Shown: piece by piece, positions 1 through 32,000 of the stretch
Layout of the letters: every line of letters begins with the position of its first letter
Numbering within the stretch: the stretch's first letter is position 1
NCBI RefSeq assembly: GCF_001462395.1
Contig: NZ_LNTB01000001.1
Coordinates: 450,001 to 482,000, forward strand
Direction of reading: 5' to 3'
From: Pyrodictium occultum
Lineage (GTDB): Archaea > Thermoproteota > Thermoprotei_A > Sulfolobales > Pyrodictiaceae
DNA: 32,000 nucleotides
Translations under genes and position numbers: made by a program
Notes under the pieces: generated by a model
What the model was told of the DNA's origin: nothing
What the model saw: the letters and a program-made list of their open reading frames with translations, nothing else
Databases searched by the model: none

Positions 1-169
1 TAGGCTGAGAGCAGGCCTGCAGAGACGGAGAAAACCAGCATAGAACCCGCCTCAACGCGCCGACGTATGTCGAGCAGTACATCCCGGTGTACTATGGCTA
101 CTACAGCGCCCAGCACGCCCATGAGCCCCCGAGGGGCTCTAGAGCACCGAACCCTTCTCCCTTCTTAGC

Positions 170-430
170 CTAGCCGCCCCCAACCACCGGTTCTTCGACA
201 CTCTCTCCGACACCCGCCTTCCCGCGCTTTAACCCGTGCTTGGAGCCTAGACGCTTCTCTACCACGTTCATCTGGTGCTCTCCCTGCAGCATCCTGCCTA
301 CTAGGTATTGCGGAAGCTCGTGGCGTACGAAGGCGTCTATTATCTTTGATTCAGCTCTCCGGAGGAGCTCAGCCAGCGTTGACACCGAGAGCCCAAGGCT
401 CTCCGCGAGCTGCTTGAGGCTTATCCTACG
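170..430 (-). pseudogene. HTH_10 (Bat/DmsR-type) transcription regulator, C-terminal fragment carrying the helix-turn-helix
   Basis: The minus-strand frame reads RRISLKQLAESLGLSVSTLAELLRRAESKIIDAF..., a near-consensus second half of the HTH_10 motif. The track ORF 170..385 only begins at an internal GTG. This frame is 1 nt out of register with the upstream fragment 421..801. Confidence 0.6.
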
Positions 431-801
431 GGGAAGCTATAGTAGCCCATGAAGTAGGCGTATATTATCGCGAGCTCCTGCTTCTCCGTAAGCATATAGG
501 CGTACTCGTCTATGCTATGACTGTGGATTATCTTGCAGCCCCATCTACGTAGCTCCTCGAGAGCGCTGCTGCGGGCTATTATGAACTCATACAGGATGCC
601 TAGAGGCATGAGAACCACCGTCTTAGACATGGCCCCTATAGGGGCCGCTATTAGCGGGCACGCACTGCCCTCCGGCTCTGCCGCGCGTTTACTACAGTAG
701 CTCCTCTTGGAGACGAGTATGCGGAGAATCCTGTTAAACTTAAACTTATTAGAATAGATCCGTAAATCCAGTGCCTCCGTCAGAGCCTTCATCGAGTTCA
801 T
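421..801 (-). pseudogene. HTH_10 transcription regulator, N-terminal fragment
   Basis: It ends ...LTEKQELAIIYAYFMGYYSFP, then VG-stop. The pattern LTxxQxxxxxxAxxxGYYxxP(R) is the first half of the HTH_10 motif. Adding one base to the C4 run (plus-strand GGGG at 430-433) gives ...GYYSFPRRISLKQLAE... and fuses it to 170..430, for about 210 aa in total. The start is placed at ATG 801 (MNSMKAL); the track start at 894 is a longer alternative. Confidence 0.6.
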
Positions 802-862
802 GATGCCCGCCGAGCGAGGGGACGGAACTAATAGCCTTGAGCAATGGGCAGTCAATGTTACG

Positions 863-877
863 TATACAATATATAAC
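863..877 (-). promoter_or_regulatory. TATA-like box upstream of the HTH_10 gene
   Basis: The minus strand reads TTATATATTGTATACG, about 65-75 nt upstream of ATG 801, in an AT-rich patch of an otherwise GC-rich sequence. Confidence 0.3.
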
Positions 878-960
878 GAGCGGCTTGTTAGCATGCATCC
901 CTTAGCACCCCGGGAGCTCTAATACGGGCATTAATTCTGGGGGCGGAATACGTAAATAAA

Positions 961-1010
961 CAGAAATAAGCACAGAAATAAGCAGGGTATGAGGATGAGA
1001 GAGGATGAGA
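961..1010. repeat. Two perfect short tandem duplications (2 x 12 nt cagaaataagca at 961-984; 2 x 10 nt gaggatgaga at 991-1010)
   Basis: Read directly: cagaaataagca|cagaaataagca, then gggtat, then gaggatgaga|gaggatgaga. They lie in the ~230-nt AT-rich non-coding spacer between the protease 3' end and the HTH_10 gene. Confidence 0.9.
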
Positions 1011-1124
1011 AGGGAAACATACTACCAGCTCCACCCGCTTAGTCGCGTGTTATCGAGCATCGTAATTATAAAATATTACTGATGAGTGGCGTCGAGCTAT
1101 AGCGCTTGCCAGCGACACAGGCTA

Positions 1125-1391
1125 CTAGGACCGTCTAGCTAGGGGTAGGCGAGAAAGCACAACGCCCAGTGCTACGCCCAGAGCGCCTGATACGATCCAT
1201 CCTGGTGCACTGGCGGGGGCGTGAGAGTGCGTTAGGACAGTTGCCCCGTGCGGGTTCTGGCTCCTCTCCGGGTTCTCTACTGGCACCGGGCTACCGGTGG
1301 TAACGTAGGTGGCATAGCCGGTGGACTTGTTGCGTGTAGTTTGCGTTCGTGGAGGGCTGCTTGCCGCGTCGCGGGGGTTGAGGCAGATGTG
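1125..1391 (-). pseudogene. Metalloprotease C-terminal fragment: S/T/P-rich linker plus membrane anchor (third frame)
   Basis: A frame not in the ORF track (no start codon) is open for 88 codons. It reads ...NKSTGYATYVTTGSPVPVENPERSQNPHGATVLTHSHAPASAPGWIVSGALGVALGVVLSRLPLARRS-stop (TAG at 1125-1127). This is a linker, a hydrophobic helix and a basic tail, directly continuing the S/T/P-rich end of ORF 1277..1822 in the -1 register. Confidence 0.5.
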
Positions 1392-1822
1392 CTACTATTC
1401 TCGAAGACTTCTATATCTATGAATGGCCAGCTGTCCGCCCTGCTTGCAGCCGCTATGAGAGCCGGGCCTATGCTGGCTTTAAGCCTCTTCCTACACCCCG
1501 AGGGTGCTAGGGAGAGCATTGTTCTAATCAGGTCCAGCAGGCTTACGGGCTTACCGCCGCCCGCCAGCGAGCTGTTGAAGAGCTGGCGTAGGGCTCTCGT
1601 GTATAGGTCCGTGCCGCAGGCATGGACCCCAGCGTACCAGAGGGCGGCATTCATCCTCATCCAGGTGGCGTACGCGTCCCCGGCCTCTATGGAGCCACGC
1701 ACGTAGCTTACTGCCATGCTGTAAAGCCTGGGGTCCGCGTCGTGGAGGGCTTTCAGCGCCAGGAACTCGGTAGCCGCCTCCTCTAAGCTGAAGTCCCGCC
1801 GAGCAGCCCGCTGTTTAGCCAC
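1277..1822 (-). pseudogene. Metalloprotease middle fragment
   Basis: The frame reads (V)AKQRAARRDFSLEEAATEFLALKAL...; the SLEEAATEF segment resembles the WLxEGxAxY third-ligand segment of gluzincins. There is no plausible independent start or signal. It overlaps the HExxH fragment by 40 nt in the -1 register. Confidence 0.55.
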
Positions 1823-2610
1823 CCATGCACCGTCTCGTGGGCCGCTGTGTGCACGAGCCAGGGGAGATCCACCTGGAGTAAGCCCGTCTTAATGTAGACC
1901 ATTCCCCCAGTGCTATGGCCGCTCTTGGGGAGCTGCAGTGGCTGCCCCTCAGGGTCGACGAGCACCACTAGCACTGGGGAGCGGGGGCTAGGGCCCAGCC
2001 ACTGGGATACGAGGGAGCGGACGACGGCTACCACGTGTGCCGCATAGCTAGCTGTTTTACCGGGTAGCCTGCTAGAGTATATTATTGTCAGTCCCGTGCT
2101 GCTGTTATCCACCACGTGGTAGCTCGAGGCATCGGCCACCACTACGCTGTCGAAGACGTAGTACCTGGCCAGCATGCGCAGGGGCACACGGTAAGGGCCC
2201 CCGGGGGGCCCGTAGCCACGCCAGTCCATAGCGCTTCTAGCCAAGTAGCCTCTCGGAGCATTAACCGTCACAACCGCCGGTGCGCCGCCGCTAGCCCGGC
2301 TTATGGACTCCAGCCTGGCAGCGGCCTGGGGGCAAACCGTGTCGAGAATGTAGTAGAGCGGTGCTGCCACGAGGCTTCTGGAGATGTCGCGTGTCTCGAT
2401 GTAGTAGATGTTTGGTCTCAGCACGCCAGTGCAGCCGACATCCAGGCCGGGGCCCCGTAGCTCCACGTGCACCCTCCAGGAGGAGTCGTCTATGGGCTTG
2501 AGGAAGTCTATCCTTAGGCTGTAGCTTCCCTGGTGGGCCTGGACTGCGCTGAAAGCTAGCGCAGGCATTAGGAGCGCCAGGGCCGCGGCTGCGGCGCGGG
2601 CTTGCCTCAT
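1783..2610 (-). pseudogene. Secreted zinc metalloprotease (HExxH, M1-like signature), N-terminal fragment
   Basis: It has an N-terminal signal peptide, MRQARAAAAALALLMPALAFSAVQA. It ends ...LVHTAAHETVHGWLNSGLLGG TSA-stop. HETVHGWxN (HExxH at 1825-1839) matches the HExxHxW..N pattern of M1/M61-type peptidases. Confidence 0.65.
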
Positions 2611-2762
2611 CCTGGACTCCCTTCCCGAGGACGCCTAGGCGCGGGCTCCGTAGCCCTAGGGCTAGGGCTTGAGGCTCTCAAGGCGGGTGGAGGAGGGGTT
2701 GGAGAGGCCGGGTATGGAGAGGTAAAAAGCCTTGGCGCGGGTGACGGCTAGCGGGAGGGCTG

Positions 2763-3494
2763 CTAGCTCCTCCTGTACACGATGGCTATGCCTAGGGCTA
2801 TTACTGCCAGGGCTAGCGCTATTCCGCCTAGCGTGTAGGATGCTGTGGCTACGCTGTCAATCTTGCTGCTCAGCTTGTCTATCTTGCTGCTTATCTCCTC
2901 GGCTATGCTTAGAGCCTGGCCAGCCTTGCTGCTGGCCTCCTTGGCCTCGTTGCTAGCCTTCCCCGCCCTAGCGCTGGCCTCCTGGGTCTTGCTGCTTAGT
3001 GTCTGCAGCTGGCTGGTCACCCGCTTTATCTGCTCTACAACCTGCTCTATGTTCTTGGCCTGGGGGCTTATAGCTTCAAGCTGCTTACTCAGTTCCTCGA
3101 GCTGCTTCACTAGCTCGTTCACATTAGTCTTCAGAGTGCTTACATCACTCTTTAGCACATCCACCTCAGCGGCGGCGCCCTCAACGCTCTCTAGCCGGCT
3201 CTTTAGGGCTGGCACCTGCGCGTTGAGGGCAGCTATCTCCGCCTTTAAGGTCTCTATCTCACGCTCTATCTGCGCTATCTTCGCTGCCAGCTCGGGCGTA
3301 TACTTGCCGCCTGCAGCGGCCTTGAGGCTCTGCAGCTCGGTCTGCAGCATCTTTACCTTCAGGTTGAGGGCTATCCAGTTGGTCATCTTACCGAGGGCCT
3401 CCATCACTGTGTCGACTATGCCGAACCAGTGCGCGTAGTCGGGACCCATCATCATGGCACCGTTCCTCCAGCGGCGGCCCTGGTGGTGCCACAT
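2763..3494 (-). CDS. Coiled-coil protein with a C-terminal transmembrane anchor (SlaB/tetrabrachion-like stalk architecture)
   Basis: 243 aa. About 170 aa of heptad-like, Ala/Glu/Lys/Leu/Ser-rich sequence (LQTELQSLKAAA...IAQIEREIETLKAEIAALNAQVPALKSRLE...KIDKLSSKIDS) is followed by GGIALALAVIALGIAIVYRRS-stop. The ATG lies 8 nt after the cytochrome stop codon. There is no N-terminal signal peptide. Confidence 0.7.
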   Translation of the reverse strand: MWHHQGRRWRNGAMMMGPDYAHWFGIVDTVMEALGKMTNWIALNLKVKMLQTELQSLKAAAGGKYTPELAAKIAQIEREIETLKAEIAALNAQVPALKSRLESVEGAAAEVDVLKSDVSTLKTNVNELVKQLEELSKQLEAISPQAKNIEQVVEQIKRVTSQLQTLSSKTQEASARAGKASNEAKEASSKAGQALSIAEEISSKIDKLSSKIDSVATASYTLGGIALALAVIALGIAIVYRRS

Positions 3495-3502
3495 ATGTAG
3501 TA

Positions 3503-4378
3503 CTACATTATCTCCGGGAACTCGTCCAGCTTGTTGGTCGGATCTGCTATGCCCTCCTTCCAGGACAGCTGTAGCAGGCCGTATGCGAACTTAGCCACTA
3601 TGTCGTAGTCTATTATGTTCTGGTCGGCTGTGCGGAAGAAGTTGTCTGCCCACTGCGAGCTGTGGCAGAGCTTGCACACCTTCTTCATCTCTTCACGGTG
3701 CTTGGCCAGCTCGCCGCTATACTCTATCTTCAGCAGCCTCGGGAACTTAGTCTCGCCGGGGGCGGGGCCCTCCACTATCTTGAAGCCCATGAACACTGGG
3801 TACCGGTACTCCGGCGGGGCGTTGGGGTTCTTGTGGGCCTCTATGTCCTCGGCCTTGCCGGCGAGCTGGCTCCAGCCGTAGAAGAGCGCCAGCTGCACCT
3901 TGTCGGGTATTATGCCCTTGGGTATGCTGAAGAAGTGCATCTCGTCCCATACAAGCCTGTTTTCAAGGTCGTGCGTGCCCTTCACAACTATCCTGCCGTC
4001 AGGGGTTGCTATTGTACTTATATGGCAGGTAGCGCAGGTAGGCGCGTTGAAGTCGCTGCCCGCATGCCACGGCAGGGTCTCCCAGTTCCACTTCTCGCCG
4101 TAGGCGTGCTCTATGTTACCATGGGCGCTCTCCTCGTAGATCTCTATGTGCGGGTGGCCGTAGCCTAGGTGGCAGCGGCCACAGGTCCACGGTTCGCGAG
4201 CCTGCTTGAGGCTGAAGAGGTGCCTATCATGGCACGCGGTGCAGGTGCCTATGCTGCCGTCGGGGTCTACACGGGCTGCGCCATTGTTAGGCCAGCCCCA
4301 TAGGGCTACCCTGTTGACTGTGAGGCCGCGGAGCTGAACCGTCTCCTTCTTGTAGGGCACCACTATGGTGCCGGGCAC
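3503..4378 (-). pseudogene. Octahaem cytochrome c (HAO-superfamily-like), C-terminal fragment with haem motifs 5-8
   Basis: It contains CTACH, CGRCH, CATCH and CKLCH. The context (GTCTACHDRHxFS, WTCGRCHLG, CKLCHSS) is typical of hydroxylamine-oxidoreductase-type multihaem proteins. The apparent start is a GTG inside the preceding fragment's broken CXXCH. Confidence 0.8.
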
Positions 4379-5157
4379 TCGCCACAGGCGTGGTAGATGT
4401 AGCCGTTCCTAAAGTACGGGTGCTCCATTATGTTGCTTATAGACTTGCTCACCTTGCCATCCATTGTTGTGACAGTTATCTTTATGCCAAGCCTGCTGAG
4501 GACTGTGGTGTTCAGTACGCCGCTGGCAGGCCACAGCGGGCTTATCCAGTTCTTGAAGTCCATGTCGTAGGGGGTCACCATGCCGGTAGCCTGCTTAAGC
4601 ATCTTTACTATATCGTTCTCCCTGCCGGTTTCAAGGTACTCCATTACAGCCTTAGCTATGTCCTTGTAGAAGTCCCAGTCTACCTCGTCCTTGTCGCGCT
4701 GCTTGAGCAGGTAGGGCGGGAAGTACTTGAGGTACAGCTGCTTGGCCTTGACGTCGCCGAAGGGGTTTGCGCCCTGCTTCTTGGCCCAGGCTAGTATGCC
4801 CTTATACCAGGGTAGGAACGGTGAGTGCAGAGTGCCAGTGACGTGCCAGGTCCAGCTTATCTCGGCAGCCTCCTTGGGGTGGCACCGGCTACAGTCCTTC
4901 TTGGTCACTATTGTTACTATCCTGTAGCCGAAGTGGTTCTCTATCACGTCGGGCCTATCCTGCACCTTGAACATGCCGTGGCACTCATAGCAGCCTACAA
5001 CGTAAGGGTAGTTCTTGAACTTGGCAGCTATCTTGTCCGCCCACTCGGCGGCTCCAATGGCCTTGTAGAGGTCTGCCGCCTCCGCGGGGGTCGCCTGGGC
5101 GTGCTTGCTGTTAGCCCACTCGTAGACTATGCCGGGCGTGTACTGGACGTGACAAGC
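4363..5157 (-). pseudogene. Octahaem cytochrome c, middle fragment (haem motifs 2, 3 and the truncated motif 4)
   Basis: The frame is open from just after an in-frame TAA (5158-5160): ACHVQYTPGIVYEWANSKHA...GCYECHG MFKVQ...DCSRCHP...YHACGEC PAP-stop. The track ORF (4363..4974) starts only at the internal Met after CYECHG. Confidence 0.75.
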
Positions 5158-5336
5158 TTAGACAAGCCTTTGTCTGCGGGCTCACCTTGTCGCTCCGCAT
5201 TAGCTCCTGTACCTTCTTCACCAGCTGGTCGCCGAATACCACATTGTCGTCCTCGGCATGCGCCGCGGGCGCCAGGGCTGCCACTGCGAACAAGAGTATA
5301 GCTTAATGCGACCCCTGCTAGGAGGAGCCTCCTCAT
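5111..5336 (-). pseudogene. Octahaem cytochrome c, N-terminal fragments (signal peptide and first half of haem motif 1, in two frames)
   Basis: ATG 5336 is preceded by GGGAGGG and reads MRRLLLAGVAL.... The +1 register continues ..LLFAVAALAPAAHAEDDNVVFGDQLVKKVQELMRSDKVSPQTKACLS... Joined, they give a classical n-h-c signal peptide ending AHA. Confidence 0.6.
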
Positions 5337-5557
5337 AGCTTGGTGCCCTCCCTAACACAACCGTGGTAATAAGTTGAATATCCATAGTGTACAACTAGTT
5401 ATGTTTGGATCCCTAATCTTTCGGAGCCCACCGGGGCATGCCATAACACGCTACATCAATTATTTTAACCTATGTTGTTATTCCGGTGCTCCTCCAAGCC
5501 GCCGCTGCAGCGAATAATAGCCGTAATACCTGCCCGGAGAGCCGGCGGGGAGAATCC

Positions 5558-6343
5558 ATGGCCTTCGGGATCCAGGGCCTACGGGTTCTCGTCACCGCGT
5601 CCACACGGGGCATAGGCCATGGAGTAGCGGAGGTGCTTCTCGAAGAGGGCGCCAGGGTGGTGATCAACGGGCGTAACCGCGAGAGGATTGAGGAGGCGCT
5701 GGAGGGGCTCCGGGGCAGAGGCGAGGTCTACGGAGTGGCTGCTGATCTCACCAGGAGGGATGACGTCAAGAGGCTTGTAAACAACGCCGCCAAGCTTCTA
5801 GGAGGCCTCGACGCAGTGGTCTACGTCACGGGGCCTCCGAGGCCCGGTGTCTTCGAGGAGCTTGGGCTCGAGGACTGGGATTATGCCGCCAGGCTTCTGG
5901 TCATGAGCGCCGTCTGGGTTGCTTACTACGCGCTGCCATACCTCAGGGAGAGCAGTAGGCCGAGCCTAGTCTATGTTACCAGCGTGGCCACTAAGGAGCC
6001 TGTGGAGGGGCTTACGCTCTCAAACGCGCTCAGGATAGCCGTGCACGGGCTAGTCAAGACGCTCTCCAGGGAGCTCGGCCGGCACGGTATTAGGGTTAAC
6101 GCCGTGATGCCGGGCTACATTATGACCGATCGGGTCCGGCAGCTGGCTGAGAGGAGGGCCCGGCGGGAGGGGCGTAGCCCGGAGGAGGTGCTCCGTGACA
6201 TCGCCGCCTCCGTGCCCCTGGGGAGAATCGGGGAGCCTAGGGAGGTTGGCTACCTGGTGGCGTTTCTCCTGAGCCCCTACGCCGGCTACATAAACGGGGC
6301 CTCGATACCGGTCGATGGCGGGCTCCTCCACTCGGTCTTCTAG
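5558..6343 (+). CDS. Short-chain dehydrogenase/reductase (SDR) family protein
   Basis: MAFGIQGLRVLVTASTRGIGHGVAEVLLEEGARVVINGRN carries the TGxxxGxG-type Rossmann motif, and ...GIRVNAVMPGYIMTD is also typical. ATG 5558 is preceded by GGGGAG; the 5486 GTG extension in the track looks non-coding. Confidence 0.8.
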   Translation: MAFGIQGLRVLVTASTRGIGHGVAEVLLEEGARVVINGRNRERIEEALEGLRGRGEVYGVAADLTRRDDVKRLVNNAAKLLGGLDAVVYVTGPPRPGVFEELGLEDWDYAARLLVMSAVWVAYYALPYLRESSRPSLVYVTSVATKEPVEGLTLSNALRIAVHGLVKTLSRELGRHGIRVNAVMPGYIMTDRVRQLAERRARREGRSPEEVLRDIAASVPLGRIGEPREVGYLVAFLLSPYAGYINGASIPVDGGLLHSVF

Positions 6344-6379
6344 TAGATAGAACACTTAGAGCCCCTAATGCACCCCGCA

Positions 6380-6397
6380 CAGCCCTCCGCAGGGCTG
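6380..6397 (+). other. Perfect 7-bp hairpin (cagccct-ccgc-agggctg) abutting the start region of the next gene
   Basis: Read directly. The stems at 6380-6386 and 6391-6397 are exact reverse complements with a 4-nt loop, followed by ggggaATG (6403). Confidence 0.5.
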
Positions 6398-6402
6398 GGG
6401 GA

Positions 6403-7836
6403 ATGGCCGCGGGAAGGACTACCGGCGCCGGTGTGGTGCGTGTCAGGATACGCGGCATCTACGCTACAGCGCTGACTAGGCTGGCTCTGGACTACGGGTT
6501 CCAGGTTGTGCAGGCCTCAAGGGTTATCGCAGGCCGGTTCGGCATACCCCAGCTGACGCTCCCTGCCGACGTCACACTGAAGAACAGTGATAGCGACCCA
6601 TCAGAGCTCGTGGTTGTAGGCTATACTTGGGCTGTCGAAAAGGTTCTGGAGAAGCTTAGGGAGACCCTGCCCTATTCATTCTACTGGCGCAGCCGCCTAC
6701 CGCTCCACGCCACCGTCAAGGCCAGGGTGAGGGGCCGGGCCAGCGGCGAGGCGTGCATAGCCGAGGTGGAGGGGGTTGAAGCCGAGCTTGCGGACGAAGA
6801 GGGCTGCGAGCCTGGGAGGGAGGTTGTAGCCTCCGTTGTGAGGCCTGGAGTGAAGCCGTGGGAGAGGCCACGCCTCGCCCTGGGGGCGCGCGTCATAGGG
6901 GATTATGCGATACTCTTCGAGTCCCCCCGGCCTAGGGTGACGGTAAGCGAGCATGTAAGGATGCAGGAGAAGAGGGCCGAGTTAGCGGCTCTGGCCACGG
7001 AGTACACTAGCCGGGGGCTGAGCGTCCACTGGAGGAGCAGCAGCCAGCACGCCGACGCCGAGACCCTGCGGAGACACCTCGAAGAGCTGCACCAAGCGCT
7101 CCTCGAGGCCAGGGAGAGGGCTGAGAGGGGCGGCCCCGGCGTCTACACGCCGGGCGAGACGGTGGCCGTCGTGAGGCTGAGCAGCCTGGACAAGGCTACG
7201 CTGGACACGGTGAGAGACAAGGTGACCCCAACCATAGAGCTGCATCACAGCGTGAAGAGCCTCGCACCGAGCATCTCCACTGTTGTGGACTACGCGGAGA
7301 AGCTCAAGGCGCGGGGCGTGGACCCGGCGCTGCTCCGGGAGGCCCTGCTCGACACTATGGGGGAAATGCTTTCCTCAAGGCGCAGCGTCAGGATTATCCA
7401 TGTTAAGCTTGACGGTAGGGTGGTGGAGCTCGGCCGGGGCGAGGTTAGAAGTATCTACCGGGAGAACGGCCGCCTCATAGTCGTCATTGAGAGGCGGGTA
7501 CGGAGCCGCGGCGTCTACGACGGGCTTGGAGCCGAGAAGGAGCCCGGAGACAGAATAGTAACGGAGATTGACACAGGCTCCTGGCTTGTGAAGCACACCT
7601 ACTACTCTAGGAACGGCTGGGTAAAGGGCATATACGTCAACGTGAACACGCCCCCAGAGGTGGCGGAAGATGCCTTGGTATATCTAGACCTAGAAGTAGA
7701 CGTTGTGAAGAAGCCGGGGGAGAAGCCACGCCTCATAGACGAGGATGAGCTGAAGAAGGCACTTGAATCGGGGATAGTTACGGAGAAGCTCTACCGGGAG
7801 GCGCTTGAGAAGGCTAGAAAGGCGCTGGGAGACTAA
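6403..7836 (+). CDS. FAU-1-like RNA-binding protein / probable ribonuclease (RNase E/G-like N-terminus plus DUF402-like C-terminus)
   Basis: 477 aa. The N-terminus VRVRIRGIYATALTRLALDYGFQVVQAS matches the characteristic start of archaeal FAU-1. The C-terminal GIYVNVNTPPE...LDLEVDV is DUF402-like. The true start may be GTG at 6433/6436. Confidence 0.6.
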   Translation: MAAGRTTGAGVVRVRIRGIYATALTRLALDYGFQVVQASRVIAGRFGIPQLTLPADVTLKNSDSDPSELVVVGYTWAVEKVLEKLRETLPYSFYWRSRLPLHATVKARVRGRASGEACIAEVEGVEAELADEEGCEPGREVVASVVRPGVKPWERPRLALGARVIGDYAILFESPRPRVTVSEHVRMQEKRAELAALATEYTSRGLSVHWRSSSQHADAETLRRHLEELHQALLEARERAERGGPGVYTPGETVAVVRLSSLDKATLDTVRDKVTPTIELHHSVKSLAPSISTVVDYAEKLKARGVDPALLREALLDTMGEMLSSRRSVRIIHVKLDGRVVELGRGEVRSIYRENGRLIVVIERRVRSRGVYDGLGAEKEPGDRIVTEIDTGSWLVKHTYYSRNGWVKGIYVNVNTPPEVAEDALVYLDLEVDVVKKPGEKPRLIDEDELKKALESGIVTEKLYREALEKARKALGD

Positions 7837-7839
7837 CCG

Positions 7840-7847
7840 TTATAAAG
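7840..7847 (+). promoter_or_regulatory. TATA box (TTATAAAG) for the tRNA-Leu gene
   Basis: An AT-rich octamer lies about 45 nt upstream of the mature tRNA 5' end, compatible with an archaeal TATA at about -26 plus a short leader. Confidence 0.4.
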
Positions 7848-7888
7848 CCCCATAATGCCGGGAGACTTTTGCATGGAGCCTGCTGGGC

Positions 7889-7976
7889 GCGGGGGTGCCC
7901 GAGCCAGGTCAAAGGGGGCGGGCTCAGGACCCGCTGGCGTAGGCCTGCGTGGGTTCAAATCCCACCCCCCGCACCA
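7889..7976 (+). tRNA. tRNA-Leu (anticodon CAG), genomically encoded CCA
   Basis: Folded by hand. The acceptor GCGGGGG (7889-7895) pairs with CCCCCGC (7966-7972), with discriminator A and CCA. The anticodon stem gcggg/cccgc has the loop cTCAGga (CAG at 7925-7927, U33 and G37 present). There is a long variable arm, and the T arm is gtggg-ttcaaat-cccac. Confidence 0.9.
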
Positions 7977-8119
7977 CTGCCGCACATCTCCTCTCCCAAG
8001 CCCCTGGGATGCAGGCCGGGCCGCAATACTTCCGCCCCTCCCCCTCCCCGGAGATCCGGGTTACATACAACGTCATATACACCGTGGAGGATAACACCGT
8101 TTAAGCCCGGGACGCGGCC

Positions 8120-8323
8120 TTGCAGCGGATAGTCACGTTCAAGATAGAGGAGGACGTGCTAGCCGTGCTAGACCGCTATGCTAGGATGCGTAGGCTGACC
8201 CGAAGCGAGGTGATAAGGGAGGCTATAGAGAGGCTTCTAAGGAGCGAGGGTATAGAGGTGCCCAAGAGCCGTAACAGTGTAAGGTACGATCCCCGCGCGC
8301 CCGTGATAGAGGTACCAGTCTAG
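8120..8323 (+). CDS. Ribbon-helix-helix (CopG/MetJ-type) DNA-binding protein
   Basis: 67 aa. [38 protein letters not shown] is a textbook beta-strand/helix/helix RHH pattern. It has a TTG start. Confidence 0.65.
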
Positions 8324-8426
8324 GTTCGGGCCCTGGCAGCGTGGTAAAAACGCCCAGCGGGTTCCGTCCGCTGCTCTTTTCCTCCTTCGGGTGCTGCGTA
8401 AGGTTCTCGCCTCTCTGTGGGGGTTC

Positions 8427-8708
8427 TCAGTCCCTTACAGTCTCCAGCAATGATATCACGTTCCATATTATCGTCCTGGCGTAGACCGGCATGTTGGGGT
8501 CCTGGCTTATCTCGTCGAGTATGCTTATAGCGTTCGCTGCCCTTACGCCTGGGCTGAGGCTCTCGTCGCGGAGCCGCTTGATCGCCTCCGTGGCTGCTCG
8601 CCTTATGTTACGCGGCACCGCAGTGTCATTTATTATCCTCATGAGCATTACCATGGCCTGCCTCAGCTTTGCCTCGTTGTCATAGAGGGGGGCCGCCACT
8701 GCTATCAC
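8427..8708 (-). CDS. UPF0147 family protein
   Basis: 93 aa. [19 protein letters not shown]...[29 protein letters not shown] matches the conserved archaeal UPF0147 pattern. Confidence 0.7.
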
Positions 8709-8853
8709 CTCCGGAGACGTAGCCCCGGGGCATCTAGCCCCGGGTCCCGAGGGTGGAGGGCCTGGGCCCGTCTTGGAACAGCAGTCCTGGGTTCAGCTTT
8801 ATTACGTTGTCCTCGTGAATGCTGTCGGCTCCAGGCTTTATGGGTGTAGAGGT

Positions 8854-9276
8854 GTGGGCGAGAGGGCTAGCCCGGATGTAGTACGCCGTATGGCAGACCT
8901 GCTGCGCGCTGGCGCCGCCATGCTCCCGGAGCGCTGCCCTATCTGCGGCCTCCCTCTCTTCCGGCTGCGGAGCGGCGAGGTGGTCTGCCCGGTCCACGGG
9001 AGGGTCTACATTGTTAGGGATGAGAGCGAGGCCTCTAAGGTCACAGTGCAGGGCGTGCTTGAGGAGCTCGAGAAGTTTGTCGCCTATAGGCTGAGCGAGG
9101 CTATGAGGCGCGCGGAGGCTGGGCAGGAGCCTGCAGCGATTGACGAGATACGTGGGTGGCTTGATGTGCTGGAGAGGGTTGAGCGCATCCTAGGCATGGT
9201 GTCAGTGTCGCTCGGCGAGGAGCGCCGCGGCGAGGAGAGAGGGCCCTCGGAGCCGAGGAGGAGGGGGAGGCGCTAA
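8854..9276 (+). CDS. UPF0148 / autoantigen-p27-like zinc-ribbon protein
   Basis: MADLLRAGAAMLPERCPICGLPLFRLRSGEVVCPVHG is the family signature. The start is uncertain (GTG 8854 or ATG 8890); the track start at 8773 is probably too long. Confidence 0.65.
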   Translation: MGERASPDVVRRMADLLRAGAAMLPERCPICGLPLFRLRSGEVVCPVHGRVYIVRDESEASKVTVQGVLEELEKFVAYRLSEAMRRAEAGQEPAAIDEIRGWLDVLERVERILGMVSVSLGEERRGEERGPSEPRRRGRR

Positions 9277-9695
9277 CACTCCACGATGAGCATGGCGCTG
9301 GGCGGCTTGGAGTATAGCCTGGCCCGGCAGCCGTCCCTCAGTTCCTCCAGGAGCCTGGGGGGTAGCCCGGAGGCCAGCGGCACCGACGCCATCACCGCCC
9401 CTGCGACCAGTATCGGCTCGGCCTCGACCACCGCTATGGCTGAGGGGGCTAGGCCGCGGCGGGCTAGGGCGTAGAGGATGTAGGGGCCTACCGTGCTGCC
9501 CCTCCCACCCTCCATTATGAGCACCCTCCCGGCTATGCTGCGGCCGTCGGTCAGGGTGCCGCGCTCCGGGTCAACCTCGCCGTAGAAGGAGAGCCTGCCG
9601 TGGACCACGAGAGTCTCTCCGGAGCCGTTGCCCTCGACGATGCCGCGCAGCTTCACACGTCTCTCCGGCACCGCGCCGCACCCCGGCGGGGCCAA
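9273..9695 (-). CDS. Aconitase-X swivel-domain protein (DUF126); candidate phosphomevalonate dehydratase small subunit
   Basis: LSFYGEVDPERGTLTDGRSIAGRVLIMEGGRGSTVGPYILYALARRGLAPSAIAV is the DUF126 pattern. It lies 6 nt downstream of the DUF521 gene. The true start is possibly an internal GTG (VKLRGIV). Confidence 0.7.
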   Translation of the reverse strand: MAPPGCGAVPERRVKLRGIVEGNGSGETLVVHGRLSFYGEVDPERGTLTDGRSIAGRVLIMEGGRGSTVGPYILYALARRGLAPSAIAVVEAEPILVAGAVMASVPLASGLPPRLLEELRDGCRARLYSKPPSAMLIVEC

Positions 9696-9701
9696 GCCCT
9701 G

Positions 9702-10886
9702 CTAGGCGCCGTAAGCCTTGACGAAATCCTCTAGGGAGGCAAGGGCCACCCTTACGCCATGTCGCCTCGGCAGGTAGAACGCCGATTTCACCGAGTCGGT
9801 TGCTATGGCCTTCAAGCCGCTCCTACCCAGCGTGCTCACCACTAGGCAGGTCCCGGGGAGGATGCGTATATTCCGCCTCGCCAGCTCCCCCGCAAGCGTC
9901 GCCAGAGGCCTAGAAGCCCTGCCAGGCACTGCTATCCACACCGGCCGCCGGAGCCTAGACACCCCGTGAGCCTCCATCAACTCCAGGACGCGGTTTACCA
10001 CGTGCTCCGGGTGGTGAGGACAGCCGGTGAAGAATAGCTCGGCCTCATCCAGGCTAGCGGACTCGACCTCCTCCCGAGCCTCCCGCAGATCATCGGGGCC
10101 TAGCGCCGCTCTCTCGACGCCCCCCGGCGGCCCCTGATCCTCGGGAGACACGTGGCGCACTACACACATCGCCGTGCTGCCGGAGGCGGCTGCCGCCGCG
10201 CACATGGCTATGACCTGGCGCTTTGTTAGCCTCCCCGCATCTAGGTAGGGGAGCTCGCCCGAGAACAGCTTGCCTATCATGTAACCGAGCAGCCCTGCCT
10301 CCACCTCGCCCCTCGGCAGGGTCTCGACCCTCACGGTGATAGTTGGGCGCCGGTTTTCCTCCAGGTGAAGGCCCCAGAGGTAGGTCCTCCCGACCAGCGC
10401 GGCGGCGAGCGCTACGGGGCCGCCCTCCCTGTTGGTCCTGGCCCCATAGAGAGTGTTAGCCACCGCTACCGCGCTCGACTCGCCCCATGCCAGGTGCTCT
10501 CCGGGCCTAGGCCTGCGCAGCGCGTAGGGTATACAGGTCCCGCTGGGCTCGAACCCCATACGGAGGAGGGCCTTCACTATCCTGGCCTGCTTCTCCACAT
10601 GCTCCCTCGGCACAGGGTAGGGGGGATCCATGCCCAGCGGGGCGCCGGCGGGGTTGAATGTAGAGTAGACCGCTACCCTCCCGCCGGAAGCCAGGCCCTC
10701 TATGAACTCGAGGCCCGGGTCTCCTATGTTGCTGTACGACACGCCGCTGACATGCGCATGGCTTATCCTTATGAGCCTTTCCGCTCCAAGAGCCTCGCCT
10801 ATGCGGACGAGGAGCTTCATAGCCAGCTGGCGGGCCGGGCCCTCCTCGCCCTTGAGGATGCGCTCCTCCTCCCGGGTGAGGTACAT
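9702..10886 (-). CDS. Aconitase-X catalytic-domain protein (DUF521); candidate phosphomevalonate dehydratase large subunit
   Basis: 394 aa. The N-terminus MYLTREEERILKGEEGPARQLAMKLLVRIGEALGAERLIRISHAHVSG is typical of DUF521/AcnX. It is followed directly by its DUF126 partner. Confidence 0.75.
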   Translation of the reverse strand: MYLTREEERILKGEEGPARQLAMKLLVRIGEALGAERLIRISHAHVSGVSYSNIGDPGLEFIEGLASGGRVAVYSTFNPAGAPLGMDPPYPVPREHVEKQARIVKALLRMGFEPSGTCIPYALRRPRPGEHLAWGESSAVAVANTLYGARTNREGGPVALAAALVGRTYLWGLHLEENRRPTITVRVETLPRGEVEAGLLGYMIGKLFSGELPYLDAGRLTKRQVIAMCAAAAASGSTAMCVVRHVSPEDQGPPGGVERAALGPDDLREAREEVESASLDEAELFFTGCPHHPEHVVNRVLELMEAHGVSRLRRPVWIAVPGRASRPLATLAGELARRNIRILPGTCLVVSTLGRSGLKAIATDSVKSAFYLPRRHGVRVALASLEDFVKAYGA

Positions 10887-10889
10887 GGC

Positions 10890-12191
10890 TCAGCTGCTAC
10901 CCCCTATCCTAGGCCTGGTGTACCTTTCACGCTCGCGTATAGGGGCTGTAGCGTCCAGGACAAGCTTGTAGGTTAGCCCCTCCCTGGCACTCGGATCAAG
11001 CGTGGAGCCCCTAGCATGAGGGATAACGACTAGCCCCCTGTCAGCCTGGAACCTGGTGGCTATGGCCCACTCGACCTCCCACGGGTCATCGGGGTCTATA
11101 TCGCTGTCTACAACAACCACGTGCTTGAGGCTGGGATGAGCTGCTAGCGCCGCGAGGCCGGCAGTCTTCCCATCGCCATCATGCTGCTTCTCGATAGAGA
11201 TCACAGCATGCAGCCACATACCCCCCGCGGGGGTGAGCCGCACCTTCCTCACATGAGGCACAGTGCGCGCCACAGCCTCGTATATCGCAGCCTCCCTGGG
11301 GAACCCCATTAGCATCATGTGCTCGTAGCCGCCGGGCAGTATTACATGCATGTAGGGCTTGTAGACCTTGTTTACATAGACGTGCTCCACATGGAGCACG
11401 GGCTCCTCCCTGGCCCGGTCGTAGAGCTGGAGGAGGTCTACGAAGGGGCCCTCCGGCGCCCGGTCGGGGCCCAGCCTAGCCTCAATAACCATCGAGGAGC
11501 CGCAGGGCACCGGCAGCCCGTGGAGGGGAGTACGGCAAACAGCCAGGCCGCCTAGGAGGGCAGAGGCTATGCCCAGCTCGAACACGCCGTAGGAGGGGCT
11601 CGAAGCCGCGGCCAGAAGAACGCGGGGGTCGACACCTATGACAACCGCTACCGGGAGCCCCTTGTCCCCCGCCTCGCGGAGCATCCTGTAGAGGTGGCGG
11701 GGTACAACCCTTACAGCTGCATAGCTCTTATCATCGCTCACCATTATTCTATGTATGGAGGCGTTGCACACATCCCCCCTACATGCTATAAATATCGACG
11801 AGGTGACGTAAGATCCCCCATCCTTCTCGTAGAACCGCAGGGCTGGGAGGAGGGAGACCCCGGAGCCGGCCTCCTCGAAGAAGCTGCTGAACCGGCGCTC
11901 CTCGAAGCCCCCCGGGCTGGATAGGGCACGGGAGAGCCTGGAGTAGGCCTCCACATCGCTGCCCGCGCCGAGGGCCCAGTAGAGTGTCTCCCTCCCAGCT
12001 ATCAGGTTTGAAGCGAAGGGCCACCCGAAGCCCCTTACACGATACACCACTATACCGCGGCCGTCATACTGTTTTATCAAGCGTGCGGCCTCGTAGCGGG
12101 GATCGAGGGGCTCTGGAGCCTCCACAAGCTTGGCTCCACGGCTTCTGGCCTCCTCAAGGAACAGCTCCACGGAAGCATCTATATTACGCAT
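10890..12191 (-). CDS. UbiD-family decarboxylase; candidate trans-anhydromevalonate-5-phosphate decarboxylase
   Basis: 433 aa with UbiD motifs (EGPFVD, HAVISIEKQ..GDGK, KHVVVVDSDIDPDDPWEVEWAIATRFQADR). It lies 3 nt upstream of the AcnX genes. Confidence 0.75.
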   Translation of the reverse strand: MRNIDASVELFLEEARSRGAKLVEAPEPLDPRYEAARLIKQYDGRGIVVYRVRGFGWPFASNLIAGRETLYWALGAGSDVEAYSRLSRALSSPGGFEERRFSSFFEEAGSGVSLLPALRFYEKDGGSYVTSSIFIACRGDVCNASIHRIMVSDDKSYAAVRVVPRHLYRMLREAGDKGLPVAVVIGVDPRVLLAAASSPSYGVFELGIASALLGGLAVCRTPLHGLPVPCGSSMVIEARLGPDRAPEGPFVDLLQLYDRAREEPVLHVEHVYVNKVYKPYMHVILPGGYEHMMLMGFPREAAIYEAVARTVPHVRKVRLTPAGGMWLHAVISIEKQHDGDGKTAGLAALAAHPSLKHVVVVDSDIDPDDPWEVEWAIATRFQADRGLVVIPHARGSTLDPSAREGLTYKLVLDATAPIRERERYTRPRIGGSS

Positions 12192-13480
12192 CTCAGCGGC
12201 CTCCCCGTTTCCTCGTAGTCCTCGCTAAGCCGGACACCTCCTAGAACTAATCCCTTAACCTCGCCGGTATAGGGGGTAGCCACACGAGCCACCATCCTCT
12301 GGAAGTCTATATCGCGTAGCAGACCCAGCGCCTTCTCCTCCCCATCGGGGCCTATGAGGGACACCAGGGCGTTGATGGCCAGGTTCTTGTCGAGTATATA
12401 CATCTGCTTCTGGTAGACTGAGGCAGCCCTCTCAATACCCCCGGGATCCGCCTGCCCCAGGGTAACCACGTAAAGCGTGTCGTGGGTCTCGCTAGCCGCT
12501 AGCACGGGGGCCCGGAGGAGCTGCTGGAGCGTCTTCACATGTTCCCCGGGGAGCCGGGCGCCGGAGAAGAAGCAGCTCCCGTAGACAGAGACCCTGGCGA
12601 GGTCTATGTCCCTCTCGTAGAGGGGCTCCAGGTACCTGCGGTAGGCCTGGCTCCGCAGCTCCCTGCGCTCCTCCCTGCTCCGCTCCCTCCTCGAAGCCGG
12701 GCTTGGCAGGTAGGCGACGCCGCAGCGCTGCCCGGAGAAAAGCCTCTCAACCATGTGGTAGAGCTTCTCGTCGCCAACCACATACACCATGTCAACGGGT
12801 ATGTACCTGGCTATCTCAGCCTTATACTCTATGGAGTTTATTCCCTGTACCCAGCCGTCAGTATCAACCACGACGACCTCGATGCCCCGGCTGCGCAGCC
12901 GGAGGGCGAGCTCCACAGCCCCTGCCACTATTCTGCGCTCGGCCCGCTGGGGAGTTATGCTCCCAACAAACCTGATGTACTCGGCCCTCAGCTCGCGGAG
13001 CCATAGCAGGGGCCGCCGAGCCTCGGCGGCGGAGACACAGGCCGGTGGCCCTACATCCGCCTGGCCCACGTCAGCGTCTACCACGCCAGCCCTCATGCCG
13101 CGGAGGAGGGCACGGTTCAGTATCATAGCCGAGAGGCTGGACTTGCCTGCATCCACGGGGCCGAGCACCATGAAGCTCTTGCAGCCCCTGCGGATCGCGT
13201 CGTCCACGCTGCGGAGCCAGGTATCGACAACCTCCTCGCCCGGCTCCGGCCGCTCAAGCGAGCCCCCGTAGCCCACCTCGACCTCGACGCTAGACTCTAC
13301 AAGGGCCTTTATCGCGTAGCTGCGGTGCTTGTGGACGACGAACTCGTCCCCGTGGTTGAAAACCGCGCCGAGCACCACGACCTGGCCGTAGGATACGCGC
13401 GCCCGGAGGGGGCCGGTGGCCCTCACAACCTGGCCAGGCTCCAGCCGGATGCTGATACGCATACCTGGAGCCCCCGCCAA
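12179..13480 (-). CDS. Clp1/Grc3-family polynucleotide 5'-hydroxyl kinase (P-loop)
   Basis: 433 aa. It has the Walker A motif VLGPVDAGKSSLS, then VVDADVGQADVGPP and VVVVDTDGW, preceded by a beta-rich N-domain. This is the architecture of archaeal Clp1 homologs. Confidence 0.7.
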   Translation of the reverse strand: MAGAPGMRISIRLEPGQVVRATGPLRARVSYGQVVVLGAVFNHGDEFVVHKHRSYAIKALVESSVEVEVGYGGSLERPEPGEEVVDTWLRSVDDAIRRGCKSFMVLGPVDAGKSSLSAMILNRALLRGMRAGVVDADVGQADVGPPACVSAAEARRPLLWLRELRAEYIRFVGSITPQRAERRIVAGAVELALRLRSRGIEVVVVDTDGWVQGINSIEYKAEIARYIPVDMVYVVGDEKLYHMVERLFSGQRCGVAYLPSPASRRERSREERRELRSQAYRRYLEPLYERDIDLARVSVYGSCFFSGARLPGEHVKTLQQLLRAPVLAASETHDTLYVVTLGQADPGGIERAASVYQKQMYILDKNLAINALVSLIGPDGEEKALGLLRDIDFQRMVARVATPYTGEVKGLVLGGVRLSEDYEETGRPLRCVI

Positions 13481-13487
13481 GTCCCCT

Positions 13488-14141
13488 CTAGAGCCGATAT
13501 CCCTCGATGAACGCGCGGAGCGCTATAGCGGCAGCTGCACGGAGGTCGTCGGCAGCCAGCTTCTCGGCGCCCCGCACCCCCAGCAGGGGCGCCCGGTTTG
13601 AGCTGTGCTCGTCTACCAGGTACACCCGGGCGCCGCAGGCTCTAAGCTCCTCCACTAGGCCCAGGGCGCGGCCAGCCATCGAGGGAGAGGAGCCCACAGC
13701 TACCACGAGCTCCGGATGCCTCCTAGAGGCGCTGCATATCCAGCCAAGCAGCCGCCTGGAGCCCGGCGGCTCGAAGCCGCTATAGAGAACCGCGCCCGCC
13801 GAGAGAAGCACGTAGGCGAGTTTCGAGGAGCCCACGTCGACGCCCAGTATAGCCTCGTAGAGGCGGCCTTGGACCGCTTTTACGAAGTCCAGAAGCCCGG
13901 CTATCGGCCCCTCCCCCTCGTCTAGGATCACCACTCTCCCGCAGCCTTCCCCAAGGCTCTCCAGGGAGCGGTGGTCTGCAACCACTATCTCGCCGTCGCT
14001 GCAGGGGGCCGGGCCCCGGGGGACCCGGTAGCCTACACCGAGAAGCCTGGCTAGCTCCACCAGCCTCTTAGCGAGCACTGGCTCGCTACTCCATATAATA
14101 ACCGTGCGCCTCCCAGGCGTGGCCGGTGGGGACCTGGCCAA
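13488..14141 (-). CDS. Predicted RNase-H-fold nuclease (YqgF/RuvX-like C-terminal domain)
   Basis: ILGVDVGSSKLAYVLL ... VVAVGSSP ... VYLVDEHSSNRAP ... DDLRAAAAIALRAF follow the order of the YqgF motifs (GxDxG..., DE..(S/T), D..AA.I). The N-terminal ~90 aa are unassigned. It has a TTG start and ends 7 nt upstream of the Clp1 gene. Confidence 0.45.
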   Translation of the reverse strand: MARSPPATPGRRTVIIWSSEPVLAKRLVELARLLGVGYRVPRGPAPCSDGEIVVADHRSLESLGEGCGRVVILDEGEGPIAGLLDFVKAVQGRLYEAILGVDVGSSKLAYVLLSAGAVLYSGFEPPGSRRLLGWICSASRRHPELVVAVGSSPSMAGRALGLVEELRACGARVYLVDEHSSNRAPLLGVRGAEKLAADDLRAAAAIALRAFIEGYRL

Positions 14142-14176
14142 CCCGGAGTCAGTGACCCGGCTTACGGGGAGAATAT

Positions 14177-14767
14177 TTGCCTGTCTGTAGGAAGCTCCTG
14201 GAAGCCCTTACCTGGCCCGGCGTGGTGCTGGTGTACGGCGCGGCGGGTGTAGGTAAGACAATGCTCGCACTAGAGTTCCTAAAGGACTACTGCAGCTCGC
14301 GATGCCTATACCTGACCACCGAGGGCCTGGACTTCGTGAAGCGCGCCGAGCGGATGGGCGTGGATATGAGCCGGGTCACGGTGTACGAGGCGCTACAGCA
14401 TACAGACTTCCTAGAGCTGCTGGCCCAGCAGAGCCTCCCGCTAAACGACATAGTTGTGGTGGATAGCGTGAACTTCTTCGCCCGGAGCGGGGTGGAGAAG
14501 GCCTATGAGACCACACTGCTCCTGGCCGCCGCGCTCTTCAAACTAAGCGAAGACTATAGGGTACCCGTGGTGGAGACCGCCCAGGTACACAGCGCGGGCA
14601 ACTCCTACGAGCCTGTGGCGGCGAAGGGGCTGGAGATGTGGGCGCATAACATGGTAAGGCTTGAATACGCTTCGCCCGGGCGTAGGAGGCTCCACCTGGA
14701 GAGGCCCGGCGGCCTGGAGGCGGAGTTCCGCATAGTAGAGGGAGGAGTGGAGTGGCTAGACTGCTGA
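14177..14767 (+). CDS. RecA-superfamily ATPase (KaiC/RadB-like RadA paralog)
   Basis: 196 aa. It has Walker A VVLVYGAAGVGKTMLALEF and Walker B-like DIVVVDSV. It has a TTG start. Confidence 0.65.
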   Translation: MPVCRKLLEALTWPGVVLVYGAAGVGKTMLALEFLKDYCSSRCLYLTTEGLDFVKRAERMGVDMSRVTVYEALQHTDFLELLAQQSLPLNDIVVVDSVNFFARSGVEKAYETTLLLAAALFKLSEDYRVPVVETAQVHSAGNSYEPVAAKGLEMWAHNMVRLEYASPGRRRLHLERPGGLEAEFRIVEGGVEWLDC

Positions 14768-15258
14768 CCCCCACTGAGACCGTGCTCGTCCTCCTGCCAG
14801 CTCTCGCGGCCAACGGCTCCCCCGTCCTCCTAGGCCACAGGGGCACCCCGATCGACGGGGGCAGGAGGTTCATCGACGGAAGGCCGTTGCTGGGCCCCGG
14901 GAAGACCTGGGAGGGGCTGGCGCTAGGCACCCTGTATGGCTCGATAGTGGCGCTCCTCCTAGCCTCGCTCACCTGCCGCCCCCTCATACTCTGGGGCGGC
15001 ATCGCCGCCTCTCTGGGAGCCTTGATCGGGGACATGCTCGCCGCGTTCATAAAGAGGAGGCTCGGCCTTGAGCGTGGAGCGCCCGCCCCGGTGCTGGACC
15101 AGCTGGACTTCTACTCCGGGGCCCTGCTGCTCCTCTATACTCTCGGCCTCGTGGTGGATCCTCTAACCGCGGTGCTCCTGGCGCCGGCGGTGTTCATGCT
15201 GCACCGCGCCACCAACATTGCGGCCAATAAGCTGAGGCTGAAGCAGGTACCCTGGTAG
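14752..15258 (+). CDS. carS: CDP-archaeol synthase (CDP-2,3-bis-O-geranylgeranyl-sn-glycerol synthase)
   Basis: LLPALAANGSPVLLG...PIDGGRRFIDGRPLLGPGKTWEGL plus multiple hydrophobic helices match the CarS (DUF46) signature. Its GTG start overlaps the preceding gene by 16 nt. Confidence 0.75.
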   Translation: MARLLTPTETVLVLLPALAANGSPVLLGHRGTPIDGGRRFIDGRPLLGPGKTWEGLALGTLYGSIVALLLASLTCRPLILWGGIAASLGALIGDMLAAFIKRRLGLERGAPAPVLDQLDFYSGALLLLYTLGLVVDPLTAVLLAPAVFMLHRATNIAANKLRLKQVPW

Positions 15259-15305
15259 AAGCCCCAAGGCCGCCGCAGAGGGGCCCGCCACGTGGGTCCC
15301 CCATT

Positions 15306-15524
15306 TCACCTGCTACGCTCCTCCCCCGCCTCCCCGCTGCCGGAGCCCCCAGGTTTTATCAGCCCGGCCATCAGCTTCATGCGGTACCTGTAGGCAACGT
15401 ACCTATCCTCCGGCGAGAAGCGGGGCGGATGGGGAACCGCTAGAGGGCCACCGCAGAGGGGGCACCGGTCGCGCCGAAGCGTGTACCTGCCGCAGACCAT
15501 GCACCTTCTCATGAGCCACCTCAT
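15306..15524 (-). CDS. nop10: H/ACA RNP protein Nop10
   Basis: MRWLMRRCMVCGRYTLRRDRCPLCGGPLAVPHPPRFSPEDRYVAYRYRMK is the Nop10 zinc ribbon plus the PxRFSPED motif. ATG 15524 is preceded by GAGGAGGGTGG. Confidence 0.85.
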   Translation of the reverse strand: MRWLMRRCMVCGRYTLRRDRCPLCGGPLAVPHPPRFSPEDRYVAYRYRMKLMAGLIKPGGSGSGEAGEERSR

Positions 15525-15561
15525 TGTCGCCACCCTCCTCGGGCCTCCCGGGGCTTCAGCG

Positions 15562-16359
15562 CTACCGCCTCTCCCTAGTGAAGTCGAAGCTCACGCCCAA
15601 CTTCTCGGCCTCGGCCCTGCCGGTCTCTAGGCCCTTCTCTAGAGCCTTCTCGAGGGTCTTGTAGTCGTAGGCTTCTAGCTCAAGCCTGTAGCGGGGCGTG
15701 CCTATAGTGTAGAGCCTGACGCTTATATCACCAGAGGACTTCATTATAGCGTTCTTCACCGCGAGTAGCACCTTCTTTATGCGCTCCACACCGTCGCCCG
15801 CTAGGCTCCTAGCCGTTATGACCCCGCCTATCCTTACCCTCTTCACCTCTACATGGCGCCTTATCTCCTCGAGCAGCGGCTGTATCCACTCCTCCGGGAC
15901 GCCGGCCTTGCGGAGAGCCTCCTCGCCGCGTATAGCTGCCTCCTCGAAGGCTGCCATCAGCTCCCCATAGGCCTCCTCGAGGCGCCACCCTACCTCCTCA
16001 TAAGCCTGGTCCAGGCTCTTCCCCAGCTTCTGCGCCACTATCTCCAGTATCTTCTCCGCCTTCTGGGCCCTCTTCCACTCCATCATCTTGCGGCGGCGCT
16101 CATTATCGTTGACACGCTTGAGCGACACGTCCACCTGGCGGTTCCGCCTATTGACCCTGATAACCTTGACTACTATCTTCTGGCCAGGCTTCACCACGTC
16201 GTGTATGCTGCGCACCCAGCGGGAGGCGACCTCACTCCAGGGTAGGTACGCCTCCAGGCCGCCATACTCGTCCAGGTTGAGGTAGGCGCCGTAATCGTAC
16301 ACCTCGCGCACCGTCGCCACCACTAGCTCTCCCACGTCGGGCAACTCCTTCTTCCTCAT
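15562..16359 (-). CDS. eif2a: Translation initiation factor aIF2 alpha subunit
   Basis: MRKKELPDVGELVVATVREVYDYGAYLNLDEYGGLEAYLPWSEVASRWVRSI... has the S1 domain of aIF2alpha and is 266 aa. The 55-aa N-terminal extension in the track ORF (to 16524) spans a spacer with terminator and TATA-like signals and is not credited. Confidence 0.85.
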   Translation of the reverse strand: MRKKELPDVGELVVATVREVYDYGAYLNLDEYGGLEAYLPWSEVASRWVRSIHDVVKPGQKIVVKVIRVNRRNRQVDVSLKRVNDNERRRKMMEWKRAQKAEKILEIVAQKLGKSLDQAYEEVGWRLEEAYGELMAAFEEAAIRGEEALRKAGVPEEWIQPLLEEIRRHVEVKRVRIGGVITARSLAGDGVERIKKVLLAVKNAIMKSSGDISVRLYTIGTPRYRLELEAYDYKTLEKALEKGLETGRAEAEKLGVSFDFTRERR

Positions 16360-16423
16360 AGGCACTGCCCTACACCCCTCTAGGGCTACACCTGCCCCGG
16401 GAACCCGAGGGATGCGTGGCCTA

Positions 16424-16432
16424 CTAATATAA
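16424..16432 (-). promoter_or_regulatory. TATA-like box (minus strand TTATATTAG) upstream of aIF2alpha
   Basis: It is the only AT-rich element in the 198-nt spacer between S27e and aIF2alpha, about 65-70 nt upstream of ATG 16359. Confidence 0.3.
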
Positions 16433-16546
16433 CGTAGCAGCTCTAGAGCCACCCATCTTGTGCAGAGGCGCGGATCAGCAGCGAGAAGGAGACCGGGAAC
16501 ACTATGCTGCAGCCGGGAGGGCAAAGGGGGGCCGAGAGCACGGGTG

Positions 16547-16551
16547 AAAAA
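16547..16551 (-). terminator. T5 tract directly after the S27e stop codon
   Basis: The minus strand reads TAG CCCAGC TTTTT CACC. Oligo-T tracts act as archaeal termination signals. Confidence 0.3.
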
Positions 16552-16557
16552 GCTGGG

Positions 16558-16758
16558 CTAGCCCAGGACGCGGACCACCTGGCCGAGTATCTTGGCCTTG
16601 CCGCCGGTGGGTTCCACTAGCTGGGCTCCACAGACCAGGCAGCGGACAGGAAAGGTGGCGTGGCTGAACACCACTTGCTCGTTGCCGCAGACGGGGCAGC
16701 GGACGAGTAGGAACTTGCTCCTCGGCTGGGGGACCAGTACCTTCAGCCGGCTCACCAT
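16558..16758 (-). CDS. rps27e: 30S ribosomal protein S27e
   Basis: 66 aa. The C4 zinc ribbon [40 protein letters not shown] is typical of S27e. Confidence 0.9.
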
Positions 16759-16761
16759 AGG

Positions 16762-17046
16762 CTACCTCACCTCCACGAGCTCGACCTTCTTCAGCCGGAT
16801 CCCCCTACGGTGCAGTATATAGCCACACTTCTGGCACTTGAGCTTGAGTACAACCTTCTTGGTTACCTTGGCGAAGCGCTTCTGCTCCGGCTTCCTCTTG
16901 CTACCATAGCCCTCCTGCTTCCTACGATACCTTCGCTCACCCTCAGCTAGGCTACGCCTCTTACCATGCTTGTATATCGTCACCGAGTGGGGTGTATGCG
17001 TCTTACAGCGCGGGCAGTAGGTGACTATAACCTTGGGCACCTTCAT
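16762..17046 (-). CDS. rpl44e: 50S ribosomal protein L44e
   Basis: 94 aa. [22 protein letters not shown]...[17 protein letters not shown]...LKCQKCGY is typical of L44e. It lies 3 nt upstream of S27e. Confidence 0.9.
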
Positions 17047-17103
17047 GGCGCTGCACCGCTACCCTACCGAACCCCGTATACCGGGCCCCAGGGGGTTCCC
17101 AGA

Positions 17104-17116
17104 CTTAAATTAAATA
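17104..17116 (-). promoter_or_regulatory. TATA-like box (minus strand TATTTAATTTAAG) upstream of the L44e-S27e unit
   Basis: An AT-rich 13-mer lies about 60-70 nt upstream of ATG 17046 in the 102-nt spacer after the Gins15-like gene. Confidence 0.35.
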
Positions 17117-17148
17117 CTCTATAGATGGGCCCCTTAGGGCTGCCGCCC

Positions 17149-17607
17149 TCACCGCGCCTGGCTGAAGGCCAGGCCGGTCTCCACGGGCTCGGCGAGCCCC
17201 GCTGCTATCAGCTTAACCGCCCTAGAGGGCTCCATGCACGTGTAGGCGCCAGGCTTACCAAGACCGCCCTTAACGCCCAGGGGCTGGCGGAGCACCACCG
17301 GCATACACTGCCTGCCGTAAACCAGCTCGCCGGCAAGAAGCCTCGCATATGTCTCCGCCTCATCGACGCCCGCTCCTGCAGCCTCCACCAGCACCTCTCT
17401 AGCAAGCTCCTTTACCTCCCCTACCATGTCGAAGTAGCGGACAAGTACACGCTTATGCTCAAGCGCATGCCGATCCAGGAGGCTACGGGCAAGCATGCCA
17501 TGGAACCGGAGGCCGGCCTCTAATAGCTCCCCAAGCTTGCCAGAGTCGAGAACCCTCCTCAAAGCATCCAGTAACAGGGAGAGACCATACTCCCCCTCAA
17601 CAGACAA
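17149..17607 (-). CDS. Probable GINS subunit (Gins15/Gins51-like)
   Basis: 152 aa, helical N-part. The C-terminal VVLRQPLGVKGGLGKPGAYTCMEPSRAVKLIAAGLAEPVE resembles the Gins51 B-domain. Its position immediately downstream of priS mirrors the Sulfolobus PCNA-priS-gins15 arrangement. The assignment rests mainly on synteny. Confidence 0.4.
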   Translation of the reverse strand: MSVEGEYGLSLLLDALRRVLDSGKLGELLEAGLRFHGMLARSLLDRHALEHKRVLVRYFDMVGEVKELAREVLVEAAGAGVDEAETYARLLAGELVYGRQCMPVVLRQPLGVKGGLGKPGAYTCMEPSRAVKLIAAGLAEPVETGLAFSQAR

Positions 17608-17635
17608 TACTACCCACCTCTGGGCTGCCGGGGGC

Positions 17636-18790
17636 TTAGGCCACTACAGCTACCCCCTTAGCCAGCAGGTAGACAGCCACGGGAGCCGGCAGCCTAGGCT
17701 TATCTCCCCTCCGCAGCCGCAGCCGGTTACCCAGCACCGTCACAGTGGCAGGTATATCCGCCACTATCTCGATCCTCAGCGTATCATAGCTTGTGAAGGG
17801 CGACAGGCTCTCCGACAGCGTGAAGCCGTAGAGGGCGTCCAGGCTCAGAGGCACCACTGGGAGCCCGGTCTTCCCATTGATGCTCCAGGGGGCACGGATT
17901 AGCCTACGCGTATCCACAGTCACCTGCTCGTCTACCTCCACGCCCAGCAGCTCACGGGCCCGGGCTTCAAGCTCGCCGAAGAGCTTCTGGTACTCCTCGT
18001 AGCTCATCTGGACACGGCCCGTAAGGCGGCGCGCCAGATCCCGGCGGCCGGCGGCCTCGGCTAGCCTGTACATCACCCTAGCTAGCCTGCCCCTTGCCCC
18101 GGCGAGGTCTATGCTCGGGGGTATGGGGGAGGGTCTCCCTCTGCGTAGGCTGAGGCTGCGCCAGGGCTCGAGCACTTCCTCGCGAAGCCCCACTGCCTTG
18201 ACGTAGTTGACCAGCTCGCGGCGTATATCCTGCCCGGCCCGGGCCAGCTCGTCAGAGTCCCGGAGGTAGACCGTCAGGTGGAAGCCACGGTGCCCCGAGA
18301 ACTCTAGCGCCACCTGCTTCTCCTCAACGCCCAGCTCATCGACCAGTATGTCGTAGAGGAGCACACTCCTCAGCGCGGCGGGCTTGATGCACTTCTCGTC
18401 TATGAAGGAGGTCTTCTCCCCCAGGGGGGTCTCGACCTCCACAGTCATACCGCTGCACTCGGGCAGATGGTCGGCATCTATATCGAATACAAGGTCGGCG
18501 GAGCGCCATCCTTTAGCATCCATATCGTCCAGCCCCGGCTGGTCGTAGCGGGCGGAGGAGTAGTAGAAGTGGCGGGGCGCTCTCTCGACTAGGAACTGCT
18601 TGACTTGCGAGGCGCTTGTAAAGGAGAGGTGGCGTATATAGCTCTTGCCGGTCCAGGTCTGTGCGGCAAACTCTCTGAGAGCAAAGTCGCTGGGAAGGCT
18701 AGGATCCCGCTTCTCATAGTACTCGCGGGTGAGCCTCTCTAACAGCCTCCTAGTCCTAGCGGCCTTGGCCCGCAGGCCCTCCTCCGGCAT
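17636..18790 (-). CDS. priS: DNA primase small (catalytic) subunit PriS
   Basis: 384 aa. It has the catalytic DLVFDIDADH motif, then ...FSGHRGFHL..., the archaeo-eukaryotic primase signature. Confidence 0.85.
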   Translation of the reverse strand: MPEEGLRAKAARTRRLLERLTREYYEKRDPSLPSDFALREFAAQTWTGKSYIRHLSFTSASQVKQFLVERAPRHFYYSSARYDQPGLDDMDAKGWRSADLVFDIDADHLPECSGMTVEVETPLGEKTSFIDEKCIKPAALRSVLLYDILVDELGVEEKQVALEFSGHRGFHLTVYLRDSDELARAGQDIRRELVNYVKAVGLREEVLEPWRSLSLRRGRPSPIPPSIDLAGARGRLARVMYRLAEAAGRRDLARRLTGRVQMSYEEYQKLFGELEARARELLGVEVDEQVTVDTRRLIRAPWSINGKTGLPVVPLSLDALYGFTLSESLSPFTSYDTLRIEIVADIPATVTVLGNRLRLRRGDKPRLPAPVAVYLLAKGVAVVA

Positions 18791-18793
18791 CGG

Positions 18794-19546
18794 TTATTCT
18801 ACCCTCGGGGCTATTAGGAAGCTGAACTTAGCGCCCTGGGGGAGCTCGTGCTCCACCAGAGCCGGCATGTCGGTGCTGAAGTGGATTGTAACCATGTCGG
18901 CCACTCTGGAGGCGCTTGATAGGTCGCTGAAGTACTCGAGCGTGTAGCTTGCCTGCTGGGAGCCGTCCACCTCGAGGTCTACAAGGCTTCCGCTCTCACG
19001 CGTGTATATTATCTCGGCTTCGCCGAGCTCGCTTGAGGACGATACCTTGAACTCGTCGCCCTCCGCTACGAATCTTATCACGTCACCTATGAGCTCCACG
19101 TCCTTTATAGTATCACGGTACACGTCGCTCATAACCTTGACGTGGGCCTTGAACTCTAGCTGGGGCTCGGGAAGCTGCTCGGCAGTTATGTCGAGCAGGG
19201 GGAGGGTAAATGTGCGCACACCCTTTCCTATGAAGCTGAAGCTCACCGAGTTCTCGTCAGCATTTATCTCTAGCCGGTCCTCCTTCCCCGCTCGGCGTAA
19301 GACTTTAGCGACATCGTCGAGGTTGAGGCCGAGTTCCCTACGCTCCTCTAGATCAAACTCCTCAAAAGAGTCCCTGGGAAACCGCATGTCTAGCATAATT
19401 ACGTGCGAGGGATCCATTGCCCTGAAGAGGAGCCCCTCCTCCGGGTCTGCGACGAACACGCCCTCCTCTATAACCTTCGATATCGCCGATACGAGGTAAC
19501 GCCAGACACGGGCATCGAAGAACACAATTTTCAAGACCGGTGTCAC
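18794..19546 (-). CDS. pcn: DNA polymerase sliding clamp (PCNA)
   Basis: About 250 aa. LKIVFFDARVWRYLVSAISKVIEEGVFVADPEEGLLFRAMDPSHVIMLDMRFP is PCNA-like. The stop is 3 nt before the priS ATG. A TTG at 19534 preceded by GAGGTGA (19543-19549) is an equally good start. Confidence 0.85.
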   Translation of the reverse strand: MTPVLKIVFFDARVWRYLVSAISKVIEEGVFVADPEEGLLFRAMDPSHVIMLDMRFPRDSFEEFDLEERRELGLNLDDVAKVLRRAGKEDRLEINADENSVSFSFIGKGVRTFTLPLLDITAEQLPEPQLEFKAHVKVMSDVYRDTIKDVELIGDVIRFVAEGDEFKVSSSSELGEAEIIYTRESGSLVDLEVDGSQQASYTLEYFSDLSSASRVADMVTIHFSTDMPALVEHELPQGAKFSFLIAPRVE

Positions 19547-19629
19547 CTCGTCGCTGCCCTGGACCCGGGGGGTTCCAGCAGTTCCTATCCCAGGATGTAG
19601 CGTACGCTGGGGGCTTGACCGGGGTAAAA

Positions 19630-19860
19630 TTAGGATGGGGCCTTTTCCCGGCCCTGGGCTTCACGGCACATAGCCAGCAGCTGCTGGGCTGCACTCAGCC
19701 CCGATTGCACTAGGTGAAGGGCTCTCTCCATATGGGGCCTCGACGATATGTGCTGAGGAGTCCTGCTGTATGCCTCAAAAACATCCTCGTAGAGCTTCCC
19801 GAACAGCCTGGCAAAATACTCCAAGTAGCTATAGTCGATCACGCACGAGCCGCTAGTCAT
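19630..19860 (-). CDS. Small hypothetical protein (76 aa)
   Basis: Its ATG overlaps the TFS stop as ATGACTAG (a coupling-type overlap), and its codon usage resembles its neighbours. It fills most of the 306-nt gap between tfs and pcn. No recognisable motif. Confidence 0.35.
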   Translation of the reverse strand: MTSGSCVIDYSYLEYFARLFGKLYEDVFEAYSRTPQHISSRPHMERALHLVQSGLSAAQQLLAMCREAQGREKAPS

Positions 19861-20197
19861 ACTCTCTCCACACATACCCGCAGCTCACACACTTGAAGAA
19901 CCTTGTCGGGGGCTCGTCGGCGCGGCGGGTCTGCACAACCCAGTAGTAGGCCTCATGGTAGCCGCAGCGTGGACATGTAACCCTCGTCTTAGGCAGCGAC
20001 TCTAGGTTCTGCTGGCTGCTGACAACAACTATCCTCTCCTTCTCACTGTGTCTTATCTGCTGCCGGAGTACCGAGAGGGCCGGGCTATTGTTACCATCGA
20101 CCTCCTCCTGGTAGCCACAGCTGGGGCACACCCAGACACGCTTGCCATCAACGGTACGTAGGACCATTAGGCTACCACAGCGAGGACAGAACTTCAT
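19853..20197 (-). CDS. tfs: Transcription factor S (TFS / RpoM-like)
   Basis: MKFCPRCGSLMV...VCPSCGY is the N-terminal zinc ribbon. CPRCGYHEAYYWVVQTRRADEPPTRFFKCVSCGYVW is the C-terminal TFIIS-type ribbon with the acidic loop. ATG 20197 is preceded by GGGGTG. Confidence 0.85.
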   Translation of the reverse strand: MKFCPRCGSLMVLRTVDGKRVWVCPSCGYQEEVDGNNSPALSVLRQQIRHSEKERIVVVSSQQNLESLPKTRVTCPRCGYHEAYYWVVQTRRADEPPTRFFKCVSCGYVWREYD

Positions 20198-20310
20198 GGC
20201 ACCAGGCACCCCCTATGATCCACTGCGCCGCGCCGCCCTTCCGCCCTATTGATACGCTTCGGGAGCCAGCCCACAGAGCCAGCCACCTGGCCTCTCTTAC
20301 ACTTTTCCAC

Positions 20311-20664
20311 CTACGCGCGGCGCTGCCAGCCGCCCGCGTCCTCTCCACGACCCTGGAGCCATCGACGCAGGGGGTCTTCAGCGCAGAGACCCCTTAAGAG
20401 CGCCTTGATGCAGGCATGGCAGCTTGGCGTGTAGGACTCTAGGCTCAGAGGCTCTAGGCCCAGCCGCGCAGCGGCCCCCGGAGGCCATGCAGCCCTAAGC
20501 TCTTCGAAGAAGCTGCTGGATCTAACTGTCTCGACCAGTTCCTCGAGGGAGCCGCCTATGAAGAGGGCCTCGACCCTACCCTGCCCCCGCAGAACCGCCG
20601 CTGCCGCCGCGTCTCCACACTGTTGGATGTATAGGAGGCGGGCTTCACGCTTCACACTTCGCAT
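20311..20664 (-). CDS. Hypothetical protein (117 aa)
   Basis: Its ATG overlaps the rpoL 3' end by 20 nt. No confident motif. The AAAAVLRGQGRVEALFIGGSLEELVE segment only loosely recalls eRF1/Pelota domain-3 type sequences. Confidence 0.3.
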   Translation of the reverse strand: MRSVKREARLLYIQQCGDAAAAAVLRGQGRVEALFIGGSLEELVETVRSSSFFEELRAAWPPGAAARLGLEPLSLESYTPSCHACIKALLRGLCAEDPLRRWLQGRGEDAGGWQRRA

Positions 20665-20950
20665 TAGACTTTAGCGCCTCCTCAAAGGCCCGGCGGAACT
20701 CTCTAGCATCTCTGATTATGTCGCTCAAAACCTCCTCTACCACGTCCAGGGGATCCCTGCTGCCGTCAGTAGAGAGGACTATGACCGGATTGCCTATCAG
20801 CGGGTGGGGTATCATGTAGGACGAGTACACCACGCCCGGCTTCCTTATGGCGTACTTGGCGATCAGGTTTGCCATGGTATGGTCCTCGCCCACAAGCTCC
20901 AGCTCCACGCTATTACCCTCGCGTTTCAGCAGCTTCACCTTCTCGGCCAT
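20645..20950 (-). CDS. rpoL: DNA-directed RNA polymerase subunit L (Rpo11)
   Basis: 101 aa. LELVGEDHTMANLIAKYAIRKPGVVYSSYMIPHPLIGNPVIVLSTDG is the RpoL/Rpb11 signature. Confidence 0.85.
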   Translation of the reverse strand: MAEKVKLLKREGNSVELELVGEDHTMANLIAKYAIRKPGVVYSSYMIPHPLIGNPVIVLSTDGSRDPLDVVEEVLSDIIRDAREFRRAFEEALKSNAKCEA

Positions 20951-20973
20951 GGCCTCCCACAGCCCCCGCCGCC

Positions 20974-21615
20974 TTAGCCGGGGAGCTGAGCCCCCTTAAG
21001 CAGTACCGCTATCTTCCTCAAGCCGCGGCGCCATTCCTCCCGGAGAACGAGCCCCTCCTCGGTCTCTTCAAGAACCCTGGAGCGGAGCCCGTATTCTATC
21101 ACCCTCTCGGGGTCCTCCCCCAGTCCAGCCGCGAGAGCAGCTATCATCCGCTTGGCCGCCGCCCCTTTTACCCGGAACCTGAGGCCCTCTATAACCTCGG
21201 CTATTCTCCTAGCAAGCTCTATCACCTCCTCCGGCGGAGCGTCGGTGTAGAGTATGGATTTGTCCTCGCTCAGCCGGGCATCGTAACCGCGGAGCAGGAG
21301 GGCATGGACAAGGGCTTCTGGCGGGAAGGTCCTGCCGGCCTCCTTCACTATGGCCTCTATGGAGGCTTCCCGCCTCGTCTCCAGCTTGTAGATCTCCCAT
21401 AGCTCGGCTAAGGCCTGCCTCACACGGTACCAGGTGTCCTTGATCTCATAGTCGGTGCCTACGAGTTCTACATACACTTTTCCATCCCTAATGCTTACCT
21501 CGGCATAGTTGCTTCTGAGGGCACTGCCTATCTTCTCATACAGCTTTTCGATAGGCACACCAGGTGGAGCGTTTACCACGTAGAGCTTCCTCTTTACCAC
21601 CCTCAAGCCCGTCAC
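20974..21615 (-). CDS. Conserved archaeal hypothetical protein of the csl4-rpoL neighbourhood (possibly DUF2067-type)
   Basis: 213 aa with good coding character, wedged between csl4 and rpoL (gaps of 11 and 23 nt). The family name is from memory of this conserved neighbourhood and is not verified. Confidence 0.45.
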   Translation of the reverse strand: MTGLRVVKRKLYVVNAPPGVPIEKLYEKIGSALRSNYAEVSIRDGKVYVELVGTDYEIKDTWYRVRQALAELWEIYKLETRREASIEAIVKEAGRTFPPEALVHALLLRGYDARLSEDKSILYTDAPPEEVIELARRIAEVIEGLRFRVKGAAAKRMIAALAAGLGEDPERVIEYGLRSRVLEETEEGLVLREEWRRGLRKIAVLLKGAQLPG

Positions 21616-21626
21616 CCTCAGGGCCG

Positions 21627-22247
21627 CTACGCTCCAGCATTGTGCCTCCTCTTGCGCCGGGCGGTGAGTATGTAGAGTGGGGATACCCTCCTATCTTCCT
21701 CATTGCCGCAGTGCAGGCAGACGAGCCTGGGGCTACCTGGGACGCGGTAAAGAGGGGCTCCACAGACAGAGCAGTAGGCCAGCACTACGCCGTCCTGCGA
21801 CTTCTTCATGGACAGCATGAAGGGCGGGGTGGAGGACATGACCGTTGCGCGTATGTAGTCGCCGGGCTTCACGTAGTCGTATATGCTCCTCTCGCCGGGG
21901 GAGTCGGCTACCTGGACTATGTGTAGTGCGCCACTGAAGAACCCGTTATAGGGCACCATGCGCTCATCCGCGAATATCCTGACAAGGGCTAGCTCCTCCC
22001 GCGGGACCGCGTACACGATGCCGTAGACTGCGCTGCCACGCCTAGGTAGCCTGGGCTTTGCTGAGAAAGGCTTCACGCTTATCCTCCTAGAAGCCATGTC
22101 TACCTCTACTCTCCCGAAGCGCGCCGCCCGTATCAAGCCGTCGTCCACATAGACGCCGTCGCCTGGTATGAACTCCTCCACCGTGCAGAGGGGCTCTCCG
22201 GGGAACACTCTACGCCCCGCCAGCTCCTCGATGCTCCTCAGCGCCAT
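21627..22247 (-). CDS. csl4: Exosome complex RNA-binding subunit Csl4
   Basis: It has an N-terminal domain (FPGEPLCTVEEFIPGDGVY), an S1-like core and a C-terminal zinc ribbon (CSVCGAPL...CLHCGNEE). Confidence 0.8.
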   Translation of the reverse strand: MALRSIEELAGRRVFPGEPLCTVEEFIPGDGVYVDDGLIRAARFGRVEVDMASRRISVKPFSAKPRLPRRGSAVYGIVYAVPREELALVRIFADERMVPYNGFFSGALHIVQVADSPGERSIYDYVKPGDYIRATVMSSTPPFMLSMKKSQDGVVLAYCSVCGAPLYRVPGSPRLVCLHCGNEEDRRVSPLYILTARRKRRHNAGA

Positions 22248-22884
22248 GGCTCTGCGTCCCCTTCCGGGCCTTCAGCAGCAGCACCGGTATGTAATGTATC
22301 CTTTTGACGTGGCCATCATACATAGCGGGTATGGGGAAGCGGTAAACCCTAAGGAACTCCGCCGTGTAGCCCGCGGAGGAGAAGAGGCGGGAAAGGTAGC
22401 GTTTCACACCCTCCCCCGCGTAGTGGAGGCTGCAGACCAGGCGCGCTCCCAGGTCAATACCCGCCTCCATAAATAGCCGATCAACCCTCCTTCTTGAGAC
22501 GCCGAAGGGGGGATTCTCGACAATACAGGCGTCCTCGAGCCTTCGTAGAGGCAGGCTGGCAACATCGGCTGCTACAAAGTCTACTAGACTCATACGGTAG
22601 AGCGCCGATCCCCTTGCAGCCTCGAGGACCTCCGAGTCTATGTCGATGCCTACAACGTAGGCCGCTGTAACCAGCGATACTGCATAGCTGAGCATACCGG
22701 TTCCCGAGCCCAGGTCAACCGCCAAGCCGCAGTCCTCGAGGGCAATGCATAGGGCCATATCTAGCGCTATCTCCGGCGGTGTACGGTACTGCTCATAGAT
22801 GCGCTTAGGCCTGGGGAGCCTGGGAACAAGCTTCTCCAGGAGGACGGCAAGCCTCGAAACCTTTAGGGGCTTCAAGGCGGCCAT
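22210..22884 (-). CDS. SAM-dependent methyltransferase, METTL5-like (NPPF motif)
   Basis: It has EQYRTPPEIA, the SAM motif VDLGSGTGML, IDID and the catalytic ENPPFG. It belongs to the conserved Dph2-methylase-Csl4 neighbourhood. Confidence 0.7.
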   Translation of the reverse strand: MAALKPLKVSRLAVLLEKLVPRLPRPKRIYEQYRTPPEIALDMALCIALEDCGLAVDLGSGTGMLSYAVSLVTAAYVVGIDIDSEVLEAARGSALYRMSLVDFVAADVASLPLRRLEDACIVENPPFGVSRRRVDRLFMEAGIDLGARLVCSLHYAGEGVKRYLSRLFSSAGYTAEFLRVYRFPIPAMYDGHVKRIHYIPVLLLKARKGTQSHGAEEHRGAGGA

Positions 22885-22885
22885 G

Positions 22886-23899
22886 TCACCAGGGAAATGT
22901 GTAGTCCTGCGACGTGATTCCGCCCGAAAGCACTATCCTGGCCTCGGCCGGCGTGAGCACTGGCTTGTAGTAGTCTCCCAGATCCTCTATGGCCAGTCTC
23001 GGGCAAGAGGTGACCACGAAGGCGTCGTAGTCGCCCGGGGAGAGGTTGTCGAGATACTCTCTCGAGAGGTACCTGGCGAGTATCACGCGGTGCCTTATAC
23101 CCCTCTTCTCCGCTAGCCGGGAGAGGTAGTCAGCTATCCAGGGCCGGTACTGGCCCGGCAGAAGCCCCACTATAATGCCCAGGCTTGAGGCCCTAGAGGC
23201 CTGCTGCATTAACCAGTACCGCCTGGCCAGGGTCTTTGAGACAAGGCCGCCTATGTCATCGACACTGGATGTGTAGGGGTCGACGCGGAGCACGGGCTTG
23301 GAGCCGCCGAGCGCCAGGCCGAGGCCGAGGGCGTGGAAGTATCCTCCAGCAACTACCAGGTAGGCATCCACGGCTCCCCGTAGCTTGGTCAGGTTGTAGT
23401 AATAGCAGCCGAGCACGCTGCTGGCAGCCCTAACCACTACGCCGGAGCTGGAGAGCTTCCCAGCAATCATAGCTGCAAGCCTACGGTGTTGGACCGAATA
23501 GCCGACAGCCACCCTAGACCAGCCGTGCCTCTCCAGGGCCTCTAGGAGCTTGGAGGATAAGGCCTCGGGGTCGCCGCCGAGGTACTCTGCCTCGACGAGA
23601 TACACGCCGCCGGGGAGCCCCTGGGAGCAGCTGCCCCGCCAGCAGAGGGGGTAGACGTACTCGCCATGCCCTATATGCACCAGTATAGCCCGGCCTCCGA
23701 ACATGTCTAGTGCGTCCAGGGAGGCACTGCAAGCGCCGAACGAGGGCTCCAGCCTTACAGCGACACGCACGCCGAGACAGGCTTCCAGGAAGCCGGCTAG
23801 CCTCTCGAGAAGCCTAACCATGCCCTGTGGAGCCTCGAGGATGAGCAGCTCGGACCGCCTGGTATTGACGGCCTCCGCGACATGGTTGAAGTCGAACAT
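22886..23899 (-). CDS. dph2: Diphthamide synthesis protein Dph2 (2-(3-amino-3-carboxypropyl)histidine synthase)
   Basis: MFDFNHVAEAVNTRRSELLILEAPQGMVRLL... plus conserved Cys positions are typical of archaeal Dph2. ATG 23899 is preferred over the TTG at 23944 used by the track. Confidence 0.8.
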   Translation of the reverse strand: MFDFNHVAEAVNTRRSELLILEAPQGMVRLLERLAGFLEACLGVRVAVRLEPSFGACSASLDALDMFGGRAILVHIGHGEYVYPLCWRGSCSQGLPGGVYLVEAEYLGGDPEALSSKLLEALERHGWSRVAVGYSVQHRRLAAMIAGKLSSSGVVVRAASSVLGCYYYNLTKLRGAVDAYLVVAGGYFHALGLGLALGGSKPVLRVDPYTSSVDDIGGLVSKTLARRYWLMQQASRASSLGIIVGLLPGQYRPWIADYLSRLAEKRGIRHRVILARYLSREYLDNLSPGDYDAFVVTSCPRLAIEDLGDYYKPVLTPAEARIVLSGGITSQDYTFPW

Positions 23900-24076
23900 G
23901 TAGCCGTCTATGACCGTGCAGCAGCCCCTACACTCCCAGGCCAAGACAGCCCATGCACCCAGTGGCCCGGACCCGGGAGCACCCCGATAGCACTGCCCGC
24001 GCCTGAGGGCCCCGAATGTGGCCCGGGGGGTGAAGGGGCCGGCTAGCTGGAGAGAGGAGGTGTGGGGAGGAAGACG

Positions 24077-24619
24077 CTAGCTCGCAGGGGCCACCTCCTC
24101 CTTCAGGGGTATTATGCGTATACGGGTTGGCAGTGGCAGCTTAGAGGCGCCACGGCGCAGCGCCTCCTTAGCGTGGTCGAGATGCTTCTTGCTCACCCGC
24201 ACCTCTAGCACCGCCTGGCCGGGGTATACCCTTGCAGCGGTGCCGACGGGCTTGCCGAAGGCCTGCCTCATGCCCTCCTGCAGACGGTCCGCGCCCGCAA
24301 AGGCCATCATCTTGTTCTCGCGGAGCACGTGGTGGGGGTACACCCTTACGCGGAAGAGGTAGTTCTGGTCACCTATGGTGGTGGACAGGTACTTGTGAAC
24401 CATTACACGGGCTGCCTCGAGGGCATTGTGGCGTATCTGGCCGCGCTCCTCCACGTATACCTCAACTATGTAGTCATAGTCGCCGTGCGGGTTACCCATG
24501 GTGAACTTCTGTATCTTCGGCGGCGGCACACCGTGGATATACTCCTTCCTCGTATACGCCGGCCCGGAGAACGCCTTGGACCTGCGCTTCGTGTAGCAGC
24601 GCGCGGGCTTCTGCGGCAT
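24077..24619 (-). CDS. rpl10e: 50S ribosomal protein L10e (uL16)
   Basis: 180 aa. [43 protein letters not shown] is the canonical L10e N-terminus. Confidence 0.9.
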
Positions 24620-24675
24620 GACTGGGCCCCGAGGGAGAGACCCGGAGGTGGCTGTTTATGAAGCCTTCTCCGCCG

Positions 24676-25722
24676 CTACCCCGGCCTAGCGACAATTATG
24701 TAGGGATAGAGGTTCCCGTGGGCCACGCGGCGCTCGTGGGCTATGGACCAGCCCTCCCTCTCCAACACCTGCCTCACCGTCTTATGCTCTGTAGTTATCA
24801 ATACTATACTCTTCTGCACCACTTTAACCGCCTCTCGGAGAAAGCTGTGGTAGACACGCCGCACCTCCCTAGGGCTCCCCATGCGTATCCCGTAGGGAGG
24901 GTTAGACACTATAACATCGACACTGTCCACGTAGCTTGAGAGCCTTGCGGCGTCGCCCACTATGAAGCGTATACGGTTCTCCACCATGGCGGCCCTGGCG
25001 TTGAGCCTAGCACCTCCTATGTGTCTGCGGCTCCTATCCATGCAGATTATCCTGGAGCTCTCCAGCAGGGTTGCCGCCTCCACCGCCACCGTGCCCCCGC
25101 CGCACATGGGATCCATCAATGTTTCTCCGTCACGTATGCCCGAGAGAATTATCATAGCGTAGGCGAGGGTTGGCTTGAGCGCCGCCGGGTGGTCGTATAT
25201 CCTGTAGCCCCTCCGGTGCCAGGACAGCTCGCCGCCAAGCTCTATAGAGACGAAGAGCTCATCGTGGATGACATCCACCGCTACTACTACAGCAGGGTAG
25301 TCGAGATCCACAGGGGGCCTGGCTCCATGGGCTCTGCTCACAGCCTCTATAACAGCGTCCCCGGCCACGCGGGCCACGTCTAGCGAGGAGAAGCTATGCT
25401 TCCCGACGCGCTCAGCCCTCACAGCGAAGCTCGTGTAGGGCGTTATGTACTTCTCCACTCCACTCTCGAGAACCGCCTCGCGGACCTTCTCTAGGCAGCT
25501 GTGGCCGCCGCAGATACTGCTGCGGGAGAGAAGGAGCCTAGCCCGGTGTATCGACTTCATGTAGCTGACTAGGTATAGCTGGTCCTCATCCAGGGATACT
25601 ATTACACGGCCGTGACCCGTCCTGGTCTCGAGGATCCTGGCCCCGAGCCTAGCCGTCGCCTCCTCCGCCACTATGTCCTCTATCCCCGGGTTTGTCGTAA
25701 GTATCAGCGTCCTGGGCGCCAC
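24676..25722 (-). CDS. THUMP-domain RNA (guanine-N2) methyltransferase (Trm14/TrmN/Trm11-like)
   Basis: The N-terminal TNPGIEDIV...THUMP-like domain is followed by a class I methyltransferase with MDPMCGGGT and SNPPYG. Confidence 0.7.
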   Translation of the reverse strand: MAPRTLILTTNPGIEDIVAEEATARLGARILETRTGHGRVIVSLDEDQLYLVSYMKSIHRARLLLSRSSICGGHSCLEKVREAVLESGVEKYITPYTSFAVRAERVGKHSFSSLDVARVAGDAVIEAVSRAHGARPPVDLDYPAVVVAVDVIHDELFVSIELGGELSWHRRGYRIYDHPAALKPTLAYAMIILSGIRDGETLMDPMCGGGTVAVEAATLLESSRIICMDRSRRHIGGARLNARAAMVENRIRFIVGDAARLSSYVDSVDVIVSNPPYGIRMGSPREVRRVYHSFLREAVKVVQKSIVLITTEHKTVRQVLEREGWSIAHERRVAHGNLYPYIIVARPG

Positions 25723-26440
25723 CGCCTCTGCACTCCTCCACTAGGCGGCGGAGCCTCTTAGCTAGCAGGTATAATGCTGACGCCTCGCCACCCGTGAGCC
25801 CCGAGCGCCACAGCACGTGGCGGAGAGCCGCCTCCACCGCCTCAAGCCTCTCCCTGCTGACAAGGGCCTCCGCCACGCTGCGGAGCAGCCTGTAGACCCT
25901 CTCCAGGCTCGCCGCATCAGCCCTTTCATGCAGCTCGCGGCGGCCGCTGAGGGAGATCCACAGCTCGTAGAGCACTATCGCCACTGCATGGCTGAGGTTG
26001 AGCACCGGGTACTCCGGGTTAGCCGGCACATGGACCAGGACATGGCACTTCGACAGCTCCTCCCTGGTGAGCCCGACGCTCTCCCTGCCGAACACCACGG
26101 CCAGGCTCCTGTAGCGCGGCGCCAGCCTCTCGGCGAACTCCCTGGCAGCGACGGCGTGGCGGAGCACGTCGCTGCGCTGCCCCGTCTTCGCACTGGTGCA
26201 TGCGGCTACATCGACACCCTTCAGCGCTTCGTCCAGGCTATCTAGCACTCTGGCGCGATCGAGCATATAGGCGCCGTGGGCTGCGAAGCGCCTCGCCTCC
26301 TCGCTGCCCGGGCTGACTCTCGGCGAGACCAGGTAGAACTCGTCCACCCCGAAGTTGGCGGCTAGCCTGGCTATGAGCCCCAGGTTCACCTCCCCCTCGG
26401 TGCCGACGAGTACGAGCCTCACCTTCGCGGCTCCCGGCAA
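25649..26440 (-). CDS. SpoU/TrmH-family RNA 2'-O-methyltransferase (TrmJ-like)
   Basis: VRLVLVGTEGEVNLGLIARLAANFG ... VVFGRESVGLTREEL ... VHVPANPEYPVLNLSHAVAIVLYEL are the three SPOUT motifs. A Gly-rich tail overlaps the next gene by 74 nt. Confidence 0.7.
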   Translation of the reverse strand: MPGAAKVRLVLVGTEGEVNLGLIARLAANFGVDEFYLVSPRVSPGSEEARRFAAHGAYMLDRARVLDSLDEALKGVDVAACTSAKTGQRSDVLRHAVAAREFAERLAPRYRSLAVVFGRESVGLTREELSKCHVLVHVPANPEYPVLNLSHAVAIVLYELWISLSGRRELHERADAASLERVYRLLRSVAEALVSRERLEAVEAALRHVLWRSGLTGGEASALYLLAKRLRRLVEECRGGGAQDADTYDKPGDRGHSGGGGDG

Positions 26441-27060
26441 CCATACACCACCACTATGTCCTCGAAGAAGAGGTGGAGGCTCCCCTTCTTCAACGCTACA
26501 CCTGCCTTGCTGAGCGCGTCTAGCAGCCTCTCATTGCTTCCACTGAGAGAGGAGTAAACGAGCACCACGCACCGGTAGCCTGGGCAGCCGGCCACTAGAG
26601 CCGCGAGCCTCTCAGCCTCGCCTATACCCCCGCTCCAGGCCAGAGCCTCTATACCCTTATCCTCTACGGGCAGGTAGGGCGTGTTGTACATGATATAAGC
26701 GCCGGCGTCGGGGCAGCGGAGGCATGAGGCATTGTCGCACTGGACTACGTCAACCAGCGCGTCGAGCCCGGAGCCGCGGGCGTTGAGGAGGCTGCAGCGG
26801 GCCGCGCAGGGGCTCAAGTCTATCATGACGGTGTAGCTGCCCCGGCTGGCGCACTCGAGCCCGAGCACGCCAGTGCCCGAGCCCACATCGACGCAGAGCG
26901 GGGCGGGGCCTCCAGCCTCTATCTCCCGAATGGCCTCAAGCGCGAGCCATGTATCCTCCGCAGGCTCGTAGACCCGGGGGCAGACGCAGACGCCACGGTC
27001 ACCATCAAGGTAGACACGCTTATGGCAGCCGGCTTCACAGCTATAGCCCAGCTCCTCCAA
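26419..27060 (-). CDS. HemK/Mtq2-like SAM-dependent methyltransferase
   Basis: VYEPAEDTWLAL, VDVGSGTGVLG and motif IV read as YNTPYLP (NPPY variant). It has a Cys-rich N-terminus and a TTG start. Confidence 0.6.
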   Translation of the reverse strand: MEELGYSCEAGCHKRVYLDGDRGVCVCPRVYEPAEDTWLALEAIREIEAGGPAPLCVDVGSGTGVLGLECASRGSYTVMIDLSPCAARCSLLNARGSGLDALVDVVQCDNASCLRCPDAGAYIMYNTPYLPVEDKGIEALAWSGGIGEAERLAALVAGCPGYRCVVLVYSSLSGSNERLLDALSKAGVALKKGSLHLFFEDIVVVYGCREPRR

Positions 27061-27076
27061 GGCGCCCCGGGACCCT

Positions 27077-27835
27077 CTACGCCATCACTGCCAGCTGGTA
27101 GAAATCGCTAGGGGATAGCTCGTAGACTCTACGCCCCCCTAGGAGCTTCTCAGCCTCGTCACGGCTAAGGCCGAGGCACCTGGAGGCCTGCTTGGCGGCC
27201 TTCCTGTTCCTCCCAGAGAACATGCAGCGTGTAAGCTCCTCCACGCGGCGCAGCTCCTCCCTCCCCGGCCGGTCCTCCCTCGGCTCGAGCACTACTATCC
27301 TCGAGTACACCCTGGGCCTTGGCCGGAACGCTGAGGGAGGCACCACGGGGCCCGGCTTGACGCGGTAAACTAGCTGGACTAGCACGGTTATCCTCCCGTA
27401 GCTGCTGGCGGCGGGTCTAGCCGCTATCCGGTCGACAACCTCCCTCTGGAGAAGAAGCATAGCCGGCTTCTGCGCCTCCACTGAGAGGAGCGAGAGGAGG
27501 GGCCCCGTTATACTGTAGGGTATGCTCCCGTAGACAGCGTCAAACCGCTCCAACACGACCGGGGGGCTTAGGGCATCAGCCTGGACCGGGGCAAACACCG
27601 GGTGGAAGAAGGATAGGCTCCCCAGCCACTCCATGAGCCTCCGGTCGAGCTCTATACCCACCAGGAGGCTGGGCCTGCAGCGCCTGAGGATCTCGGAAGT
27701 TAGGAAGCCCTGGCCCACGCCAATCTCTAGGAGGCGGGTGAAGCCGCACGCCCAGCGGGCGAACTCCCTGGCAACCCAGCGTGCCCTGAGAAAGTTCTGG
27801 CCAAGCCTCCTGGAGGCCCTAGGGCTGGGCTCCAC
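27077..27835 (-). CDS. ksgA: 16S rRNA (adenine1518/1519-N6)-dimethyltransferase KsgA/Dim1
   Basis: RLGQNFLRARWVA..., EIGVGQGFLT, IELD and GSIPYSITGPLL match the KsgA motifs. Confidence 0.85.
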   Translation of the reverse strand: MEPSPRASRRLGQNFLRARWVAREFARWACGFTRLLEIGVGQGFLTSEILRRCRPSLLVGIELDRRLMEWLGSLSFFHPVFAPVQADALSPPVVLERFDAVYGSIPYSITGPLLSLLSVEAQKPAMLLLQREVVDRIAARPAASSYGRITVLVQLVYRVKPGPVVPPSAFRPRPRVYSRIVVLEPREDRPGREELRRVEELTRCMFSGRNRKAAKQASRCLGLSRDEAEKLLGGRRVYELSPSDFYQLAVMA

Positions 27836-28532
27836 TGCTTCCTGATTCCCCCTGGCCAGTGGGTCCGCGGCTCAGCTTCGCGTATATAGTTTCCAGGTAG
27901 TTCAGGTAAAGTGGCTTCACGGGCTGCTCCCTCTCCCGCCTGGGGGGCCTCACGAAGAGGTAGTACTTCTGTCCCCCCTTAAGCTCCTCAACTATACGCG
28001 CCGCGATAACCTTAACCGGGTCTATGTGGATCCTACTCCTTATATCCTCATAGCTCTTGAAGCGCTCCTTCTCCCTAGACTCTATAATCTTCATAACAGT
28101 CTTCTTCCCTACGCCCGGCAGTAGCTCAAGACTGTGAAACCTTAGGGTTATAGGCCCCGCTATGTTGAAGAACTCGACGAACACGGGCTCTTTCTTCCTC
28201 ACTATCTCCTCAACAATGCTTGGCAACATCTCCTTCGCGAACCCCGTCAAGTCTTCATACTCTATGTCTGCCTCCACACGGTATATCTTATCACGCACCT
28301 CTGCAACAGGGCCTACATAGACACGCTCGCCAACCTCGAGCTGGACTCCATGCCTCGGAGAAGCCTCCATGAGTATGAAGTAGTCCTCGCCGATCAGCTG
28401 TACCACCGGCTTGTTCTTATGCCATGGATGCCTATCAGTAGGGTTGCCCATCGGCATGTAGTCTAGCACATAGGCGTACTCTTCATGCGGCCTGCCGCCT
28501 CTCCGGCGCTGCCTCGGCCTGCGCTGCTGCAT
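27819..28532 (-). CDS. DUF655 family protein (OB-fold plus helix-hairpin-helix, putative RNA-binding)
   Basis: EEYAYVLDYMPMGNP...LIGEDYFILMEA...FFNIAGPITLRFHSLELLPGVGKKTVMKIIESRE is the characteristic DUF655 sequence. It occupies the conserved position upstream of ksgA. Confidence 0.75.
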   Translation of the reverse strand: MQQRRPRQRRRGGRPHEEYAYVLDYMPMGNPTDRHPWHKNKPVVQLIGEDYFILMEASPRHGVQLEVGERVYVGPVAEVRDKIYRVEADIEYEDLTGFAKEMLPSIVEEIVRKKEPVFVEFFNIAGPITLRFHSLELLPGVGKKTVMKIIESREKERFKSYEDIRSRIHIDPVKVIAARIVEELKGGQKYYLFVRPPRREREQPVKPLYLNYLETIYAKLSRGPTGQGESGSSGAQP

Positions 28533-28584
28533 TCCAGCTCCCTCTCAAACGCATAGCCCCATACACTACGCCGTCCCGAAGGGA

Positions 28585-28590
28585 TTTAAA
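28585..28590 (-). promoter_or_regulatory. TTTAAA box upstream of the DUF655-ksgA unit
   Basis: A palindromic TTTAAA lies 53-58 nt upstream of ATG 28532 in a 191-nt spacer. GAGGGAG sits closer to the ATG. Confidence 0.3.
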
Positions 28591-28614
28591 CGGGGCGGAT
28601 CGCCGCCATCCTCT

Positions 28615-28656
28615 AGGGAGAAGAGGGAAGAAGGCGAGACAAAGGACAAAAGAGGT
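28615..28656 (-). terminator. Pyrimidine-rich tract (minus strand) downstream of rpoF
   Basis: The plus strand reads agggagaagagggaagaaggcgagacaaaggacaaaagagg, almost pure purine. On the coding (minus) strand this is a C/T tract including TCTTTTGTCCTTTGTC, 70-110 nt after the rpoF stop. Confidence 0.25.
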
Positions 28657-28723
28657 ACTGCGCCCACGCGGCCTCCGCACCGCTGGGAGGAACAGTCGTA
28701 GGGGACCTGGACACCGGACGTGC

Positions 28724-29080
28724 TTATTCCTGCCGAGCCGCGCGCCGGCACGCCTCGGATAGTATCTCCAGGGCCTTCTCCACGTCTGATGCATCATAGC
28801 CGCCGTCTATATCGCCCAGTATAGCTTTAGCCTCCTCCACAGTCTCCGGCAGGATGTTCACGAGGATCGAGGCAGCAAACTCACTAAACCCTATCTCTCT
28901 AAGCTTCTTCATAGCCTCCTCGGCCTCGTCTGGCCCGCACTTCGCGAACTTACCCACATACTCGTAGGTCCTCATAACTATAGGGTTGTCGCCCATCACT
29001 GGGACGAGGGATTCGAGTATCTTTTTCGCTACAGGTATCGGCGTGTACCTGGAACTAAGTATTTCCACCACGGCTGACAC
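28724..29080 (-). CDS. rpoF: DNA-directed RNA polymerase subunit F (Rpo4)
   Basis: 118 aa. The pattern ...YTPIPVAKKILESL...YEYVGKFAKCGPDEAEEAMKKLREIGFSEFAASILVNILPETVEEAKAIL is Rpo4/F-like. It occupies the conserved L21e-RpoF-DUF655-KsgA order. Confidence 0.8.
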   Translation of the reverse strand: MSAVVEILSSRYTPIPVAKKILESLVPVMGDNPIVMRTYEYVGKFAKCGPDEAEEAMKKLREIGFSEFAASILVNILPETVEEAKAILGDIDGGYDASDVEKALEILSEACRRAARQE

Positions 29081-29203
29081 CCTAGGGGCGTGCTCGACTG
29101 AGAGTGAGGCACGAAGGGATACCAGTCTCGCCTCCCCGGCCGCGAAAGAGGCCTCGAGGCTGCGGAGAGCCTGGAGCCTCTTCGCCTACTGCAGGCCGAG
29201 GGG

Positions 29204-29536
29204 CTAGACCCCCTCCTTCTTCTTCGGAGGCGTCAGCGCCTCCGGCGGCACCGGGCGCATATGCTCGGGCCTCACTATGAGCGTCTTTACCTTGCTGCCG
29301 ACCTTCAGCTGAAGTATGTAGGCCTTCCCCCTTCTCCCGACAACTGTCGCGACCTTACCATGGTAGCGGCGGTGGGGCATACCTTTCATCACTGAGGGGT
29401 TTATTATTATGTACACCTTGTCTCCCGGTTTGTACTCGTGCATCAGTAGGCTTAGGGGAGGTACTGCGCCGCGCTCACGTACGTGCTTGCGGAGGAGCTT
29501 TCTGGTGCGGTGCCTGAAGCCCCTGGATGCCTTCAA
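29204..29536 (-). CDS. rpl21e: 50S ribosomal protein L21e
   Basis: (M)KASRGFRHRTRKLLRKHVRERG...YKPGDKVYIIINPSVMKGMPHRRYHGKVATVVG is typical of L21e. It has a TTG start. Confidence 0.9.
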   Translation of the reverse strand: MKASRGFRHRTRKLLRKHVRERGAVPPLSLLMHEYKPGDKVYIIINPSVMKGMPHRRYHGKVATVVGRRGKAYILQLKVGSKVKTLIVRPEHMRPVPPEALTPPKKKEGV

Positions 29537-29572
29537 TGCTCCAGCCCCGGGTCCCGCGGCTGTGGGGGCGAG

Positions 29573-29580
29573 TATTATAT
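29573..29580 (-). promoter_or_regulatory. TATA box (minus strand ATATAATA) upstream of rpl21e
   Basis: It lies about 37-45 nt upstream of the TTG start at 29536, immediately after the pus10 stop. Confidence 0.35.
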
Positions 29581-29584
29581 CCTC

Positions 29585-30949
29585 TTAGCGTGCCCGGGCC
29601 GGAGGCTGCTCCAGCACTCCCAGCACGTCCAGCTCCGCGCAGTAGGCGTCGGCGCCGAGGTACTCGGCGAAGCTCGGCGTAGTGTCGCCGCCATCCCCGC
29701 TCACAAGCTCCTTTATGTAGAGGCCGCCCTCAGCCACTATTACAGCCTCGAACACTGTCGGGGCCAGCCTCCGGGCCTGGAGGGAAAAGACGGCCCTCTC
29801 CCTCACCACGTCCGGGCGGCGGTGCCTCACCCGGCGGGGAGTCCTCTGCCTTATCGTGGCCCCGGTGAAGTACTCCTCGAGGCCGCGTAGCTCCTCCTCA
29901 CGGACCTCCCTGGCAACCACCACCAGGGCTTTGTATATCTTAGCCCTCCTGGAGTGCTCCCCCTTGATCTCAGCCACGTCTCTGCGGCGGGCCCTAGACT
30001 CTAGCCTCACCTCGACCAGGCCAGCAGCGTAGCGGTTGACCAAGTCCCCCAGGAAGCCGGCGGAGAAGCTGCGGCGCCGGGCAGCCTTCAGCTCCACTAT
30101 GAAGGGGCGGCCTAGGCCGAGCATCCTCGCGTCTGCATCCTCCCGGCCCGAGCCGTGGAGGATGACGTCGTCGACGTCTGCCGCCTCGGACAAGATGAAC
30201 AGCGCGTCCTCGACACTGAACGGGTAGCGGCGCTTGCCCCTCCTGGTCACCCAGGCTGTCTGTGAGACGCGGCGGGCAGTCTTCCAGTACCGGCCGCGCA
30301 GTAGGAGAGGCATAACTCGTATCTCCACATCCCCGCTGGGGATGTCGACTACCACAACCACGTCAGGGTTGTCGAACTCGGGGACTAGGCTTGTGAGCCT
30401 CTGTATCCTCTTACTAACCTCCCTCTTCACCTCCGATGCTATCGACTCCGCGTACACCAGGCCGAACATCCTCTTCAGCTCGTCCTCACGCTCCCTCAGA
30501 CCCGGGTCTAGGCGCGCTGCCACAAGGAAGCTGGAGACGTCCATGCCGGAGAGCTGCTCGACCGCCCTCCTCGCGGCCTCGTCGAATAGGCCTGGGAGCC
30601 TGGAGCCGCAGATGTAGCAGCGCCTAGCCTCCAGCGGCTTACCGAATACCTCGCGGTAGAGCCCCTCCGCTATACCGCCTATACTGGGTGCTAGCCTCTC
30701 CAGCTCCTCTCTGGCCTCCTCACGGCCCTCTCGGAGGGACATGTGGAGCGACATCACGAGGAGGCGTTTCAGAGCCCGGCCTCGCTCAGCGTTGCTCCAC
30801 CCCCTCCCCAGGAGGGCGAACATCCTGCCGAGGCAGTGGTCGCAGAGAGGGTACTCCCTCAGCAGGCGGTAGGCTTTCTCAACCAGCGCCCAGGCCTCTC
30901 CCGGCTCCCTCCTCTCCCCGCCCGCAGCCTCCGAGGCACCGCTCATCAT
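29585..30949 (-). CDS. pus10: tRNA pseudouridine(54/55) synthase Pus10
   Basis: 454 aa. It has the N-terminal zinc-binding YPLCDHCLGRMF...CYICGSRL, a THUMP-like region, and a C-terminal catalytic domain ending GGLYIKELVSGDGGDTTPSF. Confidence 0.85.
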   Translation of the reverse strand: MMSGASEAAGGERREPGEAWALVEKAYRLLREYPLCDHCLGRMFALLGRGWSNAERGRALKRLLVMSLHMSLREGREEAREELERLAPSIGGIAEGLYREVFGKPLEARRCYICGSRLPGLFDEAARRAVEQLSGMDVSSFLVAARLDPGLREREDELKRMFGLVYAESIASEVKREVSKRIQRLTSLVPEFDNPDVVVVVDIPSGDVEIRVMPLLLRGRYWKTARRVSQTAWVTRRGKRRYPFSVEDALFILSEAADVDDVILHGSGREDADARMLGLGRPFIVELKAARRRSFSAGFLGDLVNRYAAGLVEVRLESRARRRDVAEIKGEHSRRAKIYKALVVVAREVREEELRGLEEYFTGATIRQRTPRRVRHRRPDVVRERAVFSLQARRLAPTVFEAVIVAEGGLYIKELVSGDGGDTTPSFAEYLGADAYCAELDVLGVLEQPPARAR

Positions 30950-31391
30950 ACGCTACCATTGCCGCGGCTAGCAGCCACCAGGGCTTAAACCCGGCGCGGC
31001 CCCGAGCTAGAATGCAGCTGCTGCAGAGGCCCTCCTCAAGCACCTCCCAGGCCTCCACACAGCCCCCGGCCTCCTCGAGCACGTCGCCGGGATTCGCCTC
31101 GATCCCCGGCCAGGAGCCCCGCTCAAGGGCCGAGCTGAGCACGCCGAGCAGTGTGGGCTCGTCCGCCCTCAGCCAGCGCACTCTAGACCCGTCTATCCTT
31201 ACCGTGACCGGCCTCCACTCCCCCGCCTCGAGCCACACAACAGCCTCTACACAGACCCATCTACGGATGCCGCCGGAGAGCAGGAGGGCGGCCGCAGCAA
31301 CCATGCCGGCGCGGAGCAGGCTGCCGGGGGAGGCTTCGTCGCGGTAGAGGACCCTAACCCGGCAGCTTCCCGAGCCGGGAGAGCTTCTCAA
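30879..31391 (-). CDS. Hypothetical protein (up to 170 aa), very GC-rich
   Basis: It is the only same-strand ORF filling the 404-nt gap between srp54 and pus10. It overlaps both (38 nt and 71 nt). It uses the AGG/ATA/GAG codons seen in neighbouring genes. See the findings for a weak TrmY-like resemblance. Confidence 0.35.
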   Translation of the reverse strand: MRSSPGSGSCRVRVLYRDEASPGSLLRAGMVAAAALLLSGGIRRWVCVEAVVWLEAGEWRPVTVRIDGSRVRWLRADEPTLLGVLSSALERGSWPGIEANPGDVLEEAGGCVEAWEVLEEGLCSSCILARGRAGFKPWWLLAAAMVAYDERCLGGCGRGEEGAGRGLGAG

Positions 31392-32000
31392 GTATATCCT
31401 TCCTCTTCCTCAGCTGCTTCATCATCCTCTTAACCGTCTTGTAGTAGTTGTACAGCTCCCTAACATCGCTGGTCTCGACGCCTGCCCCTATGGCTAGCCG
31501 CCGGACCCTGCTCCTCTGCTCCAGCAGCTCCGGGTTGTCAAGCTCCTCGAAGGTCATAGAGTCCATTATACTTATCCACTTCTTCATCTTCTCCTCGCTC
31601 ACCCTAGCGGCCTCGTCGAAGGAGTCGAGCATAGCCGAGAAGCCTGGTAGCATCTGGAGCACCTTCCTGAAAGGCCCAAGCTTTTTCATCTGATGCAACT
31701 GCTTGTAGATTGTGCGGAACGTTATCTTCCCTGCCATCATCTCCTCCATAGTCTTCTCGAACTCACCGACGCTCTGGAGCCTCTCTATCTTCTCCAGCAG
31801 AGACTCCAGGTCACCCATCCCGAGGATTCTTGCAACGAACCTCTTCGGCCTGAACACCTCAAGCTCGTCTACGTCCTCGCCGGTGCCGATGAACTTTATT
31901 CTAGCGCCCGTAGCAGCCACCGCGGACAGCGCACCGCCGCCCTTAGCGGTTCCATCCATCTTCGTCACTATTATGCTGCCTATCGGGGTCGCCTCGTGGA
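31354..32000 (-). CDS. srp54: Signal recognition particle protein SRP54 (5'-partial; continues beyond the window)
   Basis: The frame is open to the window edge: ...IGSIIVTKMDGTAKGGGALSAVAATGARIKFIGTGEDVDELEVF (GTPase G4/G5 region), followed by the Met-rich M domain. Confidence 0.9.
   Translation of the reverse strand, partial: HEATPIGSIIVTKMDGTAKGGGALSAVAATGARIKFIGTGEDVDELEVFRPKRFVARILGMGDLESLLEKIERLQSVGEFEKTMEEMMAGKITFRTIYKQLHQMKKLGPFRKVLQMLPGFSAMLDSFDEAARVSEEKMKKWISIMDSMTFEELDNPELLEQRSRVRRLAIGAGVETSDVRELYNYYKTVKRMMKQLRKRKDILEKLSRLGKLPG

Follow-up and report, generated by a model that had tools for sequence, protein, structure and literature searches.

Gene content of the locus

The window analysed here, a 32,000-nt stretch of the Pyrodictium occultum PL19T genome (LNTB01; contig NZ_LNTB01000001.1, positions 450,001 to 482,000; proteins KSW117xx / CF15_024xx-026xx), contains in its first 5,340 nt the genes for an octahaem c-type cytochrome, a zinc metallopeptidase and an HTH_10 transcription regulator (Table 1). 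Every disrupted reading frame in the window is on the minus strand, between 170 and 5336, and all three genes are broken. Directly after this cluster are cytochrome c maturation genes (CcmB-like, a Trx-cyt c-CcdA fusion and CcmF), the CcmB-like gene being the first of the set. To the left of the window, Trx is split from cyt c-CcdA at the domain boundary, a break that could be tolerated.

Independent read sets contain intact alleles, 98-99% identical to the window, for a cytochrome of 842 or 856 aa, a 495-aa peptidase and a 296-aa regulator. Indels were placed by global DNA alignment of the window with contig L001 from the Logan assembly of SRR5453782, which is independent, 99% identical and carries the three genes intact. 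Privacy of each change to the window was judged from a three-way alignment with L001 and L054, the latter from a third read set (DRR667394). A fourth read set, ERR15087784, was also compared.

Table 1. Features of the window, with positions counted from its first nucleotide.
Feature	Position	Strand	Basis
CcmB-like ABC-2 permease gene, start, intact as far as visible	1..116	-	domain search
HTH_10 transcription regulator, pseudogene	170..898	-	intact alleles, domain search
-1 deletion (C5 to C4, coding strand), HTH_10 domain split	429..434	-	private
6-nt tandem duplication (TAAGTT), in frame	734..748	-	private
Junction of 167-nt deletion, frame-shifting, residues ~46-101 (56 codons) lost	762..763	-	private
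HTH_10-peptidase intergenic spacer	899..1124		7 private substitutions
+10 tandem duplication, intergenic	991..1010		vs L001, L054
+1, intergenic	1070..1073		vs L001, L054
-1, intergenic	1121..1123		vs L001, L054
Secreted zinc metallopeptidase with C-terminal TM anchor, pseudogene	1125..2610	-	intact alleles, family alignment, model
-1 deletion (G3 to G2), Ser/Thr/Pro-rich linker ahead of TM anchor	1363..1366	-	private
-1 deletion (G4 to G3), 9 codons past second His of HExxH	1794..1798	-	private
-1 deletion, cytochrome-peptidase spacer	2733..2736		vs L001, L054
Stalked octahaem c-type cytochrome (HAO/IhOCC family), pseudogene	2763..5336	-	PDB 4qo5, orthologues, intact alleles
Severed C-terminal third of cytochrome	2763..3494	-	4qo5 match, orthologues, domain search
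+2 tandem duplication (TG), nine bases past nonsense codon	3490..3493	-	private
Nonsense TAG (TGG>TAG at 3504)	3503..3505	-	private
-1 deletion, lone A (TGCCACGG to TGCCCGG), His codon of haem-4 CGECH lost	4373..4374	-	private
+1 insertion (T to TT), haem-1 motif CLSCH split across two frames	5154..5155	-	private
+1 insertion in signal-peptide coding region (MRRLLLAGV.L/AILLFAVAALAPAAHA)	5303	-	alignments, outgroups
Second divergent patch, within intact DUF402/RNase-G-like gene	6803..7613	+	three-way alignment
tRNA-Leu(CAG), right-hand limit of tract	7889..7976	+	contig alignments

Lesions in the three genes

In its intact 856-aa form the cytochrome has a signal peptide, eight CxxCH motifs and a coiled coil of ~175 aa, and is anchored by a TM segment at the C-terminus. 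The intact alleles, P0001 with 842 aa and P0139 with 856 aa, show 98% identity, and each has all eight CxxCH motifs. Among solved structures, the closest to this cytochrome is the octahaem IhOCC of Ignicoccus, which is membrane-associated (PDB 4qo5, E = 5e-73). A preliminary description of this DNA had read ORF 2763-3494 as a separate, intact gene for a coiled-coil stalk. This is ruled out, as the 4qo5 alignment spans the stop at 3503 and each orthologue is a single protein, 835-882 aa long. The ORF contains the conserved WHHQGRRWRNG...MGPDYAHW segment, the coiled coil and the TM anchor, and the +2 duplication puts the rest of the cytochrome gene into its frame. The cluster thus consists of three genes rather than four, and the earlier count of three broken genes in four is replaced by three in three.

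The Trp lost to the nonsense codon is invariant (W597 of P0001, W611 of the 856-aa form); another private cytochrome substitution, V411A, hits a residue that is nearly invariant. A D to A change at 5024 replaces an aspartate that is kept in the four orthologues aligned but is not among the flagged conserved columns. Codon position does not separate the private changes in this gene (10 non-synonymous and one stop vs three synonymous) from random error, and none of these changes recurs in ERR15087784. The first disruption, at 5303, is real when compared with DRR667394, which lacks it, and with outgroup cytochromes, in which the long signal peptide is present, but it is common to SRR5453782 and ERR15087784 and so not private to PL19T.

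The peptidase has an HExxH-x19-E motif and an M1/M61-like fold, and is intact in alleles P0143 and P0146. The best Foldseek matches of its AlphaFold2 model (mean pLDDT 70.6) were to M61 (7xyo, E = 4e-10), followed by M1 aminopeptidases. Private substitutions number 9 synonymous and 5 non-synonymous.

In the regulator, the HTH_10 domain occupies residues 190-242, and translation starts at ATG 898; the N-terminus formerly placed at ATG 894 is read out of frame. The single disruption reported for this gene, the frameshift at 429-434, stands, but the 167-nt deletion had been overlooked. One ERR15087784 contig stops exactly at the 762/763 junction and another exact contig end coincides with the 2733-2736 indel. 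Ends at 762/763 and 2735 are expected of a de Bruijn graph with both alleles present, and the former gives the deletion indirect support. The label 'Bat/DmsR-type' is over-specific, since the HTH_10 domain is all that is shared and a domain search detected neither GAF nor PAS. Private substitutions in the gene are 8 synonymous and 7 non-synonymous.

Distribution of the lesions

In total, nine disabling lesions (including the shared one at 5303) and one in-frame 6-nt duplication were found, as against the six disruptions first counted. Relative to L001 and L054, 12 private indels and one nonsense codon lie in 1-5340, and 55 private substitutions at 36-5154. By comparison, 7948-32000 aligns gap-free to contigs of two independent samples, with no indel and four private substitutions, and every gene there matches its Pfam profile over essentially its full length. 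The clustering described earlier is therefore upheld for indels (Fisher P = 5e-9), is more marked than first described, and extends to substitutions (Fisher P = 7e-30). Between these regions (5341-7947), the sole indel is in a poly-G run just 5' of ATG 6403, the length of which varies between strains.

The three homopolymer sites named in the preliminary description (430-433, 1795-1800 and about 5154) were correctly identified, and two of the nine single-base indels fall inside runs of at least 4. None of the 15 homopolymers of at least 5 nt in 1-5340 is altered, nor is any of the 116 across the window, bar one run polymorphic between strains. Lesions of these types are not what Illumina error produces. 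Alignments to L001 and L054 revealed no indels in the SDR and DUF402 genes, which lie within the divergent tract described below, and there were none in the CcmB-like gene and the 1001-aa CcmF, left of or at the window edge; indels within the tract are thus gene-specific. None of the private disabling lesions is directly visible in any independent assembly compared. Other lineages have other lesions in the same genes, ERR15087784 carrying -4 at 2071-2074 and -1 at 3984.

A divergent haplotype tract

Divergence from sister strains is ~50-fold higher on the haplotype bearing the lesions than in the flanks. This haplotype tract covers 8 kb or more of the window, runs on leftward and has its right end near tRNA-Leu, within which all Logan contigs break; just past it, only 8013 and 8022 differ. 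Divergence is uneven. The DUF402 patch carries seven private substitutions (5 synonymous, 2 non-synonymous) and no indel, and no private change occurs in the 1.65 kb at 5155-6802, also inside the tract. As DRR667394 has its own ~1% divergent patch at 4019-6533, where the gene is intact, patchy divergence is a property of the population and not of a single event.

Eleven of the 'private' window variants, among them the 1121 deletion, reappear in ERR15087784 in mosaic blocks. The substitution at 1117 is found in that read set, as is a window-like peptidase segment that is unbroken. The peptidase and HTH_10 genes show more synonymous changes than expected at random (P = 0.008; P = 0.001 with DUF402; random expectation at most 0.34 synonymous), which indicates that these substitutions are natural and filtered by selection. 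The mostly synonymous peptidase and HTH_10 changes and the recurrence of the eleven variants argue for a natural divergent haplotype rather than error. However, at ~1% the private substitution density of the tract far exceeds what neutral decay would have produced in the time since the flanks split, and an additional assumption, either recombination or a long-separate allele, is required.

Origin of the disruptions

According to the genome paper, LNTB01 was sequenced by Illumina MiSeq only (22.5 M pairs of 276 nt, assembled with SPAdes) and finished by manual contig extension by read mapping and Geneious superassembly. From the number and length of the reads and the size of the genome given there, we estimate a coverage of ~3800x. 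Finishing of this kind could have joined a minor or contaminating haplotype, or otherwise drawn on poor or mixed data, so that the real PL19T genes are intact. The absence of the disabling lesions from independent contigs would fit, as would the unbroken peptidase segment in ERR15087784, which shows that the frameshifts at 1365 and 1797 are not a necessary part of the haplotype. We nevertheless consider such an artefact unlikely. Illumina data at this depth are not indel-prone, 24 kb of flank has no indels, and the SDR, DUF402, CcmB-like and 3-kb CcmF genes of the same tract have none either, for which uniform error has a probability of ~1e-3 (own arithmetic from gene lengths). Moreover, ERR15087784 echoes eleven private variants and two indel branch points. 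The platform, the untouched long homopolymers, the nonsense codon, the 167-nt deletion and the tandem duplications of 2, 6 and 10 nt together effectively exclude homopolymer-prone chemistry, which had been offered as an alternative.

A single burst of error-prone synthesis over ~5 kb, by Y-family polymerase patch repair or break-induced replication, would require neither long neutral decay nor an imported allele. The density in this one tract, ~1e-2 substitutions and ~2e-3 single-base indels per nt, is comparable in magnitude to values reported in vitro for Dpo4-type polymerases, and the cytochrome changes look random by codon position. A burst is made improbable by the synonymous excess in the other genes, by the many variants that are standing polymorphisms in the ERR15087784 mosaic, by the interruption at 5155-6802 and by the DRR667394 patch with its gene intact. 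The least probable reading is that the fragments still function, whether as split genes or by way of programmed frameshifting or readthrough. Each retains clean motifs, several are annotated as separate proteins in GenBank and RefSeq, and the Trx split could be tolerated. But expression of the cytochrome gene alone would take four or five recoding events, with haem motifs 1 and 4 physically divided between frames, hundreds of homologues are single polypeptides, and the HTH_10 domain is halved and 56 codons are deleted. There are no conserved recoding signals, as sister strains are simply without the indels.

Genuine pseudogenisation of a surface cytochrome module in the PL19T chromosome is thus the likely explanation. 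The inactivation proposed in the preliminary description is regarded as real, though 'recent' holds only in a relative sense given the diverged haplotype. The tract would be a homologous-recombination mosaic with a history unlike that of the near-identical housekeeping flank, in which an allele of older, separate history received further lesions. The signal-peptide frameshift would be the older, shared lesion. The cytochrome would then have been lost through the private frameshifts at haems 1 and 4, the nonsense codon and the duplication detaching stalk and anchor, the peptidase through its two frameshifts, and the regulator through the 167-nt deletion and the frameshift within the HTH.

Proposed role and loss of the module

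In every Pyrodictiaceae locus with sufficient flank, the cytochrome, peptidase and HTH_10 genes occur in the same order and orientation; the peptidase is found at nine loci, seven of which also have HTH_10. Genes for cytochrome c maturation come next, so that the conserved order in the family runs cytochrome-peptidase-HTH_10-ccm. This conservation supports the view that they form one unit, as had been proposed, albeit of three genes and not four. The intact cytochrome would be exported by its signal peptide, spaced off the membrane by the coiled coil and held by the TM anchor. A role in pseudoperiplasmic or surface electron transfer, suggested previously, is plausible given the membrane-associated IhOCC as nearest structure.

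Spontaneous mutation spectra of hyperthermophilic crenarchaea are dominated by ±1 changes in short runs, tandem duplications and deletions. The module may have become dispensable in the lineage of PL19T, an obligate H2/S0 chemolithoautotroph, and its genes would then have gathered changes of these kinds, while purifying selection would have kept the interspersed housekeeping genes intact. The locus would therefore represent an ordinary but well-documented case of local gene loss.

Disrupted genes at the left end of the window

Three-frame translation together with the list of open reading frames delimited the pieces of three genes between positions 170 and 5336, all on the minus strand. Lesions were called from a global alignment of window positions 1-7907 with L001, a 10,978-nt contig of the SRR5453782 Logan assembly, followed by three- and four-way alignments that included contigs L054 (DRR667394) and L056 (ERR15087784). 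As judged by these alignments, all lesions listed in the table are private to the window sequence save the insertion at 5303, which is common to the window, SRR5453782 and ERR15087784; the ancestral signal peptide, MRRLLLAGV(T)LAILLF...AHA, is kept in DRR667394 and in the outgroups. Nine of the lesions are disabling relative to alleles that are 98-99% identical. The preliminary description had counted six disruptions, all of which are among the nine, but the nonsense codon, the +2 duplication and the 167-nt deletion had been missed, and the N-terminus of the HTH_10 protein had been read out of frame. The Trp residue lost at 3504 is invariant across 24 orthologues.

A coiled-coil stalk that had been counted as a fourth gene is the C-terminus of the cytochrome. 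The alignment with an octahaem cytochrome of known structure (PDB 4QO5) runs across the stop at 3503 into ORF 2763-3494, and since this stop is bridged both by that alignment and by the single-protein orthologues, the window holds three genes, all of them broken. A Pfam search of the window detected Multi-haem_cyto in a 291-aa fragment, and half an HTH_10 domain in a 157-aa fragment at 20.2 bits, under the cut-off.

Gene pieces, sequence changes and the divergence boundary in the window
Feature	Position	Strand	Description
Cytochrome pieces	5336 to 2763	-	
HExxH protein pieces	2610 to 1125	-	
HTH_10 protein pieces	898 to 170	-	
Cytochrome	5303	-	+1, in signal peptide
Cytochrome	5154/5155	-	+1, splits CLSCH (haem motif 1)
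Cytochrome	4373/4374	-	-1, His codon of CGECH (haem motif 4) lost
Cytochrome	3504	-	TGG>TAG nonsense
Cytochrome	3490-3493	-	+2 (TG)
Intergenic	2733-2736		-1
Peptidase	1794-1798	-	-1
Peptidase	1363-1366	-	-1
Intergenic	1121-1123		-1
Intergenic	1070-1073		+1
Intergenic	991-1010		10-nt tandem duplication
HTH_10	762/763	-	167-nt deletion
HTH_10	734-748	-	6-nt duplication, in frame
HTH_10	429-434	-	-1
tRNA-Leu(CAG)	7889-7976	+	Switch from ~1% divergent (left) to nearly identical DNA (right)

Intact alleles and gene order in related strains

A homologue search with the cytochrome reconstructed from the window pieces found an intact protein of 842 aa, 98% identical, in the SRR5453782 Logan assembly, and orthologues of 835-882 aa, each a single polypeptide, in P. 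delaneyi, Hyperthermus, Pyrolobus and numerous Pyrodictiaceae MAGs. The genes of L001 encode, in order, a DUF402 protein (477 aa), an SDR protein (261 aa), the 842-aa cytochrome, a 495-aa protein, the HTH_10 protein (296 aa), a CcmB-like permease and a 519-aa thioredoxin protein. L054 has the same gene set, with a cytochrome of 856 aa, and ERR15087784 gave short contigs. Intact alleles, which the preliminary description had proposed to look for in other isolates or MAGs of the species, are therefore present in the SRR5453782 and DRR667394 assemblies. None of the four SRA accessions was mentioned in any paper found by a literature search, and a paper on cannulae contained no resequencing information.

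Gene order was assessed by searching 44 related loci with the intact proteins (tblastn). The cytochrome is followed by the peptidase, in the same order and on the same strand, in all nine Pyrodictiaceae loci with a stalked orthologue and enough flank (L002, L003, L005-L010 and L017); the HTH_10 gene comes next in all seven loci with further flank, and Ccm genes then follow in L002, L005 and L017. Only in Pyrodictiaceae loci was the peptidase gene located beside the cytochrome. Paralogous clusters that are more distant retain the HTH_10 gene and have no peptidase, and Ignicoccus has neither. This conserved gene order therefore supports the idea of a functional unit, although of three genes plus maturation genes and not of four, as the stalk is not a gene of its own.

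The P. delaneyi orthologue (852 aa) is 73% identical to the cytochrome, and a P. delaneyi MAG shares the order DUF402, SDR, cytochrome, peptidase, HTH_10, CcmB-like, Trx-cyt c, but the genes of P. delaneyi are intact and expressed, unlike the broken ones of P. occultum PL19T. The octahaem protein Pyrde_0496 was detected in P. delaneyi both when grown on nitrate and when grown on Fe(III) (Kashyap and Holden 2021, PMC8105010) and belongs to the cluster Pyrde_0485-0496, which includes the monohaem Pyrde_0492 (PMC8105010). The gene order at the window locus fits this pair, because the Trx-CcdA fusion has a CSACH motif and lies four genes from the cytochrome. Judging from gene order, Pyrde_0496 is probably the orthologue of the window cytochrome.

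Predicted products of the three genes

The intact alleles and orthologues of the cytochrome contain eight CxxCH motifs in a conserved order. The best match among solved structures is IhOCC, a membrane-associated octahaem cytochrome of Ignicoccus hospitalis (Igni_0955; PDB 4QO5, E = 5e-73), while HAO, HDH and related structures gave 1e-8 to 1e-16, and Pfam Multi-haem_cyto scored 70 bits. By these sequence criteria, the protein is an octahaem c-type cytochrome of the HAO family. It has a Sec-type signal peptide, an insertion relative to IhOCC, a coiled coil and a C-terminal TM anchor, and in the Pyrodictiaceae orthologues of 835-882 aa the WHHQGRRWRNG...MGPDY segment, the coiled coil and the anchor all lie in one protein. 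IhOCC shares the order of the eight CxxCH motifs and the C-terminal segment WYYIWHHxGRRWRNG...MGPDY; the Pyrodictiaceae orthologues differ from it in carrying ~140 extra residues after haem 3 and before haem 4, and in ending in a ~175-residue coiled coil with a TM anchor, and the window gene differs further in being a pseudogene. The stalk is absent from shorter relatives of ~640 aa, such as that of Ignicoccus, and the I. hospitalis homologue (638 aa) stops soon after the conserved C-terminal segment, with no long coiled coil or TM anchor. The coiled coil would act as a stalk that raises the haem domain, probably a trimer, to tens of nanometres from the membrane within the pseudoperiplasm. Igni_0955 has been recovered from both the soluble and the membrane fraction, and the native hydrogenase can reduce it (Kletzin et al. 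2015, PMC4429474); c-type cytochromes have also been noted in H2:sulfur complexes of both P. abyssi and P. brockii (PMC4429474).

In the alignment of the peptidase family, H254/H258-E259-x-x-H262 and E278/E282 are invariant. The AlphaFold2 model (mean pLDDT 70.6, ordered core at residues 30-390) matched M61 and M1 structures in Foldseek with a probability of 1.0 and E = 4e-10 to 1e-6, though at TM-scores of only ~0.4. Neither Pfam, including Peptidase_M1, nor a search of the family profile against PDB sequences gave a match, and the protein is placed by fold only; the GxMEN exopeptidase motif is missing from the alignment, with SxGG(V/M)VY in its place. The fold is therefore described as M1/M61-like and the protein not as a demonstrated M1 member; from the model, it is a putative gluzincin metallopeptidase. 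Like ERAP1, tricorn factor F3 and the Myxococcus M61 enzyme (7XYO), the family has predicted N-terminal beta and thermolysin-like catalytic domains and an invariant HExxH with a downstream Glu, but, unlike them, it has a signal peptide, a Ser/Thr/Pro linker and a C-terminal TM anchor. Sequence searches found only six homologues, and those with a source name are from Pyrodictium.

In the intact regulator, an HTH_10 domain at the C-terminus scores 69.7 bits (cut-off 23.1), and no other Pfam domain, GAF or PAS included, was found in residues 1-190. The earlier assignment to the Bat/DmsR type hence holds for the HTH_10 domain but not for the GAF/PAS part of Bat. The likeness to haloarchaeal Bat and DmsR consists of the C-terminal HTH_10 domain and the adjoining respiratory genes, whereas the host here is a crenarchaeon and the N-terminal ~190 residues are unmatched.

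A divergent tract ending at a tRNA gene

Between positions 7948 and 32000, the window aligned without gaps to SRR5453782 contigs over 20.7 kb with 6 mismatches, and to DRR667394 contigs over 24 kb with about 20 mismatches. Three-way polarisation left only four private substitutions in this part, at 8013, 8022, 14262 and 26377. Its genes give end-to-end Pfam profile matches and are complete ORFs in independent contigs, and the absence of indels relative to two samples agrees with the earlier statement that the housekeeping genes are free of a similar indel density. The clustering of lesions at the left end of the window, also stated earlier, was confirmed (P = 5e-9 for indels; P = 7e-30 for substitutions). 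The genes for the small and large AcnX subunits (phosphomevalonate dehydratase in UniRef), at 9273-12191 on the minus strand, adjoin a gene for a UbiD-family decarboxylase, a set that we take to be that of the modified archaeal mevalonate pathway.

The sole indel in 5341-7947 is in a poly-G run at 6396-6401, one base before the ATG at 6403 of the DUF402/RNase-G-like gene. The window has G5, SRR5453782 and ERR15087784 have G6 and DRR667394 has G11 in this run, and the variation in length could affect translation initiation.

The density of private substitutions is 1.0% in 36-5154, zero in 5155-6802 and 0.9% in 6803-7613, and falls to 0.02% past tRNA-Leu(CAG), within which every Logan contig from the three samples breaks. 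By our own rough arithmetic, synonymous divergence is 2-4% in the peptidase and HTH_10 genes and <0.1% in the flanks. The haplotype tract is ~50 times more diverged than the flanks. The flanking DNA has been separated too briefly for all of the lesions to have arisen, and the inactivation, which had been described as recent and is itself upheld, is therefore recent only in a relative sense. In 4019-6533, L054 carries ~26 differences (~1%) private to DRR667394, partly common to ERR15087784, with all genes intact. This ~1% patch of DRR667394, with its intact gene, marks the locus as a recombination mosaic at the population level. PL19T would either have imported an allele that had long been separate and was partly decayed, or have kept that allele while its flanks were homogenised. 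A small RHH_1 (CopG-like) gene at 8120-8323 on the plus strand directly follows the tRNA gene, and the private substitutions at 8013 and 8022 lie between the two.

Beyond the left edge of the window, the Trx-cyt c(CSACH)-CcdA fusion, 519 aa in the sister strains, is split by a frameshift in LNTB01, the PL19T draft genome, into products of 187 and 337 aa (KSW11697 and KSW11696, region CF15_02435-02450), which GenBank and RefSeq enter as two proteins, and one codon is also lost; neither the gene for the CcmB-like permease (223 aa) nor that for CcmF (1001 aa, 98% identical) is disrupted. Because the split fusion lies beyond position 1, both the divergent tract and some of the decay reach past the window.

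ERR15087784 has lesions of its own on a haplotype mixing window-like and SRR5453782-like variants: -1 at ~3984 in the cytochrome (L056), which truncates the product at 460 aa, and -4 at 2071-2074 in the peptidase (contig L057), which splits it into 192 and 303 aa. The former lies 123 nt from the contig end, so an artefact of the contig tip is less likely. Eleven variants otherwise private to the window, including the 1-nt deletion at 1121, recur in L057 in mosaic blocks. This contig starts exactly at the junction of the 167-nt deletion and ends exactly at the 2735 indel; these ends are the last bases shared by both alleles, the outcome expected of a de Bruijn graph built from reads that contain both. 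The position of the contig ends at two window indel sites suggests a mixed population in ERR15087784.

Source genome and annotation

Exact-sequence matching identified the window proteins as KSW117xx (CF15_024xx-026xx) on the 1.50-Mb contig of the P. occultum PL19T draft genome LNTB01. GenBank and the RefSeq WP_ equivalents carry the 170-5336 fragments without a pseudogene mark: KSW11700 (123 aa, HTH_10), KSW11702 (275 aa, peptidase), and KSW11704 and KSW11705 (291 and 203 aa, cytochrome) are listed as independent proteins. Truncated sequences have therefore entered UniRef and cluster databases, where names such as "Cytochrome C" and "Peptidase M1 ... domain-containing protein" are based on them. 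The correct gene models are one stalked cytochrome of 856 aa, one peptidase of 495 aa and one regulator of 296 aa.

The PL19T genome was sequenced on Illumina MiSeq only (22.5 million read pairs of mean length 276 nt for a genome of 1.6 Mb) and assembled into two contigs with SPAdes 3.1.0, followed by read-mapping extension and a Geneious "superassembly" (PMC4767911). From these published read figures we calculate a coverage of ~3800x.

Origin of the lesions

An artefact of the LNTB01 assembly would account for the fact that no independent contig carries the disabling lesions themselves. In the contig index, exact-product look-ups had no hit for the 243-aa coiled coil, the 275-aa peptidase fragment or several housekeeping proteins, and so revealed no contig with the same lesions; a metagenome scan with a pattern across the nonsense/+2 site matched only a 77%-identical relative, in which the sequence is intact. 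Four independent lines of evidence, namely codon position, recurrence, gene specificity and lesion spectrum, favour a biological origin as read from the sequences, and we consider an artefact quite improbable. Private substitutions are synonymous and non-synonymous in the ratios 9 to 5 in the peptidase, 8 to 7 in the HTH_10 gene and 5 to 2 in DUF402, against a synonymous fraction of at most 34% expected by chance (P = 0.008 for the peptidase and HTH_10 genes; P = 0.001 with DUF402). These non-random codon positions therefore indicate a natural allele that was under purifying selection through most of its divergence. A check for relaxed selection gave 11 non-synonymous or stop changes against 3 synonymous in the cytochrome, with 9 against 4 in the intact DRR667394 allele also, and the synonymous excess was still seen in the peptidase and HTH_10 genes. 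Within the divergent tract, indels are found in the genes for the cytochrome, the peptidase, the HTH_10 protein and the Trx-cyt c-CcdA fusion, and none in SDR and DUF402 in the window or in the CcmB-like and CcmF genes to its left. A single burst of error-prone synthesis is disfavoured, given the synonymous excess and the polymorphisms shared with other samples.

The lesions comprise deletion of a lone base, changes in runs of 1-5 nt, tandem duplications of 2, 6 and 10 nt, the 167-nt deletion and the nonsense codon, and all 15 runs of at least 5 nt in the decayed region are intact. This spectrum does not look like Illumina or homopolymer error. The homopolymer-prone chemistry put forward in the preliminary description as an alternative is inapplicable because only Illumina MiSeq was used, and it was rejected on run length as well. 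In Sulfolobus acidocaldarius, spontaneous mutations are reported to be mainly +/-1 frameshifts in short runs and tandem duplications, a spectrum that the window lesions resemble. Programmed frameshifting was rejected, as the sister strains simply do not have the indels, and so was a mobile-island origin, as P. delaneyi shares the gene order, SDR and DUF402 flanks included, and the GC content is unremarkable.

Implications

The evidence thus gives good support to a real, strongly localised cluster of pseudogenes in a type-strain genome, affecting a conserved surface-cytochrome module on a divergent recombination tract beside a tRNA gene. The decay in PL19T is a known phenomenon, gene loss, and not a new kind of system. 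It shares with other clustered pseudogenes of dispensable pathways the independent lesions in linked neighbours, the intact relatives and the untouched flanks, but differs in that the lesions lie on a recombination-mosaic haplotype and that other read sets carry different lesions. The 5303 frameshift in three of four read sets, the -4 and -1 lesions of ERR15087784 and the eight further private lesions of PL19T raise the tentative and somewhat doubtful possibility that the module is a recurrent target of loss in P. occultum, through selection or allele exchange and not through passive drift in one strain. If so, selection would favour loss, for instance where a surface protein rich in haem is a burden or does harm in H2/S0-grown or laboratory-passaged cells, or dead and live alleles would swap by homologous recombination within the Vulcano population; the octahaem cytochrome would then stand outside the essential H2:sulfur respiratory chain of Pyrodictium.

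The locus also shows how recombination mosaics combine with pseudogenisation in a hyperthermophile. The intact protein illustrates clearly how an octahaem domain of HAO type can be mounted on a long coiled-coil stalk, predicted to lie in the archaeal pseudoperiplasm. A dedicated anchored peptidase and an HTH_10 regulator always accompany the stalked cytochrome, and the three form a defined module for studies of archaeal extracellular electron transfer. The type strain of the first organism grown above 100 C is apparently unable to make this octahaem cytochrome, which is therefore apparently not required for H2/S0 chemolithoautotrophy, a constraint on models of the cytochrome-containing sulfur-reducing complexes in other Pyrodictium species.

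Follow-up and report, generated by a model that had tools for sequence, protein, structure and literature searches.

A probable pseudogene of a membrane-tethered octahaem cytochrome c in the type strain of Pyrodictium occultum

The window analysed here, a stretch of 32,000 nucleotides (NZ_LNTB01000001.1, positions 450,001–482,000), belongs to Pyrodictium occultum PL19, the type strain. On its minus strand lies an octahaem cytochrome c locus in which no uninterrupted frame runs from start to stop, four frameshifts and one nonsense codon being present relative to the intact orthologues. The questions raised are whether the pieces once formed a single gene, to which family its product belonged, and whether the damage is real or was introduced during assembly. 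It is quite likely that what PL19 has here is a true pseudogene, derived from the gene for an octahaem cytochrome c that was tethered to the membrane and belonged to the archaeal IhOCC/HAO clade. The coordinates of the features are given in Table 1.

Table 1. Features of the octahaem locus and its surroundings (positions are those of the window).
Feature	Position	Strand	Description
Octahaem cytochrome c pseudogene, whole extent	2763..5336	-	ancestral gene of 856 codons
3' part, separate 243-aa ORF	2763..3494	-	colinear with P0123 residues 615–856
Lesion 1, extra A	5303..5304	-	GCATTAAGC vs intact GCATT-AGC; inside signal peptide
Lesion 2, extra T	5154..5155	-	AGCTTGTCAC vs intact AGC-TGTCAC; window-specific; haem-1 CLSCH destroyed
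Lesion 3, missing A	4373..4374	-	GAGTGCC-CGGCACC vs intact GAGTGCCACGGCACC; window-specific; haem-4 CGECH destroyed
Lesion 4, nonsense TGG>TAG at Trp611	3503..3505	-	window-specific substitution at 3504
Lesion 5, TG insertion	3492..3493	-	ACATATGTGGCAC vs intact ACATA--TGGCAC; window-specific; fourth frameshift
Intact CXXCH, CYECH	4992-4978	-	
Intact CXXCH, CSRCH	4893-4879	-	
Intact CXXCH, CTACH	4243-4229	-	
Intact CXXCH, CGRCH	4183-4169	-	
Intact CXXCH, CATCH	4036-4022	-	
Intact CXXCH, CKLCH	3676-3662	-	
Partner gene	1125..2610	-	broken by two 1-nt deletions: G4>G3 at ~1798, G3>G2 at ~1366
HTH_10 regulator remnant	170..898	-	167-nt deletion (~763), 6-nt insertion (~748), 1-nt deletion C5>C4 (~434)
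SDR gene, internal control	5558-6343	+	261 aa, intact, inside diverged block
DUF402/FAU-1 gene, internal control	6403-7836	+	477 aa, intact, inside diverged block
tRNA-Leu(CAG)	7889..7976	+	ARAGORN

An earlier note on this DNA had read the minus strand from nucleotide 5336 in four registers, which were seen in the six-frame translation, and had joined them into one gene by three single-base repairs. Both steps were borne out. The repairs match intact near-identical genes base for base in the DNA alignment, and the repaired translation is colinear with the intact proteins P0123 (856 aa) and P0001 (842 aa) at 98–99% identity; the two assemblies about 99% identical to the window carry intact octahaem genes of these lengths. 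P. delaneyi, Hyperthermus and Pyrolobus each possess one uninterrupted gene (835–852 aa), and more than 25 intact orthologue clusters were found (835–895 aa), each orthologue being a single uninterrupted ORF. The product had been put at about 610 aa. The ancestral protein was longer, about 856 aa, and its domains followed in the order signal peptide, eight-haem HAO/IhOCC-type domain, coiled-coil stalk of about 185 aa and C-terminal transmembrane anchor. What had been taken for the natural stop at 3503–3505 is really the nonsense change TGG>TAG, and the lesions number five, not three. Since the TAG codon is followed ten bases downstream by the TG insertion, the gene continues through the ORF at 2763–3494 and ends at 2763. 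This ORF holds the last oligomerisation helix (15 protein letters), the coiled coil of about 185 aa and the transmembrane anchor GGIALALAVIALGIAIVYRRS, and matches Alanine_zipper (PF11839) with 27 bits against a cut-off of 23.1; helices were predicted by AF2 at residues 631–825 and 837–854 of P0123. In GenBank the gene is represented by CF15_02485 (203 aa) and CF15_02480 (291 aa), the latter protein occurring in one contig only in the protein collection.

Lesion 1 parts the MRR start from the hydrophobic core, and deleting the A joins MRRLLLAGVAL to AILLFAVAALAPAAHA. By DNA alignment, the extra A was found independently in SRR5453782 (L001) and was missing from DRR667394 (L002), two Logan assemblies which served as comparison sets throughout. 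The state in DRR667394 is taken to be ancestral because N-termini in the family read M[KR]R.LLA..., and because the lesion is common to a sister strain we infer that the signal-peptide frameshift probably came first. At the sites of lesions 2–5 (four of the five) both comparison assemblies have the intact bases. Deleting one T at 5154–5155 gives KACLSCHVQY, and inserting an A between 4374 and 4373 gives ACGECHGTIVVPYKK; the claim that two frameshifts destroy haem motifs 1 and 4 is thereby upheld (lesions 2 and 3). The haem-1 residues C58, C61 and H62 are invariant in alignment A1 (18 sequences) and nearly invariant (>=90%) in alignment A2 (90 sequences), while C317, C320 and H321 of haem 4, the position occupied in HAO and IhOCC by the catalytic haem, are invariant across the 90 sequences of A2. 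W611, nearly invariant in A2, sits in a conserved helix (16 protein letters), and the 4QO5 alignment continues across it. A 31-mer spanning lesion 3 had no match in the metagenome scan, and with a pattern that allowed either state of lesions 4 and 5 the sole match was a 77%-identical relative (L089) with the motif intact. Another 1-nt deletion in the octahaem gene was seen in ERR15087784 (L088), an assembly of short contigs with four gaps in 2.7 kb, which was left out of the evidence.

Expression of the fragments through programmed frameshifting or stop read-through, or as separate subunits that form a functional cytochrome, is hardly credible. They are ORFs of 200–290 aa, two of them annotated as proteins in GenBank, but such expression needs four shifts of mixed sign (+1, +1, -1, +2) plus stop suppression, no shift site is conserved, and the orthologues are without exception uninterrupted. 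Two of the shifts interrupt CXXCH motifs that show no variation in A1, which leaves the fragments without haem sites 1 and 4, and a start codon beside a signal peptide exists for the first fragment only, whose signal peptide is itself split. The fragments are better read as pieces of one dead gene.

The count of six intact CXXCH motifs, with two more on repair, agreed with both the coordinates and the DNA alignment; six intact motifs and two regained by single-base repairs give eight in family order. All eight are invariant in A1; in A2 haems 2–8 are invariant and haem 1 is nearly so. Their order aligns with that of 4QO5 motif for motif; for HAO the number aligned is seven of eight. The repaired protein matched PF13447 (E=4.6e-18, 65.9 bits against a gathering score of 21.9), 4QO5 (E=5e-73 as a single sequence, 2.8e-107 as a family profile) and HAO (about 1e-15 and 2e-28, respectively), and 21 database proteins matched it at E=0. 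With PF13447 and 4QO5 matches far beyond chance, its earlier description as a secreted octahaem cytochrome c of the HAO superfamily stands. The HAO call itself holds for the superfamily and not beyond, the nearest characterised relatives being archaeal reductive enzymes, namely IhOCC (4QO5) and the second Ignicoccus OCC, rather than oxidative HAO.

An AF2 model was made of the intact P0123, which is 98% identical and is not the broken sequence of the window (pLDDT 85.4, pTM 0.82). Foldseek matched this model to 4QO5 (E=1.5e-26, TM 0.73), HAO 1FGJ (1.3e-9, TM 0.56) and Kustc0457 (1.6e-9), and the model has the HAO-type fold with long C-terminal oligomerisation helices. Assignment to ONR or NrfA was rejected: all eight motifs are CXXCH with no CXXCK among them, and Foldseek against 3TTB and 3F29 gave E=0.56–1.3 with TM <0.3. 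After repair the haem-4 site reads CGECH, a CXXCH with its proximal His. The tyrosine cross-link of P460 is the hallmark of oxidative HAO and HDH; the HMMER alignments to HAO end before the C-terminal region in which it would fall, and the C-terminal segment searched alone against the PDB returned no HAO and chance matches only. In A1, P. delaneyi and H. butylicus have Phe in place of the tyrosine of the GPDY motif (Y633). IhOCC lacks P460 and is grouped with HAO and HDH in 'clade 1' (PMC9250108). Since this nearest solved relative is without P460, a reductive role is, by analogy, more likely than an oxidative one for the intact protein.

Two octahaem proteins of Ignicoccus hospitalis come into question as relatives. 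Orthology to IhOCC (Igni_0955) was tried and rejected: P0093, identified as 4QO5 by a match of 1239 bits, shows 32% identity over 48% of the query, as against 55% over 93% for P0034 (638 aa). From sequence comparison, P0034 is the orthologue and probably corresponds to Igni_1359, an equation made by elimination and not by locus tag. It resembles the window protein over 93% of the haem domain, with eight colinear CXXCH motifs, a common inserted region between haems 3 and 4, and common conserved helices (the 16-letter helix and GPDYAHW). It ends soon after the haem domain, however, and has neither the coiled-coil stalk of about 185 aa nor the transmembrane anchor; moreover, the window copy is broken. 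The second Ignicoccus octahaem protein is a genuine haem protein, membrane-located and weakly reduced by the native hydrogenase (PMC4429474), and its purification is credited there to Nass et al. 2014. IhOCC is the best match of solved structure by both sequence and fold, with eight haems in the same order and a His-ligated CXXCH at haem 4, but it is a paralogue of about 32% identity. In the window protein 168 residues separate haem motifs 3 and 4 (Cys148 to Cys317), compared with only about 28 in IhOCC, and the 4QO5 alignments break across this stretch; IhOCC also lacks the C-terminal stalk and anchor. HAO (1FGJ/4FAS) and the anammox HAO/HDH share the superfamily and the fold at about 14–15% identity.

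Other full-length relatives are those of P. delaneyi (P0002, 852 aa), H. butylicus (P0004) and Pyrolobus fumarii (P0014), which are 66–73% identical to the window protein and have its length and architecture, stalk and anchor included; their genes are intact, in contrast to the five lesions here. Comparison of related loci, which the earlier note had recommended, thus yielded intact genes, and in P. delaneyi the same gene order, the neighbours being identical on both sides. In H. butylicus only a partner gene of about 500 aa is held in common and the remaining neighbours differ. The P. delaneyi orthologue is probably Pyrde_0496, judging from gene order and a CXXCH in the thioredoxin/CcdA gene rather than from an accession; Pyrde_0496 was detected in haem-stained bands of nitrate-grown and ferrihydrite-grown cells alike (PMC8105010). 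Its stalk and anchor set the octahaem cytochrome of the Pyrodictiaceae apart as a distinct, conserved sub-family within the IhOCC/HAO clade. A multihaem cytochrome had been thought surprising in this lineage. Its presence is to be expected, since earlier work has documented multihaem cytochromes c in the same crenarchaeal branch, namely in Ignicoccus, Pyrolobus, Hyperthermus, P. abyssi, P. brockii and P. delaneyi (PMC4429474, PMC8105010). The octahaem gene family was known beforehand in these archaea, and no new enzyme type or metabolism is found here.

The intact protein would be exported via its Sec-type signal peptide, after which the adjacent system-I genes (CcmB-like, thioredoxin/CcdA fusion, CcmF and CcmC) would load the eight haems. 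The HAO-like haem domain would then fold, likely as a trimer by analogy with HAO and IhOCC. The C-terminal coiled-coil stalk of about 185 residues, putatively trimeric, and the single transmembrane helix would tether the protein outside the cytoplasmic membrane. With IhOCC, at 32% identity, as its sole model, its role would be that of a reductase, acting for instance on nitrite or hydroxylamine and taking electrons from a hydrogenase/quinol chain, with haem 4 as the putative catalytic site. From the PL19 copy, with its five lesions, this protein cannot be produced.

Is the damage real? Between nucleotides 7948 and 32000 the window differs from DRR667394 by no gaps and 21 mismatches in 24,053 nt, and from SRR5453782 by no gaps and three mismatches in 13,865 nt; poor assembly quality genome-wide is ruled out by these 24 kb without indels. 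The tRNA-Leu gene marks the boundary between this near-identical housekeeping region and a diverged, indel-rich block (1–7613). The 7.9-kb block holds 14 window-specific indel events and 60 window-specific substitutions, and the probability of all 14 indels landing there is 3e-9. None lies inside the SDR and DUF402 coding sequences, where 3.9 were expected (P=0.02). The window-specific substitutions of the flanking genes (15N:21S; 2N:5S in DUF402) depart from neutrality (p=2e-5), whereas those of the cytochrome gene do not (11N:3S, pN/pS about 1.0, from the small count of 14 changes), and the two ratios differ by Fisher's test (p=0.028). The cytochrome substitutions thus look neutral and those of the flanking genes look purified. 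Among the lesions of the block are a 167-nt deletion, a nonsense substitution and tandem duplications (2, 6 and 10 nt), none of which are typical Illumina errors.

The genome was assembled with SPAdes from about 3800x MiSeq data, and the 14 contigs were manually extended and joined into two (PMC4767911). A locally poor consensus is possible in such a super-assembly, and this opens the reading that the octahaem gene is intact in living PL19, the five lesions and the neighbouring ones being local draft errors from manual contig extension or merging, or from a minor variant subpopulation. It is favoured by the four lesion sites (of five) at which two nearly identical assemblies have the intact bases, by the contraction of G/C runs by 1 nt in six of the 14 indels, an error-prone context, and by the break of both Logan assemblies at the tRNA-Leu bounding the block, evidently a junction hard to assemble. 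We nevertheless consider draft error unlikely. Errors would not leave synonymous-biased substitutions in the flanking genes beside neutral-looking ones in the cytochrome, nor would they leave the coding sequences of SDR and DUF402 untouched. At high depth, Illumina/SPAdes errors would not take the form of a 167-nt deletion or of tandem duplications of 6 and 10 nt. On the same contig, the neighbouring 24 kb is free of indels, and lesion 1 was seen independently in SRR5453782. The damage is therefore probably real, its presence in the living strain being deduced from the deposited sequence; if either SRR5453782 or DRR667394 came from the PL19 reads, doubt would fall on the GenBank block.

The block could, with rather more plausibility though still doubtfully, have come in from a more distant lineage of Pyrodictium as a foreign or recombinant allele that was defective on arrival, in which case the decay would predate PL19 and be uninformative on selection in it. 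Divergence jumps at the tRNA-Leu from about 0.02–0.09% to about 0.8–1% and is mosaic, nucleotides 5025–6802 being without window-specific substitutions and the DRR-specific changes lying within 4091–7305 with the sole exception of 1282; pS climbs leftwards, from 0.006 in the cytochrome gene to 0.021 in the partner and 0.039 in the HTH_10 gene. The gene order of P. delaneyi is identical, however, and the locus is therefore ancestral, not an island; an integrated element at the tRNA was likewise ruled out by the same order on both sides. Lesion 1 lies in a non-diverged segment and is common to the sister strain, so decay began in the clonal frame. An imported allele would refine the preferred explanation, since the gene is a pseudogene under both.

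Decay extends to the neighbours. The partner, which always adjoins the cytochrome gene in P. delaneyi and Hyperthermus, is a protein of 495 aa in relatives, where it carries a HETVH zinc-protease-like motif and a Ser/Thr-rich linker besides its signal peptide and C-terminal transmembrane anchor; it gave no Pfam match above threshold and no PDB match. The P. occultum annotation has only a 275-aa fragment (CF15_02470). The HTH_10 regulator (296 aa when intact in relatives; PF04967, E=1.8e-19) is annotated as a 123-aa fragment, CF15_02460, and CF15_02440 and CF15_02445 (337 and 187 aa) stand in for a thioredoxin/CcdA protein of 519 aa. Full-length in P. occultum are CcmB, CcmF, CcmC, SDR and DUF402. 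These neighbour proteins were found by exact-sequence cluster look-ups, the contig scan having given 76 loci with P. occultum not among them. The cytochrome c maturation genes that the earlier note had proposed to seek elsewhere in the genome in fact adjoin the octahaem gene (CF15_02430 to CF15_02450), as do CcmB-like, thioredoxin/CcdA, CcmF and CcmC genes in relatives. The suggestion of a gene 'freshly' inactivated fits poorly with its neutral-looking substitutions and with three further broken genes in the cluster.

After lesion 1, the other lesions of PL19 would have built up under relaxed selection, in parallel with decay of the partner, HTH_10 and thioredoxin/CcdA genes of the cluster. 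On balance, PL19 appears to be a natural multi-gene knock-out of one module, comprising the stalked octahaem cytochrome, the HExxH partner, the HTH_10 regulator and the thioredoxin/CcdA reductant, while strains 99.9% identical to it keep the module intact or bear lesion 1 only. If so, the module would be dispensable for H2/S0 chemolithoautotrophy at 105 °C; its decay suggests that hydrogen/sulfur respiration in P. occultum can do without it. PL19 and the near-identical strains with intact genes would also form near-isogenic natural pairs in which the substrate of stalk-tethered archaeal octahaem enzymes could be sought, possibly a cheap route to their function. The value of the locus lies in this natural knock-out, not in a new enzyme.

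For the annotation of the type strain, CF15_02480, CF15_02485 and the 243-aa ORF are to be corrected to pieces of one dead gene of 856 codons, and the fragments of the three neighbouring genes likewise to pieces of dead genes. The 519-aa thioredoxin/CcdA protein carries a CSACH motif, which fits the 'monoheme Pyrde_0492' located four genes from the octahaem Pyrde_0496 (PMC8105010).

The octahaem cytochrome c gene at 2763-5336 (minus strand) exceeds the length supposed in the earlier note, is more completely inactivated, and lies within a decaying cluster. Translation reproduced the four successive registers described from the ATG at 5336, the six intact CXXCH motifs and the two more that are gained through single-base repairs. 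Removal of one T at 5154-5155 gave KACLSCHVQY, insertion of one A between 4374 and 4373 gave ACGECHGTIVVPYKK, and removal of one A at 5303-5304 fused MRRLLLAGVAL to a hydrophobic core and an AHA site. The proposed product of ~610 amino acids and the count of three lesions had to be abandoned: the stop codon that ended it is a nonsense mutation, and DNA alignment with intact relatives revealed five disabling lesions. The alignment to 4QO5 does not end at the supposed stop but carries on into the following ORF, and at this junction the frame-1 translation past 3503 was compared with the protein of the intact relatives. Because of the two further lesions (lesions 4 and 5 of the table), the ancestral gene occupies the whole 2574 nt (2571 nt plus a net +3 from four indels) and encodes 856 amino acids. 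GenBank entries for its pieces, found by exact-sequence cluster look-up, are CF15_02480 (291 aa) and CF15_02485 (203 aa). Lesion 1, the extra A at 5303-5304, is also found in the independent SRR5453782 assembly and sits within 5025-6802, a segment with zero window-specific substitutions. On these grounds it is probably inherited and older than the other lesions. Contig L088 from ERR15087784, another data set for this species, carries yet another 1-nt deletion in the cytochrome gene at ~2645 (GTTGTGAAG to GTTG-GAAG), which shortens the product to 460 aa and may be an assembly error since these contigs are short and noisy.

Features of the cytochrome locus and its surroundings (window positions, or positions on relatives' contigs with L codes)
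Feature	Position	Strand	Remarks
Cytochrome gene lesion 4, TGG>TAG	3504	(-)	Nonsense at nearly invariant Trp611; DNA alignment
Cytochrome gene lesion 5, TG insertion	3492-3493	(-)	DNA alignment
Coiled-coil stalk (~185 residues) and transmembrane anchor	2763-3390	(-)	P0123 residues ~650-856
Partner gene, two 1-nt deletions (frameshifts)	1798, 1366	(-)	Gene 1125-2610; DNA alignment
Partner gene, intact copies	L002:5299-6786; L086:12777-14333		
HTH_10 gene lesions	170-898	(-)	167-nt deletion ~763, 6-nt tandem insertion ~748, C5>C4 contraction ~434; DNA alignment
Thioredoxin/CcdA gene, intact copy	L002:8730-10289		P. occultum gene lies left of the window
tRNA-Leu(CAG)	7889-7976	(+)	Site of divergence change; contig break in both Logan assemblies

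The earlier assignment to the HAO superfamily was borne out, the repaired protein matching Pfam PF13447 (Multi-haem_cyto; 65.9 bits, cut-off 21.9), 4QO5 in the PDB (E=5e-73) and HAO structures (~1e-15). Reconstruction as one gene also agrees with the orthologues, among which the protein search found none that is split. Single genes are present in Logan assembly SRR5453782 (P0001, 842 aa, 98% identity), P. delaneyi (P0002, 852 aa, 73%), Hyperthermus butylicus (P0004, 835 aa, 72%), Pyrolobus fumarii (P0014, 837 aa, 66%), Pyrofollis japonicus (P0021, 868 aa, 64%) and Ignicoccus hospitalis (P0034, 638 aa, 55%), and the gene was also found in many Pyrodictiaceae and Desulfurococcales metagenome bins. 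Logan assembly DRR667394 likewise has a single gene, and its protein (P0123, 856 aa) falls into the same 90%-identity cluster as P0001. In an 18-sequence alignment none of the eight CXXCH motifs varies; in a 90-sequence alignment the same holds for haems 2-8, haem 1 being nearly invariant. The 4QO5 protein itself, IhOCC (Igni_0955, P0093; 1239 bits), is only 32% identical to the query. The Ignicoccus orthologue of the window gene is thus the second octahaem protein there, which elimination within the inventory of PMC4429474 identifies as Igni_1359. The window gene is a strain-specific pseudogene, and its family was already on record for Ignicoccus and the Pyrodictiaceae.

AF2 modelling of P0123 with 90 aligned sequences gave a pLDDT of 85.4 (residues 30-700 mostly >90) and a pTM of 0.82. 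Foldseek against the PDB returned 4QO5 as the top match (E=1.5e-26, TM 0.73), followed by HAO (1FGJ), the reductive HAO-like Kustc0457, anammox HAO and HDH (E-values 1e-9 to 1e-5); the match to ONR was not significant. Relative to IhOCC, the model contains an insertion, predicted well, that separates haems 3 and 4 (about residues 173-316). The HAO-type C-terminal helices are followed by a coiled coil, with Alanine_zipper (PF11839) above cut-off, a C-terminal hydrophobic helix and an RR(S/G) tail. Pyrodictiaceae orthologues possess both stalk and anchor, whereas the Ignicoccus orthologue (P0034) and IhOCC lack them; the stalk is shorter in some Desulfurococcales bins. HAO-family enzymes oligomerise through C-terminal helices (PMC9250108). 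We infer a three-stranded stalk which, if fully helical, would lift the haem domain some 25 nm off the membrane. The quasi-periplasmic space of Pyrodictium is wide, and the length of the stalk invites comparison with it.

By analogy, the intact protein most likely acts as an IhOCC-type reductase that is tethered to the membrane on its extracytoplasmic side. It would be exported via the Sec pathway, receive its haems from the adjacent system-I genes and draw electrons from a hydrogenase/quinol chain, with catalysis at haem 4. IhOCC has been described as an octahaem nitrite reductase that lacks the P460 cross-link and groups with HAO and HDH (PMC9250108); alignments with the octahaem protein did not place the Tyr that forms this cross-link in oxidative HAO. 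The octahaem Pyrde_0496 of P. delaneyi is four genes away from the 'monoheme' Pyrde_0492 and farther from a tetrahaem protein and sulfur-reductase-like genes, which fits the arrangement of the present cluster, and it was detected in haem-stained bands in nitrate and ferrihydrite growth alike (PMC8105010). Behind the cytochrome and partner genes of H. butylicus (L087:14330-17400) come those for a tetrahaem-like cytochrome (233 aa), a ferredoxin-type 4Fe-4S subunit and an NrfD-type membrane subunit, with a molybdopterin oxidoreductase upstream; these neighbours are candidates for a quinol-linked module that feeds electrons to the octahaem enzyme.

The gene order in relatives is DUF402, SDR, cytochrome, the ~500-aa partner, HTH_10, CcmB-like, thioredoxin/CcdA, CcmF and CcmC. 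P. delaneyi shares both this order and the housekeeping genes upstream, which marks the locus as ancestral rather than an island. Cluster look-up showed the P. occultum CcmB-like protein (223 aa; 221 aa in the intact cluster), CcmF (1001 aa), CcmC (343 aa), SDR (261 aa) and DUF402 (477 aa) to be full length. The partner (495 aa intact) is reduced to a 275-aa fragment (CF15_02470), HTH_10 (296 aa) to 123 aa (CF15_02460), and thioredoxin/CcdA (519 aa) survives in two pieces, CF15_02440 (337 aa) and CF15_02445 (187 aa), so that the whole cluster around the cytochrome gene is decaying. The thioredoxin/CcdA fusion protein, part of the cytochrome c maturation cluster, bears its own CSACH haem motif. 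The partner gene always adjoins the octahaem gene in Pyrodictium and Hyperthermus; its product has a signal peptide, an HETVH (HExxH) motif, a Ser/Thr-rich linker and a C-terminal transmembrane anchor, found no match in Pfam or the PDB, and may be a membrane-anchored zinc protease-like protein. The intergenic stretch that separates the partner gene from HTH_10, in which the HTH_10 promoter putatively lies, has two changes specific to the window: a 10-nt tandem duplication (TCTCATCCTC) at ~1010 and a T3>T4 change at ~1073.

The genome was sequenced by MiSeq (22.5 M pairs) and assembled with SPAdes into 14 contigs, which manual extension and super-assembly reduced to two (PMC4767911). Near-identical Logan contigs were fetched for the rest of the window. 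Positions 7948-32000 aligned with DRR667394 (24,053 nt) with 0 gaps and 21 mismatches, and 14792-28656 with SRR5453782 (13,865 nt) with 0 gaps and 3 mismatches. In 1-7907, by contrast, DNA alignment showed 14 indel events and 60 substitutions that are specific to the window; the probability of 14/14 indels landing in this block by chance is 3e-9. That the damage is a local consensus artefact is rather improbable. The indels include the 167-nt deletion and tandem duplications of 2, 6 and 10 nt, which are slippage-type mutations, not Illumina artefacts. The substitution pattern likewise resembles evolution, not error. Non-synonymous to synonymous window-specific changes number 2:5 in DUF402, 6:8 in the partner gene and 7:8 in HTH_10 (pooled 15:21, off the neutral expectation, p=2e-5), as against 11:3 in the cytochrome gene, exactly the neutral expectation (pN/pS ~1.0; Fisher's test against the flanks, p=0.028). 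The SDR and DUF402 coding sequences carry 0 indels where 3.9 are expected (P=0.02). We consider it quite likely that this is a genuine pseudogene.

Divergence from the sister strains changes sharply at the tRNA-Leu(CAG) gene: it is ~0.02-0.09% on the right (7948-32000) and ~0.8-1% on the left (1-7613). The left side is mosaic, 5025-6802 being free of window-specific changes and the DRR-specific changes falling within 4091-7305 save one at 1282, which suggests recombination between strains. A poly-C tract at ~6402, between the SDR and DUF402 genes, is C5 in the window, C6 in SRR5453782 and C11 in DRR667394.

The main value of the locus lies in the correction of its annotation and in a possible natural knock-out for functional work. 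A figure quoted in the genome paper (PMC4767911) is about twice that implied by the locus-tag numbering and the gene density in the window.
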